A DNA stretch of 64,000 nt. It comes from an uncultured delta proteobacterium. Lineage in GTDB: Bacteria > Desulfobacterota > Binatia > JACPRU01. Location of the stretch: assembly GCA_963745025.1 (NCBI GenBank), contig CAVUWD010000011.1, positions 384,001 to 448,000 of the forward strand, written 5' to 3'. The notes below the pieces were generated by a model. That model had not been told where the DNA came from. It was given only the letters and a program-made list of their open reading frames with translations, and did no database searches. The translations under genes were made by a program, and so were the position numbers. Below, one piece after another: positions 1 to 64,000 of this stretch; the first letter of the stretch is position 1; each line of letters opens with the position of its first letter.

Positions 1-1
1 G

Positions 2-2875
2 GAGCTCCGCTGGTACGACCGGACCGAGACGTTCACCCGCCCGGGCCTCGCCTTCACGACGGTGAACCTGCTCGACACGACTCCGCCGCTCGAAGTTCCC
101 GAGCAGTTCTATCAGGCGCGCAAGAAGCTCGGCGACGAGGCCCACAACTTGCCGCCCGGCGTGATCGGTCCGATCGTGAACGACGAATACTCCGACGTGA
201 CCTTTGCGCTCTATGCGTTGAAGGCCAAGGGGGAGCCTCATCGAGTCTTGGTTCGCGATGCGGAGGTCTTACGCCAACGACTGCTTCACGTACCGGGCGT
301 CAAGAAAGTGAACATCCTCGGCGAGCAAGCGGAGAAGATCTTCGTCGAGTTCTCCTCCGACCGCCTCGCGACACTGGGCGTATCCCCACGAGAGATCTTT
401 GCGACGCTCAACAATCGGAACGTCATGACGCCTGCTGGCTCGATCGAAGCCAAGGGGCCGCAGGTCTTCATCCGGCTCGACGGCGCAATCGACGACCTGG
501 AGGCCATCCGGAATACGGCCGTCGCCGCGCAAGGCCGGACGCTCAAGCTCTCGGACATCGCCGAGGTGAAGCGGGGCTACGAAGATCCGCCGACCTACCT
601 CATTCGCAACAACGGTGAACCGACCTTGCTGCTCGGCGTGGTCATGCGCGAGGGCGCGAACGGCCTCGAGCTCGGCAAAGCGCTCGAGGCGGAAGCGAAG
701 GCGATCAACGCCGAAATGCCACTCGGCATGAGCGTGTCGAAGGTCACCGACCAGTCCGTCAACATTCGCTCGGCCGTCGACGAGTTCATGGTCAAGTTCT
801 TCGCCGCACTCGCCGTGGTGATGCTCGTGAGCATCGTCAGCATGGGATGGCACGTCGGCATCGTCGTCGCGGCCGCCGTTCCACTGACGCTCGCCGCGGT
901 CTTCGTCGTCATGGCGGCGACCGGCAAGGACTTCGACCGCATCACGCTCGGGTCGTTGATCCTGGCGCTCGGTCTCTTGGTCGACGATGCGATCATCGCG
1001 ATCGAGACGATGGTCGTGAAGATGGAGGAAGGCTATGAACGCACGCGCGCGGCGGCCTACGCTTGGAGCCATACCGCCGCGCCCATGCTCGCCGGGACCC
1101 TGGTGACCGCGATCGGGTTCATGCCGAACGGCTTCGCCAAGTCGACTGCCGGCGAGTACACCCGCAACATGTTCTGGATCGTCGGAATCGCGCTGATCGC
1201 GTCGTGGGTCGTCGCGGTCGTGTTCACGCCCTATCTGGGAGTGAAGCTGCTTCCGACCATCGCGGAGCGAAAGGGCGGTCACGCGGCGATCTACGACACG
1301 CCCCACTACAACCGGTTCCGCCGAGGTCTCGGTGTCGTGATTCGCCGTAAATGGCTCGTCGCAGCGAGCGTGGTCGGCGTCTTCGTCGTCGCGATCGTCG
1401 GCATGGCCGCGGTCGAGAAACAGTTCTTTCCGACCTCGGATCGACCGGAGGTGCTCGTCGAAGTGCAGATGCCATATGGGACGTCGATCGAGCAGACCAG
1501 TGCCGCCACCGCCAAGGTCGAGTCTTGGCTCGCCGAGCAGCCGGAAGCGCGGATCGTCACCGCCTACGTCGGGCAGGGTGCGCCGCGTTTCTTCCTCGCC
1601 ATGTCGCCCGAGCTCCCGGATCCCTCGTTCGCGAAGATCGTGGTCTTGACCGACGGTGAGACGTCGCGCGACGCGCTGAAGCTCAAGCTACGACAGGCGG
1701 TGGCCGACGGCCTGGCGCCGGAAGCTCGCGTACGGGTCACCCAAATCGTCTTCGGCCCGCCCTCGCCGTTCCCCGTCGCGTTCCGCGTGATGGGACCCGA
1801 GCCCGAGAAGCTCCGCGACATCGCGGCGAAGGTCCGCGCCGTGATGCAGGCCGCGCCGCAGATGAGAACCGTCAACACCGATTGGGGCGAGCGGGTGCCG
1901 ACGCTTCATTTCTCGCTCGATCAGGACAGGCTGCAGACCATCGGTCTGACGTCGACCGACGTCGCGCAGCAGCTTCAGTTCCTGTTGAGCGGCATCCCGG
2001 TCACCGAGGTCCGCGAAGACATCCGCTCGGTCGACGTCATTGCCCGCTCCGTCGGAAGCGCGCGGCTCGATCCGAGCCGGATCACCGATTTCACTTTGGT
2101 CGGCAGCGCCGGCCAACGGATTCCGCTCTCACAGATCGGAACCGTCGAGATCCGCATGGAAGACCCGATCCTGCGTCGCCGCGACCGCACGCCGACGATC
2201 ACCGTGCGCGGAGACATCGCCGAGGGTCTGCAACCGCCGGACGTGTCGACGGCCGTTTGGAAGGCGCTTCAGCCGATCGTCGCGGAGCTGCCGGCCGGGT
2301 ACCGGATCGAGGAAGGCGGCTCGATCGAGGAATCCGGCAAGGCGAACCGCGCAATCGCCCCGCTCTTCCCGATCATGATCGCGCTCACGTTGATCACGAT
2401 CATCTTCCAGGTCCGGTCGATCTCCGCGATGGCGATGGTGTTCGCAACCGCACCGCTCGGCCTCGTCGGGGTCGTCCCGACATTGCTACTCTTCCATCAA
2501 CCGTTCGGGTTCAACGCGCTGATCGGTCTGATTGCGCTTTCCGGAATTCTGATGCGCAACACGCTGATCCTGATCGGTCAGATCCGCACCAACGAGGAGG
2601 ATCGCTTGGCGCCGTTCGATGCCGTCGTCGAAGCCACGGTGCAGCGCGCCCGTCCGGTGATCTTGACGGCGCTCGCCGCCATGCTCGCGTTCATTCCGCT
2701 CACTCACTCGGTCTTCTGGGGAACACTGGCGTACAGCTTGATCGGTGGAACGTTCGCCGGGACAGTCCTCACCCTGGTGTTCTTGCCGGCGCTCTACGCC
2801 ATCTGGTTCAAGATCGAACCGACGGCGACAGAACGCGAGCTCGCTCCGTCGATTCGAACGGCGCATGTCGCCTAG
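2..2875 (+). CDS. RND efflux transporter permease (AcrB/AcrD/AcrF family), 5'-truncated by window edge
   Basis: Frame open from position 2; motifs GLLVDDAII and RARPVILTALAA, two TM blocks with large periplasmic loops. Confidence 0.95.
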   Translation, partial: ELRWYDRTETFTRPGLAFTTVNLLDTTPPLEVPEQFYQARKKLGDEAHNLPPGVIGPIVNDEYSDVTFALYALKAKGEPHRVLVRDAEVLRQRLLHVPGVKKVNILGEQAEKIFVEFSSDRLATLGVSPREIFATLNNRNVMTPAGSIEAKGPQVFIRLDGAIDDLEAIRNTAVAAQGRTLKLSDIAEVKRGYEDPPTYLIRNNGEPTLLLGVVMREGANGLELGKALEAEAKAINAEMPLGMSVSKVTDQSVNIRSAVDEFMVKFFAALAVVMLVSIVSMGWHVGIVVAAAVPLTLAAVFVVMAATGKDFDRITLGSLILALGLLVDDAIIAIETMVVKMEEGYERTRAAAYAWSHTAAPMLAGTLVTAIGFMPNGFAKSTAGEYTRNMFWIVGIALIASWVVAVVFTPYLGVKLLPTIAERKGGHAAIYDTPHYNRFRRGLGVVIRRKWLVAASVVGVFVVAIVGMAAVEKQFFPTSDRPEVLVEVQMPYGTSIEQTSAATAKVESWLAEQPEARIVTAYVGQGAPRFFLAMSPELPDPSFAKIVVLTDGETSRDALKLKLRQAVADGLAPEARVRVTQIVFGPPSPFPVAFRVMGPEPEKLRDIAAKVRAVMQAAPQMRTVNTDWGERVPTLHFSLDQDRLQTIGLTSTDVAQQLQFLLSGIPVTEVREDIRSVDVIARSVGSARLDPSRITDFTLVGSAGQRIPLSQIGTVEIRMEDPILRRRDRTPTITVRGDIAEGLQPPDVSTAVWKALQPIVAELPAGYRIEEGGSIEESGKANRAIAPLFPIMIALTLITIIFQVRSISAMAMVFATAPLGLVGVVPTLLLFHQPFGFNALIGLIALSGILMRNTLILIGQIRTNEEDRLAPFDAVVEATVQRARPVILTALAAMLAFIPLTHSVFWGTLAYSLIGGTFAGTVLTLVFLPALYAIWFKIEPTATERELAPSIRTAHVA

Positions 2876-3050
2876 AGCGGTGGCGCGGTCGTCTCGCGCT
2901 GGATGATGCGATAGCGGACTTCTTTGTGAGCTGGCTCGATCGCGCCGGTGACAGGCCGCAACGGTTCGGCGAAAGCAAGCCGGGACCGCCGCCCCCGGGT
3001 TGCTCTGGCTTCCCCGGCGGGTCATGATCGTGCGAGCAAGGAGGTCACCG

Positions 3051-3533
3051 ATGAGCGACTCGGAGAAGTACGAGATGCCGGCTCCCGGGATGCCGCAGTG
3101 GATCAGCGAGCACGTGAAGCTCTATTTCTCCGATCCCGAGGCGGCGCACACGTGGGATTCGACCGTCGCGGGCGGCCCCGGGCCGCTGCCGACGCTTCTT
3201 CTCATCGCCCGCGGCGCAAAGACGGGGAAGCTTCGGCCGCTGCCGCTCCTCTACCAGGAGATGGATGGGCGCTACGTGGTGATCGGCTCGAAGGGAGGCG
3301 CGCCGCAGCATCCGGGCTGGTACGTGAACTTGAAGGCGAACCCCGAGTGCGAGATCCGGGTCGGGCGGAAGCGGATGCGCGCCCGCGCCCGCACCGCCGC
3401 CGGCGAGGAGCGACAGCGGGGCTGGACGAAGATGGCCGCCATGTACCCGCCCTACGAGGCCTACCAGAAGCGGGCCGGGTCACGGCAGATCCCGGTCGTG
3501 ATCCTCGAGCCGACGGAACCGCTCGGCGATTGA
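3051..3533 (+). CDS. Deazaflavin (F420)-dependent nitroreductase family (DDN-like) protein
   Basis: RBS AAGGAGG before ATG 3051; motifs GAKTGKLR, SKGGAPQHPGWYVNLKANP, YEAYQ..R.IPVV. Confidence 0.9.
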   Translation: MSDSEKYEMPAPGMPQWISEHVKLYFSDPEAAHTWDSTVAGGPGPLPTLLLIARGAKTGKLRPLPLLYQEMDGRYVVIGSKGGAPQHPGWYVNLKANPECEIRVGRKRMRARARTAAGEERQRGWTKMAAMYPPYEAYQKRAGSRQIPVVILEPTEPLGD

Positions 3534-3626
3534 CCGTCAAGGACGGCCCGCGATCGTCGCACGGCGCTCTTGTGCGCCCCGTCGAATTGGGCGGTAGAGG
3601 GGTAGTCCGGAACGTCTGACTTCGCA

Positions 3627-4026
3627 CGATTCTGTCAACTCGAGTCGAAGCGCGGGATCGCGCCGCTCGGCGGTGCGCACTTCCGCTACTTGACGCGTGC
3701 GGGCTGGGGCAATGCGATGTACCACCTCTTCCTCTGCGACGAGTTCGATGCGGCAGAGGCCTTGTTGCATCGGGTTCGTGCAAGAGGTTCATCCGTACGG
3801 CAAGCACCGCGAACGCGCGATGGAGATCGCCCGGGCGATCTGCAAGTGCGCGCCCCTCGGTCTCCGCGCGACGAAGGCTGCGGCGCTCGCCTACCTCGCG
3901 GAGGCCGAGCGCGTGGCGGTCGCGGCGATTCCGTCGATCGAGAAGGCCGTTTTCGCCACGGAAGATTTCAAGGAGGGCCTCCAGTCCTTCGTGGAGCGCC
4001 GCGAAGCGCGCTTCCGGGGGCGATGA
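3627..4026 (+). pseudogene. Enoyl-CoA hydratase/crotonase, 5'-truncated and frameshifted (~3767)
   Basis: RFCQLESKRGIAPLGG..GWGNAM..DEFDAAEA in one frame continues as IGFVQEV...EDFKEGLQSFVERREARFRGR in another; no N-terminal half. Confidence 0.75.
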
Positions 4027-4029
4027 GCG

Positions 4030-4934
4030 CGGCCAGGAGCGGGCGAACGGGATCGCGAGATCGGCGACGCGATCCGTCGCCTCGAGCGGTAGGAAGTGAC
4101 CGGCGCCGCGGACGATCTCGAAACGGACCGGGCTCGTGAACGCGCCCTCGATCCCGGAGTACACCTCGCTCGCGATGCATCCGTCGCGATCGCCCGAGAA
4201 GACGAGGGCGGGCACGGAGATGCGCGAGAACGCGACGCTATAAGTCTCGAGCGTGCCCGGGCCGGGGACGAGGAGGGAACGCAGGAGCGATCGATAGTAG
4301 CCGATCGCTTGGCTCGCGCCTTCCTCGTCGCCGAGCGTGGCCTTGACGCCGGCGAGGCGCTCGGCCGGGAAATCCCAGCCGGGGCTCCAATCGCGCCAGA
4401 GCCTATCGACGAATGCGAAATCGTCGGCGGCGAGGCGGGCCGCGGCGCCCGGCAGCTGGAAGTACCCCATGTACCAGCTCCGCCGGATCTGCGCGGGGTG
4501 GCGGAGAAGGAGGGGATGAAGATCCGCGGCGGCGGCACGGACATCGTGACGATCCGGCGCACGCGCGCGGGCGCCAGGCTGGCCGCGACGTAGGCGGCGA
4601 CCGCACCCCAGTCGTGACCGACGATCGTCGCCGTCTCGGCGCCCGCGGCGTCGATCAGGCCGACCGCGTCGCGCGCGAGGGAGACGGTCCCGTAGTCGCC
4701 GTCCGGAGCGGGATCGGACGGTCCATAACCGCGGAGATACGGAGCGATCGAGCGGAAGCCGGCGGCGACGAAGCGCTCCGCGAGCGGCAGCATCGAGCGG
4801 GCGTCGTCCGGAAAGCCGTGCAGCAGCAGGGCGAGATCCCCGCTTCCGCCCTCGAACGCGGCGAAGCGGAGCCCGTTCGCGTGAAGTTCGATGCTTCGGA
4901 ATCCCGCTGGCAGCGGTTCGGTCGCGGTGAACAT
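4030..4934 (-). pseudogene. Alpha/beta hydrolase (epoxide hydrolase-like), frameshifted at ~4506, no stop at expected end
   Basis: HGFPD and GHDWGA motifs in ORF 3891..4934; continuation RRSWYMGYFQLP...GDRDGCI...GAGHFLPLE in the frame of ORF 3202..5508. Confidence 0.8.
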
Positions 4935-4946
4935 GTCTCGTCTCCT

Positions 4947-6285
4947 CTACGAGGGAAAGCAGCGCCCAAACGCGAGCAGGTGTCGCGGCGAGCCCTTCAG
5001 GCGGATCTTGCCGCGCAGCAGCGCCCACACGAGGCTTCGCTCCCCGGCGACGAAGCCGAGCCAGGCGTCGCGATCCGCGACGACTCGGAGGTCCGATGTA
5101 CCGACGTGGCCGTCCTCGACCTCGAGCGCCTGGTTGCGGATGCGGATCGTCACCTCCCGCTCCTCCGCCCCGCGGAACGAGAAGTGATAAGTCGCGTCCA
5201 TCCCCTTCGAACGTCCTCGCTGGAACGTCAGCGAGAGTCCTCTCAGAAAGGACCGAAGCGTGCGCGGCCGGAGCCCGCTCGAGACGCGCTTCGCCTTCTT
5301 CGCCGGGAAGCGACGGCCGACGTGGGATTCGGCGTCGGAGTGCGCCAGCACGTAGACCGTTTCCTTCTTCTCCTGCAGCGGCGTGACCACGGTCGAGAGG
5401 TACGCCGGGCGATCGTTCAGGAACGGCTCGATCACCTCCTCGCCGGCCGGACAGACGGACATGCAGTGGGCGGCCTTGTAGTTGGCTCCGAACGAGAGGC
5501 TCTGCCACATCGACGCCGATTCGGAGTCGGAGACCCGTGCGCGGTAGTCGAGCGGCGTCCGACTCTCGGCGATCGATTCCACCCAGCTCGTGAAGCCGCC
5601 CATGAACTCACGGTAGTTATGCGTGTAGCAGGCCGAGAAGTTGAAGTGCCCGTCGGCCGAGATCGCGCCGACCGGGCAAGCGGCGACGCAGAGCTTGCAG
5701 TCCAGGCAGGGATTGTAGTCGAGGGGCTCGCTCCGCGCCGAGATGTCGGCCGCGATCAGTACGGTGCCGAGCAGGATGAAGTTGCCGAACACCGGATGGA
5801 TCACGTTTCGGTGGACCCCCATGTGGCCGAGACCGGCCGCGACCGCAATCGGCTTGTGCGAGACGATCCAGATCTTTTTCCGGGAACCGGTCCATTTCCA
5901 TCGGGAAGCCCATCGCCGGGTTCACGGCTCGAACGCCGCGCCGCTCGAGGGCGGAGACGATCCGCCGCGCGACGTCGTTCACCTGGTCGCCGGTGTGATG
6001 GAACTCGAGGTTCGCGAGCGAGCGGAACGGGCTGCGCACGTTCTCTCGGTTCATCCGGCAGACGAAGCTGAGCAGCGTCCGCGCCTCAGGCAAGAGGGAG
6101 CGGATGTCCTCGCGCTCCGCGGCGATCTCGGGGCGGTCGACGCCGACGAAGCCGACGTCGTCCGCTCCGCCCGCGAGCGCGACCTCACGGAGCCACGTCG
6201 CGTCCAGACTCGACGTCTCGGCGGCACGGGCGACCGCTTTTTCGCGATGGCGTTTCACCGTCGGGTGCTCGGAAAGTCGGCTCAT
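4947..6285 (-). CDS. QueG/epoxyqueuosine reductase-like 4Fe-4S protein fused to C-terminal SCP2 lipid-binding domain; frameshift at T5 run 5875-5879
   Basis: N-part GADDVGFV..NPAMGFPMEMDRFP; C-part HPVFGNFILLGTV, CLDCKLCVAACP, HCMSVCP; SCP2-type tail ALLRGKIRLKGSP. Confidence 0.8.
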
Positions 6286-6298
6286 CTCGGCTCCTTCT

Positions 6299-6312
6299 GT
6301 TGTACATGCAAC
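6299..6312. promoter_or_regulatory. Putative MarR operator, copy 1
   Basis: Imperfect palindrome GTTGTACATGCAAC just upstream of the QueG-like start; related copy at 6809. Confidence 0.5.
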
Positions 6313-6329
6313 TAAAGGCTCAAAAAAAC

Positions 6330-6800
6330 TCACTCCCGCCGTGATCGGGCAGGCTCGGCAAAGGCCGCGGATGCCTTGCCGAGCTCGTGAACGGCGTCGT
6401 CTCCGAGAATCTCCTGCGCTTTGCGTTGGATCTTCCGCCAGGCGGAGCTCACCGCGCGGAGCTTCGCCGCTCCTTTCGCTGTGATCCGCACCTTCGTCGA
6501 GCGCGCGTCAGCTCCCGGCCGCACGTCGATCCACCCCCGCGTGCGCAATCGATCCAGCGTGCGGCTGACCGTCGACTTCTCGAGGCAGAGGGTGCGACCG
6601 AAGTCTCCGGGAGTCGCCTCTCCGAGCATCGAGACCACGACGAGAATGCTCATCTGCGTGATGCGCAGCCCATGGGGCCGCAAGGCCTCATCGTACATCG
6701 ACGAGACCGCTCGGTTCAGCCGCCGGACCCGGTTCGCGATGCATTCCTGCGCGACGAGGGCACAGAAGCCGTCGTCTGACTTCGTTGGGGCGCGGGCCAT
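6330..6800 (-). CDS. MarR family transcriptional regulator
   Basis: YDEALRPHGLRITQMSIL, LEKSTVSRTLDRL, DARS..V.IT.KG winged HTH. Confidence 0.92.
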   Translation of the reverse strand: MARAPTKSDDGFCALVAQECIANRVRRLNRAVSSMYDEALRPHGLRITQMSILVVVSMLGEATPGDFGRTLCLEKSTVSRTLDRLRTRGWIDVRPGADARSTKVRITAKGAAKLRAVSSAWRKIQRKAQEILGDDAVHELGKASAAFAEPARSRRE

Positions 6801-6808
6801 GTCGGACA

Positions 6809-6822
6809 GTTGCATATGCATC
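6809..6822. promoter_or_regulatory. Putative MarR operator, copy 2 (autoregulatory)
   Basis: GTTGCATATGCATC immediately upstream of the marR ATG. Confidence 0.5.
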
Positions 6823-7110
6823 TACCTCAAGCAACCCATCGGGTCGACACGCTCGCGCGCGGCGGCTCGGGAAGCCGAGAGCACGGAACCGGCGCACCGG
6901 GCGACGTCAACGGAAAGACGCAAGGACCGCGTGCCGTACGAGCGCGCGATTTCGATGATTCGGGGGAACCGCGTTTCGCTGCGTGTCGTCGCCATCGGCG
7001 ACCAGGTCCGAGCTCGAAGACGGCGCGGCTTCGTCTTGCATGGAGGCGTCGCTAACACGGCACGCGAGCCAACCGCGCGCGGTCGAACAACGTCATCGGA
7101 TGCGCTATCT

Positions 7111-7200
7111 GCGTTTTCGCCCGCGGCGATCTTCAACGACCGGAACGGTTCCGGTTTTAGGGGTCAAATCGAGCGAAAGTTGGGTCGGAACGGGACTCGA
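7111..7200 (+). repeat. Direct repeat copy A (~90 bp)
   Basis: CAACGACCGGAACGGTTCCGGTTTT.GGGGT.AAATCGAGCGAAAGTTGGGTCGGAACGGGA.TCGA also at 9978-10070. Confidence 0.9.
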
Positions 7201-7444
7201 GAATTCCTCGCGTGATTGAATTGAACCGGGCGTCCCTTGCTGGTGGAAGCGACCGCGTGGCGAGTGCCCCGTCGACCGGGCGAGAACCTCCTCAATCATC
7301 TGCAAAGTAGCGCGCGGAGATCGGCGATGCTGGCCTGCGCGTACTGGATGGTTCGTCCACCGACGGCGACCCGTAACGATGCGATCAGCCAAAACGAAGC
7401 TGAGCTGCGCAGCTTGGCGCCGCCGATTTCCGAACGCCCAAGAT

Positions 7445-8107
7445 TTAACGACGCAGCTTCTTGCCAGGCGCCCGCCGTTCCGCCACATGCCGGGGGCTCA
7501 CCGCCGGAATTGTCGGACGCAGGGCCGCCATCAGCTCGTCGAGTCGCGCGGATAGCGCGAGCGGATCGCTCGATTGGAGCGCGGCCGGCATCACGGTAAG
7601 CAGGCACGCGTACGCGGAGCCGACGACAGCGCGGATCAATTCAGCGTTCGTCCCCTGCTCGCCGCGCTGGAGCGCGCGCTCCTTCAACGTCTCCGTGAGC
7701 CGCTCCTGAATGCGCTCGAGCTTCTCCAAGTAGCGCGCATAAAGTCCGGGGTGACTGACGACGATCTCTCGCAAGACCGCGCCGCGGCGTCGGCGATGCA
7801 GATCGGAGTAGTAGTTCACGACCACGTCGAACGTCCGCCGCAGCGTGTCCCAAACGGGCTCGTCGAGCGGCCGAGCACGCATCGCGGCGACGACTTCATC
7901 GCCGTGCAGCTCGTACTTGCCGATGACGACGTCCTCTTTGGTCGCGAAGTAGCGGAAGAACGTCCGTTTCGAGATGCCGGCAGCCTCGGCGATCTGGTCG
8001 ACCGTCGTCGCTTCGTACCCCTGCGCGAGGAAGAGCTCCAGAGCGGCCTCGGCCAGCTCCGTCTGTACAGCCCGACGCGCGCGTTCTCTCAGACCGCTTG
8101 ATGCCAT
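7445..8107 (-). CDS. TetR family transcriptional regulator
   Basis: AALELFLAQGYEATTVDQIAEAAGISKRTFFRYFATKEDVV. Confidence 0.95.
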   Translation of the reverse strand: MASSGLRERARRAVQTELAEAALELFLAQGYEATTVDQIAEAAGISKRTFFRYFATKEDVVIGKYELHGDEVVAAMRARPLDEPVWDTLRRTFDVVVNYYSDLHRRRRGAVLREIVVSHPGLYARYLEKLERIQERLTETLKERALQRGEQGTNAELIRAVVGSAYACLLTVMPAALQSSDPLALSARLDELMAALRPTIPAVSPRHVAERRAPGKKLRR

Positions 8108-8123
8108 GCCTTCCATTACCGCA

Positions 8124-8147
8124 TGTCATACTTGACATCAAGTGACA
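8124..8147. promoter_or_regulatory. Putative TetR operator overlapping a TTGACA -35-like hexamer
   Basis: TGTCAtACTTGAcaTCAAGTGACA dyad between divergent tetR and BVMO. Confidence 0.6.
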
Positions 8148-8215
8148 GATTTGGCATCACAGAGCGCACACGACAGCAAGCGCCGACAAACGCGAGAGAC
8201 GGAAAGGACCACCCA

Positions 8216-9830
8216 ATGAGCGACGACACTACGAACCAGCAGATCCTCGATGCGATCGTGATCGGAGCCGGTTACGGCGGGCTCTACCAGCTCCTTACGC
8301 TGCGCCAGCTCGGCATGCGCGTGCGGGCCTTCGAAGCCGGTTCCGGGGTCGGAGGGACTTGGTACTGGAATCGCTATCCTGGCGCCCGGACGGATGGCCC
8401 GTCGCACGTCTACCAGTACCTCTTCTCGGACGAGCTGCTGCAGGAGTGGGACTGGAGCGAGCGCTACGTCGGCCAAGCCGAGTCGGAGCGATACTTGAAC
8501 CACGTGGCCGATCGGTTCGACCTCCGGAAGGACATCACCTTCGACGCCCGCGTCACGTCCGCAATCTGGAACGAAGGCTCACGCACATGGACGGTGAGCA
8601 CGGCGAGCGGCGAGACGGTGCAGGCGACGTTCCTCATCACGGCTCTCGGGCCTCTCAGCACACCGCTCGTGCCGCCCTTCGAGGGTCATGAGCGGTTCCG
8701 CGGACGAATCGTCCACACGTCGCGTTGGCCACGAGGAGGCATCGACCTGAAGGGCGAGCGTGTCGGCGTGATCGGAACGGGCGCGAGCGGGGTCCAGGTG
8801 ATCCAGACGATCGCGTCCGAGGTCCGCCATCTGACCGTATTCCAGCGGACCGCGAACTATGCCGTGCCCATGACCAACCCGCGATTCACGGAGCCGATCG
8901 CGAAGCGATTCGCGCACGCTATCCGGAGATCCGGCAGGCGGTGTGGCGCCACTTCGTTGGCTTCGACGAGGCGGGCGAGACCCGGGCGTACTTCAGCCTC
9001 TCGCCCGAGGAGCGGCGTGCGATCCTGGAGCGGCTCTGGGCCGATGGATCGCTCAAGATCTGGATCGCTGGTTTCAACGAGATCTTCTTCGATCCCGCCG
9101 TGAACGAAGAGGTCTCGGAGTTCGTCCGCGAGAAGATCCGCGCTCGGATTCGCGATCCGAAGGTCGCAGCGAAGCTCGTCCCCGAGATCATGGATTCGGC
9201 ACACGGCGTGTCCCGCTCGAAAACGGGTACTTCGACGTCTACAACCGACCGAACGTCGACCTCGTCGACCTCCGCGCGACGCCGATCGAGTGCATCACTC
9301 CGGACGGGATCCGCACGTCCGAGGGCGAGATCCCACTCGACGTCATCATCCTCGCGACCGGCTTCGATGCCGGCACCGGAAGCCTCACGGCGATCGACAT
9401 CAGGGGCCGGGGTGGGCGATCTCTGCGCGAGGAGTGGAAACGAGAAGTTCGCACGACCATGGGTCTCCAGATCCACGGCTATCCGAACCTCTTTGCGACG
9501 AGCGCGCCCTACGCGCCCGCGTCCGTCTTCTGCAACGCGCCGACATGTCTACAGCATCAGGTCCGGTGGATCACGGAGTGCATCGACTACCTCAGGAAGA
9601 CGGATCGCCACGTGATCGAGCCGATGATGGAAACCGAGGATCGTTGGCTCGCGCATCACGACGAGCTGGCGAATGCCACGCTCGTGGCAAAAACGAAGTC
9701 CTGGTACACCGGCGCGAACGTCGAGGGGAAGCAGAACCGCCTACTGGGTTACATCGGCGGCCTGCCCTCCTACATCGAAGCCTGCGACAAGGTGAAGGAG
9801 CGCGGTTACGAGGGCTTCGCGATCGGCTAA
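8216..9830 (+). CDS. Baeyer-Villiger monooxygenase (cyclohexanone/steroid monooxygenase family), frameshifts at ~8893 and ~9183
   Basis: GAGYGG, GGTWYWNRYPG, BVMO fingerprint FRGRIVHTSRWP, GTGASG, ATGFDA; split across three frames. Confidence 0.9.
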
Positions 9831-9977
9831 GGCAACTGTCCGAAACGCACGGCGCGCCGTTCACGCGGCGAGGCTAGGCGCGGCGTGCTCGAGCACGGCC
9901 TGAAGCTGATCTCGAGCGACGCGAACTCATCTTCCGCACCACGCTTCGACGCGATGGGAAATTCTACGTCACGGTTG

Positions 9978-10070
9978 GCGTCTTCGCCGCCGATCGCGAT
10001 CTCCAACGACCGGAACGGTTCCGGTTTTTGGGGTGAAATCGAGCGAAAGTTGGGTCGGAACGGGATTCGA
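9978..10070 (+). repeat. Direct repeat copy B (~90 bp)
   Basis: Near-identical to 7111-7200. Confidence 0.9.
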
Positions 10071-10155
10071 AAATCGACCCCTAGATCGACTTGAACTTCC
10101 CAGTTCTGCTGGAGAATCGCCGGAGTGGGACGCGTCACCCGAAAAATTCCTATCC

Positions 10156-10179
10156 GGGTTCAAGTCCCCCTCCTCGCAC
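10156..10179 (+). mobile_element. tRNA-Leu 3'-end fragment (att-like integration scar)
   Basis: GGGTTCAAGTCCCCCTCCTCGCAC has the T-arm/acceptor 3' half of bacterial tRNA-Leu; no D-arm or anticodon arm upstream. Confidence 0.65.
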
Positions 10180-10195
10180 TTCGTAAGTAATTGAT

Positions 10196-10633
10196 TCAGT
10201 CCGGAATCCGGACGTTGGCGGATCCGACGGCCACGGTGTCGCCCTCGCTGTCGGAAGCATCCAGCTTGACGACGACGAAGCTCTGGCCGGGACCACGGGG
10301 ATGCAGCTCGATGACCGTGCCCTCGCAGCGCACCGTCCGGCCGACCTCGACGGGCTTGGTGAACTTGCTGTCCATCCGCTGGATCCAGGCGCCCTCGGAG
10401 TACCACTCCCGGGAGACGACCGAAGCCATGAGCGACATGGTGAACATGCCGTGGCCCACCGTCTTCTCGGTCCCGAAGACCTGGGCCCGCTGGCACCACT
10501 CGACGTCGGTGTGCACGGGGTTGTAGTCGAGCGACGCCACCGCATTGCGGTCGATCACCTCCTGGGTGACCTCCTGGATGACCGGCGGCAGCCGGAACCC
10601 GACCTCCAGGTCGGAGAAGTGCAGGTTTCCCAT
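10196..10633 (-). CDS. MaoC-family (R)-specific enoyl-CoA hydratase
   Basis: Hydratase-2 motif DYNPVHTD..A...GHGM; FTKPVEVG. Confidence 0.88.
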   Translation of the reverse strand: MGNLHFSDLEVGFRLPPVIQEVTQEVIDRNAVASLDYNPVHTDVEWCQRAQVFGTEKTVGHGMFTMSLMASVVSREWYSEGAWIQRMDSKFTKPVEVGRTVRCEGTVIELHPRGPGQSFVVVKLDASDSEGDTVAVGSANVRIPD

Positions 10634-10638
10634 GGTCT

Positions 10639-11205
10639 TCACGCTCTGGCGAAGGCGAGGAGGTCCTCACGGGTGGGTGGCAGGATCAGCGTGCAGCGCC
10701 ACGAGCCCTTCTGCACGCCATCCTGATTGAAGAAATCGTGCTTGTACGTCAGGTAATGCTTGTCGCGCCGGATCCATTTGTCCCACGCGGTCTCGCGCAG
10801 CGAGATGACCTCCCCGACGCGGTAGCGCTCGAAGTTCTCCAGCGTCTGCCCCGGGTTACGAGCACCCGGTGAGCGGATCCAGTTCCCCGGTCCCGTCCCG
10901 ATGCAGTAGAAGCAGATGAGGACGGGGAACAGCGGATGGTCGAGCACCGTGCCGGTGGGCGAGTGCTTGCGGGCGTACTCCCGGTCGACGAACAACGGAT
11001 GCTGCTCGGCCACCCCGAGGTTGAAGGCGAGGAGGTCCTCCTCGGTGACCTCGAACGTGTTCTGGCCGTTGAAGGTCGCACCGATCTCGACCTCGTCCCA
11101 CACCTCGTAGTTCTCCGCACCGAGGCGGAAGTTCGTCTCGAAGCCGCGCTGCTTCGCCGTCGCGAAGTACTGCTGCAGTCGCTGCGCGGTGGATGTCGTC
11201 ATCAC
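10639..11205 (-). CDS. Hot-dog fold (MaoC N-terminal-like) protein
   Basis: VTEEDLLAF..GV...HPLFVD.EYAR pattern; adjacent to the MaoC gene. Confidence 0.7.
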   Translation of the reverse strand: MMTTSTAQRLQQYFATAKQRGFETNFRLGAENYEVWDEVEIGATFNGQNTFEVTEEDLLAFNLGVAEQHPLFVDREYARKHSPTGTVLDHPLFPVLICFYCIGTGPGNWIRSPGARNPGQTLENFERYRVGEVISLRETAWDKWIRRDKHYLTYKHDFFNQDGVQKGSWRCTLILPPTREDLLAFARA

Positions 11206-11466
11206 CGTCCCTTTCCGGGCCTCGCCGAAACACGCGCCGGAGTGCTCTCCCGGTATGCGCTCAGATGGCTAACCCATCGTCAAGCCTCGCGGCGACCAGG
11301 GCCCGCTAGGAGGTCGCCAGATGACGGCGATGGTCGTTCTTCGCAAGTCCGCAATCTTCGCCCTGTTATCTGCGAATCGCCGGGGAAGTACGCGAGCGCG
11401 AAAACCTAGCTTTGACGGCGACGCCTCGAGCGAAGTAGACGTCGGCAAGCGAAGGAGGGCTCCGCC

Positions 11467-11862
11467 ATGCAAGCTCGTCCCATCAATCCGCAAACGTGGC
11501 TTGGGGCGTTCAACGTCGACCAGGCGATCGAAGTGACCGGCGGCCAGCGCGTGCTGTACGTGTCCGGTCAGACCTCGAACGACGCAAGCGGTGCGCCGAT
11601 GTACCCATGGGATCTCGTCGCCTAGTTCGAACTGGCGTGGAAGAACCTCCTCGAGGTACTCGCCGTGGCAAGCATGGAGCCGAGGAACATCGTGCGGCTG
11701 AACTTCTACACGACCGACGTCGAAGCGTTCATGGCGAAGGCCGGCGAGATTGTGCCCGTCTTTGCGCAGGCCGGTTGCAGGCCGGTGTCGACGCTCCTCG
11801 GTGTGGCGCGCCTGTTCGAGCCGAGCATCATCATCGGGATCGAAGCGACCGCCGTCGCCTGA
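11467..11862 (+). pseudogene. RidA/YjgF family protein with in-frame TAG at 11623-11625
   Basis: RBS AGGAGG; LYVSGQ, STLLGVARL, IEATAV; same frame either side of the TAG. Confidence 0.8.
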
Positions 11863-11938
11863 AGCGGGCTTGCATTCCGCAGCTCGGGTTGCCGGCACTC
11901 ATGAGCGGTCGGCAGAAGCGCTTTAGGGAGGAAATGCG

Positions 11939-13165
11939 ATGGATAGCACCGAGAAGCTCACGCCGATGCTCGCGGACGTCCGCGTGCTCGACTTCAGCCA
12001 GTATCTCGCCGGTCCCGCCGTCACCCGCATGATGGCCGAGATGGGCGCCTACATCATCAAGGTCGAACAAGCGCCGATGGGCGATCCTTCTCGCGTCCTG
12101 CCTTTCGTCAAAGACGGCCGCAGCGGCTACTTCGTACAGCAGAACCGTGGCAAGAAGAGCCTCTGTCTCGACTTCGACAGGTCCGAGTCGATGGAACTCT
12201 TGCACTCGCTCGTCCGCACGGTCGACGTGGTGGTCGAAAACTATGGCCCGGGCGTAACCGAGAAGTTGGGCTTCGACTACGGATCGCTGACCAGGCTCAA
12301 TCCTCGAATCATAATGGTTTCGGTTTCCGCGTTCGGCCGTCGCGGCACCCTCTCCCACAAGGTCGGCTACGATTACATCGCCCAGGCCTTCTCGGGCCTG
12401 ATGCACATCACCGGCAGCCCCGACGGCCCTCCTCAGTGCGTCGGATTGCCGATCGCGGATCAGACCAGCGCGGTCCATGCCTTCGCCGCACTGGGCTACG
12501 CTTTGTATTATCGGGGAAAAACCGGGATCGGACAGCACATCGACATCTCGATGGTCGACTCGCTCTACCATCTGAACGACATGAACGTTCAGGTACACGC
12601 CTTGAGCGGCGGCAAATTCATTCCAGGCCGAATGGGGTCTCATCATGCGCTGGTCGCTCCCTTCGGCGTCTTCAAGGGGCCGCGAGGTTGGATCGTAATT
12701 TGCGCCTTGGATCGGCAGTGGGCGAACATGGTGCGAGCGATGGGACGGCCGGGGCTTGGTAGCGACCCGCGCTTCGTCACCGGCGCGGACCGGGCGAAGA
12801 ATCAGAAAGAGCTGGTCCCGATCATCGAGGCCTGGCTGCAATCATTTCAGACCGACGAGGCGGTGTTACGCGTGCTCGAGGAGAATCGCGTTCCATCGGC
12901 CCCGGTCCTCACGATCGTCGATACCCTCACCCATCCGTACTTCAAGGCGCGCGAGATGGTCCGCACGGTTCCCGATCCGCTTCTGGGCGAAGTGACGATT
13001 CCCGGTTCCCCATTCAAATTCTCGGCATTCCCGGAGCTTCCCGACATCCGAGCGCCGCTTCTGGGTGAGCATAGCGGAGAAGTATTGACGGAGGTGCTCG
13101 GCTACAGCGAAGCGCGGGTCGCGGAGCTACGGGCGAAGGGCGTTCTGTTCGCGGAGAATCGCTAG
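11939..13165 (+). CDS. CoA transferase, family III (CaiB/BaiF)
   Basis: LAGP, NRGKKS, VVENY, GYDYIAQAFSG, APLLGEHS. Confidence 0.95.
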   Translation: MDSTEKLTPMLADVRVLDFSQYLAGPAVTRMMAEMGAYIIKVEQAPMGDPSRVLPFVKDGRSGYFVQQNRGKKSLCLDFDRSESMELLHSLVRTVDVVVENYGPGVTEKLGFDYGSLTRLNPRIIMVSVSAFGRRGTLSHKVGYDYIAQAFSGLMHITGSPDGPPQCVGLPIADQTSAVHAFAALGYALYYRGKTGIGQHIDISMVDSLYHLNDMNVQVHALSGGKFIPGRMGSHHALVAPFGVFKGPRGWIVICALDRQWANMVRAMGRPGLGSDPRFVTGADRAKNQKELVPIIEAWLQSFQTDEAVLRVLEENRVPSAPVLTIVDTLTHPYFKAREMVRTVPDPLLGEVTIPGSPFKFSAFPELPDIRAPLLGEHSGEVLTEVLGYSEARVAELRAKGVLFAENR

Positions 13166-13428
13166 ATACTCGCCCCGATCAGCCGCGGCCGGCATTGACG
13201 ACCTGACCGAGCGCCGAGAACCATTCAACCGACGGAAAGAGCATCGAGATCCTCCTTGTGTGTTGGGTGCTGATTGCCAAGACCGTGGACGTCTCGGAGG
13301 CAACGGTACGGCGGATCCTGCGGTCGAGGCCGAGGAGCCTCTCGGCGATGGGCGACCTTGTGTGCGCACCTGTTGCTTGAACCCAGGGAGCGGATCTATG
13401 GGTGCTTGCGGTCCCCGAGGAACCATCC

Positions 13429-16400
13429 ATGCAGTGTACGGCCTGCGGCTTCGAGAATGTCGCCGACGCGAGCTTCTGTGGCGAATGCGCTGCGCCGCTA
13501 ACCAGTACGGTAAGCTGCCCTAGCTGCGGGCGGGCGAACCCGCCGAAGCAGAAGTTTTGTAACGGCTGTGGCCAGCCCCTGATTCGATCCGCTGACCGAG
13601 CCGCTTCGGTAGACCCGCACGCTTACACGCCGAAGCATCTCGCCGAGAAGATCCTCACGTCGCGAAGCGCGCTCGAGGGCGAGCGCAAACAGGTGACCGT
13701 ACTCTTCGCCGACGTGAAGGGGTCGATGGACCTCGCCGAGCAGGTCGACCCGGAAGAGTGGCACAAGATCATGGATCGCTTCTTCGTGATCCTCGCCGAG
13801 GGCGTGCACCGCTTCGAAGGGACGATCAACCAATTCACCGGCGACGGCATCATGGCCCTGTTCGGCGCACCAATTGCCCACGAGGACCATGCGCGGCGCG
13901 CCTGTTACGCCGCGCTCGATCTCTCGGGGGCGCTCCGCCGCTACGGCGAGGAGCTGAAGCGGACGCGCGGCCTCAGCTTCTCCGTGCGAATGGGACTGAA
14001 TTCCGGCGACGTCGTGGTGGGCAGGATCGGCGACGACCTGCGCATGGATTACACCGCGCAAGGTCACACGGTCGGCCTCGCCGCGCGCATGGAGCAGCTC
14101 GCCGGGCCCGACCGAATCTACCTGACCGAGCACACCGCTGCCCTGGTCTCCGGCTTCTTCCGGCTCCGCGACCTCGGAGGGTTCGAGCTGAAGGGGGTCC
14201 GTGAGGCGGTTCCGATCCACGAGCTCGAAGGGGTCGGACCGATCCGCACTCGTCTCGAAGCCTCGCGGGCGCGCGGCTTCTCGCGTTTCGTCGGCCGCGA
14301 CGAGGAAATGCAAGCGCTCGAGGCCGCACTCGGCCGCGCCCTCGAGGGCCAGGGCCAGCTGATCGGAATCGTGGGAGATGCGGGCGTCGGCAAGAGCCGG
14401 CTCTGCTACGAGTTCGCCGAGCGCTGCCGGGCGCGCAGTATCCGCTTCATCGCGGGACACGCGCCGCCGCACGGGAAGATGATCCCGTTGCTGCCGTGGA
14501 TCGATCTCTACCGGAACTACTTCGGGATCACCGAGGAGGACGGCGACGAGACGGCGCGCGACAAAATCGCGGGCCGGACACTGCGCCTCGACGAGAGCCT
14601 CGCTGAATCGCTGCCCGTCATGTTCGACTTTCTCGGTGTTCCCGACCCGGCTAGGCCTTCGCTGCCCATGGATCCCGAGGCCCGGCAACGTCAGCTCTTG
14701 GACCTCACTCAACGCCTGGTCCGCGCGCGGAGCCGGCGCGAGCGCACGGTCCACCTGTTCGAGGACCTTCACTGGATGGACGGCGCGAGCGAAGCATTTC
14801 TCGCGGCGATGATCGACGTGCTCGCCACGACGCGGACGCTCCTCGTCGTCACCTTCAGGCCGGAGTATCGCGCGCCGTGGATGCAGAGATCCTACTACCA
14901 GCGCCTCTCTCTCCTTCCGCTCGGCGCCGCGGAGCTCGCCGAACTGCTGGACGGCGTCCTCGGCCGCGATCCCTCGCTCAGCGGCCTCGCCGAACGGATC
15001 CGTGAGCGAACCGCCGGGAACCCGTTCTTCACCGAGGAGGTCGTGCAGTCACTGGTCGAGGCCGGCGTTCTCGTGGGTACACGGGGAGCGTATCAGCTGG
15101 TCAAGCCCGTCGAGCGGCTCGACATCCCGGCGAGCATCCATTCGATCCTCGCCGCGCGCATCGACCGTCTCGGCGAACGGGAGAAGACGGTCCTCCAGAT
15201 CGCCGCCGTGATCGGCAAGAATTTCTCCGAGCCCGTTCTTGCGCGCGTTGCAGACGTGCCCGAGGAGGAGCTCCGGGCGGCACTCCAGGAGCTCGTCGCG
15301 GCCGAGCTCGTCTACCAGGAGAGCCTCTATCCGGTCGGCGAGTACGCATTCAAACATCCGCTGACGCAAGAGGTCGCCTACCGCTCCCAGCTCGCCGAGC
15401 GGCGCGCTCGGGTCCACGACCGAGTCGCGCATGCGATCGCCGAGGCGCACGGCGACAAGCTCGACGAGCGCGCGGCGCTCCTCGCGCATCACTTCGAGGC
15501 CGCGGGCGAGAGACTGGAAGCGGCGAGATGGAACCGCCGCGCCGCCCGCTGGCTGAGATCCAGCAACCTCGCCGAGGCGTTCGCTCACTGGCGAAGAGTG
15601 GTGACCCTGCTCGAGGGCCTACCCGAATCGACCGAGACGGTTCCCCTCGCTCTTGAAGCGCGGGCCGCGGTTCTATCCCACGGCTGGCTTCTTGGCATCT
15701 CCCCGGACGAAGCCGACTCGTTCTTCGCCGAGAGCCGAGCGCTGGCTGCTCGCGCAGGCGACCTGCGGTCGGTAGCGATCCTCACGGCTCACTACGCGGG
15801 AATCAAGGCGGCACACCGAGAGATCGACGAATGCGTCCGCCTGAGCTGGGAAGCGGTGCGCATCGCGGACGAGACGGTCGACGCGGCGCTGCGCGCAGCG
15901 GTGCGGCCGCCCCTCGTGCGATCGCATCTTCTAGCGGGACGTCTGCGGGAGGCGCTGGCGCTCTCCGAGCAGGCGCTCTCCGCGATGCCAGCGGATCCCG
16001 GATTCGGGACGCTTCTCGGCTACAGTCCCTACCTCCATCTAGAGCAGCTCCGGGCAAACCTCCTGGCCTTCGCCGGACGCTGGCCTGAGGCTGCGAGCGG
16101 CTTCGAGCGGATGATCGCCGTCGCCCGCGAACACGGACATTCGACTCTGGCGGCCTCGGCGTCGAGCGACTGCGCCTGGTGGGCGGCCATCCTCGGCGAC
16201 ACGCCGACGGCGCTCATGCACGCCCGCCGCGGGCTCGAAACCGCGGAAAGGCTCGGCAGCCAGATGGCGCGTGTGTACGCGTACAACGCGCTCGGGGTCG
16301 CCGAGCTCTCCGCGGAGCGGTGGAGCGAGGCAGTGGCTGCGCTCGAGCATGCGCTTCGGATCGCGCACGAGATGCGAACCGGCGAGGAAGTAGGGGTGCT

Positions 16401-16800
16401 GACGCTCGCGCACCTGGCGGAAGCGCAGCTCGGTCGGGGCGAACCCGCCCGCGGCCGGGAGCTTGCGGAGAAGGCCGTGGCCGAGGCGTGCCGGCAGCGC
16501 ATGCTCGCGTCGGAATGCTTTGCGAGGCTCGTCCATGCCCGCGTTCTGCTCTCCAGTGCAGGGCAAGCAGCGCGCGTCGCGGCCGCGCTCGATCGAGCGC
16601 TCGCTCTCGTCGAGGAGACGGGCGCCAGGTGCTACGAGCCGTTCATCCGAGTCGAGCGGGCGAAGCTCGCGGAGCTCCTGCAGGACCATGCCGCCCGCAA
16701 GAGCGAGCTCCGCGAGGCGCACCGGCTCTTCACGGCGATGGGCGCGCCGACTTGCGCAACGCAGGCGGCCAAGGAGCTGGACCTACCTGCGCCTTCGTGA
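13429..16800 (+). CDS. Double zinc-ribbon + class III adenylate/guanylate cyclase + AAA (STAND) ATPase + TPR protein
   Basis: Four CxxC; TVLFADVKGS, FTGDG; P-loop GDAGVGKS; FEDLHW; GNPFF; FKHPL. Confidence 0.93.
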   Translation: MQCTACGFENVADASFCGECAAPLTSTVSCPSCGRANPPKQKFCNGCGQPLIRSADRAASVDPHAYTPKHLAEKILTSRSALEGERKQVTVLFADVKGSMDLAEQVDPEEWHKIMDRFFVILAEGVHRFEGTINQFTGDGIMALFGAPIAHEDHARRACYAALDLSGALRRYGEELKRTRGLSFSVRMGLNSGDVVVGRIGDDLRMDYTAQGHTVGLAARMEQLAGPDRIYLTEHTAALVSGFFRLRDLGGFELKGVREAVPIHELEGVGPIRTRLEASRARGFSRFVGRDEEMQALEAALGRALEGQGQLIGIVGDAGVGKSRLCYEFAERCRARSIRFIAGHAPPHGKMIPLLPWIDLYRNYFGITEEDGDETARDKIAGRTLRLDESLAESLPVMFDFLGVPDPARPSLPMDPEARQRQLLDLTQRLVRARSRRERTVHLFEDLHWMDGASEAFLAAMIDVLATTRTLLVVTFRPEYRAPWMQRSYYQRLSLLPLGAAELAELLDGVLGRDPSLSGLAERIRERTAGNPFFTEEVVQSLVEAGVLVGTRGAYQLVKPVERLDIPASIHSILAARIDRLGEREKTVLQIAAVIGKNFSEPVLARVADVPEEELRAALQELVAAELVYQESLYPVGEYAFKHPLTQEVAYRSQLAERRARVHDRVAHAIAEAHGDKLDERAALLAHHFEAAGERLEAARWNRRAARWLRSSNLAEAFAHWRRVVTLLEGLPESTETVPLALEARAAVLSHGWLLGISPDEADSFFAESRALAARAGDLRSVAILTAHYAGIKAAHREIDECVRLSWEAVRIADETVDAALRAAVRPPLVRSHLLAGRLREALALSEQALSAMPADPGFGTLLGYSPYLHLEQLRANLLAFAGRWPEAASGFERMIAVAREHGHSTLAASASSDCAWWAAILGDTPTALMHARRGLETAERLGSQMARVYAYNALGVAELSAERWSEAVAALEHALRIAHEMRTGEEVGVLTLAHLAEAQLGRGEPARGRELAEKAVAEACRQRMLASECFARLVHARVLLSSAGQAARVAAALDRALALVEETGARCYEPFIRVERAKLAELLQDHAARKSELREAHRLFTAMGAPTCATQAAKELDLPAPS

Positions 16801-16924
16801 CGTGCGTCAAAACTGGAAGTTCTAGTGAACGCTCGAACGGGCGCACTCTGGCAGTCCGACATAGGCTTCACACGGAAACGGCGGCGGTCGCGTTCGTCGC
16901 CGAGCTCGATGAGGATTCGGTAAG

Positions 16925-17398
16925 GTGCCCAAGGGGGGTCAGTACTTTCGCGCGAACGTAGGCGCGGTAATCTACGCGGGAGGTTGCGTGTTAGCGCTCG
17001 AGCGATCCGACGTTCCGGATGCTTGGCAAATGCCCCAAGGGGGACTCAAGCCGGGTGAGGAGCCGGTGCAGGCTGCCCTTCGCGAGATCGAGGAAGAAAC
17101 CGGGCTTCCTCGGGCAAGCCTCGAGCCGATCCGATCTTTCCCGGAGCTACTGGCCTACGAGCTTCCACCGAAACTTCGCAGCAAAAAGACAGGGCGAGGA
17201 CAAGTGCAGTACTGGTTCTTCTTTCGCCTCAACAAAGGTGCAGCCGAACCTCATCTGCCGCGCGGCGGCGAGTTCCGCGACTGGAAGTGGATGGAGTTCC
17301 CCGATCTCGTCAAGCGGACGGTCGACTTTCGCCGACCGCTGTATGTCCGCCTTGCTGAATATTTCGAGCGTGAGATCCGGGAGCGAGTGAGCGAGTGA
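16925..17398 (+). CDS. rppH: Nudix hydrolase, RNA pyrophosphohydrolase-like
   Basis: FRANVG, WQMPQGG, Nudix box AALREIEEETGL, GQVQYWF. Confidence 0.8.
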   Translation: MPKGGQYFRANVGAVIYAGGCVLALERSDVPDAWQMPQGGLKPGEEPVQAALREIEEETGLPRASLEPIRSFPELLAYELPPKLRSKKTGRGQVQYWFFFRLNKGAAEPHLPRGGEFRDWKWMEFPDLVKRTVDFRRPLYVRLAEYFEREIRERVSE

Positions 17399-17512
17399 TC
17401 ATCGATCCCAGGGTCGGCCAGCGGCACTCGGCCGGAGCAGGGTATTGGAATTGCGAGCGATCACGAGGCATCTCGGTTAGTGGAGCTACAAGAACGATGG
17501 GAGGAACGTGAA

Positions 17513-17806
17513 ATGGCGAAGGGGTACTGGGTGGTGATATACCACGCGATCAAGAATCCCGAGGCGCTCGCTGCGTACGCGAAGGTCGCGGCACCGGCGG
17601 TGCAGGCGGCGGGCGGACGGTTCATCGTGCGCGGCACGGCGGCGAAGGCGTGCGAGGGGGGCAAGGAGCTGCGCACGGTGGTGGTCGAGTTCGACAGTCT
17701 TGAGAAGGCGATAGCGGCGCACGACGGTGCAGGCTACCAGGCGGCGCTCAAGCTGCTGGGCGACGGGGCGGCGCGCGATTTCCGCATCGTCGAGGGCGCG
17801 GCTTAG
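17513..17806 (+). CDS. DUF1330 domain protein
   Basis: GGRFIVRG, RTVVVEFDS, YQAA, RDFRIVEG. Confidence 0.9.
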   Translation: MAKGYWVVIYHAIKNPEALAAYAKVAAPAVQAAGGRFIVRGTAAKACEGGKELRTVVVEFDSLEKAIAAHDGAGYQAALKLLGDGAARDFRIVEGAA

Positions 17807-18235
17807 ACCGGGGCGGCGGGCCGGTATCGGGTCACGGCTTTCCCGGGCGGAGATCCTCGCAGCGGTCTTCGGGGTCGCGGCCTTGACCTCGAGCGACGTG
17901 CGCTCGCCGAGCTCAGCGTCTTCGAGCAAGCCGCGCGCGACGGTGCGGTTGCCGTCCGAGCGGATTTCGACTACAAGCCGCGCGACTACCGGCGGCTCGT
18001 CGGCCGAGGCGAGGTCCGTGACGTGCTCGGCACGAGGAGCGAGCTGCTGCGTCGGAGGCACTTCTCCAGGTCGTGCCGCACGTCGGGGCAAATGCAACGC
18101 CGTGTTCGCGAGCCTCGTGAGCGGCACCCACAGTGAGCGGCACCCACACTTGACGGGGTATGAAAAATATCGCCAGAGGTGCGACCTCCCAGGTTGCCGC
18201 TTGGAGACGTGCCGTCGGGCGGGTATAAGCGCTCC

Positions 18236-18622
18236 ATGGAGCTTTCGTCGGAGCTTTCGTCGCTTTCCGATCTTCGCGGGGACGAGCGGCTCGCGCTGGT
18301 CGCTCTGCTGAAGGTCGCGGTCGTCGCCGACGGCAGCGTCTCGGACGAAGAAGTTGAGGAGATTGGTGACGTCGTCGAAGCTTTCGGGGAGCGCGAGTAC
18401 CGAGAACTCGTCGACGAGGTATCGCGGCGCTTCCAGAGCCAGGACGACCTGAAGACCTTCCTCGAGACAATCGAGCGACCCGAGGCACGCGAGCTGATCT
18501 ACTGCTTTTTCCTCGAGGAGGCAGCCCCCGAAGCGCTTCGGGGTCGCGAGTCGGAGCTGGTCGCTTGGCTCGCAGACGCATGGAAGATCGAGGTCGAGAT
18601 CGACGACGGCGAGGCGCGCTAA
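18236..18622 (+). CDS. Acidic TerB-like hypothetical protein
   Basis: ADGSVSDEEVEEI resembles the TerB metal-binding motif. Confidence 0.6.
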   Translation: MELSSELSSLSDLRGDERLALVALLKVAVVADGSVSDEEVEEIGDVVEAFGEREYRELVDEVSRRFQSQDDLKTFLETIERPEARELIYCFFLEEAAPEALRGRESELVAWLADAWKIEVEIDDGEAR

Positions 18623-18692
18623 CGACCTTTTGTCCAGGGTTGTTTCGCGGGCCGGCGGACCGGGGGCTGCGGTCACCTGTCCATCAGCATTA

Positions 18693-18719
18693 GTCGGCGG
18701 AGCCGTGCGCTCCGCCGGC
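18693..18719. terminator. GC-rich hairpin between convergent genes
   Basis: GTCGGCGGAGC-cgtgc-GCTCCGCCGGC; no clear U-tract. Confidence 0.35.
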
Positions 18720-18764
18720 GCGTAAACTGACTGCGCTCGCTACATTTTGAGGCCGGTTCTAGTT

Positions 18765-19361
18765 CTAGTCCGTCAGACCAACAAATCCTGGCAGGCCACG
18801 CACCCGCTCAAGCCAACCTTCGATGGCGTCGTATCCCTTCAAACTGATATCTCCGTCACCACATTGCGAAAGCGCCGGGAATGCCGCAACATCCGCGACA
18901 GTTGGGTGATCCTGCGCAATCCACTGGCGGTTCTTAAGTCGATCATCATAGAGGTTCAGCGCGATGTCACTGCGTTGCCGCACCGTGTTCACATTCACAC
19001 ACAGTGACGGAAAATGTTTTGCCAGTCGCGCGTCGTAAGGCCCCAGTCGAAGTTCGTACGCGGCGGCCGCGAGCCAAGCATTCACGACAGCTTCCTGATC
19101 AGGATCACGAGGCATCCAGGAATCATTTCCGTACTTCCGGGCCAGCCATACCAGGATTGCTTGAGAATCGCGGAGCGCCAGCGAACCTTCCGTCAATACA
19201 GGGACTTCTCCGAAAGGGTTGAGCGCGAGGAATGACGTGGTCTTCTGCTCACCATTCAAAAGATCGATCGGCCTCCGCTGATATTCGACGCCGAGTAGCG
19301 AAAGTAGCAGCCTGACCTTATAGCAATTGAGCGACAGCGGCAGGTTGTATAAGGTAATCAT
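18765..19361 (-). CDS. Glutathione S-transferase family protein
   Basis: SLNCYKVRLLL, LNPFGEVPVL, DSQAILVWLA, PTVADVA. Confidence 0.93.
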   Translation of the reverse strand: MITLYNLPLSLNCYKVRLLLSLLGVEYQRRPIDLLNGEQKTTSFLALNPFGEVPVLTEGSLALRDSQAILVWLARKYGNDSWMPRDPDQEAVVNAWLAAAAYELRLGPYDARLAKHFPSLCVNVNTVRQRSDIALNLYDDRLKNRQWIAQDHPTVADVAAFPALSQCGDGDISLKGYDAIEGWLERVRGLPGFVGLTD

Positions 19362-19495
19362 TTGCTTCCTGTTTTCGTGCGTGGCCCGACCTCGCCTCGC
19401 CAGTGTCCTCCGAGACCCACGAACGCCGTCTTCGAAGATCTCGCCGAGCCCCTTGCTCGAGAATCGGGTACAGGAACCGTCGGTCAGGACCTGCG

Positions 19496-21091
19496 CTATT
19501 GGGAAACTGGTCGGCCCCGACCAACGTCGACGGGCTCCAAATACACCGGGGGCTCGCCGAGCATGAGCTTCACCTTCCCGGCTACGACGTCGATGGCTTT
19601 TGCTTCGAAAAAAGCCGGATAGTCCCTCTCGCTCAATTTCCTCTCCGGGGTTTGGAAGTCGAGTCCAAACGTCGGGACCGCCACGGTCGCCCTGATTCGC
19701 GCCGCGCGTACCTCCGGAAGCGGAAGGGTAACCTCGCCTGGCGCCCCCTCCCGGGTGCTCCACGCGACGTAAACGATCTTCTCACCTTTGCGGAACTGGA
19801 AGAGCGAGACGCCTTGAGATCCTGCATCCAGTTTGTGAACGTCCCCAGGATCGAAATCTCGCAGCTTCTCGACGAGGAGCTTATAACTGTAGTAGCTGAG
19901 CTTCTTGACGCCGTTCCCCGGGTCCGGACACGGCAATTGACTCGTCGGATCGCAATCCTCTCCCCTTCTGGCCGGCACGCCGTTGTACATGAGTCCGACG
20001 AAGTTGAAGATGACGTGAGCGTTGCCTTCGTAGGAGCGGTGCTCGAACAAGGTGGACCACGCGATGCGCTTGGCACCCGCCGCAAGATTCGCCACGAAGC
20101 GCTTGACGAGGAACCCGGCCTGGTCAGCCTCGCTCTGCGGCTTGTCCATCAGGTGCTTTCGCTCCTTCAGATCCATGCCGCTGTATGTCGCCCCCGCACG
20201 AATCACGAAGTCTTTCCTCCCATGACCTTCCGCGCCGAGGAAGCCGTAGAAGTCACGGACGCCGAAACCCTTCGCATTCCGTTCATACCCATCTGAGGTT
20301 CCGAACCAGTGCGATTCGAAGCAATCGAACGGTTCGGAGGCAAGCGGCGTGGAACGGAGTAGACGGAAAACGGATCGGTAGAATTCGACGTCGCCGCCAC
20401 CCTTGACCGGAGTGAACTTGCTCGAGGACCCCGCTAGAACGATCTGTGAACGCGGCGACGATTTCCGCAAGATTTCGGCTGAATCCAGCGCCAGATCCGC
20501 ATAGGCGCGAGCGGCCCCCTTCTTGCCAAAGCTTTGGTTGTAGTCGGCCTTGACCTCATTGTACACGCTCCACCGCACGACGAACCAGTCAGGATTTCCG
20601 GAGTGTTTTCGCCCACTGGCGTTCAAGAAAGCCACGAGAGCGGCGAGATAGTCGCGGTAGGATTGGCGAGAGCGCGGGCCTGCAGGCAGGTACGTCTTGC
20701 CATCGCGCCGCAGCTGGCCGTCACGGAAGCGATGAAGCGAGACGGGGTTAATGACGATCCACAAGCGAGCCCGTCCCTTGCCGACGATGGTTTCGACCAG
20801 CCTTTCGACCTCGGCGAAATCGTAGGCGGGTGCCAGGCATTCCTCGTCCTTACAGGTCTCGGCCTGTTTTCGGAAGGCCGAACCGACGACGAACCCCGCG
20901 CGCCCGCCGGTCTCGCTCAATCCGAGATCGTGCAGCACGACAGGCAATGCCTGCCGCTCACTCTCCGTGAAATACGCATTACTCAGCCCGAACGGGATCT
21001 CCACGAGACCGGTCGGGCTCGTCGACTCGAGCGCTCGGGCTTCGGGAGGGCGACCCATTCCCGCGAGGACCGTGAGCAACAAGACGAGCAT
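19496..21091 (-). CDS. Secreted glycoside-hydrolase-like (GH-A TIM barrel) protein; start uncertain
   Basis: Hydrophobic signal-like N-terminus; WSVYNE acid/base-like motif; FDCFESHWFG; C-terminal beta domain. Confidence 0.55.
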   Translation of the reverse strand: MLVLLLTVLAGMGRPPEARALESTSPTGLVEIPFGLSNAYFTESERQALPVVLHDLGLSETGGRAGFVVGSAFRKQAETCKDEECLAPAYDFAEVERLVETIVGKGRARLWIVINPVSLHRFRDGQLRRDGKTYLPAGPRSRQSYRDYLAALVAFLNASGRKHSGNPDWFVVRWSVYNEVKADYNQSFGKKGAARAYADLALDSAEILRKSSPRSQIVLAGSSSKFTPVKGGGDVEFYRSVFRLLRSTPLASEPFDCFESHWFGTSDGYERNAKGFGVRDFYGFLGAEGHGRKDFVIRAGATYSGMDLKERKHLMDKPQSEADQAGFLVKRFVANLAAGAKRIAWSTLFEHRSYEGNAHVIFNFVGLMYNGVPARRGEDCDPTSQLPCPDPGNGVKKLSYYSYKLLVEKLRDFDPGDVHKLDAGSQGVSLFQFRKGEKIVYVAWSTREGAPGEVTLPLPEVRAARIRATVAVPTFGLDFQTPERKLSERDYPAFFEAKAIDVVAGKVKLMLGEPPVYLEPVDVGRGRPVSQ

Positions 21092-21479
21092 GAATCGGAA
21101 GGGATCCGTGATCGTCACCCTCGTGTACCATCTCACACGCACCTCTCTGAAATCGGAGCGGTACCCTACGAAGCCTATCGACGCGCCTGCACGGGCTCGG
21201 CTCCAACGGGCGACGGCCGGAAAGGCGGCGCGCCCCCTGGGGCTCTCCGGATTTTCTTCGTACCCAGGATGCAGGACTACTTTAGTGGCCGGGCCAGGAT
21301 GCATAGACGGGGATCCTCGTCGCGTATGGGGCGACCTTGTTCTCAACGCGGTGCTCACCGGCGTGCATACCATTGTCGGAAGTGTAGAAGTAGAAGGTAG
21401 CCGGTACTAGCGCCCGAAATCGACGTGGCTAGAGGACCCCTGCCAATTGCGGGGATGCGGCCGAATCTCGTGTAGGCCC

Positions 21480-21665
21480 ATGCGAGCCGCGGAAAGCGGA
21501 GCGTATGCCAGTTTTCAGGACTATCAACAGTTCATCGTGCCCTTGGCGGATGCGGAAGCGGCAGGCACCGACTTTGCCGGAAGTGTCGGGTGCGGCAACC
21601 AAAGCGCCCAGTGCCTGCGCGCCACGTCAGCTAATACCCTCGTCAACGCGCAGCCAGGTAACCTC
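21480..21665 (+). pseudogene. Type-B carboxylesterase internal fragment
   Basis: ESGAY...LADAEAAGTDFAGSVGC...AQCLRA resembles the post-nucleophile region; no GESAG or N-terminus. Confidence 0.45.
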
Positions 21666-21775
21666 TATCAACGCTCCGGCCGATGCGAAAGGCGCCCCAG
21701 CTTCGAGAGGCTTGACTGCGCTTCGGTCTTGAAATGACGCGCTGAGCGGCGCTTGGTCTACACGCGAGCCCGGTA

Positions 21776-23116
21776 ATGGAGAAGCCCAAGGCATATGACA
21801 TCGCGGTGGTCGGCGGCGGGCCCGCGGGAGTGATTGCCGGCCGCGGGCTCGCCGCGCTCGGCCATCGCGTCGTCGTCTTCGTTCACCCGCGCCGTCATTC
21901 CGCGATCGAGGGGGTCTCCGAGCGAACGGCGAACGCCCTCCGTCTGGCGAGCTGCGAGGAGGCGCTCGGGATGCTCGGGCAGGCCCTTCCCCGCTTCTCG
22001 AGCTGGAACGGTGCGACGGTGGAGAGTGGCACAGAGCACCTGGTCGAGCGCAGGCGCCTCGACGAGGCTCTCCGCCGGGACGCCGAGCGAGCCGGGGTTC
22101 ACGTCGTCGAAGCGCGCTGCGACGGCTGGGAGGAGAGCGAGCGTGGCTGCCGCCTCGCCGCCCGACGAACGACGGGTAAGGCCCTCGTGACCGAGGCGGG
22201 CTTCGTGGTCGAGGCCCGCGGGCGCGCCGCGCCGCTCGACCGCGCGAGCGCCGTGCGGGGGCCCGCAAGCACCGCGCTCGCCCGTTCGTGGACGGCGCCC
22301 GGTTCCATCCGCGGCAGCGCCCTCGCTTCCTTCGAGCGCGGCTGGTGCTGGCTCGCCGCGCCGGAGACGGGGCCGGCCAACGTCCAGATCGTCGTCTCGA
22401 CCGAATCCGCCGAGTTCCTCTCGCGCCGCCGCCTCGAGGATTCCTACGAGTCGCTGCTTCGCGAGATCCCCGAGGCGCAGCAGTGGCTCGAGGGAGCGAG
22501 ACCTTGCTCCCCGGTCCGCGCTCGCGACGCCACGCCGATCCTTGGCGGCCGCCTGGTCTCGCCGCGGTCGCTACGCGTCGGCGATGCGGCCTTCGCAGTG
22601 GATCCGCTCTCAGGCCAGGGAATCTTCGAGGCGGTCGCGACGGGGCTCGCCGCCGTGCCCGTCGTGAACACGCTCCTGCGGCGAGCTCAGGATTGCTCCC
22701 TTGCCGAGGACTTCTACCGGCGGCGGATCGAGGAGACTTTTCTGCGCCTGGCACGCGCCGGCCGCGACTCGTACCGGGCGGAGCGGAGGTGGGACGACTC
22801 GCCCTTCTGGGGCGAGCGCCGCGCTTGGCCAGACGACGAGCCCGGGCGGGCGGCCGCCGGACCGGCCTTGGTGCAGACCGTCGCGGTCTCCGAGGATGGC
22901 TACGTCGTCTCGCGAAGAGCCGTCGTCACGCCCGATCACCCTCGCGGCGTGTGGCGGCTCGACGACGTCGAACTCGTCCCGCTTCTCGAGTTCGCCGAAG
23001 CGCGCCGCGGCGAAGCGGAGCAGGACGTCGCCGCCGCCTACGCGGCGCGCTCTGGCCCGCCGCGCCCGTCGGTCGACCGCGCGCTCTCGTGGCTCCGCCA
23101 CCGGGGCCTCATCTGA
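21776..23116 (+). CDS. qhpG: FAD-dependent monooxygenase for CTQ biosynthesis
   Basis: GGGPAG; VGDAAFAVDPLSGQGIF; position at the end of the qhp cluster. Confidence 0.85.
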   Translation: MEKPKAYDIAVVGGGPAGVIAGRGLAALGHRVVVFVHPRRHSAIEGVSERTANALRLASCEEALGMLGQALPRFSSWNGATVESGTEHLVERRRLDEALRRDAERAGVHVVEARCDGWEESERGCRLAARRTTGKALVTEAGFVVEARGRAAPLDRASAVRGPASTALARSWTAPGSIRGSALASFERGWCWLAAPETGPANVQIVVSTESAEFLSRRRLEDSYESLLREIPEAQQWLEGARPCSPVRARDATPILGGRLVSPRSLRVGDAAFAVDPLSGQGIFEAVATGLAAVPVVNTLLRRAQDCSLAEDFYRRRIEETFLRLARAGRDSYRAERRWDDSPFWGERRAWPDDEPGRAAAGPALVQTVAVSEDGYVVSRRAVVTPDHPRGVWRLDDVELVPLLEFAEARRGEAEQDVAAAYAARSGPPRPSVDRALSWLRHRGLI

Positions 23117-23813
23117 TCGTCTCTCCGCTCGCCGGGGCGCCGCCGCGCCGCTCGGGGCCCCGATGGCGGGCGGCGGTCTCGAGGAATCGCGCGACCGCCG
23201 CGGCGTCGGCCTCCGGCCGCTCCGCGAGAAAGGCCGCGGCCCTCCCGGTCAGTTGGGCGACGGCCGCGCTGGCCCCGCGGACGCGCGCATCGCTGGTCTG
23301 CGGGCAGGCGCCGAAGTCCGCTTGCGCGCTTCCCAGAAAAGACACGTCCCCCGGAGCGCAGCGCGCGTCTCCCGAGACGCGGATCACGCCCGGATACGCG
23401 GCCGGAAACACGGCGGGGCCTCGGGCGGGGGCCGCAGCCAGAAGAATTGCACCTGCGGCCTGCGCCGCCGCGCACGCCGCGCGCAGCACATCGCGGTCGC
23501 TCCGCACCCCGAAGCTCATGTTGACGAGCCGCGCCCCCTGCTCGACCACCCAGCCGAGGGCGGCGGCGACGACGGCGGGCGGCGCTTCCATCCTGCGATG
23601 GAAGACCTGGGCGCTCGCGATCCTCGCCGTCGGAGCCGCGACAAGGATCGTACGGGCGACCGAGGATCCGTGGCCGATCGCGTCGGCGCTCGCCGGGCGG
23701 CGCTCGATTCGTTCGCCGTCGCCGAGCACGAAGGCGCTTTGGACTGCGACGCAATCGCCGAGCTCGCTCGCCACGCCGCTGTCGAGCAGGCCGACGAGGA
23801 CCTCGCCGCTCAC
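23109..23813 (-). CDS. qhpE: Subtilisin-like S8 protease removing the QhpC leader
   Basis: Short S8 with GLLDSG / GHGSSVA / GASAA triad motifs; cluster context. Confidence 0.88.
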   Translation of the reverse strand: MSGEVLVGLLDSGVASELGDCVAVQSAFVLGDGERIERRPASADAIGHGSSVARTILVAAPTARIASAQVFHRRMEAPPAVVAAALGWVVEQGARLVNMSFGVRSDRDVLRAACAAAQAAGAILLAAAPARGPAVFPAAYPGVIRVSGDARCAPGDVSFLGSAQADFGACPQTSDARVRGASAAVAQLTGRAAAFLAERPEADAAAVARFLETAARHRGPERRGGAPASGETIR

Positions 23814-25534
23814 GCGCGCGCTCCGGCCTCGCCGGTCGGTCGCGGCACGAGCTTCCCGTCGACCAGCTCGAGCAGCCGGTCGGCTCCCGCGAGCGCCTCT
23901 GCGTGATGGCTGATGACGATCCGGGTCACGGGGAAGAGCCTGTCGATGGCGGCGACGATGCGCGCCTGCGCCGGAGCATCGACCGCGGAGGTGGCTTCGT
24001 CGAGCACCAGCACGAGCGGGCGCTGGAGGAGCGCCCGGGCGATCGCCAGCCGCTGGCGCTGCCCTCCCGAGAGCGCGGCGCCGCGCGGGCCGATCTCGGT
24101 GTCGTAACCGTGCGGCAGGCCGGCCACGAAGCCGCCGAGCTCAGCGAGCGCCGCCGCCGAGCGCACCTCCTCGTCGGTCGCCTCCGGTGCGGCGTAGCGG
24201 ATGTTGTCGGCGATCGTCCCCGAGAGCACGGGCGCATCCTGCGCCACGACGGCGACCCGCCGGCGAAGCTCGCCGAGGTCGAGATCGCGGAGGTCGACGC
24301 CGTCGAGCAGGATCCGCCCGCTCGCCGGGTCGTAGTGGCGGTGAAGAAGGTCGATCAGCGTCGTCTTGCCGGCGCCCGAAGCGCCGACTACGGCCACCTT
24401 CGATCCAGCGGGAACGACGCCGTCGATCGTGTCGAGCAGGCGCTCCGTTCTTCCCTGGTGCGAGAACGTCACGCCTTCGAAGCGAATCTCGCCGCGAGCG
24501 TCCGCGGGAAGCGGCCGCGGGTGAGCGGGCGGCTCGACCGCGGTCGGCTCGTCGAGGAGCTCGCGCACGCGCTCGGCGCTGACGCGCGCGCGGCGGGCCG
24601 CCACGTAGACCCCGAGGAGCGTCTGCACGGGCGCCGTGGCCCGGGTGAGATAGGCGGAGAAGGCGATGAGACCGCCGAGCGAGAGCCGGCCGCGGGCGAC
24701 GAGAACGGCGCCCGCCACGAACACCGCCGCCGTCGAAGCCGTCACCATGAGGCCGGGCACGGCACCGGTCGCGAACTGCGTCATCTGAAGACGGAGGAGG
24801 TCGTCGAGAAAGCTCCGGTTGAGCGACGAGAGCCGGATCGCCTCGCGCTCCTCGGCTGCCACCGACTGAACGAGCTTCATGGCTCCCAGCGTCTCGACGA
24901 GAAAGACGGTGATCGCCGAGGCGCGGCGGCGCACGGCGCGGGTACGCTCCTCGATCGAGCGGCGCATGCCGCGCAGGAACAGCACCTCCGCCGGCAGAAG
25001 CGCGAGCGCGAGCAGCGAGAGCGCCGGGCTCAGCACGACCAGGAAGCCGAGCGCCCCGGCGAGCATGATCACGGCGTTCGCCGAGGAGAGTAGCGGATCG
25101 ATGGCAAAGCGCTGGATCTCGGCCACGTCGCCGTCGAGCCGCGCGAGCAGCTCCCCCGGCGCCGTACGGGCATAGAAGGCCGGCGACAGTCGCTCGAGGT
25201 GGCGATAGACCGACTCGCGCAGCGCAAACAGCACGCGGGCCGAGAGCGACACGTATTGCCACTGGTTGGCGGCCCCGAGCGCCGTCGCCAGGACGGCGGC
25301 GGCGAGGATCAGCGCGGCAACACGCGCGACCACGTCGACGCGCGCGTGCAGCAGGCCATCGTCGATCAGCAGCTTCGTCAGGTAGGGCTGCACGAGCGCC
25401 AGCGCGGAGCTCGCGAGCGCGAGGGCGAGCACGAGCACGAGCCGCCGAGCGTGCGGACGGACGTAGCCGAAGAGCCAGCGGAGGTCATCGCCGCGGGGGC
25501 CCGCTTGCGGCTCTCGAGACCCCCCGCGGCTCAA
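23810..25534 (-). CDS. qhpF: ABC exporter (TMD+NBD) for QhpC
   Basis: GASGAGKT, LSGGQRQR, LVLDEATS; cluster context. Confidence 0.88.
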   Translation of the reverse strand: MSRGGSREPQAGPRGDDLRWLFGYVRPHARRLVLVLALALASSALALVQPYLTKLLIDDGLLHARVDVVARVAALILAAAVLATALGAANQWQYVSLSARVLFALRESVYRHLERLSPAFYARTAPGELLARLDGDVAEIQRFAIDPLLSSANAVIMLAGALGFLVVLSPALSLLALALLPAEVLFLRGMRRSIEERTRAVRRRASAITVFLVETLGAMKLVQSVAAEEREAIRLSSLNRSFLDDLLRLQMTQFATGAVPGLMVTASTAAVFVAGAVLVARGRLSLGGLIAFSAYLTRATAPVQTLLGVYVAARRARVSAERVRELLDEPTAVEPPAHPRPLPADARGEIRFEGVTFSHQGRTERLLDTIDGVVPAGSKVAVVGASGAGKTTLIDLLHRHYDPASGRILLDGVDLRDLDLGELRRRVAVVAQDAPVLSGTIADNIRYAAPEATDEEVRSAAALAELGGFVAGLPHGYDTEIGPRGAALSGGQRQRLAIARALLQRPLVLVLDEATSAVDAPAQARIVAAIDRLFPVTRIVISHHAEALAGADRLLELVDGKLVPRPTGEAGARA

Positions 25535-25553
25535 TTGCCCGCTCCGAGGAGCC

Positions 25554-26669
25554 TCAGCGCCGGATCAGCCGCAGCGAGGCCGTCGCCTGATCCCCGCCCC
25601 CCGGCAGCCGGATGATGGCGAGCCGCTTCAGCGAATCGGTGGAATACACGCCGATTTGGTCCATGGCGCCTCCGAGGTAGACCTCCCGCCCGTCGCTCGA
25701 GATGTTGATCGCGTAGTAGGTGTGGTCGACGTCGATGCGCTTCACGACCTTGTGGCTCCGGCGGTCGAGCTTCGTGAGGGTCGCGTAGACGAGGAAGACC
25801 TCGTCCCGCCGGATCGGGTTCACGACTCCCGAGAAGATCACCTTGGTGGTGTTCTCGAAATCCTCCATCGCGAACTCGCCGCTCGCGAGATCCAGACTGA
25901 GGAGGCCGGTACGCGCCGCGCCGGGGTCCGTCGGCGGAACGTCGCTGCGCATCACGTTGTAGGGTGAGACCAGAATCCCGGAGGCCTCCCACTGCGGCCA
26001 CATGTCGAGCACGTCGGGTTCGCCGTATCCCGGGCGCCCCCAGTGCCGCACCTCGTGCCGGCCGAGCACGGTGCCGGTCGCCGGGTCGAGGACGAGCAGG
26101 TCCCAGCCGAGCGCGTAGAGCTTCGAGCCGTCGCGCGAGAATGCGAGGAGCGAGGTACGCCGGGGACCGGGCAACACGCGCGCCGGCTTTGCCGCCATTC
26201 CGTCCGCGGTGCGGTAGACGGCGATGCGGGTGTCCTTCACGTGGTACTCGTCGGGCGCGAGCTCCACGGGCGATTGGAAGGCGTAGAGCTCCTTGCCGTC
26301 CGGGCTGATCTCCGCGACGATCGCCTTGACGCGCTCCGCCGTGACGCGCTCCGACGGCGGCGTCGAGAAGTCGGCGCGGAACACCTCCTGTCCGCTGTCG
26401 AGGTCGATGCCGACGATGCTCTCCCAGCGGTTGACGACGACGTAGGCGACCTTCCCGTCGGGCGAGGGAACGATGAACCCCGGGCCAGGCGCGCCGTCGC
26501 GCAGCGTGTAGGTGCGCTCGACCTTACGCGCCGCGACGTCGACGAGCACGAGCTTGTCGGGCTTGACGCCCGCAAGCAGAAAGTCTTTGGCGGCCGCCGG
26601 CGCCGAAGACGCCGCCAGCGCGGTCACACAGAGGAAAATACCGAGCCGCTGCGAGCATGCGCGAATCAT
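25554..26669 (-). CDS. qhpB: Quinohemoprotein amine dehydrogenase beta subunit (beta-propeller)
   Basis: Signal peptide; [19 protein letters not shown]; LPGGGDQ. Confidence 0.92.
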
Positions 26670-26989
26670 CGCTTGGGGAAGACCTCCGCGAGACGCCGCC
26701 AGTCGCGCTGCGCCGACTCGGCGCCCTTGTTCCAGTCCGGGTAGCTGTTGAGCGTGTCGGGCACCTGCGCGGGCCACCAGCAGGGGTCGGAGCACCCGTA
26801 GAGGTCGGCCTCCATCGGCTGGCAGAGGCTCGCCACGCCGCCGAAGGGGTCGACCTCCCAGCCGGGATCGAAGGTCGCGGTGCAGCCGGCCGGCACGGTC
26901 TGCATCAGGCGCACCTCGTCGAGCTTTCCCTGCTCGGCGAGGCGCACCAGGTGCCGGGCCTTCGCGTTCAGCGGCTTCAGGTGCCTCAT
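26666..26989 (-). CDS. qhpC: Quinohemoprotein amine dehydrogenase gamma subunit (CTQ precursor)
   Basis: Leader MRHLKPLN; [37 protein letters not shown]. Confidence 0.97.
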
Positions 26990-28416
26990 CGGTCTCTCCT
27001 CCTCGGCTCGACGTGACGCTCGAAGAAGCCCGGGTTCGCGGCCGTGATTCGGGCGTAGACGCCGACGCCGAAGTCCACCCAGTCGCGCAGGATGTCGCAG
27101 TAGTGAGCGACCGGGTGAAGCGGGTCGCCGTAGCGCGCGTACGACTCGTGGTAGCAGCCGCCGGAGCAGAGGTTGCGGATGCGGCAGGTTTCGCACGGTC
27201 GTCCGCTTCGGTCCTGGGCGCCGTCGAGAAACGCCCCGAGCCGTTCATGGTCGACGCCGTGCTCGACGTCCCCGAAGCGAGGCAGGCTCGAGCCCGTGAA
27301 GCGATGGCACAAGTTGAGACCGCCCTCGCGGTCTACGGCGAGCATGCCGACGCCCGCGCCGCAGGGAAGCGACTTCGCGCGCCCTTCGTAAAGATCGGTC
27401 ATGAGCTGATGCATGTTCCCGAAGCCGATGTTCTCGTCGCGGATCGCCGCGCGCCCGTACTCCTCGCCGAGCCGCTTCATGCCGTCGAATACGGCGACGA
27501 GATCCTCGTCGGAAAGCCGGAACGAGGCGGAGGCGCCCGAGGTGACCGGCGCGAAGCCGACCTCGAAGAATCCGATCTCCTCCCGCAGGTGGCGATGGAT
27601 GAGCACGACGTCGGTGACGCCTCGCGTGAGCGTGACCCGCGCGCCGACCGGGCGGGAGCGGTAGCGGGAGAGAAGCTTGCGCACGTTCCGCGCGACGACG
27701 TCGTAGGTTCCAATCCCGCCCACCGTCAGGCGGTTCCGGTCGTGGAGCGCCTTCGGTCCATCCATGCTCACCGTGAGGCCGAAGCGGTGCTCGTCGAAGT
27801 ACTCGACGAGCGGGTCCGAGAGCAGGGTGGCGTTCGTCGTCAGGCTGAAGTCGACGGCCTTGCCCGCTTCGGCCGCCCGCTTCTTGGCGTAGGCGACGAC
27901 GTCGCGGATGAGCGGCATGGCGGTGAGCGGCTCGCCGCCGAAGAACACCACGTTGACGCTCGGGCGCTCCGCCGCCTCGCGCAGCAGCAGCTCGAAGGCC
28001 CCGATCGCGGTGTCTAGGCTCATGCGCTGGCCCTCGGCGGGCGCGGCGAGATCCTCCTTGTAGCAGTACGTGCAGCTCAGGTTGCAGCCGGTGTTGACGT
28101 TGAGCACGATCGTGCTGAGCGGGGTAGCGCGCACGTGCATGGGCGCGCGCTCGGGCCAGCCCGGCGCGCCGCCGCCGACGATTCCGAGACCGCGGAGCTC
28201 GCCGAGCGCCTCGGCGATCTCGTCGGGGGTGGCGCGGCCATCGAAGCGGCGCCTCAGCTCGTCCTCGGTGACGGCGCGCTTTCCCCGGAAGAGATCGAGC
28301 AGCTCCGCGGTCACGGCGTCGAGTTCGAAGAGGCTCGTCGTCGGCACGTGGAAGAGCAGGCGTCCGCCGTCCACGTCGATCTCGCGTACGTCCGATTCTC
28401 GCAGCTCGAGCGTCAT
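26986..28416 (-). CDS. qhpD: Radical SAM/SPASM thioether-forming maturase
   Basis: CNLSCTYC; GGEP; SPASM cysteines CGAG...LCHRF...CETC..NLCSGGC. Confidence 0.95.
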
Positions 28417-28535
28417 CAGGCGGCTCTCTCTAATTTACTCAGCGCAGCGTCGCTGCAACCGAAACGCACGACGGCGACGCTGCCTCGTATCTCATACCTT
28501 CATCAAAAAACGAGAATTCCTACCGTAGTCGTAGC

Positions 28536-30107
28536 TCAGCGCAGCGGCGGATCGACCCAGCGCTGCAGCGTGACGATCAGATGGGCGATCCCTTCGACCG
28601 TTCGCCCGCCATCGGCGACCGCGGCTCGGACCGTGAGGTCGCCCGCGTTGTTGGTGTGATAGGGGCGCTCGGGGTTGGGCCCAGCCTCCGCCGGCATGAA
28701 GAGGCCGCCCGGCTCCATGGTGCCCGCGTACTTTGCGTCCTTCAGCTTCGCGGCTGCCTTGTCGAAGCCGACGACGGACCAGCGCGCCTTCATCGCCCCG
28801 AGGCGCACGTCGTCTTCGGTGCCGGGCTTGCCGTCGGGTCCGTCGAGGTACGCGACCGCATCGAACTGGGCCGGGACCGGCGCCTTCGCGCCACCCCCGC
28901 CGCCCACGCGAGCGATCGCGTAGGGGGGCTCCACGCGCACGGAGTCGATCTTCTCATAGACCGCGAAGAGGCCGCGAGCCTGGGCCTTCCCGACCGCCAC
29001 CTCGCGCCGGCCGGCCGCCGCGCCGCGCGTGGCGCGAGCGAGCACGCGCACCGTGTCGGCGGTCGCCTCGCGGCCCTCGATCTCAACGCCGTCGCCGAGG
29101 CTCACATCGCCGGCGAGGCCGACTCCATGGATCGACACCTCGGTCCGCTCACCGCTCCGCAGGAAGGAGGGCTCGACCGCGAGGATTCGCGGCTCGCCGC
29201 CGTCGCGCACGCCGCGCAGATCCGCGCCGAGCGAGTCGCTGTCGACGAGGAACGAGCGACCCGAAAGCTCTTTGCCGTCTTCGGAAAGCGCCAGCACCTG
29301 CGACACGTTCTCATTTCCGAGCTCGAGGCTCCCCCGCCACTCGTAGCCCGTGTAGACGATGGCGCTCCCCTTACCCGAGGCCTTGGTGCCATCGGCGTAG
29401 CGGACCTCGAGCGACACCGCGTACTCGTCGGCCGCCGAGCGGGTGACCGACATGCGCCCCTCGTAGTCTCCCTTGCCGGGACGATGGCCCACGACCCGCC
29501 ACGAGCCCGAAAAATCCGCCTTCTCGTGCCGTTGCCACTGCGTCCACGCGGGCGTCGACAGCGGGTAGAGAGCGGCGAGGCGATCGGGCACGCGCGTGCT
29601 GGCGATCTCCCACCAGTTACGGTCGCGCCCGCGGGACTGGTACTCGAGGGTCGGCCATTGGCCGAGGTGAAAATGCGCGAGCTTCAGCCACTCCGCCGTC
29701 TCGCGGCGCTCCAGGGCGAACCGCGCGTAGCTGTGACAGCGGCCGCAGACGACGGCGAGCTCCTCGTCGGGCGGCGCCTCGACCACGTCCGTACGGCGCT
29801 CCAGGGCATAGCGAAAGCCGCGTGTCTCTTCGGGAGCGAGCCCCTGCGTGTCGGCAAGGTACTTCACGAGCGCCCGACGTTCCTCGTCGGTGACCTGCAG
29901 GTTGTGGATATGCTGCATGCGCTGGATGTTCATCAACCAGCCTTCGGGGGTCTTCCGCTCCTCGTTGATGCGGCTCAGGCGGACGCCGTCGAGAAGGCGG
30001 TGGCAAGCGCCGCAGCGTGTCCGCAGAAGCTCCGGCGCATCTGCCGCACGCAGTGTGGGCGCGCCGCCGAGCAGCACCGCCACGACGCATGACGCGAGCA
30101 GCCTCAT
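28536..30107 (-). CDS. qhpA: Quinohemoprotein amine dehydrogenase alpha subunit (di-heme c)
   Basis: Signal peptide; CGACH and CGRCH; RKTPEGW, HLGQWPTLEYQ, QRWVDPPLR. Confidence 0.96.
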   Translation of the reverse strand: MRLLASCVVAVLLGGAPTLRAADAPELLRTRCGACHRLLDGVRLSRINEERKTPEGWLMNIQRMQHIHNLQVTDEERRALVKYLADTQGLAPEETRGFRYALERRTDVVEAPPDEELAVVCGRCHSYARFALERRETAEWLKLAHFHLGQWPTLEYQSRGRDRNWWEIASTRVPDRLAALYPLSTPAWTQWQRHEKADFSGSWRVVGHRPGKGDYEGRMSVTRSAADEYAVSLEVRYADGTKASGKGSAIVYTGYEWRGSLELGNENVSQVLALSEDGKELSGRSFLVDSDSLGADLRGVRDGGEPRILAVEPSFLRSGERTEVSIHGVGLAGDVSLGDGVEIEGREATADTVRVLARATRGAAAGRREVAVGKAQARGLFAVYEKIDSVRVEPPYAIARVGGGGGAKAPVPAQFDAVAYLDGPDGKPGTEDDVRLGAMKARWSVVGFDKAAAKLKDAKYAGTMEPGGLFMPAEAGPNPERPYHTNNAGDLTVRAAVADGGRTVEGIAHLIVTLQRWVDPPLR

Positions 30108-30160
30108 CTCAGGTCGGCTCTCTAACCCGGCACGCTGGCCGGCCGCAAGGACAATCGCAC

Positions 30161-30418
30161 TGATTCCGTACCTCCCTCGGTCTTCGCCACGACTGCTTCG
30201 GGAAGATGGAGAGCGCGGTCGGTTGTGATCGCCCGTACTCGGGTCGATCACGACCGACCGCAACCGCGCGCAGCGCGGAAGGCAATACACCAGCGTCGAG
30301 AGCTATTGCTTTCCGCGCTGCGCGCGGTGGCTGGATCTTTCGGTCGACCCGAGCACGGGCCGACCGGAAGATCCAGCGCTTCAGGAATTTCCAGCGCGTG
30401 TGGCCAACACTGAGGCAT
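30161..30418. repeat. Three-hairpin element, copy 1 (imperfect terminal inverted repeats)
   Basis: CCTCGGTCTTCGCCAC...GTGGCCAACACTGAGG ends; stems at 30215-30261, 30263-30328, 30330-30377. Confidence 0.9.
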
Positions 30419-30422
30419 TACC

Positions 30423-30570
30423 TGATTCCGTAACCCCCCTCGGTCTTCGCCACGACCGCTTCGGGAAGATAAAGAGAGCGCGGCTGGTTTGCGGTCGACC
30501 CGCCGCACGGCTCGACCGCAAACCAGCCGCGTTCTCCAGCAGGCCGCAGCCATCGTGCGCAAACCGAAGG
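30423..30570. repeat. Shorter single-hairpin member of the same family, tandem to copy 1
   Basis: Same left end (TGATTCCGTA..CCTCGGTCTTCGCCACGAC.GCTTCGGGAAGAT); perfect 19-bp stem at 30479-30530 with a related loop. Confidence 0.8.
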
Positions 30571-30581
30571 CCCTATCCCCC

Positions 30582-32855
30582 TTACGGCAGCGGCGCGTCC
30601 GCCGCGAAGCGCGTCAGCACGTTGGCGGTGATCCGCGACACGTCGTTGTCGTGCCCCGCGTGCGCGAGGCTGCCGCACCAGGCGATCGAGCCGACGCTGA
30701 ACACCGCCCCATCGCGCGGCGTCTTGAAGTAGACGATGTCGGCGCGCACCTGCGGATCCTGCGTGCCGCCGAGCCCGGGATAGTTGAACATGATCTCCTC
30801 GACGACGTGCGGGTAGTCGTCGCTGTGGCCCTCCGAGCTCGCCACCAAGAACGCGCCCGGCGGCGTGCCCAGCGCGAGCTCGTAGCGATCGATCTCGTAG
30901 CCGGCGGCGCCGCCGCCGACCAGGCCAAAGTCGCCGATGCGCTCGGGTCGCTCGACGCCGTCGAGGATCCACGCGGCTTGCGGATCGAGACCGTCGGGCA
31001 TGCGGACGTAGTGCGAGGAACGATCGAAGCCCTCGGCCGTGAAGCCGACGCCGAAGATCTTCTGCGGCGGGCGGGCGCGGTTGCGCCAGATGCCGCCGCG
31101 CTCGCCGGTGGTCGCGTGGTAATACTCCCCCGGGCTCGCCTGCCACGCGCGCGATCCGCTCTCGGCCTTGCGGACCTCGATCACCCACGGCTTCTCGGGG
31201 TGGAACGACGTTATCCAGTAGAAGCCGTTGGCGCCGAGGTACATCGTGCGGCCGCCGCCGGCGAGATAGCTCTCGAAGGCGTCGAGCATGCGGGTCGAGG
31301 TGTACTCCGGATGCGTGCCGGTCAGCACCACGCGGTAGCGGCGGAGCAAGTCGGCGCCTTCGCGCTCGAGGTCGTGGTCGGTGGCGACGTCATACGTGAT
31401 GCCCTTGGCGTTCAGCCATTCGACGAGGTGGAGGTCGGCGGGGAATTGCCAGACCGTGCCGGTGCCGTGGCGCGCCTTCGGCCGCATCGTCAGGATCGGA
31501 CGGCGCCAGGTCGAGAAGCATACGCCGCTGCCGTCGGTGTGATGATCGTACGTGGACAGCCCGAGCTCGGGGTGCGCCACCAGATGGAAGTCGTTCGCGT
31601 CGAGGACGGGGGTGTGACCGACGATCGCCTGCCCGACCGGCACTTCGGCGACGATGTGGTCGTTGGCGTACGCGAGATAGCTGGCCGTCGGCACGAGGAA
31701 GAGGACCTTGGCCGTCGCCCGGCCCCGCGGCGGCAGCACGAAGAACGGTACGTGGTCCTCCGACTCTCCGAGGCGAACTCGCAGCGCGTAGACGTCGCTC
31801 TTCATGCCGGCGGGGACGACGAGCTCGAGGTCCGGATGCCACCCGCAGTCCTCGAGGTCGTCATCGTGGAAGTGGATCGCGCCGTACTCCCCCGGCGCGT
31901 GAACGAAGCTCTCCTCGCGCCCGCGCCAGTTGAAGCCCGTGGCTGCGCGCACTGGCAGATTCACGCACGATCCGTCGAGCCCGCTTCCCGAAACGTCCGC
32001 CACGCGATCGGTGGCGATGCCGTTCGCTCCGATACCGGCGGCGAAGTCCCAGCGCGCGAGCAGGCCCTCTGCCGCGGGCTCGCCGCCCGCGCCGAGCGCG
32101 CGCACCTCCTCGCGGCCGAGCGCGCGGCCGTAGAGCTTCGGGCGATCGAGCTTGCCGTTGAAATGTCCGCCGACGATCGGTCGCGACGCGTCGCCGCTCT
32201 CCACCCAGCCCGCCATCACCAGCGGCACACCGGCGTCAGCGAGAACGGCGTCGGCCCGGGCTTCGACGAACGCGTCGCCGTCGATCGGGCAGACGGGACC
32301 GAGCAGGCTGTTCACCGAGTTGACGATCGGGGTTTGCGCGATCCAGGCGCGACCGGCCGCCGGATCGAAGCCGGCCGCGATCGAGTACCAGACCGAGGGG
32401 AGCAGCGGCTTCCCGGAAGCGACGACCGCCACGCGGCCCCTGCCGTCGCCGAGCAGCAGCGCGGGCCCTTCGGCGTCGAGCACGAGCGCGTATCCGGCCT
32501 TGCGGGGCCCCGACCAACGGGTGATCAGCCCTTGGCGCCCCTTCGCCGGCGTCGTCGGATAGACGTAGGCGTGCAGGGCGAAGGCGCCACCGGGGTGAAG
32601 CCGCCCGCGGTCGTCGACCACCACGTGCGAGCCCGGGTGGATCGGCTGGAAGCGGCCGGGGTACACGCCGGAGAGCGCGGTCTCGACCGGCATCTCCTTG
32701 AAGCCGGGGCCGGCCGGATTGGTATCACCGTTCACCAGACGAACGACGTCGGCGCGATACGAACCCGGCTCCGATGCGCTGACGAAGAAGCGGATCGTCT
32801 CGCCGGGCGCGACGCTCGGGCGATCGCTGTATCCGTGAATGTCGGTCTTCTGCAC
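30582..32855 (-). CDS. dmfA2: N,N-dimethylformamidase-like large (beta) subunit
   Basis: SYLAYAN, GLSTYD, GTHPEY, GYEID (Tyr/Tyr/Glu Fe ligands and catalytic residues of the family); YLGANGFYW; FSVGSIAW. Confidence 0.88.
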   Translation of the reverse strand: MQKTDIHGYSDRPSVAPGETIRFFVSASEPGSYRADVVRLVNGDTNPAGPGFKEMPVETALSGVYPGRFQPIHPGSHVVVDDRGRLHPGGAFALHAYVYPTTPAKGRQGLITRWSGPRKAGYALVLDAEGPALLLGDGRGRVAVVASGKPLLPSVWYSIAAGFDPAAGRAWIAQTPIVNSVNSLLGPVCPIDGDAFVEARADAVLADAGVPLVMAGWVESGDASRPIVGGHFNGKLDRPKLYGRALGREEVRALGAGGEPAAEGLLARWDFAAGIGANGIATDRVADVSGSGLDGSCVNLPVRAATGFNWRGREESFVHAPGEYGAIHFHDDDLEDCGWHPDLELVVPAGMKSDVYALRVRLGESEDHVPFFVLPPRGRATAKVLFLVPTASYLAYANDHIVAEVPVGQAIVGHTPVLDANDFHLVAHPELGLSTYDHHTDGSGVCFSTWRRPILTMRPKARHGTGTVWQFPADLHLVEWLNAKGITYDVATDHDLEREGADLLRRYRVVLTGTHPEYTSTRMLDAFESYLAGGGRTMYLGANGFYWITSFHPEKPWVIEVRKAESGSRAWQASPGEYYHATTGERGGIWRNRARPPQKIFGVGFTAEGFDRSSHYVRMPDGLDPQAAWILDGVERPERIGDFGLVGGGAAGYEIDRYELALGTPPGAFLVASSEGHSDDYPHVVEEIMFNYPGLGGTQDPQVRADIVYFKTPRDGAVFSVGSIAWCGSLAHAGHDNDVSRITANVLTRFAADAPLP

Positions 32856-32866
32856 GAGCCCCCCCT

Positions 32867-33223
32867 TCAGGATGCGACGAGATTGCGAACGCGCTCGAGG
32901 AACACGCCGTGCAATGCCTCTTCCTCGGTTGCGAAGACCGGCTCGTCGCGTACCTTCGGCGGCTCGCCGCGTACGCCCGAGAGCTTGCCGATCCGATATT
33001 CACGCCACGGCTCGACCGCCACCACCGCGAGCTTTTCCACCTGCGGCGCGCGCCGGAAGTAGTTGAGCAGGCGCCGGAGTGCTTCGCTCTGCGGGCCGCG
33101 TGCCCCATGCGGGTTCGCGCGATGCTCGGCGATCACGTCGTCGGTCGCGAGCGGCTTCAGCTCAGCACGCAGCTGTCGGTCGAAGCGCTCGTAGTATTGG
33201 AGGGCCTTGTCGCGGACGCTCAT
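32867..33223 (-). CDS. dmfA1: N,N-dimethylformamidase-like small (alpha) subunit
   Basis: EHRANP.G..SEAL.RLLNYFRR, SGVRGEPP, EALHGVFLER; RBS AAGGAGG; directly upstream of the beta subunit. Confidence 0.85.
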   Translation of the reverse strand: MSVRDKALQYYERFDRQLRAELKPLATDDVIAEHRANPHGARGPQSEALRRLLNYFRRAPQVEKLAVVAVEPWREYRIGKLSGVRGEPPKVRDEPVFATEEEALHGVFLERVRNLVAS

Positions 33224-33237
33224 ACGTGCCTCCTTCT

Positions 33238-33341
33238 TGGGGACGTTCTTGACCTTCGTAACCTTCGTCGCGCCTCTCCGCTAGCAGGACTTCCTAGCAC
33301 GACGGCCGTGACGAAGGTTACGAAGGTCAAGAACGTCCCCA
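33238..33341. repeat. REPIN-like doublet: perfect 32-bp inverted repeat
   Basis: TGGGGACGTTCTTGACCTTCGTAACCTTCGTC (33238-33269) and exact reverse complement (33310-33341). Confidence 0.92.
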
Positions 33342-33346
33342 CAGGC

Positions 33347-34231
33347 TCAGCGCGGCCCGGCGAAGGCCGGATTCGCCTTCTTCCAGGCGTCGAGCGGCTG
33401 TTCGCTTCGCCAGCGTCGCGCGTACTCGCCGAGCGGTTCGAAGACCACGCCGTCGTGGCGCTCGAAGTGATCGATCAGGCGCTCGAGCATCCGCATGCGG
33501 TGTCCGCGCCCGATCACCTGCGGGTGGAGGGTCAGCGTGTAGAGGCCGCCGCGACAGTTCGCGTACGCATAGTCGAAGTCGCCCCTCCAGATCTCCTCGA
33601 CGACGGAAGGCGCGGAGAGGCCCGTGTTGCTGCCGAGGATGAACTCGAACGGCGGGAAGTCGTCGAGGCCCCAGGTGACCGGCAGCTCCACGAGCGGCGT
33701 CGACTCGCCGAAGACGTACGGCTCGTCGAGCGACCAGCGGTCTCCCCTACGCAGGTAGTACGGATGAAAATCGCTCCCCATGCAGCTCGAGTCGTATTCG
33801 AAGCCGTACTCGAGTAGGAGGTCCACGGTTCTCGGGCTCAGGTCCCACGCCGGGGAGCGGTAGCCTCGCGGCCGTTCTCCGCCGACCTTTTGGAGCGCTT
33901 CGAGGCCGCGCTCGAGGATGCGCCGCTCCCCGGCCTCGTCGAAGCTCGCGGGGTTCTCGTGCACCCATCCGTGGTGGACGATCTCGTGGCCGTCGTCGCG
34001 GATCTGCCGGACGAGGTCCGGATAGGCGAGCGCCGTGTGGCCGGGCACGCACCAGCTCGTGCGAATGCGGTGGCGGCGCAGGAAATCGAGGATGCGAACG
34101 GTGGCGACGGCACCGAACTCACCGCGAGAGATCATGCTCGGGTTCCGCGACTTCATCGAGCCGATCCACACCGACATCGCGTCGAAGTCGAACGTGACGG
34201 AGCAGGAGAGTCTGCGGTTCGCGGGGCTCAC
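33347..34231 (-). CDS. Polysaccharide deacetylase (CE4, PuuE/HpPgdA-like) amidohydrolase
   Basis: TFDFD, HEIVHHGWVHE, GYRSPAW, YDSS, LHPQVIGR. Confidence 0.92.
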   Translation of the reverse strand: MSPANRRLSCSVTFDFDAMSVWIGSMKSRNPSMISRGEFGAVATVRILDFLRRHRIRTSWCVPGHTALAYPDLVRQIRDDGHEIVHHGWVHENPASFDEAGERRILERGLEALQKVGGERPRGYRSPAWDLSPRTVDLLLEYGFEYDSSCMGSDFHPYYLRRGDRWSLDEPYVFGESTPLVELPVTWGLDDFPPFEFILGSNTGLSAPSVVEEIWRGDFDYAYANCRGGLYTLTLHPQVIGRGHRMRMLERLIDHFERHDGVVFEPLGEYARRWRSEQPLDAWKKANPAFAGPR

Positions 34232-35118
34232 GGTTTCCTCTCCTTTCGCGCGAGATGCGACGGCCATTCCCGGTAGAGCCGGGCGCGGCGGCGGCGATCG
34301 CGGAACGTCGGTGCGGCGCCCGTTTCCCGGTTCGCGTGCAAGAGACCGAGGTCGAGCTCGGCCCGGATCACCGTCTCGCGGTTCGCCTCGGCCTCCGCGA
34401 GCACGCCCCGCGCCGGCCACGGCACGTCGCACGGTCCGAGGATCGAGCTTCGACCCCACGCGCCGGGAAGCGGCGCGCCGGGCGCGCCGACCGCGCAGCA
34501 GTGCACCACGTAGATCTGGTTCTCGATCGCGCGCGCCTGCGCGCAATGCCGGACGCGCCAGAAGCCGTGCTCCGTCAGCGTGAACGACGGGCAGAGGACG
34601 ACCTCGACGCCTTGCTCCGCGTAGCTCGAGGCGCACTCGGGGATCTCCGCCTCGTAGCAGATGGCGACGCCCACGCGTGCGAAGCCGAGATCGACCGCCT
34701 CGAGCCGCTCGCCCTCCCCGCTTCCCCACGCGGACTCCGCCGGGAAGATGTGGGTCTTCGCGTGCGTGTGAACCCGTCCGCCCGGCTCGAAGAGATGCGC
34801 GACGTTGAGCGTCTGGCCCCCCGGGCGAACCAGGTGAGAGCCGGCGAGGATCGCCTGGCCGCGCGCGCGTGCCTCGCCGGCGAAGAGCGCGCGGTATTCA
34901 CCCGTGAAGGTATCGATGCGCGGCAGGTCGGCGAGCGGCGCCTCGCGCCATCCCGGGAGGGCCGTGAAGAGCTCGATCGTGAAGAGCTCCGGGAAAACCG
35001 CGAGGTCCGCGCCGCGCGCGTCGTCGAGGAGCGTGCGGACGTGGACGGCGAAGTCCGCGAAGTTCCTGACGGGCCGGAGCGCGAGCTGACAGGCGGCTAC
35101 CGAGAGCGTGCGAGCCAT
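34228..35118 (-). CDS. Carbon-nitrogen hydrolase (nitrilase superfamily amidase)
   Basis: E-K-C triad: FPELF, HAKTHIF, ICYEAE; ARAIENQ. Confidence 0.93.
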   Translation of the reverse strand: MARTLSVAACQLALRPVRNFADFAVHVRTLLDDARGADLAVFPELFTIELFTALPGWREAPLADLPRIDTFTGEYRALFAGEARARGQAILAGSHLVRPGGQTLNVAHLFEPGGRVHTHAKTHIFPAESAWGSGEGERLEAVDLGFARVGVAICYEAEIPECASSYAEQGVEVVLCPSFTLTEHGFWRVRHCAQARAIENQIYVVHCCAVGAPGAPLPGAWGRSSILGPCDVPWPARGVLAEAEANRETVIRAELDLGLLHANRETGAAPTFRDRRRRARLYREWPSHLARKERKP

Positions 35119-35173
35119 CGCCGAAACCCCGGTGAATCTAGAGCACGGCGCGGGCTCCGGCAACAAGCGACAA

Positions 35174-35206
35174 GGGGACGTTCTTAACCTTCGTGACCTT
35201 CGTGAC
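35174..35206. repeat. Single REP arm downstream of RAYT
   Basis: GGGGACGTTCTTAACCTTCGTGACCTTCGTGAC, matches the 33238 arm. Confidence 0.85.
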
Positions 35207-35232
35207 TCCGGCTGACCCTGGGGATCCTTACG

Positions 35233-36228
35233 TCAGGGAACTGGCAACGTTGCGAGGAGCGCAGACCAGCGTTTGCTGCCCTGACGGCCGCGGCGCGCAA
35301 TGCGACAGAGGGATTCGGGCCGAATCCCGATGGCTTGGGCAAGCTGCGAGGCCCGCTGTCCGAGACATTCGATCCAGAGGAAGGCAAGCGCTTCCCTCGC
35401 CTTCGAGCAGGCCGGGAGCTTGTTGCCAGACGTGAGCGCAGCGCGCGGAGCGCCCGTGGCCGCGGTGACGAAGTCGATGAGCACGTCGAGCGGCGGAGGG
35501 TTCTGGCGCAACGGAGCAATCGCCGGCGGGGCAGCCTCTCTTCGGATCTGATCCAGGAACGCCTCGCTCCTGAGGATACGTTCTTCCGCTCGCTGTCGGC
35601 GGCTGCGCTCTGCAAGGGTCGCGACCGTTCGCCAGACCTTGCCGCGCCGGGTCGTTTCGCGCATCGGTTTCTCGTCGAGGCCCTCCGCGACGAAGGTTCT
35701 GTAGTTCAGCCGCCCGGTCTCGCGGGTCTGGCCGAAAGCCGCCAGGACGTACTCGACGTCGAGGAAGCGTGCGGGTCGGTTTCCGAGAATTGCCGGGTGA
35801 CCTGTCGTCGACTCGTAGTCGAGCTGGTCGATGCTGGTGAGGAGCTTGGCCCGGATGGGGTTCAGGTGGATGTAGCGCACGAGCTCGCGGAAGTACTCGG
35901 CCTCTTCGCAAAGGATGGACTTGAAGCGGTTCTGGAAGAGGTGTCCGGCGCGCTTGTGGCGGAGATTGAAGGACACGGCGTAGCCTGTGAGGAGCGAGCT
36001 CATCGCTCGGCTGATCGGCCTATTGCGGGTACGGGCGAGGATGTGGAAATGGTTGGGCATAAGAGAGAAAGCGTAGATCGAGATCGCTCCCGCCTCGACC
36101 AGGCGTTCGAGGCGGTCGAGGAAGTCGAGGCGGTCTTCGTCGGTGACGAAGATCGAGCAGCGCTCTATCCCGCGCGCCATCAGGTGATGGAGCGCCCCCT
36201 CCGCGTCGAGCCTCGGTCCCCTCGGCAT
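35233..36228 (-). mobile_element. REP-associated tyrosine transposase (RAYT/TnpA-REP, Y1 HUH) with C-terminal HTH
   Basis: HHLMARG, HUH in MPNHFHIL, GHLFQNRFKS, RYIHLNP; flanked by REP sequences. Confidence 0.92.
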
Positions 36229-36307
36229 GTTCGTGGCCGCGGGGGCAGAGGGTGGCGCGGATTGTGTTAGCAGCGACGCGGCAGGAGGAGGAACAAGAAG
36301 AAAGAGC

Positions 36308-36381
36308 GGGGACGCTCCCAACCTTGATGACCTTCGAGGCGAGAACGCCCGACGAAGGTTGCGAAGGTAAAGAACGTCCCC
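36308..36381. repeat. Degenerate REP doublet upstream of RAYT
   Basis: GGGGACGCTCCCAACCTTGATGACCTTCG ... GACGAAGGTTGCGAAGGTAAAGAACGTCCCC. Confidence 0.85.
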
Positions 36382-36395
36382 TATCGTCGCGCGCC

Positions 36396-37172
36396 ATGAC
36401 CACCACGACCTACGACTGGGACGCGATCGTCAACGGGCTGAATCAGTACCTCCGCCTGCGTTCGATTCCGATCGGCATGAAGCTCTTCGAGAGCGTCGAA
36501 GAGATGGAGGCGATTCCGAAGATCCGTCGGCCCAAGGCCAAACACACCACCGACCAGATCGTAGCCCAGGCCCGTCAGCTCGGCTGGACCGTCGGGATCA
36601 CCATGGCGGATCTCGTCGGCGCGCAGTGCGGGACGGTGATCGGACTCCATCCACGGGACGACGAGTGGCTCTCCGGCAAGGCGATGGCCGGGGTGTGGTT
36701 CAAGACCGTCGAGGACTCGGCCGCTCACCAGCGCGCGATGGATTGCGTCCCGCACGGGCGCTACCGCGCCATGGCGGTCGCGCCGTTGACGAGCGGCCGT
36801 CTCGACCCGCCGGACGTCTGCCTGATCTACGGTACGCCGGGTCAGATGATCTTCTTCATCAACGGTCTCCAGTGGACGGGGTACAGGAAACTGAGTTTCA
36901 CCTCGGTCGGCGAGTCGGCTTGCGCCGATTCGTGGGGCAAGGCGCTGAAGACGGGCGAGCCCGCGCTCACCATCCCCTGCTACGCGGAGCGGCGCTACGG
37001 AGGCGTGGCCGACGACGAGCTCCTGATGGCCATTCCGCCCCGCTTCCTGCCGGGAGCGATCGAGGGGCTCGCGGCGCTCAGCCGCAACGGGCTGCGCTAT
37101 CCGATCCCGCCCTACGGCATCCAGAGCGACGCCGCCGCGGGACTCGCGGTGAGCTACTCGAGCAAGAAGTGA
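36396..37172 (+). CDS. DUF169 domain protein
   Basis: PPDVCLIYGTPGQM, GESACAD, IPCYAERRYGGV.DDELLMAIP. Confidence 0.85.
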   Translation: MTTTTYDWDAIVNGLNQYLRLRSIPIGMKLFESVEEMEAIPKIRRPKAKHTTDQIVAQARQLGWTVGITMADLVGAQCGTVIGLHPRDDEWLSGKAMAGVWFKTVEDSAAHQRAMDCVPHGRYRAMAVAPLTSGRLDPPDVCLIYGTPGQMIFFINGLQWTGYRKLSFTSVGESACADSWGKALKTGEPALTIPCYAERRYGGVADDELLMAIPPRFLPGAIEGLAALSRNGLRYPIPPYGIQSDAAAGLAVSYSSKK

Positions 37173-37252
37173 GCTCGACCGCTCGCCGCGTCGGAGCGCG
37201 ACTACCGAAGCTCGTTCGCATTCTCCGCCGAGTCGTTCTCAGCTCCCCGGCC

Positions 37253-38539
37253 TCAGCGCGGCGGCGGCTTCTCCCAACCGAGAAGATTGATCTCGTCGAG
37301 CGGAACGGGATCTCTGTCGAGCACCAGGACCAATCGCAGGCCGTCGGTGAAGAACGGGCTGCCGTCCGTCATGTGGTGGGGCTGCGACGACGGGGCGGCG
37401 CCCACGCCCTTCACCCAGCCGAAGCGCGCCACGCCTTGTGAGCGCAGCATGTCCTGCGCGAGGTAGTTCCTGGCCTCGTCGACGTCCGGGTCGACCTCGT
37501 GTCCGATGAAGCTCTTCCAGCTGAAAATGAGACCCACGTCGCGGCTGATCTGGCCGATCCATACCGGCTTGCCCGCGAGCCGGAGCTGCGTCCGCCAGAT
37601 GCGCAGGTGGTTGCGCTCGCGGGCGGTCTCGCGCGATTTCTGCAGCGCAATGTCCTGGCGCCGCCCGAAGAGGTAGATCGGGCTGATCGGTGCGTGCCGG
37701 TACTGACTGGAGAAGAAGTAAGACCAGAAGGTCTCCAGGGCCGAGCTCCCCCTCAAGACCTCGGTGACTTGCCAGCCGCTGCGGACGAAGCTCGGGAAGA
37801 CCTCGTCCGCCTGGCCGATCAGGACGAAGTTCAGCGGGTCCTCCATGCCGCGGCCGTCCTCGGTCGCGGCGCAGCAGGGCATGGCTTCGAGCGCGGCCCG
37901 CAGCTCGGCCTCGCTCACGTCGCGGATCGGTTCCGCGCTGAGCTTCTCGAGATCGACCTCCTGGTAATCGGCTTTCACGTTGGCGATCTTGATCATGAAG
38001 AAGAACTGCACCAGCCGGTCCGGTCGGATCAGGTCCACGTTCACCGCCTTGGCGCCGCGGCTCGAGTTGGTGAAGACGAACCCGCTGATGCTCTGGCCGG
38101 GGCCGACGTAAGAGCCGATCGCGCTGGCCAGGAATTGGGCGCGCATGCGCTCGTTCGCCGATCCCGAGAAGCGGTAGCGGGCGCGATTCGCGGCCTCGAG
38201 CGGCGTGAAGTAGTCTGGATCCAGTGCGAGCGGGAGGAACCAGTAGGCGTCCTCCGTGTGGTTGGCGATCACCAGGCTCACCGGCTGGATGTTCTGCTTC
38301 GCCAGCGACACCCCGAACAGCCGCTCGACCTCGTCGTCACTGGGTATGGCGACGCTCACGCGGAGGCCGGCGCGATCCTGCGTCACGGCGCCCGCCGGGA
38401 GGGCGAGGGTGTCGATCGGCGCAGGGCGATAGCACGCGCAGCCTCCGGCGATGGCGCAGACGGCGAGCAGCGCCGACGCCCGAGACGCTCTCGGCGCGCT
38501 TCGACGAAGGCCATCGAGCGCTCGCAGACGGACCCCCAT
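37253..38539 (-). CDS. Exported/lipoprotein with LssY C-terminal-like domain
   Basis: DPLNFVLIG, LFGRRQDIALQK, RNHLRIW, VWIGQISRDVG, DPDVDEAR; hydrophobic N-terminus ending in AGGC. Confidence 0.8.
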   Translation of the reverse strand: MGVRLRALDGLRRSAPRASRASALLAVCAIAGGCACYRPAPIDTLALPAGAVTQDRAGLRVSVAIPSDDEVERLFGVSLAKQNIQPVSLVIANHTEDAYWFLPLALDPDYFTPLEAANRARYRFSGSANERMRAQFLASAIGSYVGPGQSISGFVFTNSSRGAKAVNVDLIRPDRLVQFFFMIKIANVKADYQEVDLEKLSAEPIRDVSEAELRAALEAMPCCAATEDGRGMEDPLNFVLIGQADEVFPSFVRSGWQVTEVLRGSSALETFWSYFFSSQYRHAPISPIYLFGRRQDIALQKSRETARERNHLRIWRTQLRLAGKPVWIGQISRDVGLIFSWKSFIGHEVDPDVDEARNYLAQDMLRSQGVARFGWVKGVGAAPSSQPHHMTDGSPFFTDGLRLVLVLDRDPVPLDEINLLGWEKPPPR

Positions 38540-39142
38540 GAAGGAAGTCGTAGAGCACCGAGCGCCCGATCTCAAGAGCCGCGAGCGCAGGCGCGGAGAC
38601 TTTCAGACCGTGCGCGAGAACCCGCCGCGGGCTGCGCCGGGCCGGCGGAGGTGATGCGCGCGCGGTTCAGCCTCATCTCCCTCTCATCTCTTTCTCATCT
38701 CCCAAACCTGATTGTGGTGCATGCAGCAGGGCTCCGTCTCGTTTGTTTCTTATCAGTGGGACAATGCCAGCCAATACTTCTCACATCTAGGATGTATTGA
38801 CACTGCGCCGCACTGGGATGGGGCTCAACACCGGTCAGCAACTCGGTGATCTGCTGGCAGTTGACGCGTCGTGGCTCGCGGGTTGCCCGATCTGCAATTA
38901 CGGGCATGCAACTTGCTGCTGCCGATATTCCAGAAGTGATAGCAGCATTTGCCATTGATGCTGTGAAGGATGTCGACCCATGGTTGTCGTGTCTCGCACT
39001 AGAGGACGGGGCAGCCCTCGGCAGTTCGTCTCTCCCCTTACGCTTCAGTTCTCCGCCCGGACACGCGCGCCGCCGTAGTTGTGGGAGATCTTGCTTCAGT
39101 TCCGCGCGGCGCAAAACGTACGAGATTGCGGAGGGTCGCACC

Positions 39143-39652
39143 ATGAAACCGTACAGACGATCTTATCCCATTCTCTGTTTAGCCACGCTTCTGCTCGGCG
39201 CCATCGCCTGCGGTGGTGACGGCGGTGGGGGGGACGGTGAAAGCTTCATCGTCACGGGCTTGTGGACTATGGCGCCCACGGGGGTTGCCGCGGCGACGCC
39301 CAACAACGCCGATTGCAACGACCTCGCGTCCGGAGTCGGTGCCTTCCCGGGCAGGGAGTTACAAGTCACGCAGCTAGATGGCACTGTTACAGCGACCGGT
39401 GGATTCGATGAGTTCAACGGCACCGTGAATACGTCGGACCAATCGTTCCAGCTCCTCGATGCCCAGGAAACGGTCATTGATCTCGGCGCTACTATTCCTG
39501 GATGCGTCGTCACTGCGATCGTGAACATCGACTTTTTCAATGCTGCTGGGGATAGCGCAGACCCCGTCAACGAGGCCGGGGGGTTTACTGGCAATTCGGC
39601 ATGCCCTTTCCAGTGCACGCTCGTGTTCAACACCACTGCAGTTAGGAGTTGA
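39143..39652 (+). CDS. Hypothetical lipoprotein (beta-rich, four further Cys)
   Basis: RBS GGAGG; lipobox AIAC followed by Gly-rich linker. Confidence 0.7.
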   Translation: MKPYRRSYPILCLATLLLGAIACGGDGGGGDGESFIVTGLWTMAPTGVAAATPNNADCNDLASGVGAFPGRELQVTQLDGTVTATGGFDEFNGTVNTSDQSFQLLDAQETVIDLGATIPGCVVTAIVNIDFFNAAGDSADPVNEAGGFTGNSACPFQCTLVFNTTAVRS

Positions 39653-39746
39653 AGGGCGCTCATGACTGGCTGTCAGTAGAACCTGGCGCTCGACCAGAGC
39701 AGGATCAGAGTACCCGACTCCCACGGCGAACAAAGGAGGTCGCGTC

Positions 39747-40991
39747 GTGGTGAGAGTGTTCGTGATCGCGATTCTCGCGGCGGGATGCAGCGGCTCGGTC
39801 GCCGTTCCGCCGCGGGCTCTAACCACCGAGGGCTCAGTATCGGCCGCCGCCACCGACCCCGAGGTCGCCGAGACCCTGCGGCGGGCCGCTGAGATCGAGC
39901 ACGAATTGCGAGAGCGGGGCCTCGTCCTCGACGACGACCCCGAGCTTCAGGCGTATCTCGATTCGGTGGGGCGGCGGGTCGTCTCGGCCGCTCGCCTGCC
40001 GGCGCCGGAGTATCGCTTCGGCGTGCTGCGCGACCCGTTCCTCAACGCGTTCGCTCTGCCGAACGGCAGCGTCTACGTGCACATGGGCATGATCGCGAGG
40101 ATCGAGAGCGAGGCGCAGCTCGCCTACGTCCTCGGTCACGAGGTGGCGCACGTTTCCCGCGGCCACAGCCTCGCTCTGCTTCGTCGCATCGAGTCGACGA
40201 CGGTGAAGGCGAAGCTCGCCGACGTCCTCGTCGGCGTCGTGGCGGCGCCGATCATCGGGGCCGTGCATGCGGGGACGATCTCCGCTTACAGTCGCGAGAA
40301 CGAAGCCGAGGCCGACAGCGAGGCGCTGCAGCTGGGCGCTGCGGCAGGCTACAGCGCCAAGGACGCGATCCGCCTCTTCTCGCTGATGGACGATCGCGAG
40401 GAGCTGAGCGGCGCGGCGGTCTACTTCAGCGACCATCCGGCCGGCTCCGAGCGAATCGCCGCCGCCGTCGATCTGCTGGCGAGCGGCGCAGTTCCGGCGG
40501 GCGGGATCGACGGCCGAGAGACGCACCGCGCCGCAACCCGCCGCGCCGCGCTGCGCACGATCGACCTCTGCCTTCAGCGCCAGTTCTACGCCAAGGGCCT
40601 GAGGGAGGCCGACACGCAAAGCGCGCGGCGCGGCGACGATCCGTGGCTTCTCTACTACGGCGCAGAGGCTCATCGGCTGATCGCGGCCGACCCGCAGGGG
40701 GCCGCCCGGGAGGACGCGCTCCGCCATGGCCGCGCCCGTCCGGAGGATTCACTGGTCGAATCGTTCCGTTCGCGCCGGGCGGACGAGCAAGCCGCCGCGG
40801 AGAAGGGGTTTCGCAGGGCGCTGGCCGTCGACCCGACCTTCGCACCGGCGCATCGCGGGCTCGGACTGCTGGCACGCGACCGGGGCGATCGCGCCACGGC
40901 TCACGACGAACTTTCCGCTTATCTACGCGGCGCCGACTCGGTTCCGGACCGCCGCTCGATCGAGCGCATCCTCGAGGAGATCGGCTCATGA
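39747..40991 (+). CDS. M48 zinc metalloprotease with TPR (BepA-like) lipoprotein
   Basis: NAFALPNG, HEVAH, YSRENEAEAD, SDHP; lipobox AAGC. Confidence 0.92.
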   Translation: MVRVFVIAILAAGCSGSVAVPPRALTTEGSVSAAATDPEVAETLRRAAEIEHELRERGLVLDDDPELQAYLDSVGRRVVSAARLPAPEYRFGVLRDPFLNAFALPNGSVYVHMGMIARIESEAQLAYVLGHEVAHVSRGHSLALLRRIESTTVKAKLADVLVGVVAAPIIGAVHAGTISAYSRENEAEADSEALQLGAAAGYSAKDAIRLFSLMDDREELSGAAVYFSDHPAGSERIAAAVDLLASGAVPAGGIDGRETHRAATRRAALRTIDLCLQRQFYAKGLREADTQSARRGDDPWLLYYGAEAHRLIAADPQGAAREDALRHGRARPEDSLVESFRSRRADEQAAAEKGFRRALAVDPTFAPAHRGLGLLARDRGDRATAHDELSAYLRGADSVPDRRSIERILEEIGS

Positions 40992-41758
40992 TCCACCGGC
41001 TCGATCGCCGAGCCTTGCTCGTGCTGCTGGCCCTGGGCGGCGGTGCGCTGTCGGCCTGCATGACGATGGCGCGCGTGCATCCGGAGCTCGAGGCGCGCCG
41101 CTCGCGCATCGCGCGCGTCGCCGTGCTCCCGCCCGAGACGAAGTTCACGCTCGTCACGTTCAAGGGAGACAACCCACGGATGAGCAGGGAAGAAGAGAAC
41201 GCGAAGGCCGCGCTGCCGGGGATGATCGCGGCGAAGCTCCGCGAGCACGGGCTCGTCATCGACGAGGCCGGCGTCGCGTCCAGCTCGGATCTCCGGTTCC
41301 AGGCAACCGAGCTGCAGGCGACTTTCGGTCAGGCGCTCGGCGACCTGTTCGCGACGCCGGCAGGAACCAAGCCGATCCAGACGAGCAGGTCCCTCGGCGC
41401 TCAGGCGGCCCGGGTTGCCGACCCTCTCGGGGTGGATGCCCTCGCGCTCGTGCGGGTCGAGGGTTACACGAAATCGGGTGGTGAGATCGCCAAGGACTAC
41501 GCAAAGAGCGTCGCCGGCACCCTCCTGACTCTCGGCATCCTGGTTCCGGTCCCCTCCCCGATGAGCGGGGCGGCTATGGTCTGCGCGTTAGTCGACGGGA
41601 GCACGGGCGACGTGCTTTGGACGAACGTCGTTCGCTCGCAAAGCGTCAGCTTCGATACCTCGGGGATGCAAGCTCTCGTAGACGCCGTCTTCAAGGACTT
41701 CCCGGCTGGTAGGTTCGGCGCCGAGGGCGCCGCCGCGGTGAAGCCTGGGGAGAATTGA
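40988..41758 (+). CDS. Hypothetical lipoprotein
   Basis: Lipobox LSAC; RVAVLPP; LVDGSTGDVLW; ATGA overlap with the M48 gene. Confidence 0.75.
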   Translation: MIHRLDRRALLVLLALGGGALSACMTMARVHPELEARRSRIARVAVLPPETKFTLVTFKGDNPRMSREEENAKAALPGMIAAKLREHGLVIDEAGVASSSDLRFQATELQATFGQALGDLFATPAGTKPIQTSRSLGAQAARVADPLGVDALALVRVEGYTKSGGEIAKDYAKSVAGTLLTLGILVPVPSPMSGAAMVCALVDGSTGDVLWTNVVRSQSVSFDTSGMQALVDAVFKDFPAGRFGAEGAAAVKPGEN

Positions 41759-41846
41759 GCCCCGGGCTCGTTGATCACCGCGGCGCGCGGGGCGCAGCCG
41801 CAGGTCGGCGCCCCTTGAATACCGACGCTCTCGCAGACCGGTAACG

Positions 41847-42086
41847 CCTTCGCCTCGAATGCTTCGGAACGACGAAGAGCGCGGTCGGTTGTGATCGGCC
41901 CGTACTCGGGTCGATCACAACCGACCGCAACCGCGCGGAGCGCGGAAGACACTAACCCTCGACACTGGTCTATTGTCTTCCGCGCTTGCGCGCGGTGGCT
42001 GGATCTTCCGGTCGACCCGAGCACGGGCCGACCGGAAGATCCAGCGCTTCCGGAATTTCCAGCGCGTGTGGCGAAGACTGAGGCAT
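41847..42086. repeat. Three-hairpin element, copy 2
   Basis: Colinear with 30161-30418; right end GTGGCGAAGACTGAGGCAT. Confidence 0.9.
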
Positions 42087-42165
42087 CTTGCAGACCGGAT
42101 CATTTCAGTTGACCTCGTGCGGCAGCGGAACGTAGGTTCCGAAAGATTTTATCGGGGGGCACACG

Positions 42166-42990
42166 ATGGGAGAACTCGACGGCCGCGTCGCAATCATCAC
42201 CGGAGGAGCCAGCGGGATCGGCGCGGCCAGCGTGCGCTTGTTCGTCGAGAGCGGCGCTCGGGTCGTAGTCGGTGATCTGCAGAGCGACCTCGGCAACGCA
42301 CTGGCGCGCGAGCTCTCGCCGAACGTGATCTTTCAGAAAACCGACGTCTCGAAGGAGAACGACGTTCGCACGCTGGTGTCTCGCGCCGAGACCTCCTTCG
42401 GCCGCCTCGACTGCATGTTCAACAACGCGGGCTTCGGCGGCGCTCTGGGCGGCATCGCCGAGACGCCCGTGGAGGAGTGGGACCTGACCTTCGACGTGCT
42501 CGTGCGCGGCGTCTTCCTCGGCATGAAGCACGCGGCGCCGCTGCTCCGCCGTCAAGGCGGAAGCATCGTCTCCACGGCGAGCGCGGCCGGGCGCATCGGC
42601 GGCTACTCCCCCCACGCCTACGCGGCGGCCAAGGCGGCGGTCATCCAGCTCACCACGTCCGTCTCGCTCGAGATGGCCGAGGATCGCGTGCGGGTGAACT
42701 GCATCTGCCCCGGATTCATCGCCACGCCACTTGCTCTGAACACGGTCGGCAAGCCGCAGAGCCTCATGGAGTCCCGGAAGTCCTGGATGATCCAGGCGCA
42801 GCCGATCAAGCGCCCGGGAGAGCCCAGGGACATCGCGGAGATGGTGCTCTTCCTGGCGAGCGATCGCTCGAGCTTCGTCACGGGCCAGGCGTTCGTGGTG
42901 GATGGAGGATTCTCGGCGGGCCGCCCCTGGCGGGACCAGCCCGACTGGATGCGCACGGCGCGTGCTTTCAAGGTGTACCGCCAGAGCTGA
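42166..42990 (+). CDS. Short-chain dehydrogenase/reductase
   Basis: TGGASGIG, NNAG, YAAAK, RVNCICPG. Confidence 0.95.
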   Translation: MGELDGRVAIITGGASGIGAASVRLFVESGARVVVGDLQSDLGNALARELSPNVIFQKTDVSKENDVRTLVSRAETSFGRLDCMFNNAGFGGALGGIAETPVEEWDLTFDVLVRGVFLGMKHAAPLLRRQGGSIVSTASAAGRIGGYSPHAYAAAKAAVIQLTTSVSLEMAEDRVRVNCICPGFIATPLALNTVGKPQSLMESRKSWMIQAQPIKRPGEPRDIAEMVLFLASDRSSFVTGQAFVVDGGFSAGRPWRDQPDWMRTARAFKVYRQS

Positions 42991-43110
42991 CGGCCCGTAT
43001 CGCGGAGCTGACCGGAGTCGGCAGGGGGATTCGATTGAAGAGTAGTCGCACGCAGGATCTCGATTTGCGCGAGGCGTTCGCCAAACACGAGCTCGGGACG
43101 AGGTATGGAA

Positions 43111-44448
43111 ATGGGCAGCCCTGATCGAGAGCTTCTCGGCCGATTGAACCTGGAGCCTTTGTGGATGCCGTTCACGGCCAACCGCCAGTTTAAGGCGCTT
43201 CCCCGCTTGCTGGTCTCCGCGGAAGGCATGCACTACACCTCCCACGACGGGCGCCGGATACTGGACGGCATCGCCGGCCTGTGGGCCGTGAACGCGGGCC
43301 ACTGCCGCAAGCCGATCGTCGAAGCCATCCAGAAGCAGGCGGAGCGCCTGGACTACGCGACCGGCTTCCAGATGCACAGTGCGGGCCCGTTCATTGCCGC
43401 TGAGAAGCTCGTGCGAATCGCACCGCAGGGCCTCGATCACGTCTTCTTCGTCAACTCGGGATCCGAGGCCGTCGACACGGCGTTGAAGATCGCGCTCGGC
43501 TACCACCGGGCGCGGGGCGAAGGCACCCGGCGGGTGCTGATCGGGCGCGAGCGCGGCTATCACGGCGTCGGCTTCGGCGGCGTCTCGGTCGGCGGCATGG
43601 GGTCGAACCGCAAGACGTTCGCGGGCCAGCTGCTGCCCGCCGTGGACCACCTGCCCCATACCCACAGCCTGGAGAAGAACGCCCATTCGCGCGGCCAACC
43701 GCAGTGGGGCGCCGAGCTCGCGGACGACCTCGAGCGGTTGATCCAGCTGCACGACGCTTCCAACGTCGCGGCGGTGATCGTGGAGCCGATCGCCGGCTCG
43801 ACGGGCGTGCTGATCCCGCCCAAGGGCTACCTCGAGCGCCTCCGGCAGATCTGCGACCGGCACGGCGTGCTGCTCGTCTTCGACGAAGTCATCACCGGGT
43901 TCGGCCGCACCGGCAGCGCCTTCGCGGCGCACACCTTCGGCGTCACCCCCGACATGATCACCTGCGCCAAGGCGCTGACCAACGCGGCCGTGCCGATGGG
44001 CGCCGTGATCGTGAAGCGCAAGATCTACGACGCGTTCATGCAGGGCCCCGAAGACGCAATCGAGCTCTACCATGGCTACACGTACTCCGGGCATCCGCTG
44101 GCGGCGGCAGCGGCCGCGGCGACGCTCGACCTGTACGAGCAAGAGCGCTTGTTCCAGCGCGCCGCGGAGCTGGCGCCCCACCTGGAAGACGCCGTGCACT
44201 CGCTCGCGGGCCTGCCGCGCGTCATCGACATCCGCAATTTCGGCCTGGTCGCCGCGATCGAGCTCGAGCCGATGACGGGCAAGCCGACGGCGCGCGCGTT
44301 CGAGGCCTTCCTTCGCTGCTACGAGAAGAACGTGCTCGTCCGCACCACCGGCGATACGATCGCCTTGTCACCACCGTTGATCATCGAGAAGAGCCAGATC
44401 GATCAACTGGTCGAGACCGTGGGCGGCGTCCTGAAGACGCTGCCTTGA
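43111..44448 (+). CDS. Class III aminotransferase (omega-amino acid/beta-alanine:pyruvate type)
   Basis: WMPFTANRQFK, NSGSEAVDTALK, FDEVITGFGR, CAKALTN, HGYTYSGHP. Confidence 0.93.
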   Translation: MGSPDRELLGRLNLEPLWMPFTANRQFKALPRLLVSAEGMHYTSHDGRRILDGIAGLWAVNAGHCRKPIVEAIQKQAERLDYATGFQMHSAGPFIAAEKLVRIAPQGLDHVFFVNSGSEAVDTALKIALGYHRARGEGTRRVLIGRERGYHGVGFGGVSVGGMGSNRKTFAGQLLPAVDHLPHTHSLEKNAHSRGQPQWGAELADDLERLIQLHDASNVAAVIVEPIAGSTGVLIPPKGYLERLRQICDRHGVLLVFDEVITGFGRTGSAFAAHTFGVTPDMITCAKALTNAAVPMGAVIVKRKIYDAFMQGPEDAIELYHGYTYSGHPLAAAAAAATLDLYEQERLFQRAAELAPHLEDAVHSLAGLPRVIDIRNFGLVAAIELEPMTGKPTARAFEAFLRCYEKNVLVRTTGDTIALSPPLIIEKSQIDQLVETVGGVLKTLP

Positions 44449-44449
44449 A

Positions 44450-45703
44450 TCATCGCTCTCGGGATCCCTTCCGTCGTTCCCAAGTCACCACGCGCGGCAG
44501 CGCCGCCGAGGCGGCCGCTCCGGCGAACCCGCCGAGCGCCGAGACCAGGAATGCCCAGCGGAAGCTGCCGGTGTGCTCGGCGAGGAAGCCGCCGAGCTCG
44601 GGGCCGACGAGCTGCGCCAAGCCGAAGAAGAGCGTGATCGCGCCGAAGGCCGGCGCGAACGAGCCCTCCGTCGTGTGGTCGCGCACGTACGCGGCGACGA
44701 CCGAGCCGAGGCCCGACATCATGATCCCGAAGAGCAACGCCGACGCTCCGACCCACGGCTCGGCTCCGATGAGCACGGCGAGCGGGCACGAGCCCATCGC
44801 GGCGAAGCCCCAGACGAGCGTCGGACGGCGCCCCACCCGATCCGAGAGCTGGCCGAGAAGGATGCCGCCGGCGGCGATCGAGAGGCCGACCAAGCCGTAG
44901 TCGATCGACGCGTGCCAGGCGCTGAAGCCGGCATCCGACTGGAGCGCCGCCACGAGGTAGCTCGAGTAGACGGAATAGCAGAGCCCATAGCCCGCGTACG
45001 CGGCCGTCACCGCCACCCAGCCGGGCACGCCGCGGAGCGATGCCAGCGCCAGGATCTCGCGGACGATCGGGGCATGCGTCTCGGCGGGACGCTCGTCGTC
45101 CGGCTCGCGGAGCCAACCGAGCGCGAGGATCGTCGCCAGGGCGGCGAGCGCGGTTTCGACGGCCCACACCTCTCGCCACTCGCTCGCGCCGTAGCGCGCC
45201 TGGACGAGGTGCGTGAGCTCGCTCGCGAAGAGCACCGCGATCCCGATGCCGGAGGCCATGAGGCCGATCGCGAAGCCGCGGCGGTCCTCGGAAACGACGG
45301 CACCCGCGAGCCCGGGCGCGGGGATCCAGATGAATGCCCCCGCGATCCCGGTGGCGATCATGCCCCCGAGAAGAGCTCGCGGGCTCGCCGCCACGGTCAT
45401 CGCCGCGAGCCCCGCGGTCGACACGACGAGACCGAGCATGATGAGACGAGCCGGGCTGGCCTTCGTCGCGGCGAGGCTGACGAGCAGGACGCCGGCGAGA
45501 TAGGCGGTGAGATTCGCGGTGCCGAGCCAGCCGGCGAGAGAGTACGAGTGCAGGAGATCGCCCTCGATCGCCGGCAGCACGAGCGGGTAGGTGAAGCGGC
45601 CGAACCCCTGCGCCACGCCGACGGCGAGCACGACGAGCGCGAGGACGAGCTTCGCCGATCGCGAGAGAGGCGGTTGACGGATCGCGCCGGGTCGATCCGT
45701 CAC
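44450..45703 (-). CDS. MFS transporter (YbfB/YjiJ-like)
   Basis: GFGRFTYPLVLP, ANLTAYLAG, LSDRVGRR; ~12 hydrophobic segments. Confidence 0.9.
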   Translation of the reverse strand: MTDRPGAIRQPPLSRSAKLVLALVVLAVGVAQGFGRFTYPLVLPAIEGDLLHSYSLAGWLGTANLTAYLAGVLLVSLAATKASPARLIMLGLVVSTAGLAAMTVAASPRALLGGMIATGIAGAFIWIPAPGLAGAVVSEDRRGFAIGLMASGIGIAVLFASELTHLVQARYGASEWREVWAVETALAALATILALGWLREPDDERPAETHAPIVREILALASLRGVPGWVAVTAAYAGYGLCYSVYSSYLVAALQSDAGFSAWHASIDYGLVGLSIAAGGILLGQLSDRVGRRPTLVWGFAAMGSCPLAVLIGAEPWVGASALLFGIMMSGLGSVVAAYVRDHTTEGSFAPAFGAITLFFGLAQLVGPELGGFLAEHTGSFRWAFLVSALGGFAGAAASAALPRVVTWERRKGSRER

Positions 45704-45906
45704 TTCGTCATGCGCGCCTCTTCGGCGCTGCTCCCGCGCATTGCTTCGATAATCGCCGTGCGCAATGATCGCAGGGCGACCGCGCGGATGGTCTCGAGGT
45801 CGTCGAAGCACGCGGCAACTTAGCGTCGTCGGCATGGCGAAGGAATAGACGGGAACGGTTTGAAGCGCTTCGTCTGACGGAAGCGCTCTGTTGACAGGAC
45901 GAGACG

Positions 45907-47445
45907 ATGGCGGCGGGCGACCCGATCACCGAGACCAGCTACGGCAAGCTCCAGGGAACGCGGGCCGACGGGGTGTGCGTCTATCGCGCCATCCCGTTCG
46001 CGAAGCCTCCGGTCGGCCGCCTGCGGTTCCGGCCGCCCGAGCGTCCCGAGGGTTGGAGCGGGGTGCGCGATGCCACACGCTTCGGCCCGGGCTCGTATCA
46101 GGCCGACCGGCCGCTGGCGCCGATCCTCGGCATCGTGGTCCCGGAGCAGAGCGAGGACTGCCTGACTCTGAACGTCTGGACTCCGGCCGCCGGGGAGGGC
46201 GGGCGCCGGCCGGTGCTCTTCTGGATCCACGGGGGCGCCTGGGTGATCGGCGCGGGGTCCGAGACGACGTACGACGGGGCGAGCTTGGCGCGCCGAGGCG
46301 ACGCCGTCGTCGTCACCGTCAACTACCGGCTCGGCCCCTTCGGATTCCTGCGCGGCCGCGAGCTTCGCGCCGGGCTCGACAGCAGCGGCAACGAGGCCCT
46401 GCTCGACCTCGTGGCCGCGCTCGAATGGGTGCGCGACGAGATCGCCGCGTTCGGCGGCGACCCGCGGAACGTCACGGCGTTCGGCGAATCCGCCGGCTCG
46501 GTGAACATCGCCTGCCTGCTGACGATGCCGCGGGCGCGCGGCCTATTCCACAAGGCGATTTGCCAGAGCGGCTCGCTGAACCTGACGTGCTCGCCCGAGG
46601 CGGCGCTCGCCACGACGCGCGCGATCCTGAGGGAGCTCGGGATCGCGCCCGAGCGGGCGAGCCTGCTACGCGACGTTTCCGCGCGGGACTTGGTGTCGGC
46701 GCACAATGCCGTGGGGCGGAAAACGATCGTCCCACCATTTTCGCCGGTCGCAGACGGAGACCTCATCCCCGCCCGCCCGTTCGCGGCGATCGCGGCGGGC
46801 TCGGCGCGCGGCGTGCCGCTGATCGTCGGCTCGAACCTCGAGGAGATGAAGCTCTATCGCTTCCTCGATCCGGCGATCGACGCGCTCGACGGGTCGGGCC
46901 TCGTCGACCGGTGCTCCGCGCTCTTGCCCGGCTCGGACGCCGAAGGCCGTCCGCACGGCCGGCGGGCGGCAGAAGTCTACCGCGCGGAGCGCGCGGCGCG
47001 CGGCGATGACGCTTCGCCGGCCGAGACGTGGCTGGCGATCTCGACGGACCACTTCTTTCGCGCCGGGGCGCTGAAGCTCGCCGAGCTCCAGTCGTCGCAC
47101 ACGCCCGACGTGTTCGTGTACCAGTTCGCATGGAAGGGGACGACCCCGGGAAAGCCGCAAGGCGCGGTGCATGGCCTCGACGTGCCGTTCGTGTTCGGCA
47201 CGCTCGACGTCTCGAAGATCGGCGCGATCGCCGGCCGCACGCAGGCGGCGCGGGTGCTCTCCGAACGCATTCAGGATGCGTGGCTCGCCTTTGCCCGGAC
47301 CGGGCGTCCGCGAAGCTCGGGGCTGCCCGACTGGCCTGCGTATGCTCCGCCGCGGCGCGCCACGCTCGAGCTCGGCGAGCGCTCGGTCGTGCGCGAGGCA
47401 CCGCAAGAAACCGAGCGGACCCTCTGGGAAGGGCTCATCGGTTGA
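45907..47445 (+). CDS. Type-B carboxylesterase
   Basis: SEDCLTLNVW, WIHGGA, GESAG, GAVHGLD. Confidence 0.95.
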   Translation: MAAGDPITETSYGKLQGTRADGVCVYRAIPFAKPPVGRLRFRPPERPEGWSGVRDATRFGPGSYQADRPLAPILGIVVPEQSEDCLTLNVWTPAAGEGGRRPVLFWIHGGAWVIGAGSETTYDGASLARRGDAVVVTVNYRLGPFGFLRGRELRAGLDSSGNEALLDLVAALEWVRDEIAAFGGDPRNVTAFGESAGSVNIACLLTMPRARGLFHKAICQSGSLNLTCSPEAALATTRAILRELGIAPERASLLRDVSARDLVSAHNAVGRKTIVPPFSPVADGDLIPARPFAAIAAGSARGVPLIVGSNLEEMKLYRFLDPAIDALDGSGLVDRCSALLPGSDAEGRPHGRRAAEVYRAERAARGDDASPAETWLAISTDHFFRAGALKLAELQSSHTPDVFVYQFAWKGTTPGKPQGAVHGLDVPFVFGTLDVSKIGAIAGRTQAARVLSERIQDAWLAFARTGRPRSSGLPDWPAYAPPRRATLELGERSVVREAPQETERTLWEGLIG

Positions 47446-47637
47446 CGCGACTTCCGACTACCGGGCCCCCTGCCCATACCGTTCGTATTAGAACACCTGC
47501 TCCCTGCGTGGCTTGAGCGGCTGGGTTCGCGCGGGATTCTTCGGATCCCGATAGCCGAACGGCATCCATTCGCGAATCCCCCGATTGGCTTCGCGAGACG
47601 CTTGCCGTACCTAGCACAGGCTGTAGGATGCCCGTCC

Positions 47638-48831
47638 ATGGTCAGGCCGGGACCGCTTCACGGCTATCGAATCATCGACGTGACCTCGATGATCTCCGGA
47701 CCTCTGGCGACGCAAATCCTGGCCGACCAGGGCGCGGACGTGCTCAAGGTCGAGAATCCGGACGGCGGCGACCACACGCGCGCCGCGCCGAACCGGCGTG
47801 GCGGCTTGTCGGCGCTGTTCCTCAACAGCAATCGCAACAAGCGCTCGGTCGCCGTCAACCTGAGGCACGAGCGGGGCCGGGCCGTCTTGATGCGCTTCGT
47901 CTCGCGCGCCGACGTCTTCGTGCAGAACTTCCGTCCGGGCGTGGCGGAACGCATGGGCCTCGGTGAAGACGCGATTCGAGCCGCGGCGCCCACCATCGTC
48001 TACGTCTCGATCAGCGGCTTCGGCGAGCGCGGTCCGATGGCTGCAAAGCCCGTCTACGATCCGCTGATCCAGGCGTTCAGCGGGCTCGCGACCGTCCAAG
48101 CGGGATCGGACGACGCCAGGCCGCGCCTCGTGCGCACGATCTTGCCGGACAAGCTCACTGCCATCACCGCCGCGCAGGCCATCACCGCCGCGCTCGCGGC
48201 TCGAGAGCGGACCGGGGAGGGACAGCACGTGCGGCTATCGATGCTCGACGCGGTGATCGCGTTCCTTTGGGGGTCGGACATGGCGAGCCAGACATTCGTC
48301 GGCGGCGAGCTCCCCCAGGCGGAAGCCGCGAGCTTCATCGACCTGATCTACGAGACGAGCGATGGCTACCTGAGCGTGGCGGTGCAGACGGACCGCGAGT
48401 GGCAGGCGCTCGCTCGAGCGCTCGAACGCCCGGAATGGCTCGCCGACGAGCGCTTCCGCACGCCCGCGCTGCGCCAAGACAACATCGACGTCCGGCTCGC
48501 GCTCACGCAAGAGGTGTTGCGCACGCGGCGCTCCGCGGAGTGGCTCGAGCGCTTGGAAGCGGAAGGTGTTCCCTGCGCGCCGGTGCTCACCCGCGCCGAG
48601 GTGATCCGTCATCCGCAGATCCTGGAGAACGAGACCGTCTGCGAGATCGACCATCCGCGAGCGGGCCGCTTGCGCCAGGCACGACCGGCGGCACGCTTCT
48701 CACGAACACCGTGCTCGATACGCAGCGGAGCTCCCCGGTTGGGTGAGCACACCGCCAGCGTGCTCGCAGAATTCGGGTTCTCCGCGGCCGAAATCGCCGA
48801 GCTGAGAGCATCGGGCGCGATCGGCAGATGA
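47638..48831 (+). CDS. CoA transferase, family III (CaiB/BaiF)
   Basis: NRNKRS, QNFRPG, YDPLIQAFSG, APRLGEHT. Confidence 0.95.
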   Translation: MVRPGPLHGYRIIDVTSMISGPLATQILADQGADVLKVENPDGGDHTRAAPNRRGGLSALFLNSNRNKRSVAVNLRHERGRAVLMRFVSRADVFVQNFRPGVAERMGLGEDAIRAAAPTIVYVSISGFGERGPMAAKPVYDPLIQAFSGLATVQAGSDDARPRLVRTILPDKLTAITAAQAITAALAARERTGEGQHVRLSMLDAVIAFLWGSDMASQTFVGGELPQAEAASFIDLIYETSDGYLSVAVQTDREWQALARALERPEWLADERFRTPALRQDNIDVRLALTQEVLRTRRSAEWLERLEAEGVPCAPVLTRAEVIRHPQILENETVCEIDHPRAGRLRQARPAARFSRTPCSIRSGAPRLGEHTASVLAEFGFSAAEIAELRASGAIGR

Positions 48832-48863
48832 GCAGGTGAGCAGATAAGCAGATAAGCAGATAA
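48824..48863. repeat. Tandem octamer (GCAGATAA-like) x5
   Basis: GCAGATGA GCAGGTGA GCAGATAA GCAGATAA GCAGATAA, starting at the stop codon. Confidence 0.85.
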
Positions 48864-48940
48864 GGATGATCCGTCCATCGGAGCACCGCCGGACCGCCGC
48901 GCGCGCGGCCGGGCGCAACAGAGGATGAGAGGAGAACGTC

Positions 48941-49768
48941 ATGGCCAAACGCACTCTCGAAACCCGAACGACCGATCTGATCGCCGAGGCCGAGGACGGG
49001 GTTGCGATCCTCACGATGAATCGCCCCGCGCGGCGCAACGCCATGTCTGGCGAGATGCTGGCCGCGCTCGCCGCCACGCTGTCGGCCTGCGAGACCGATC
49101 CCGAGATCGCCGCGATCGTGCTGACGGGCGCGGGTGGAGCGTTCTGCGCGGGCGGCGACGTCAAGGGGATGGCGGAAGCCTCGCGCGGCGGCGGGGCGGG
49201 ATCGGGGATCGACGAGCAGATCCATGCCCAACGGATCAACCAGCGCGCAACGGCGGGACGGCTCTACAAGATGCCCAAGCCGACGATCGCCTCGATTCCG
49301 GGCGCCGCGGCGGGCGCGGGACTTTCGCTCGCGCTCGCCTGCGACCTGCGCATCGCGGCGGAGACCGCGGTGATGACGACGGCGTTCGCCAAGGTCGGCT
49401 TCTCGGGTGATTACGGCGGGACCTACTTTCTCAGCCGGCTCGTCGGCAGCGCCAAGGCGCGTGAGCTCTACTTCCTCTCCGACCGGATCGACATGAAAGA
49501 GGCCGCGCGTCTCGGGCTCGTCAACTGGGTCGTGCCGGCCGATCAGTTGACGGCGCGCACGATGGAACTCGCGCATCGGCTGGCGCGCGGGCCGCGCGTC
49601 GCCTATCGCTACATGAAGGAAAATCTGAACCGCGCGGTGGCGGGTGAAGTGGACGATTGCCTCGATCTCGAGGCGACGCACCACATCCACGCGGGCCTCA
49701 CCGAAGACCATCGGGAAGCGGCGCGCGCCTTCGTCGAGAAGCGCGAGCCGGTGTTCAAGGGGCGGTAG
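48941..49768 (+). CDS. Enoyl-CoA hydratase/isomerase
   Basis: NRPARRNA, FCAGGDV, AAGAGLSLALACD, FVEKREPVFKGR. Confidence 0.95.
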   Translation: MAKRTLETRTTDLIAEAEDGVAILTMNRPARRNAMSGEMLAALAATLSACETDPEIAAIVLTGAGGAFCAGGDVKGMAEASRGGGAGSGIDEQIHAQRINQRATAGRLYKMPKPTIASIPGAAAGAGLSLALACDLRIAAETAVMTTAFAKVGFSGDYGGTYFLSRLVGSAKARELYFLSDRIDMKEAARLGLVNWVVPADQLTARTMELAHRLARGPRVAYRYMKENLNRAVAGEVDDCLDLEATHHIHAGLTEDHREAARAFVEKREPVFKGR

Positions 49769-49810
49769 CGAGCCCGCCCCCGACTTGGCCGCCGCAAGCT
49801 TCTTCCGGGG

Positions 49811-50131
49811 TCAGGAAACCTTGCTGCCGGGGGAAACGGCGCAGTCGGAGGTCACCACCACGACGCGATCGCCGTCGCGGGCGGCGAGCAGCATTCCCTG
49901 GCTCTCGACGCCGCGAAGCTTCGCGGGCTCGAGATTGGCGACGACGACGATCTGCTTGCCGACGAGCGCGGACGGCTCGTAACTCGCGCGGATGCCCGCA
50001 ACGATCTGGCGCTGCTCGCCGCCGAGGTCGATCCGCAGGACGAGGAGGCGGTCGGCGTTCGGGTGGAGCTCGGCCGAAATCACGGTCGCCACCCGCAAGT
50101 CGAGTTGCTGAAAGTCAGCCAGCGTCGCCAC
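49811..50131 (-). CDS. Stand-alone tRNA-binding OB domain (MetG C-terminal/Trbp111/CsaA family)
   Basis: LDLRVA, HPNADRLL, RQIVAGI, NLEPAKLRGVESQGMLLA. Confidence 0.92.
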   Translation of the reverse strand: MATLADFQQLDLRVATVISAELHPNADRLLVLRIDLGGEQRQIVAGIRASYEPSALVGKQIVVVANLEPAKLRGVESQGMLLAARDGDRVVVVTSDCAVSPGSKVS

Positions 50132-50411
50132 TTCCCCGCCCTTCCAGCACCCCCATGGCTTCGAGCGCCTCTGCCTCGAGGCGAGCGCGGAGCCGCCGAT
50201 AATCTTGGTCCGAAAGCTTCCCCAAGTGAAAATCGAACTCCGCTTCCTTGATCGCGGCGAGCGCTTCCTCCTTTTGCTTGCGCCAGCGCTCTTCGCGAGG
50301 CGACTCGGGTGCGGGCAGAAGCAGAAGCGGCAGTGCGAAAAGCGGGCCCGCCACCGCCCAGGCGACGACAGCGATGAGCCCGAGGCCGGCGACGTAGAGG
50401 AGAAGGCTCAC
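50115..50411 (-). CDS. Membrane protein, CcmI N-terminal-like
   Basis: TM helix then AIKEAEFDFHLGKLSDQDY; in the ccm operon. Confidence 0.7.
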   Translation of the reverse strand: MSLLLYVAGLGLIAVVAWAVAGPLFALPLLLLPAPESPREERWRKQKEEALAAIKEAEFDFHLGKLSDQDYRRLRARLEAEALEAMGVLEGRGSGDAG

Positions 50412-50878
50412 CGTTCGCCCTTCGCCAACTCCGCCTCCAGCCGACCGCGATCGTGCTCAGAGATCTCCGCCCGAGGTGCCGTGGATGCGGCATCGGCACG
50501 CGCGGTCGCAGTCCAGCGCCGGACACTCACGGTGAGCACCACCGCGCCCATGCCGATCAGCGCGAACGGGAGGAGCCATGCGCTCAGATTGAAGCCCTCC
50601 GGCACCGGCGCGGAGAGGATCTTTTCACCATAGGTGTCGCGGAAGTGGAGCAGGATCTCGTCCTGCGAAAGGCCCTGGTCGACCAACGTGCGGACTTCCT
50701 GTTTCAGCGGAATCCCCGAGCCGCACTGCAGGTGATTACACGAGTGAACCGTCAACCCGCAGCCGCACTGGCAGGTGAGCGACTCTTCGATCTCTTTGGT
50801 CGTCACCGCAGCCGACGCGCCGGCCGACGCGAAGACCACGAGCCCAAAAAGAGCGGCCGCCAGCCTCCGGTGTCGCAC
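50408..50878 (-). CDS. ccmH: Cytochrome c biogenesis protein CcmH
   Basis: LTCQCGC..., YGEKILSAP, WLLP + TM. Confidence 0.85.
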   Translation of the reverse strand: MRHRRLAAALFGLVVFASAGASAAVTTKEIEESLTCQCGCGLTVHSCNHLQCGSGIPLKQEVRTLVDQGLSQDEILLHFRDTYGEKILSAPVPEGFNLSAWLLPFALIGMGAVVLTVSVRRWTATARADAASTAPRAEISEHDRGRLEAELAKGER

Positions 50879-52900
50879 TCAGGATTCCTCGGCCCGGGAT
50901 AGCGCCGCCGACGTCTCCCGCGCCTGGATCGTCGCGCGCACGTGTCGCTCCGCAGGTGTCGGCGTCATCACCACGGCTGTGCCGATCATCATCACGGCGC
51001 CGCCGATCCAGAGCCAGGACACGAGGGGGTTCAAGAAGGTTTGAAACGTGACGAGCCCGCTCGACGGATCGAGAGCGCCGAGCACCAGATAGAGGTCCTC
51101 GCGGAGGGTCTTGCGAATCGCCACCTCCGTCGTTGGCTGCCCCGGCCGCTTGTAGAAGCGCTTTTCCGGCCGGAGCACGCCGATCGACTGACCGGCGCGA
51201 AGCACCGTCACTTCGGCGCGGGTGATCGACAGATGCGGGCTGTCCTCCTTGGTGAGACGATCGAAGCGAAGCTGGTAGCGACCGATGGAGAAGGTCTGCC
51301 CTTCGGCGACCGTCGCTTGCACCTCGTCCTTGAAGAGCGAGGAGCCGGTGATGCCGAGGAAGACCAGAACGATCCCGAGGTGAATGACGTAGCCCCCATA
51401 CCGGCGGTGATTCTTCGAAACCAAGTGAGCGAGCGCGGTAACCGCCGATTCCCCGACGAGCGTCTGGCGAGCGCGCGCGCCGCGGTAGAATTCCAAGGCG
51501 ATCGTCGCAGTCACGAACGAGCAGAGCGAGAACGAAACCAGGCCCGCAAGCTGCCGCATGCCGAGCGCGAAGAGCGCGAGCCCGCTGGCGAAGCCGAACG
51601 CGAGCGGGCCCGCGAAGTTCCGCTGGAGATTCCGCGGCGTGGCGCGTCGCCAGGCAATGATCGGGCCGATGCCGGTGAGAAAGAGCAGGCTGAGGCCGAG
51701 GGGGGCGTTCACCTTGTTGAAGAACGGCGGGCCGACGGTGATCTTCACGCCGCGAACCCATTCCGAGATCACCGGGAAGATCGTTCCCCAGAAGACCGTG
51801 AAACAGATGCCGAGCAGGATCAGGTTGTTGAAGAGGAACGCGGCCTCGCGCGAGAAGAAGGACTCGAGCTGGTTCTGCGAGCGCAGCAGCGGCAGGCGCC
51901 AGATCACCAGACCGACCGACACGGCCAGCGCGCCCGCCAGGAACCAGAGGAAGAACGGCCCGAGCCCCGACTGCGTGAAGCTGTGCACCGACGAGATGAC
52001 TCCCGAGCGCGTGAGGAACGTGCCGAAGATCGTCAGCGCGAAGGCGAGGATGATGAGCGAGACGTTCCACACCTTCAGCATGTCCTTCTTTTCCTGGATC
52101 ATCACCGAGTGGAGAAACGCCGTCATCACGAGCCACGGCATGAAGGCAGCGTTCTCGACGGGATCCCACGCCCAGTAGCCTCCCCAGCCGAGCACCTCGT
52201 AGGCCCAGGCGCCGCCGAACACGTTCCCAAGCGTCAAGAAGCACCAGGCAAAGAGCGTCCAGCGCCGCGTGGAGCGGATCCACGCATCGCCGAGCTGGCC
52301 GGTGGCGAGCGCAGCGATGCAAAAGGCGAACGGAACGCTCACCGTCACGTAGCCCGTGTACAGCGACGGCGGGTGGATCATCATCCAGTAGTTCTGGAGC
52401 AAGGGATTCAGATCGGAGCCCTCGCTCGGCGCAAACGGAAGCCGTCGGAAGGCGGGAACCACGAAGACGAGCAGCGACAGGAAGAAGAGACTGATCGTCA
52501 TGAGCGTCGCCGTGACGTAGGGCATGAGCAGGCGATGACGATCGCGGTTTTGCACGTGCACGATCGTCGACGAGAGATTCAGGACGAAGAGCCAGAGAAG
52601 CAGGCTTCCCGCCATTCCCCCCCAGAGCGCCGCAACCGTGTACTGGAGGGGCAGCGTGCTCGAGGAGTAGCTGGCGACGTACTCGATCTGCAGATCACGC
52701 GTGATGAGCGCGTGCAGCATGATCGCGACGGCCGCGACAACGCAGCCGAAGACGGCGAGCGCGGCGCGGCGGCCGCTGGCGACGAACTCGCCCTTCGCCC
52801 CGCGCGCGCCGTAGACGCACGCGACGATGGAATAGAGCGCGAGGCACCAGGCGAGCTGGAGAGCCAACGTGCCGAGGTCGGAGAGATGGATCCGATCCAT
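50879..52900 (-). CDS. ccmF: Cytochrome c heme lyase CcmF
   Basis: IHPP, WWD motif WGGYWAWDPVEN, SVHSF. Confidence 0.97.
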   Translation of the reverse strand: MDRIHLSDLGTLALQLAWCLALYSIVACVYGARGAKGEFVASGRRAALAVFGCVVAAVAIMLHALITRDLQIEYVASYSSSTLPLQYTVAALWGGMAGSLLLWLFVLNLSSTIVHVQNRDRHRLLMPYVTATLMTISLFFLSLLVFVVPAFRRLPFAPSEGSDLNPLLQNYWMMIHPPSLYTGYVTVSVPFAFCIAALATGQLGDAWIRSTRRWTLFAWCFLTLGNVFGGAWAYEVLGWGGYWAWDPVENAAFMPWLVMTAFLHSVMIQEKKDMLKVWNVSLIILAFALTIFGTFLTRSGVISSVHSFTQSGLGPFFLWFLAGALAVSVGLVIWRLPLLRSQNQLESFFSREAAFLFNNLILLGICFTVFWGTIFPVISEWVRGVKITVGPPFFNKVNAPLGLSLLFLTGIGPIIAWRRATPRNLQRNFAGPLAFGFASGLALFALGMRQLAGLVSFSLCSFVTATIALEFYRGARARQTLVGESAVTALAHLVSKNHRRYGGYVIHLGIVLVFLGITGSSLFKDEVQATVAEGQTFSIGRYQLRFDRLTKEDSPHLSITRAEVTVLRAGQSIGVLRPEKRFYKRPGQPTTEVAIRKTLREDLYLVLGALDPSSGLVTFQTFLNPLVSWLWIGGAVMMIGTAVVMTPTPAERHVRATIQARETSAALSRAEES

Positions 52901-52905
52901 CTGCG

Positions 52906-52978
52906 CTAGCTCGACAGTCTGCGCGGCCGGAGCCGGGGTCGCGACCAACGGGAGCGATTCATCATTGCAGCCTCCTAG
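52906..52978. repeat. CTAG-bounded ~70-bp element, copy 1 (between ccmE and ccmF)
   Basis: CTAG...GGCCGGAGCCGG..TCGCGACCAACGGGAGCGAT...GCAGCCTCCTAG. Confidence 0.85.
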
Positions 52979-53418
52979 CCCTGGCGGTCCGGGGCCGATT
53001 TGCCGGCTTCGGCCGCCGTCTTGGCCTCGTACTTCGACGGGCAACTGGTGAGCACCTGGCTCGCCTCGAGCACCCCGCTCGTGTAGCGGCCCTCGACGAT
53101 CACGTCCCGGCCGTCGGCGAACATGTCGGGCTTGATGCCGGTGAACGACACGGGCAGCGAAAGCTCCTGCCGATTCGCGTCCGAGAACTCCGCGAGATGG
53201 AACCGCAGGCGAAGCGACTTCGCATCGTAGTCGATCGACCCGGGCTGAACGCGACCGGCCACGCGCAGGGGCATGTTCCCGTACTGCTCCCGCTTCGGCA
53301 GGAATTCCTGGATCGTCAAGTAATACGCAGAGGTTTCACGGATTCCCGTGTACATCAGGTAGCCGATGGTGGCGACGATCACCATCGCGCCGACCACGAA
53401 GCGTAGATTTCGGTTCAC
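52975..53418 (-). CDS. ccmE: Heme chaperone CcmE, CxxxY variant
   Basis: LRVAGRV.PGS, PDMF..GRDVIVEG, motif CPSKY. Confidence 0.93.
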   Translation of the reverse strand: MNRNLRFVVGAMVIVATIGYLMYTGIRETSAYYLTIQEFLPKREQYGNMPLRVAGRVQPGSIDYDAKSLRLRFHLAEFSDANRQELSLPVSFTGIKPDMFADGRDVIVEGRYTSGVLEASQVLTSCPSKYEAKTAAEAGKSAPDRQG

Positions 53419-53471
53419 GAATCCAAATCCTCCTGCCGAAGCGTAGTGGATAAGGCTCCGGACGGCAACTG

Positions 53472-53537
53472 GGCTACCGGCTACAGGCTACAGGAAAAGA
53501 CTCCGTGCGCCTTTCCCGTAGCCTGTAGCCGGTCGCC
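53472..53537. repeat. Inverted repeat built from GGCTACA heptamers
   Basis: GGCTACCGGCTACAGGCTACAGGAAAAG / CTTTCCCGTAGCCTGTAGCCGGTCGCC in the divergent ccmE-pepP gap. Confidence 0.8.
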
Positions 53538-53672
53538 GTCTTTAGACCACATGAGTCCAGGCGACCGGCGCGGTTCGGGCGCTCTCGGCCTCGGGCGGTG
53601 CGGACGGGTTTGTCGTCGAAGTTTGCCACGGCCCCGAGCGTCCATTAGTCTCGCCGTCGTCGGATTGCAAAG

Positions 53673-54998
53673 ATGCGCGCGCCGCTCGATCCCTCCGTCT
53701 TCGCCGACCGCCGGAAGCGTTTTCTCGCCGAGCTGCCGGCCGGCTCTTTGGCGCTCCTTCCGGCCGCGCCCGTCGCGATCCGCTCCGGCGACGTGGAGTA
53801 CCCCTACCGCCAAGACAACGACTTCTACTACCTGACCGGTTTTTCCGAGCCAGAGGCGCTCTGCCTGCTCGACACGGTCGGCGCCGAGCGCTTCATCCTC
53901 TTCGTCCTGCCACGCGATCCCGACCGCGAGACGTGGACGGGCAAGCGCTCCGGCGCCGAGGGGGCCCGCGACCGCTATCGGGCTGACGCCGCTCATACGA
54001 TCGAGCAGTTCGAGGACGTCTTCGCAAAGCTTCTCGACGGGCGTGACCGACTCTACTTCGCGCTCGGCCGTCACGAGCGGCTGAATCAACGCGTGCTCGA
54101 ACAGGTGCGGCGCTCACAGGCGACGCGCGAGCGCTCAGGCGCGCCGGCGCTCGCTCTGGTCTCGCCGGCCGACGTTCTCCACGAGATGCGCCTTCACAAG
54201 GCGCCCGAGGAGATCGAGCGCATGCGGCGCGCAGTGACGATCAGCGCCGTGGCGCACCGCGAGGCGCTCTTGGCCGCTCGGCCCGGGGCGAACGAGCACG
54301 AGATCGAGGCGACCATCGACTTCGTGTTCCGGCGACTGGGCGGCACGGGACCGGCCTACCCGTCGATCGTGGCCTCGGGCCGGAACGCGACGATCCTCCA
54401 CTACACGGAAAACTCCCGCGAGCTCGAGGACGGAGACTTGCTGCTGATCGATGCAGGCGCGGAATACGACCATTATTGCGCGGACGTCACGCGCGCCTAC
54501 CCCGTCGCTGCCACCTTCTCGGCGGAGCAGCGGCAAGTCTACGAAATCGTGCTCGCTGCCCAGAAGGCAGCCATCGAGAAGGTATCGCCCGGCGTGACGT
54601 TCGACGACGTCCACGGCGTGGCGCTGCGAGGCCTCGTCGAGGGTCTCTGCTCGCTCGGCGTTCTCTCGACGTCCGTCGACGAGGCGATCGACAAGACCGC
54701 CTACCGGCCCTTTTTCATGCACCGCACCAGCCACTGGCTCGGCATGGATGTCCACGACGTCGGCAAGTACCGGCTGGGTGACAAGTCGCGGGTGCTGGAG
54801 CCCGGGATGGTGCTGACGGTCGAGCCCGGACTCTACTTCTCCGAGAGCGGGGACGGAGGAGCGGCGCGGCTTCACGGGATCGGCATCCGCATCGAGGACG
54901 ACGTGCTCGTCACCGAGCACGGCCACGAGGTCCTTACCGCTGAGATCCCCAAGGAGATCGGCGATCTCGAGCGTCTCGCCCGCGAGCGCCCGCGGTAG
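53673..54998 (+). CDS. pepP: Xaa-Pro aminopeptidase
   Basis: YRQDNDFYYLTGF, LHY, IDAG, HWLGMDVHD, TVEPG, GIRIEDD. Confidence 0.95.
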   Translation: MRAPLDPSVFADRRKRFLAELPAGSLALLPAAPVAIRSGDVEYPYRQDNDFYYLTGFSEPEALCLLDTVGAERFILFVLPRDPDRETWTGKRSGAEGARDRYRADAAHTIEQFEDVFAKLLDGRDRLYFALGRHERLNQRVLEQVRRSQATRERSGAPALALVSPADVLHEMRLHKAPEEIERMRRAVTISAVAHREALLAARPGANEHEIEATIDFVFRRLGGTGPAYPSIVASGRNATILHYTENSRELEDGDLLLIDAGAEYDHYCADVTRAYPVAATFSAEQRQVYEIVLAAQKAAIEKVSPGVTFDDVHGVALRGLVEGLCSLGVLSTSVDEAIDKTAYRPFFMHRTSHWLGMDVHDVGKYRLGDKSRVLEPGMVLTVEPGLYFSESGDGGAARLHGIGIRIEDDVLVTEHGHEVLTAEIPKEIGDLERLARERPR

Positions 54999-55142
54999 CT
55001 CCCTCCGGTTCGTCGATTCGCTGACTGCGCGCGGCGTAACCAATGGTGACGTCGTGACATCTTTTCAGCAGGTCTGCACAAAAAATCGTCGCGCGGGACG
55101 CATCGCGGCGAAAATAGCCCCGGAAATACGGCAACTCGAAAT

Positions 55143-55158
55143 CGGGCATGGGGTTTGC
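55143..55158 (+). promoter_or_regulatory. Putative sigma-54 promoter
   Basis: GGCAT-N5-TTGC with exact GG-N10-GC spacing, 28 bp before an ATG with a GGAGG RBS. Confidence 0.45.
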
Positions 55159-55186
55159 GTGACTAGGAGGATGGAGGTCGCCCGCG

Positions 55187-55390
55187 ATGACCAGCACGAC
55201 GCTCGCCGGGAAACGATGCCGCACCAGCAAGTGGGTGAACGGCCCGGGTGGACGGGTCGAGCCCATGTCCGAGGGAAGGATACGCTACGTGTCGGAGAAT
55301 GTCGGTCGCTTGATCGTGTTAGTAGACTGGGACAAGGGTGGTTCCAGCGTGCTCTTCCCCGAAGAGATCGAGCTTCTCGACGCGGCGTAG
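55187..55390 (+). CDS. Small hypothetical protein (67 aa, SH3-like pattern)
   Basis: Strong RBS; G.I.YV....G..IVLVDWDKG..SVLFPEEIE. Confidence 0.6.
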   Translation: MTSTTLAGKRCRTSKWVNGPGGRVEPMSEGRIRYVSENVGRLIVLVDWDKGGSSVLFPEEIELLDAA

Positions 55391-55399
55391 CCGACGACG

Positions 55400-55470
55400 C
55401 TAGCCGGGTAGGTTGCCTGGCCGGAGCCGGTTCGCGACCAACGGGAGCGATCTGTGGCGCAGTCTCCTAA
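55400..55470. repeat. CTAG-bounded element, copy 2
   Basis: CTAG...TCGCGACCAACGGGAGCGATCTGTGGCGCAGTCTCCTAA. Confidence 0.85.
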
Positions 55471-55757
55471 CCGCCGTTTCGCCGCAGATACGAGTCGATC
55501 GTCATTCGCTCGTCCAGGCTGAGCGGCGGCTGGCGAGCTTCGTGGATGCGCTGATCCATTCGGGGAAGCACCATGTTCCAGAGAGGATACTTCATGCTCG
55601 ACGGCTGGAAGGGAGAGTGACAGGTGGTCCCGCAGCGTTGTCGATAGAGCTCCGCCGCGGCCGAGCCCTCCTCCGGAAGCGGTCTCGTGCACCCGGTAAG
55701 GATCGACAGGGCGCCGAGCGCCGCGACGCCGAGCCCAATGATCCCTTTACCCCCCAT
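55467..55757 (-). CDS. Small monoheme cytochrome c-like lipoprotein with CX3CH motif
   Basis: Lipobox LTGC; YRQRCGTTCH; W....PRM distal Met; I.SYL. Confidence 0.7.
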   Translation of the reverse strand: MGGKGIIGLGVAALGALSILTGCTRPLPEEGSAAAELYRQRCGTTCHSPFQPSSMKYPLWNMVLPRMDQRIHEARQPPLSLDERMTIDSYLRRNGG

Positions 55758-55782
55758 CGTCATTCGCGTACGGTGACGAGGC

Positions 55783-56463
55783 ATGTCGTATCGTGCTCTC
55801 ACGGTCGTCGCGGTTCCTTTCGCGCTCGTCATTACCTCCTCCACACCGGCTCTCGCCTTTCATTCGCTGGCCGATCACGTCAAGAACGGTCCAGCGGCGG
55901 CGAACGCTCGGGAGTCGTTCCGCTGCCTCGATCGCGGCGATGAGAGCGACGACGACACCGTCAAGCTCGACTGGTACGGCCGCGGCAAGGATCTCGCCGA
56001 GCAAGCGATCCGGCAAGACGATATGAGCCCGGATGCCCATTTCGCTCTGTTCGCGAACTGGGGGCGATGGCTGCAGACCGACGGGTGGCTGAAAAACTCG
56101 TACCACCTTCCCGCGCTTCACCGCGAGCTCGACCGCGCGCTCGAGCTCGATCCCAATTATGCCGACGCGCTCGCAGCCAAAGGCGGCCTCTATCTCCAGC
56201 TCCCGCGCTTTCTCGGCGGTGACGCCGTCAAGGCCGAGACGCTGCTGGTGCGCGCGATCGAGCTCGATCCCGCCGCCGTGGGCGCCCGGCTCGAGCTCGC
56301 CGATCGCTACCTGTACCTCGATCGCCGCGATGAGGCGCGGGATCTCAGCGGCACGGCGCTGCGCCTGGCCATCGAGCAGGGGAAGCCTCACTTCGTCAGC
56401 CGTGCCGCCAAGCTCTTAGAGGAAATCGGGCCGCCGCCGACACACGCGGAAGCGAAGCGCTAG
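55783..56463 (+). CDS. Exported TPR protein
   Basis: Signal peptide; RALELDPNYADA, LPRFLGGD, RAIELDP. Confidence 0.8.
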   Translation: MSYRALTVVAVPFALVITSSTPALAFHSLADHVKNGPAAANARESFRCLDRGDESDDDTVKLDWYGRGKDLAEQAIRQDDMSPDAHFALFANWGRWLQTDGWLKNSYHLPALHRELDRALELDPNYADALAAKGGLYLQLPRFLGGDAVKAETLLVRAIELDPAAVGARLELADRYLYLDRRDEARDLSGTALRLAIEQGKPHFVSRAAKLLEEIGPPPTHAEAKR

Positions 56464-56597
56464 CTCGGCAGGATGCTGCATCCCCTTTGATCGCGCCCAA
56501 CGGGCGCGATCCGTGGCGCAGTCTCCTAGCCCGGCAGGATGCTTCGGCCGAAGATGGTTCGCGAGCAACGGGAGCGATCCGTGACGCAGTCTCCTAG
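56460..56597. repeat. CTAG-bounded element, tandem copies 3 and 4
   Basis: CTAG at 56460, 56526 and 56594; units share the central CTAG. Confidence 0.88.
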
Positions 56598-56620
56598 GTC
56601 TCCCCGCGACTCCGATCGAC

Positions 56621-58294
56621 CTACGACGTCACGGCACCGAGCGATGCCGATGACACGTGGCGCGCATATTTCGCCATCACGCCGCTTGCGTAGCGGGGCT
56701 CCGGGGGTGTCCAGGCAGCGAGGCGCTTCTTCATCTCTTCGTCGCTGATCTCGACGTCGAGCCGACGTGCGGTGATATCGAAGGAGACGACGTCGCCCTC
56801 GCGGACCGCGGCGATCGGCCCCCCCACTTGCGCTTCGGGCGCGACGTGCCCGGCCATGAGTCCGCGCGTGGCTCCCGAGAATCGGCCGTCGGTGAGCAGC
56901 GCCACCGTGTCGCCGAGCCCCTCGCCGACCAGCGCCGCGGTCACGCCGAGCATCTCGCGCATTCCGGGCCCGCCCTTCGGGCCTTCATAGCGGATGACGA
57001 CGACGTCTCCGGGCTTGATCCTTCCGGCGCGTACCGCACCGAAGGAATCTTCCTCGCACTCGAAGACGCGCGCCGGACCCCGGTGAGTCAACCGCTCGTG
57101 GCCCGCGACCTTCACCACGCAGCCCTCGGGCGCCAGGTTCCCCTTGAGAATGACGAGGCCGCCGGTCGCCTTGAGCGGCCGATCGAGCGTCACCACCACC
57201 TTCTGGCCGGCCGTCTCCTTCGCGCCGCGGGCTTCTTCGCCTACGGTCTTGCCAGTGACCGTCGGCTGCTTCTCGTGGAGCAGGCCGGCAGCGGCCAGCC
57301 GCTGCGCGACCAGCGGCACGCCCCCGGCGTGATAGAGGTCGGTCGCCACGTACTTGCCGCCGGGAACGAGGTCGACGATCAACGGGGTCTTGCGGCTGAT
57401 GATGTCGAAGTCGTCGATCGAGAGAGGCACTCCGGCCTCGCGGGCCACGGCGAGAAGATGCAGCACGCCGTTCGTCGAGCCACCAGAGGCGACCACGCCG
57501 GCGATCGCGTTCTCGATCGATGCGCGGGTGATGATCGCGCGCGCGGTCACACCGCGGCGAAGCAGGTCCATCACCAGCTCGCCGCAGCGATAGGCCGCGC
57601 GATCCTTCTCCTCGAGCATCGCCGGAACACCGTTGGCCCCCATCGGCGAGATGCCGAGCATCTCGAAGGCCATCGCCATCGTGTTCGCCGTGTACTGGCC
57701 GCCGCACGCGCCCGGGCCGGGACAGACGACGTTCTCGAGCTCGGCCAGATCGGCGTCCGAGATCTTGCCCGCGGCGTGGGCGCCGACCGCCTCGAAGATG
57801 TCCCCGACCGCGACGTTCCTGCCGCGGAAGCGACCGGGGGCAATCGAGCCCCCGTAGAGCATCAACGACGGGAGATCGAGGCGTGCCAGCGCCATGACCG
57901 TGCCGGGGATCGTCTTGTCGCACCCCGAGATCGCGACGACTGCATCGAAGAGGTATCCGCGCGTGGCGAGCTCGATCGAGTCGGCGATCACCTCGCGAGA
58001 GATGAGCGACGTCTTCATTGCCTCCGTCCCCATGCTGATCCCGTCCGAAACCGCGATCGTGTTGAATTCGAGCGGCGTGCCGCCCGCGGCTCGAACGCCT
58101 TGCTTCACTTTCTCGGACAGACGGCGGAGATGAAAATTGCAAGGCATCGCATCGGTCCAGGTATTCGCCACCGCCACCAAAGGTTTCTTCAGGTCGTCGT
58201 CGGTGAGGCCGATGGCTTTGAAGTAGGACCGCGCCGGAGCGCGGTCGGGGCCGTCGAGGAGGCGGCGGCTCTTGGCACGGATGTCGTTTTCCAT
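56621..58294 (-). CDS. ilvD: Dihydroxy-acid dehydratase
   Basis: [49 protein letters not shown]. Confidence 0.97.
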
Positions 58295-58416
58295 GCGGCG
58301 GAAGTTACTGGGAGCCCCGCACGCCTGCAAGGGAGAGGGGCAGTGGGGACGTGACCCTTCGCCCGCCGTCCAGTAGAATCTCAGCCCGAGAGATGGCCAG
58401 ACGAGAATCCTCGCGC

Positions 58417-59319
58417 ATGACGGCGGTGGAGACGTTCCTGCTCGAATTCCAGGACCGCGTGACGAGCGCGCTCGAGGAGGAAGACGGTCAAGCCCGCTTC
58501 GAGGACGAGCGCATCGACGGCGACGGAGGCGGCTTCGCGAGGCCGCGGGTGCTTTCAGACGGGCCCGTGCTCGAGCGCGCTGCCGTGAATTTTTCGCACA
58601 CGGTCGGCCGCGACCTGCCGGCGCCCGCGACGGCTCGGCGGCCCGAGCTCGCCGGCGCCAGCTACGACGCGATCTCGGTCTCGCTGATCGTGCATCCTCG
58701 AAATCCGTACGCGCCGACGAGCCACGCGAACTTCCGCTTGTTCCTCGCGACACGCGACGGCCAAGAGCCCGCCTGGTGGTTCGGTGGCGGGTTCGATCTG
58801 ACGCCCTACTACGGCTTCGAGGAAGATGCGGTTCATTGGCACCGCTCGGCGAAGGAGGCCTGCGACCCGTTCGGCGCCGAGCTCTACGCGCGCTACAAGC
58901 GGGCGTGCGATGAATATTTTTTTCTCAAACATCGCGACGAGCCCCGCGGCATCGGCGGTCTCTTCTTCGACGACCTTACCGAGGGCGGCTTCGAGCGCTC
59001 GTTCGCTTTCGTGCGCAGCGTCGCCGAGCACTATCTCCTCGGCTATCGCCCGATCCTCGCACGGCGAAAGCGTCATCCGTTCGGGGAGCGCGAGCGCTCG
59101 TTTCAGCTCTTCCGCCGCGGCCGCTACGTGGAGTTCAACTTGATTTACGATCGCGGCACGCGCTTCGGCCTGCAGTCGGGGGGGCGCGTCGAATCGATCC
59201 TCGCCTCGCTGCCGCCGCTGGTGTCGTGGCGCTACGGCTGGCGACCCGAGCCGGGAACGGCGGAAGCCGAGCTCTACGAGAAGTTTCTGCGACCGCGTGA
59301 CTGGATCCGCACCGAGTGA
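58417..59319 (+). CDS. hemF: Oxygen-dependent coproporphyrinogen III oxidase (alternative start 58393)
   Basis: [42 protein letters not shown]. Confidence 0.97.
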
Positions 59320-59394
59320 TCAGGCCGCGACCACATGCTCGGTCGGTCCGCAGCGATTCGTCCTCGGCCGAAAGGGGGCCGCGTCCCGCGTTCC

Positions 59395-60627
59395 TCAACG
59401 CGCAAGCAGGGCGAACTGGTTGACGGTGAAAAATTCGTTCCGTACCCGAGCGTCCACGACGACGCGGTTCATAGTCGTGACCGCGGCATCGCCGGTCACG
59501 TGATTGATGACCGTTTGTCCGATCCACAGCGGCGCGCGGACGCGTTCGTTGCCGGGGCTAAACGCCGGATTTCCGTAGAGCGTGAAGATCGTCTTGGTGT
59601 GCTTTCCCTGCCGGTCGTACGCGAAGACGTACAGGGCCACGCCCGTCTGCTCGTCGATGAAGAGCACACGCTTCGCGTACGGGTGATTCGGATCTTTGGG
59701 GGTGCCTTCGAGCAAGAGCATCGTGCGCAGTTCCCAAGGGTCGGCCGGATAGCCGCGGCGCGGCTCGAAGGTCGCTTTCGCAGCTCTCACTGCGACCGGC
59801 GCCAGCAGCGTGGCGCGCCCGAGGAAGCGCCAGTCGTACTCGTGCAGGTACCCCCAGAAGCCGTAGAAGTCCTCGTTCAAGAGCTCGCTCGACATCATCC
59901 GCTCTCGCGGGTCGACGTTGACCTGACGGACCTTCCGCATCTCCGGTATCCAGGCGAAATTCAGATCGCTGGTGCGATCGTCGTCGTAGCGTAACTTGAG
60001 CCTCATCTGGTTCTTCACGTCTTCCGGTGCGAGAACTTGATAAAACTCCTTGAAGAGGACCCCGTCGCCCTCCCAGAGGTTGGCCTTCGCGTCGAGCCGA
60101 TGCATGCCGTACCCCAGGGCATAGTAGAACTCCATATCGCGCACCATGTGCCCGGTTCCGTCGAGGATTTGAAACACTCCCCACGCCTGGGCGGAGTCGA
60201 TCGACTCGTGGCACCGATAATTCCACGCGAGCTTGAGGCCGGCTTGAGGGTCCGCCGGATCGATTTGCGGAAACGGACGACCGGCGACGTAGCCTTCGAG
60301 GCTTCCATCCGGGCGAAGGCGGGGCTGCCCGGCATTTCGTCGCGTCGCCTCGACATAGGCGGGGCTCGGGGGCAAGTCGGTGGTCCGCTGCGTGCGAATC
60401 TCAAGCTCTCCGCTCTTGACCTTTTCGACGAGCTCGGCGGGGAGAAGGCCTTCCGCGCGTTGCCAATTCCCCCGGGAAAGCACGGCGGGCATTTCCGCTT
60501 CGGCGGGGTCCTTGGACGGGGCTATCGACCGTTCGATGTCGCCCGTGGCATCTAAACTGTCCGCCAGGCTACTCACGCTTGCGGTTAGCATTGTTGCGAA
60601 CACGATCGGCACGATGAAGATTCGCAT
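59395..60627 (-). CDS. DUF1329 domain exported protein
   Basis: Signal peptide; GRPFP.IDP.DPQAG.KLAWN; W.P..RKVR; HPYAKRVLFID. Confidence 0.85.
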   Translation of the reverse strand: MRIFIVPIVFATMLTASVSSLADSLDATGDIERSIAPSKDPAEAEMPAVLSRGNWQRAEGLLPAELVEKVKSGELEIRTQRTTDLPPSPAYVEATRRNAGQPRLRPDGSLEGYVAGRPFPQIDPADPQAGLKLAWNYRCHESIDSAQAWGVFQILDGTGHMVRDMEFYYALGYGMHRLDAKANLWEGDGVLFKEFYQVLAPEDVKNQMRLKLRYDDDRTSDLNFAWIPEMRKVRQVNVDPRERMMSSELLNEDFYGFWGYLHEYDWRFLGRATLLAPVAVRAAKATFEPRRGYPADPWELRTMLLLEGTPKDPNHPYAKRVLFIDEQTGVALYVFAYDRQGKHTKTIFTLYGNPAFSPGNERVRAPLWIGQTVINHVTGDAAVTTMNRVVVDARVRNEFFTVNQFALLAR

Positions 60628-60655
60628 GGGTATCCTCCGTCCTACCTTATAATCG

Positions 60656-60670
60656 GCATCTTCCGTGCCT
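60656..60670 (-). promoter_or_regulatory. Putative sigma-54 promoter for the DUF1329 gene
   Basis: Minus strand AGGCACGGAAGATGC (GG-N10-GC), 28 bp before the ATG. Confidence 0.4.
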
Positions 60671-60973
60671 GACAGCTAGGGTCGTAGAATCTCAATTTCC
60701 CGTCGCTACGGCATGCCCGCAGGAGCCCAGGTGCCGCCAAAAGGTGCGATTGGCCCGAATCGAGTCAACCGCCGAATAGGCTGAAACGTAGTTTTGGCGC
60801 GAATCTTGTCCACTTGGTCGAGAAGCCGGACCGCGACGCGGTCGTCGAAGATCGCCGGCCTCGGCAACCCGGGGAACGAGTGCTAGGGCATAGCGCCCCT
60901 TGCCATCGGTGGACGAGGGGCCACGCGCCCTTCGCGAGCACGCTCGAGTTTGCCTTACCCATCGGCCGTAGGT

Positions 60974-63013
60974 TCACGCGTTGCCCCGGCCGTAGAGCCG
61001 CAGGACGAAGCCCCCCCGCTTGCGGAGCTCGTCTGGCGTTCCCGCTGCCGAGAGCGCCTCGACGATCTCGCCGATCGACATGTACGCCTTGACCGCCTCG
61101 CGAGTCGGACCGACGATGTTGTCGCGGGCGCGATAGGCGTCGACCAGCCGCCGCCGGGCCGCCTCGACGGCACGGGGGTCGCGCTCGCGCTTCACTCTTT
61201 CCAGACGCGCGATTTGCTTCGAGCGCCAGGCGGGGTCGGGCTTGAGGGCTTCGGCGCGTTCGGCCCGGCCGAGTTCCTCGTCCCCCTCGGTGACGAAGGC
61301 ATTCACGCCGATCACGGTCCGGCGGCCGCTGTCGATCTCGAGCTGACGGCAGTAGGCCGCTCGGTGCGTTTCGTCCGACATCCATCGCCACGACTGCTCG
61401 CCTTCCATCGACTCGAGATGGGCAAGGATCGCTTGCGCCCGGCGCTCGAGCTCGTTGGTCAATGCCTCGATGCAGTAGGAGCCCCCGAAAGGATCGACGA
61501 CGCGCGTGATGCCGCACTCAAGGGCGATCACCTGCTGGGTCCGGATCGCGAGGGTCTGGCTGAAGGGCGTGGGGATCGCGAGCGCCTCGTCGAAGGCGTT
61601 GACGGAAAGCGACTGCGCGCCTCCCGCCACGGCGGCCAACGCGTGGAGGGTCGCCCGAACCAGGTTGACGAGCGGCTGTTGCTCGGTGAGACTCACCCCG
61701 GAAGTCTGCACGTGGAAGCGGAGCCAGCACGATCGGTCGTCTTTCGCACCAAACCGCTCGCGCAGCATCCGGGCCCACGTCCGCCGCATGGCGCGGAACT
61801 TCGCGAGTTCCTCTAGGAAGTCGCTCTCGGCGTTCAGGAAGAACGAGAGGCGCGGCGCGAAGGCGTCGATCGCGACGCCGCGCGAAAGCGCCGCCTGGAT
61901 CGTGTACACGCCTTGAAAGAGGCCGAACGCGATCTCCTGCGCCGCCGAGATGCCCGACTCGCGCGTGTTCCTGACCGAGATGCTCGTGTGGTTCCAGCGC
62001 GGCAGCTCGCGGGCGCAAAATTCGATGATGTCGACGTAGTGATTGCCGCGGAGATCGGGAGGGTCGCCCCACGGAAGCACGTAGTTCTGGATCGTGCCGG
62101 AGAGGCGCTCAAGAGGAATCCCCCGTTCCTCGGCCAACGCGACGATCATGCAGAGGACTGGAATCGAGTTGCCGGTCTGGTTGATGCTGATCTTCTCCAG
62201 ATCGATGCCGTCGAAGACCGTTTCGATGTCGGCAAGGGTGTCGATCCAGACCCCGCCGACGCCGATCAGCCCCTCCGACCGCGGATCCGACGACTCGAAG
62301 GGCGCGTATCCCATTCCGGTCAGGCTGACGCCGGTCTGGCCCTGCTCGATCAGGTAGCGTAGGCGCTCGTTCGTCTCCTCCGCGGTGCCGACCCCCATCA
62401 CTTGGCGGACCGTCCACTTTCGCGTGCGGTAGCCGAGTTCCGAGACGCCGCGCGTGAACGGGTAGTGCCCCGGAAGGCCGAGATCACGATCGGGATCGAA
62501 GCCTGCGAGATCGTGCTGCGTGTAGACGGGCTGCAGTTGAATTCCCGACGTGGTCGTCGGTTCTTCCGTTACGGCGCGTCCGCGGTCAGCCTGTCCGCCA
62601 TTCTCGGCGGCCTGCCCGATTCCGAGATCCTTGCGCAGAAAGTCCGTGATCTCGGAGAGCTTCGAGCCCGGCCCGAAGACCGCCCGGACGCCGCGCTCAA
62701 CGAGCCTCTCTCGGATCTCTCTCCGGACGATGCCCCCCATGACCACAGGCACGTCGCCGAGGCCTCGCCTCGACAGCTCACCGAGCAGGCTCTCACCGAG
62801 GACCGCGGCATCCCGATCCATTACCCGGTAGCCGATGGCATCGACGCCCTCCTGCAACGCCGCCTCCGCCACATGAGCGGGCTCGGCATAGCCGATCGAA
62901 ACCACCTCGAAGCCGCCGTCCCGGAGACCGGCGAGTACCGCTTGATAGCCCGCGGTGTGGCCGGAGGTATCGCTGGCGAAGAGCACCTTGCGCGGCATGA
63001 GCGCAGCCTCCAT
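60974..63013 (-). CDS. B12-dependent acyl-CoA mutase family protein, N-terminal cobalamin-binding domain + C-terminal TIM barrel
   Basis: SGHTAG..L..GGFEV, VVMGGI, VFGPGS (B12 domain); PG.YPFTRG, GTAEETN.R, LSGTIQN, LRFHVQTSG, AFDEAL, VDPFGGSY. Confidence 0.88.
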   Translation of the reverse strand: MEAALMPRKVLFASDTSGHTAGYQAVLAGLRDGGFEVVSIGYAEPAHVAEAALQEGVDAIGYRVMDRDAAVLGESLLGELSRRGLGDVPVVMGGIVRREIRERLVERGVRAVFGPGSKLSEITDFLRKDLGIGQAAENGGQADRGRAVTEEPTTTSGIQLQPVYTQHDLAGFDPDRDLGLPGHYPFTRGVSELGYRTRKWTVRQVMGVGTAEETNERLRYLIEQGQTGVSLTGMGYAPFESSDPRSEGLIGVGGVWIDTLADIETVFDGIDLEKISINQTGNSIPVLCMIVALAEERGIPLERLSGTIQNYVLPWGDPPDLRGNHYVDIIEFCARELPRWNHTSISVRNTRESGISAAQEIAFGLFQGVYTIQAALSRGVAIDAFAPRLSFFLNAESDFLEELAKFRAMRRTWARMLRERFGAKDDRSCWLRFHVQTSGVSLTEQQPLVNLVRATLHALAAVAGGAQSLSVNAFDEALAIPTPFSQTLAIRTQQVIALECGITRVVDPFGGSYCIEALTNELERRAQAILAHLESMEGEQSWRWMSDETHRAAYCRQLEIDSGRRTVIGVNAFVTEGDEELGRAERAEALKPDPAWRSKQIARLERVKRERDPRAVEAARRRLVDAYRARDNIVGPTREAVKAYMSIGEIVEALSAAGTPDELRKRGGFVLRLYGRGNA

Positions 63014-63999
63014 CACACTCGCTCCAGGAGAGTTCCCGTACCAAGCCCGCCACCGCAGCACATGGTCACCAAGGCCCTTCGCCCACCCGACCGCAAGAGC
63101 TCCTGCACCGCCTTCGTCGTGAGCACGCAACCGGTTGCTCCGAGCGGATGACCGAGGGCGATCGCGCCGCCATTCGGATTCACCCGCGCGAGATCGGCAT
63201 CGACAACGCGCGCCCAGGATAGGACCACCGAGGCGAATGCTTCGTTGATCTCGAACACGTCGACGTCGCGAATTCCGAGGCGGTTGCGCTCGAGGAGCTT
63301 TCGAGTCGCCGGGATCGGTCCCTCCAACATGAGCACCGGGTCGCAGCCCACGAGGCAGGTGTCGACCACCCGCGCGATCGGCCGGCAACCGAGCTGCGTT
63401 GCCTTCTCCCCGGTCATCAGCAGCACCGCGGCGGCTCCGTCCGCGATCTGCGACGAGGACCCCGCCGTGTGAATGCCGTCCTCGCGCGCCACGGGCTTCA
63501 AGGCCGCCAGCGCCTCGAGGCTCGTCTCGCGGGGCACCTCGTCGCGAGCGACGATCCTCGTCTCTCCGGTCCGCTCTCCGTTCGCGTCGGTGACCGGCAA
63601 TACGACGGGAATGATCTGTTTCTCGAAGCGCTTCTCGGCGACCGCGCGCGCGGCCCGGAGCTGCGACTCGAGGCCGAGTCGGTCGGTGTCTTCGCGCCGG
63701 ATGCCGTACTTGACGGCCATCCGCTCGGCGCCTTCGAACTGGCTGGTGAACTCGAATCGCTCCCAATATCTGCGGTCGATCGGCTTGCCGAATCCCGCCT
63801 TCGCGCCCGCGATCGCATCGCCGCCGATCGACACCAGGCTCATGTTCTCGACGCCGCAGGCGAGCACGACGTCCTCGGCGCCCGAGGCGAGCAGGCTGGC
63901 TGCCAGATTCACTGCGTGCTGGCTCGACCCGCATTGGGAATCCACGGTCGAGCAAGCGACCTCTACGGGGCCGCCGGCCGAGAGCCACGCGGTGCGGGT
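63013..63999 (-). CDS. Thiolase (acetyl-CoA C-acyltransferase, FadA5-like), 5'-truncated by window edge
   Basis: QCGSSQ, NEAF, GGAIALGHPLGATG, MCCGGGLG; TGATG overlap with the mutase. Confidence 0.95.
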   Translation of the reverse strand, partial: TRTAWLSAGGPVEVACSTVDSQCGSSQHAVNLAASLLASGAEDVVLACGVENMSLVSIGGDAIAGAKAGFGKPIDRRYWERFEFTSQFEGAERMAVKYGIRREDTDRLGLESQLRAARAVAEKRFEKQIIPVVLPVTDANGERTGETRIVARDEVPRETSLEALAALKPVAREDGIHTAGSSSQIADGAAAVLLMTGEKATQLGCRPIARVVDTCLVGCDPVLMLEGPIPATRKLLERNRLGIRDVDVFEINEAFASVVLSWARVVDADLARVNPNGGAIALGHPLGATGCVLTTKAVQELLRSGGRRALVTMCCGGGLGTGTLLERV

Positions 64000-64000
64000 G

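Follow-up and report, generated by a model that had tools for sequence, protein, structure and literature searches.

Each substrate specificity assigned to a B12-dependent acyl-CoA mutase (ICM, ECM, HCM, RCM, PCM and IaaGH) has led to a pathway of degradation or assimilation, and a number of these enzymes now serve as tools for making branched or tertiary building blocks. Methylmalonyl-CoA mutase (MCM; P. shermanii 1req/5req, human 2xij, R. etli ScpA) exists in single-chain forms with a C-terminal B12 domain, and its Tyr243 and His244 are important in catalysis. IcmF (4xc6) carries the B12 domain N-terminal to the barrel in one polypeptide, with a MeaB-type G-protein domain between them; we take IcmF and isobutyryl-CoA mutase (ICM) to share a Phe/Gln signature, the Phe presumably standing at the Tyr89 position in ICM. 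The 2-hydroxyisobutyryl-CoA mutase HcmAB of Aquincola tertiaricarbonis (4r3u) consists of two subunits, and genes for MeaB and a ligase of its own are part of the hcm cluster. RCM-type enzymes also have two subunits, the barrel being encoded ahead of the B12 subunit. In PMC7176365, the rcmAB/hcl/meaH cluster comprises a mutase, a ligase and MeaB; by analogy with this description, rather than with a reference sequence, a Brevibacillus locus with a mutase, a PaaK-like ligase and MeaB (L069) is treated here as probably RCM-type, together with a Desulfobacteraceae locus of the same clade (L071).

The locus compared with these systems lies in the window, the 64-kb stretch of DNA that was analyzed. 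New here is a B12-first, GTPase-less fusion in one Binatia lineage of a widespread, unstudied clade; in the openly accessible literature searched, we found no description of this clade or of a B12-first fusion lacking a G-protein.

Architecture of the fused mutase

60974..63013, (-) strand: fused mutase gene, an open frame of 679 codons plus stop from the ATG at 63013, or 674 from the ATG at 62998
62624..62995, (-) strand: N-terminal cobalamin-binding Rossmann-like domain, residues 7-130 (PF02310, TIGR00640)
62558..62623, (-) strand: linker, residues 131-152 (pLDDT <50 at residues 135-149)
61049..62557, (-) strand: acyl-CoA mutase substrate (TIM-barrel) domain, residues 153-655 (PF01642)

Translation of 60974-63013 on the (-) strand gives 679 amino acids without an internal stop. 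An earlier annotation made from the letters alone (the sequence-only reading) had placed the B12 domain N-terminal to the barrel, joined by a short linker and with no GTPase, and the Pfam and NCBIfam domains agree. PF02310 (B12-binding) covers residues 12-117 (E 7.5e-10, 39 bits against a cutoff of 32) and TIGR00640 (acid_CoA_mut_C) residues 14-130 (67 bits, cutoff 57); residues 153-655 are matched both by PF01642 (MM_CoA_mutase; E 1.3e-152, 509 bits, cutoff 22, model positions 1-508 of 512) and by TIGR00641 (acid_CoA_mut_N; 476 bits, cutoff 304). The Pfam scan of the fused protein returned no domain besides B12-binding and MM_CoA_mutase, and no MeaB/GTPase. The order is B12-binding domain, disordered linker of about 20 residues and acyl-CoA mutase barrel. 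The B12 domain can be aligned to those of human MCM, 2yxb and HcmB and matches small subunits with Foldseek TM-scores of 0.82-0.90. The linker, of equal length and variable sequence across the five fused proteins, takes the place of the N-terminal leader seen in split large subunits. The AlphaFold model of the fused protein is moderate overall (pLDDT 73, pTM 0.65); it shows linker residues 131-152 as low-confidence coil and is poor at residues 178-207 and 468-490, active-site segments among them.

63013..64000, (-) strand: FadA5-like degradative thiolase, 3' part (328 codons plus stop; Thiolase_N and Thiolase_C by Pfam)
63007..63011, (-) strand: GGAGG ribosome-binding-like motif, just past the thiolase stop and 8 nt before the ATG at 62998

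The thiolase TGA and the first mutase ATG overlap (gtgTGATGg), which the sequence-only reading took for translational coupling. The overlap is present, but the mutase start may lie 14 nt past the thiolase stop. The ATG at 63013 has just GGAG 8 nt upstream, whereas the ATG at 62998 has GGAGG at 8 nt; a start at 62998 is possible because all four fused homologues (P0002-P0005) begin at this second Met (MPRKVLFAS) and because its upstream motif is the full GGAGG. The mutase and thiolase genes are tightly linked whichever start codon is used.

A rebuilt active site

62399..62401, (-) strand: Val205 codon, equivalent to Tyr89 in MCM of P. shermanii (alignment to 5req_A; invariant in the clade alignment A1)
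61967..61972, (-) strand: Arg348-Asn349 codons, equivalent to Tyr243-His244 in MCM (alignment to 5req_A; invariant in A1)

Motifs were compared by residue-by-residue alignment to solved structures, including the Y89F mutant chain 5req_A, and the changes proposed for the barrel (WTVRQVMG, VSLTGMG, QNYVLPW and SISVRNTRE) all proved real. WTVRQVMG stands against WTIRQYAG in MCM and WTMRQIAG in HcmA, the latter bearing out the Ile that had been ascribed to the Tyr89 position of 2-hydroxyisobutyryl-CoA mutase; Val205 pairs with the Phe of 5req_A and, like the Ile of HcmA, is small and hydrophobic. SLTG..MGY replaces SVAFDLATHRGY of the solved structures. QNYVLP.......W aligns with QNDILKEFMVRNTY, the query being 7 residues shorter, and this gap takes out Arg207 of 5req_A (chain index 206, plus 1). 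SISVRNTRE aligns with SISGYHMQE, with Arg348 in place of Tyr243 and Asn349 in place of His244. The barrel has two loop deletions in all, one at the Arg207 loop and one at the FDLPT segment, and its QTSG and NxFDEA stretches are those of human MCM and HcmA.

These changes set the query apart from each described enzyme. MCM has the same two domains and the same QTSG and NxFDEA core, but its Tyr89, Arg207, Tyr243 and His244 are each replaced or deleted in the query, whose B12 domain is N-terminal; the barrels are 38% identical, and the MCM equivalog NF006944 scores 459 against a cutoff of 876. The best solved relative is HcmAB, both by sequence (HcmA 4r3u_A, E 2.6e-113) and by fold, 4r3u leading the Foldseek matches (E 3.5e-36) ahead of MCM, and the barrel is 44% identical to HcmA of Methylibium petroleiphilum (L081). 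HcmAB has two subunits, like the wider query family, whereas the query itself is fused with the B12 domain first. HcmA lies in another clade and retains the Tyr-His pair (SGYHISE), the FDMPT segment with its Asp and a full-length loop; the query lacks all three, and with them the Ile, FDM Asp and Tyr-His signature derived from 4r3u_A and L081. The HcmB-type B12 subunit has a canonical motif, unlike the query. IcmF shares the domain order, but the query has no G-protein domain, scores 197 against a cutoff of 1500 for NF045497 with just the C-terminal half of the barrel aligning, and departs from the presumed Phe/Gln signature in having Val at the 89 equivalent and a deletion of the would-be Gln loop. 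RCM-type enzymes have Asn at the His244 position (GYNYRE), as does the query at Asn349, but keep Tyr243, the FDxPT segment and the long loop; they form a separate clade (support 0.993; signature WT[IL]RQLAG / GYNYRE) to which the query does not belong, the reference being assigned from gene context.

The cobalamin-binding motif

62957..62959, (-) strand: His19 codon, presumed lower axial cobalt ligand, in the motif DTSGHTAG (sequence read)

The Asp of DxHxxG normally pairs with the His ligand. That the motif reads SGHTAG here was upheld by a direct read of the sequence (TSGHTAG against QDGHDRG in the B12-domain alignment), and the replacement of the Asp is family-wide. Checked against DxHxxG/SxL/GG, the query has the His, the final Gly and the GG; the Asp is replaced, as is SxL (YRVMD). 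Throughout the family small subunits (24/24) and the fused proteins (5/5), the His and GG motif are kept and the canonical Asp two residues before the His is absent. Since this Asp is absent and SxL is replaced family-wide (YR[IV]MD), His-on cobalamin binding by His19 is an assumption.

Clade position and conservation

In the tree, the query clade is monophyletic (support 1.0) and stands apart from the references, a set of MCM, HCM and RCM-type sequences. No NCBIfam equivalog cutoff was reached by the fused protein, in agreement with the distinct subfamily that had been proposed. Members come from Binatia, Dehalococcoidia, Thermodesulfobacteriota, Methylomirabilota, Nitrospinota and others, and the clade occurs widely among uncultured phyla of soils, groundwater and sediments. 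In the plasmid collection from which the HcmA and ScpA reference sequences were drawn, 432 records matched, all below 60% identity and none a family member. Canonical MCM-type large subunits adjoin family genes in L001, L004 and L012; the clade enzyme is therefore additional to the organism's MCM, not that MCM itself.

Alignment A1 comprises 42 members of the query's clade. Invariant among them are Val205, Gly233/Gly235/Tyr236, Gln309 and Ser344/Ser346/Arg348/Asn349/Arg351, as well as Gln436-Thr437, Asn472 and Asp475-Glu476; Asn310 is nearly invariant (at least 90%). Such invariance indicates purifying selection on what is probably a working active site, and that all the substituted residues are fixed in the 42 members suggests that the enzyme is functional and that its substrate is not a standard one.

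The losses of Tyr89, Tyr243, His244, Arg207 and the DxHxxG Asp, together with the low B12-binding Pfam score (39 bits), could also describe an inert paralogue that has shed mutase chemistry and acts as a cobalamin sensor or, in the way of the MCM beta chain, in a structural or regulatory role. We regard this as very improbable: the replaced positions are invariant over several phyla, whereas sites in decay would be expected to vary; conservation also extends to the His ligand, GG, QTSG and NxFDEA; a dedicated small-subunit gene accompanies the barrel gene in 40 of 46 loci; and the barrel spans PF01642 at full length.

The missing textbook residues call for caution in another respect, as most uncharacterized superfamily members lack them too. 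Tyr89 is retained in 48 and Tyr-His in 42 of 122 superfamily representatives, leaving 80 without Tyr-His; uncharacterized members have often lost Tyr89 or Tyr243/His244.

Origin of the fusion

Among 46 related genome loci, 40 have a split mutase in which the B12 gene comes after the barrel gene, none has the reverse order, and the remaining six are cut by a contig end. The same fusion is found in only four close relatives, P0002-P0005 (89-98% identity), which come from ENA, NCBI, Logan and JGI records. With the fusion confined to these four and the genes split elsewhere, the permuted order is a recent event limited to one Binatia lineage. The fused B12 domain is 38-56% identical to the family's separate small subunits and bears the family-specific motif; it is the clade's own small subunit and was not recruited from elsewhere. 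The sequence-only reading had paired the rewired site with the permutation. That pairing does not hold: the substitutions and the odd B12 motif are family-wide and occur also in split two-subunit enzymes, and the rewired site is therefore unconnected with the permutation.

An assembly or frameshift artefact that joined small- and large-subunit genes would accord with the split state of every more distant relative and with the broken barrel frames in two family loci from long-read MAGs (L033, L039). Such an error is extremely improbable here, as the four independent proteins from four sources carry the fusion in frame, in a continuous 674-aa architecture with a linker of equal length. Moreover, the B12-first order is the reverse of that in split loci, so that a frameshift cannot yield the fusion, and a local tblastn for a small-subunit remnant or second mutase found nothing downstream of the mutase in 60628-60973. 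The search also covered the rest of the window, where weak tblastn matches at 33866-34078 (E 0.004-0.05) fall in a polysaccharide deacetylase ORF and were attributed to chance.

B12-then-barrel order without a GTPase is also seen outside the clade, in 4 of the 150 best cluster representatives. These proteins (P0127, P0155, P0170 and P0231; 675-694 aa) likewise consist of B12 domain, linker and barrel and align with query residues 8-656 in one stretch, but they are just 33-39% identical to the query, are scattered over four other clades and, unlike the query, have canonical GLDGHD motifs; P0127 has a fully MCM-like active site. B12-first fusions thus arose independently in four other clades, and with the present one they show that subunit order is evolutionarily flexible in these enzymes.

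Predicted function and candidate substrates

Cofactor binding, catalysis, substrate and pathway are predicted here from the observed domains, motifs, conservation, gene order and clade position. The fused protein is likely a functional AdoCbl-dependent acyl-CoA carbon-skeleton isomerase of an uncharacterized broad clade, fused B12-first and feeding a beta-oxidation-like route. In the Binatia lineage, the clade's small subunit would have moved ahead of the large subunit and been fused via the roughly 20-residue linker. His19 would serve as cobalt ligand, and HxQTSG and NxFDEA would, as they do in MCM and HCM, assist in homolysis of the Co-C bond and in handling the radical. Given the rebuilt pocket (Val for Tyr89, Arg-Asn for Tyr243-His244, deletions removing Arg207 and the FDLPT segment), the substrate would be something other than methylmalonyl-, isobutyryl- or 2-hydroxyisobutyryl-CoA in its established binding mode. 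Its rearrangement product would probably enter a beta-oxidation-like sequence ending at the co-transcribed FadA5-like thiolase. The pocket is conserved in the clade yet rebuilt, which makes it a well-defined target for substrate discovery, and the fused form is a single-gene construct for expression.

Tentatively, the substrate could be a substituted succinyl- or malonyl-CoA, by analogy with IaaGH or alkylsuccinyl-CoA mutase; Arg348 would then anchor the carboxylate, and the deletions would provide the space. An acyl-CoA with a tertiary or quaternary branch, or a hydroxy acyl-CoA, by analogy with HCM, RCM and PCM, seems rather unlikely, and the remaining probability falls to something else; the case for a branched or quaternary-carbon substrate is circumstantial. 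It is conceivable, though doubtful, that the clade carries out a rearrangement new to B12 acyl-CoA mutases, with Arg348 replacing Arg207, Tyr243 and His244, and that the Binatia chain is self-contained without a neighboring MeaB gene.

The neighborhoods of other family loci are heterogeneous: besides the two subunits, no gene cluster occurs in more than 5 of the 30 annotated loci. Within 5.5 kb, a CoA-transferase or CoA ligase is present in 14/30, an acyl-CoA dehydrogenase (ACAD) in 5/30 and an enoyl-CoA hydratase in 4/30. At the YEG position, the ACADs beside family mutases read APV, APV, GPI and SAG, without the YEG Glu, and they have Glu-Arg at the helix-G position, a feature of isovaleryl-CoA and long-chain acyl-CoA dehydrogenases too. 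These features are suggestive, not decisive, of branched or bulky substrates.

IaaGH is the phenylsuccinyl-/benzylmalonyl-CoA mutase of anaerobic indoleacetate degradation, alkylsuccinyl-CoA mutase belongs to anaerobic alkane degradation, and ECM is one polypeptide whose B12 domain is C-terminal. Were the clade one of these known mutases (IaaGH, alkylsuccinyl-, ethylmalonyl- or pivalyl-CoA mutase), only the fusion would be new. PMC8360864 and PMC8453981 describe an iaa cluster of ligase IaaB, hydantoinase-like IaaCE, family III transferase IaaL, mutase IaaGH and ACAD IaaF, and several family loci resemble it: L010 and L036 read CoA ligase, mutase, hydantoinase A/B-like genes; family III CoA-transferases occur in L007, L013, L015 and L026; and the mutase adjoins an ACAD in L016, L023, L026 and L045. 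The new Arg348 and the lost Arg207 loop would also suit a carboxylated, bulky substrate. Against this identity, which we consider unlikely, Aromatoleum, Azoarcus and cultured alkane degraders contribute 0 of the 46 family loci, the only NCBIfam equivalogs to score are MCM, IcmF and MutA-type models, and the ECM domain order differs. The YEG-position readings of the neighboring ACADs are also not the GGG given for all IaaF orthologues in PMC8360864.

A mutase is involved in acetone degradation by Desulfococcus/Desulfosarcina (PMC7888143) and is called RcmAB-like in PMC7176365. Equating the query clade with that enzyme is unsupported, the RCM-type clade (L069, L071) being separate and the TPP enzyme and SDR context being confined to L013.

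The thiolase and the surrounding window

The thiolase is cut by the window end, and the operon upstream of it lies outside the 64 kb; the full protein has 394 aa. Full-length P0271 scores 373 against a cutoff of 241 for TIGR01930. The best-scoring model, NF005889 (steroid 3-ketoacyl-CoA thiolase, FadA5), falls just short of its cutoff of 515, with 502 on P0271 and 497 on the L016 orthologue. That the mutase works with the thiolase had been proposed from their adjacency, which is real here. The homologue search, however, recovered the same domain order in four close relatives and a thiolase beside a family mutase in only 1 of 46 loci (L016: mutase large and small subunits, ACAD, a 77%-identical thiolase and a thiolase-like protein). 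The same thiolase type is very common on many unrelated contigs (76-81% identity), and the mutase-thiolase link across the family is weak. P0273 (JGI) is a thiolase 88% identical to the one here.

No MeaB chaperone or adenosyltransferase gene was found among the 47 ORFs scanned in the window. A scan of all 64 kb with Rfam at gathering thresholds was likewise empty (0 matches) and thus showed no cobalamin riboswitch, and a promoter and terminator scan of 59000-64000 returned 0 sites of either kind.

59395..60627, (-) strand: DUF1329/LolA-like secreted protein gene (PF07044, PF17131), 346 nt past the mutase stop

Whether this gene is in an operon with the mutase is uncertain. In a Binatota locus (L020), a DUF1329 gene lies 3.5 kb downstream of a split mutase.

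A fused and permuted acyl-CoA mutase

The mutase gene and its neighbor lie at the end of the window:

60974-63013, reverse strand, fused mutase gene, a single open frame of 679 codons
63013 to beyond 64000, reverse strand, 3' part of a thiolase gene, directly upstream of the mutase gene and cut by the window end

Pfam assigns residues 12-117 of the mutase to a B12-binding domain and residues 153-655 to an MM_CoA_mutase barrel, with no other domain, in agreement with NCBIfam, whose C-terminal-domain and N-terminal-domain models match at 14-130 and 153-655, respectively. These domains, in one open frame, confirm the sequence-only reading that the B12 domain is N-terminal to the barrel, and neither scan found a MeaB-type GTPase between them. 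In the AlphaFold2 model (mean pLDDT 73, pTM 0.65), linker residues 135-149 form a low-confidence coil. The window contains no riboswitch and no gene for MeaB or an adenosyltransferase.

The mutase start is ambiguous between 63013 and 62998. The thiolase TGA does overlap the ATG at 63013 (gtgTGATGg), as had been noted in support of translational coupling, but the second Met is the first residue of all four fused homologs (P0002-P0005), and the ATG at 62998 has GGAGG 8 nt upstream, compared with GGAG 8 nt upstream of the overlapping ATG. The two genes are tightly linked whichever start is used. The mutase frame stays open for 325 codons further upstream, giving a 1004-aa ORF (60974-63988, reverse strand) that overlaps the thiolase in another frame, which we rejected as a high-GC artefact.

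Domain order within the family

Among the 120 best matches listed by a word-indexed search, only P0002-P0005 (674 aa; 89-98% identical) contain both domains; the other 116 are barrels alone (427-571 aa; 57-81% identical). The listed matches carry names from Binatia/Binatota, Dehalococcoidia, Deltaproteobacteria, Thermodesulfobacteriota, Nitrospinae, Rokubacteria, and Methylomirabilia. One scan of species-representative genomes yielded 80 loci, 46 of which (L001-L046; 55-71% identity) are family members. Because the B12 gene follows the barrel gene on the same strand in 40 of these 46 loci and precedes it in none, the window protein is permuted relative to its own family. The intervening gaps range from 12 to 2203 nt, with at most 164 nt in 35 of the 40, and the contigs of the remaining 6 loci stop about 115 nt or less from the barrel gene. 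Two loci on MAG contigs have a family large-subunit gene split over two or three frames (L033, 9884-11573; L039, 10001-11593), either a pseudogene or an assembly indel.

Judged by its 38-56% identity to family small subunits and the peculiar motif it has in common with them, the fused B12 domain is the clade's own small subunit; the stand-alone small subunits P0391-P0395 and P0397 are 61-74% identical to it. The C-terminus of the fused protein is the native large-subunit end, and the linker stands where the large-subunit leader would be. We found no small-subunit remnant downstream of the fused gene; a gene duplication, subsequent fusion, and loss of the outer copies would account for this. 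Four of the 150 best representatives in a 50%-clustered library (P0127, P0155, P0170, and P0231; 33-39% identity to the query) have the same B12-linker-barrel order; they belong to four other clades and carry canonical B12 motifs, so the architecture is recurrent rather than unique. Within the family, the proposed search for homologs of the same domain order gave four fused relatives among the matches listed, and most family loci are split.

Active-site and B12 motifs

Residue-level alignment to solved structures showed that the motif changes proposed at the Tyr89, LSVAFDL, QNDILKE, Tyr243/His244, and DxHxxG positions of methylmalonyl-CoA mutase (MCM) are real. Val205 of the window protein matches the Phe that chain 5req_A, a Y89F mutant, carries at this position, Arg348-Asn349 align with Tyr243-His244, and SLTGMGY is a shortened form of the segment SVAFDLATHRGY. 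The seven-residue MCM stretch EFMVRNT, which includes Arg207 (chain index 206, plus 1), faces a gap, and in the B12 domain TSGHTAG stands in place of QDGHDRG. HcmA has Ile, FDMPT, and YH at the positions of Val205, the shortened segment, and Arg348-Asn349.

These changes are family traits and are not peculiar to the window gene. Across 42 aligned members, Val205, Gly233, Gly235, Tyr236, Gln309, Ser344, Ser346, Arg348, Asn349, Arg351, Gln436, Thr437, Asn472, Asp475, and Glu476 are invariant, and Asn310 is nearly so (90% or more). All 24 separate family small subunits examined and all five fused proteins have D[TS]x[GC]H[TSA]xGY, retaining the His but not the canonical Asp, with YR[IV]MD in place of SxL; GLDGHD is found in paralogous small subunits of the same loci and in other B12-first fusions. 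Divergent pockets are common across the superfamily, since of 122 non-family representatives just 48 carry Tyr at position 89 and just 42 carry Tyr-His. The paired deletions, however, are unique to the family (12 of 12 members versus 0 of the 122 others): the first segment has 4 residues versus at least 6, mostly 14, elsewhere, and the second has 6 versus 11-12.

Position in the superfamily

The family forms one 50% cluster (P0114), and by exhaustive search no other full-length relative is more than 46% identical. Two FastTree reconstructions, from 136 and 142 barrels and with MCM, HCM, and RCM-type references among them, gave the family a support of 1.0. It is sister to the Nitrospinota type (L047/L048; support 0.992) and to P0124/P0130, and deeper nodes are weakly supported. 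The Nitrospinota type has Val205 and SVRN as in the family, but its FDHPT segment is intact and the first deletion absent; it may represent an intermediate stage of pocket remodeling. Around L047 (477-5243) and L048 lie a split MmgE/PrpD gene pair and a ketopantoate-reductase-like gene.

HcmA of M. petroleiphilum, at 44% identity, and ScpA of R. etli, at 38%, lie far from the family. The gene order in L069 (Brevibacillus), namely barrel, B12, PaaK-like ligase, and MeaB, is that described for rcmAB/hcl/meaH in PMC7176365. Since L069, typed by this arrangement, forms with L071 (Desulfobacteraceae) a distinct clade whose signature is GYNYRE, RCM-type enzymes so defined are not members of the family. 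The RCM type, which is reported as active, likewise has Asn at the His244 position (Asn349 in the family). With HcmA, ScpA, and the RCM type all outside a fully supported clade, the suggestion of a distinct mutase subfamily holds.

Predicted activity and genomic context

The conserved cofactor and radical core, the invariant rebuilt pocket, and the dedicated small subunit present clade-wide lead us to predict that the enzyme is an active AdoCbl isomerase whose substrate is non-standard. Its genes stand in contexts of acyl-CoA activation and of beta-oxidation-like steps, with heterogeneous neighbors across the 30 annotated family loci surveyed: CoA-transferases or ligases in 14, ACADs in 5, enoyl-CoA hydratases in 4, luciferase-like oxidoreductases in 4 (by sequence clustering), hydantoinase/acetone-carboxylase-like genes in 3, and an SDR cluster in 3. 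Four ACADs adjoining mutases lack the YEG glutamate (APV, APV, GPI, and SAG) and have Glu-Arg at the helix-G position, as do isovaleryl-CoA and long-chain acyl-CoA dehydrogenases. L001, L004, and L012 also encode canonical MCM-type large subunits.

Two substrate classes fit these clues. The new Arg, the enlarged pocket, and neighbors resembling the iaa gene set (PMC8360864, PMC8453981) would suit a substituted succinyl- or malonyl-CoA. A tertiary or quaternary branched or hydroxy acyl-CoA would suit HcmA as the nearest solved relative, the hydrophobic position 89, and the IVD-like ACADs nearby.

A thiolase partner, as previously proposed, is favored by the tightly linked gene directly upstream in the window, but a thiolase is present in only 1 of 46 family loci (L016), and its type is very common, the other 118 listed matches all being 76-96% identical. 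At its full 394 aa, the thiolase (P0271) clears the acetyl-CoA C-acyltransferase subfamily model and falls narrowly below the cutoff of the steroid 3-ketoacyl-CoA thiolase equivalog (502 versus 515). In L016, an operon-like row (132-7099) comprises the large and small mutase subunits, a Glu-shifted ACAD, a FadA5-like, 77%-identical thiolase, a TLP1-type thiolase-like protein, and, last, a second small subunit with canonical DxHxxG and no adjoining barrel gene. Within the fused lineage the two genes are probably paired as well, as P0273 (a thiolase with 88% identity) and P0005, a fused mutase, come from the same source, with a longest contig of 6797 for both.

The sequence-only reading was accurate in its observations and partly supported in its interpretation: right about a distinct subfamily, with the motif changes family-wide and a thiolase rare beside family mutases. 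What is new is the lineage-specific permuted fusion; the kind of enzyme is known, and the clade, compared here with MCM, HCM, and RCM-type references, is uncharacterised.

A Rokubacteria contig (L045, 5631-14359) packs into about 9 kb one family barrel gene, three other mutase barrel genes, and a single B12 subunit, with an ACAD and an enoyl-CoA hydratase on the flanks. In Dehalococcoidia (L013, 12185-17477), the family mutase adjoins an SDR, a TPP enzyme resembling oxalyl-CoA decarboxylase/2-hydroxyacyl-CoA lyase (PRK05858; 585 bits versus a cutoff of 587), and two family III CoA-transferases, a set reminiscent of formyl-CoA/acyloin pathways.

Other genes in the window

The region 23109-30290 (reverse strand) looks like a quinohemoprotein amine dehydrogenase cluster and is followed by further genes:

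23109-23813, reverse strand, subtilase of the cluster
23810-25534, reverse strand, ABC exporter of the cluster
26986-28416, reverse strand, radical SAM maturase-like gene of the cluster
28536-30290, reverse strand, alpha subunit with all four Qn_am_d/heme domains
30582-32855, reverse strand, 757-aa protein with an N,N-dimethylformamidase beta-subunit-like C-terminal domain (333 bits)
within 33347-34729, polysaccharide deacetylase-like ORF, adjoining the gene for the 757-aa protein
34228-35166, carbon-nitrogen hydrolase, adjoining the same gene
35233-36321, reverse strand, 362-aa ORF with an IS200-like Y1 transposase domain, far longer than a typical IS200 transposase
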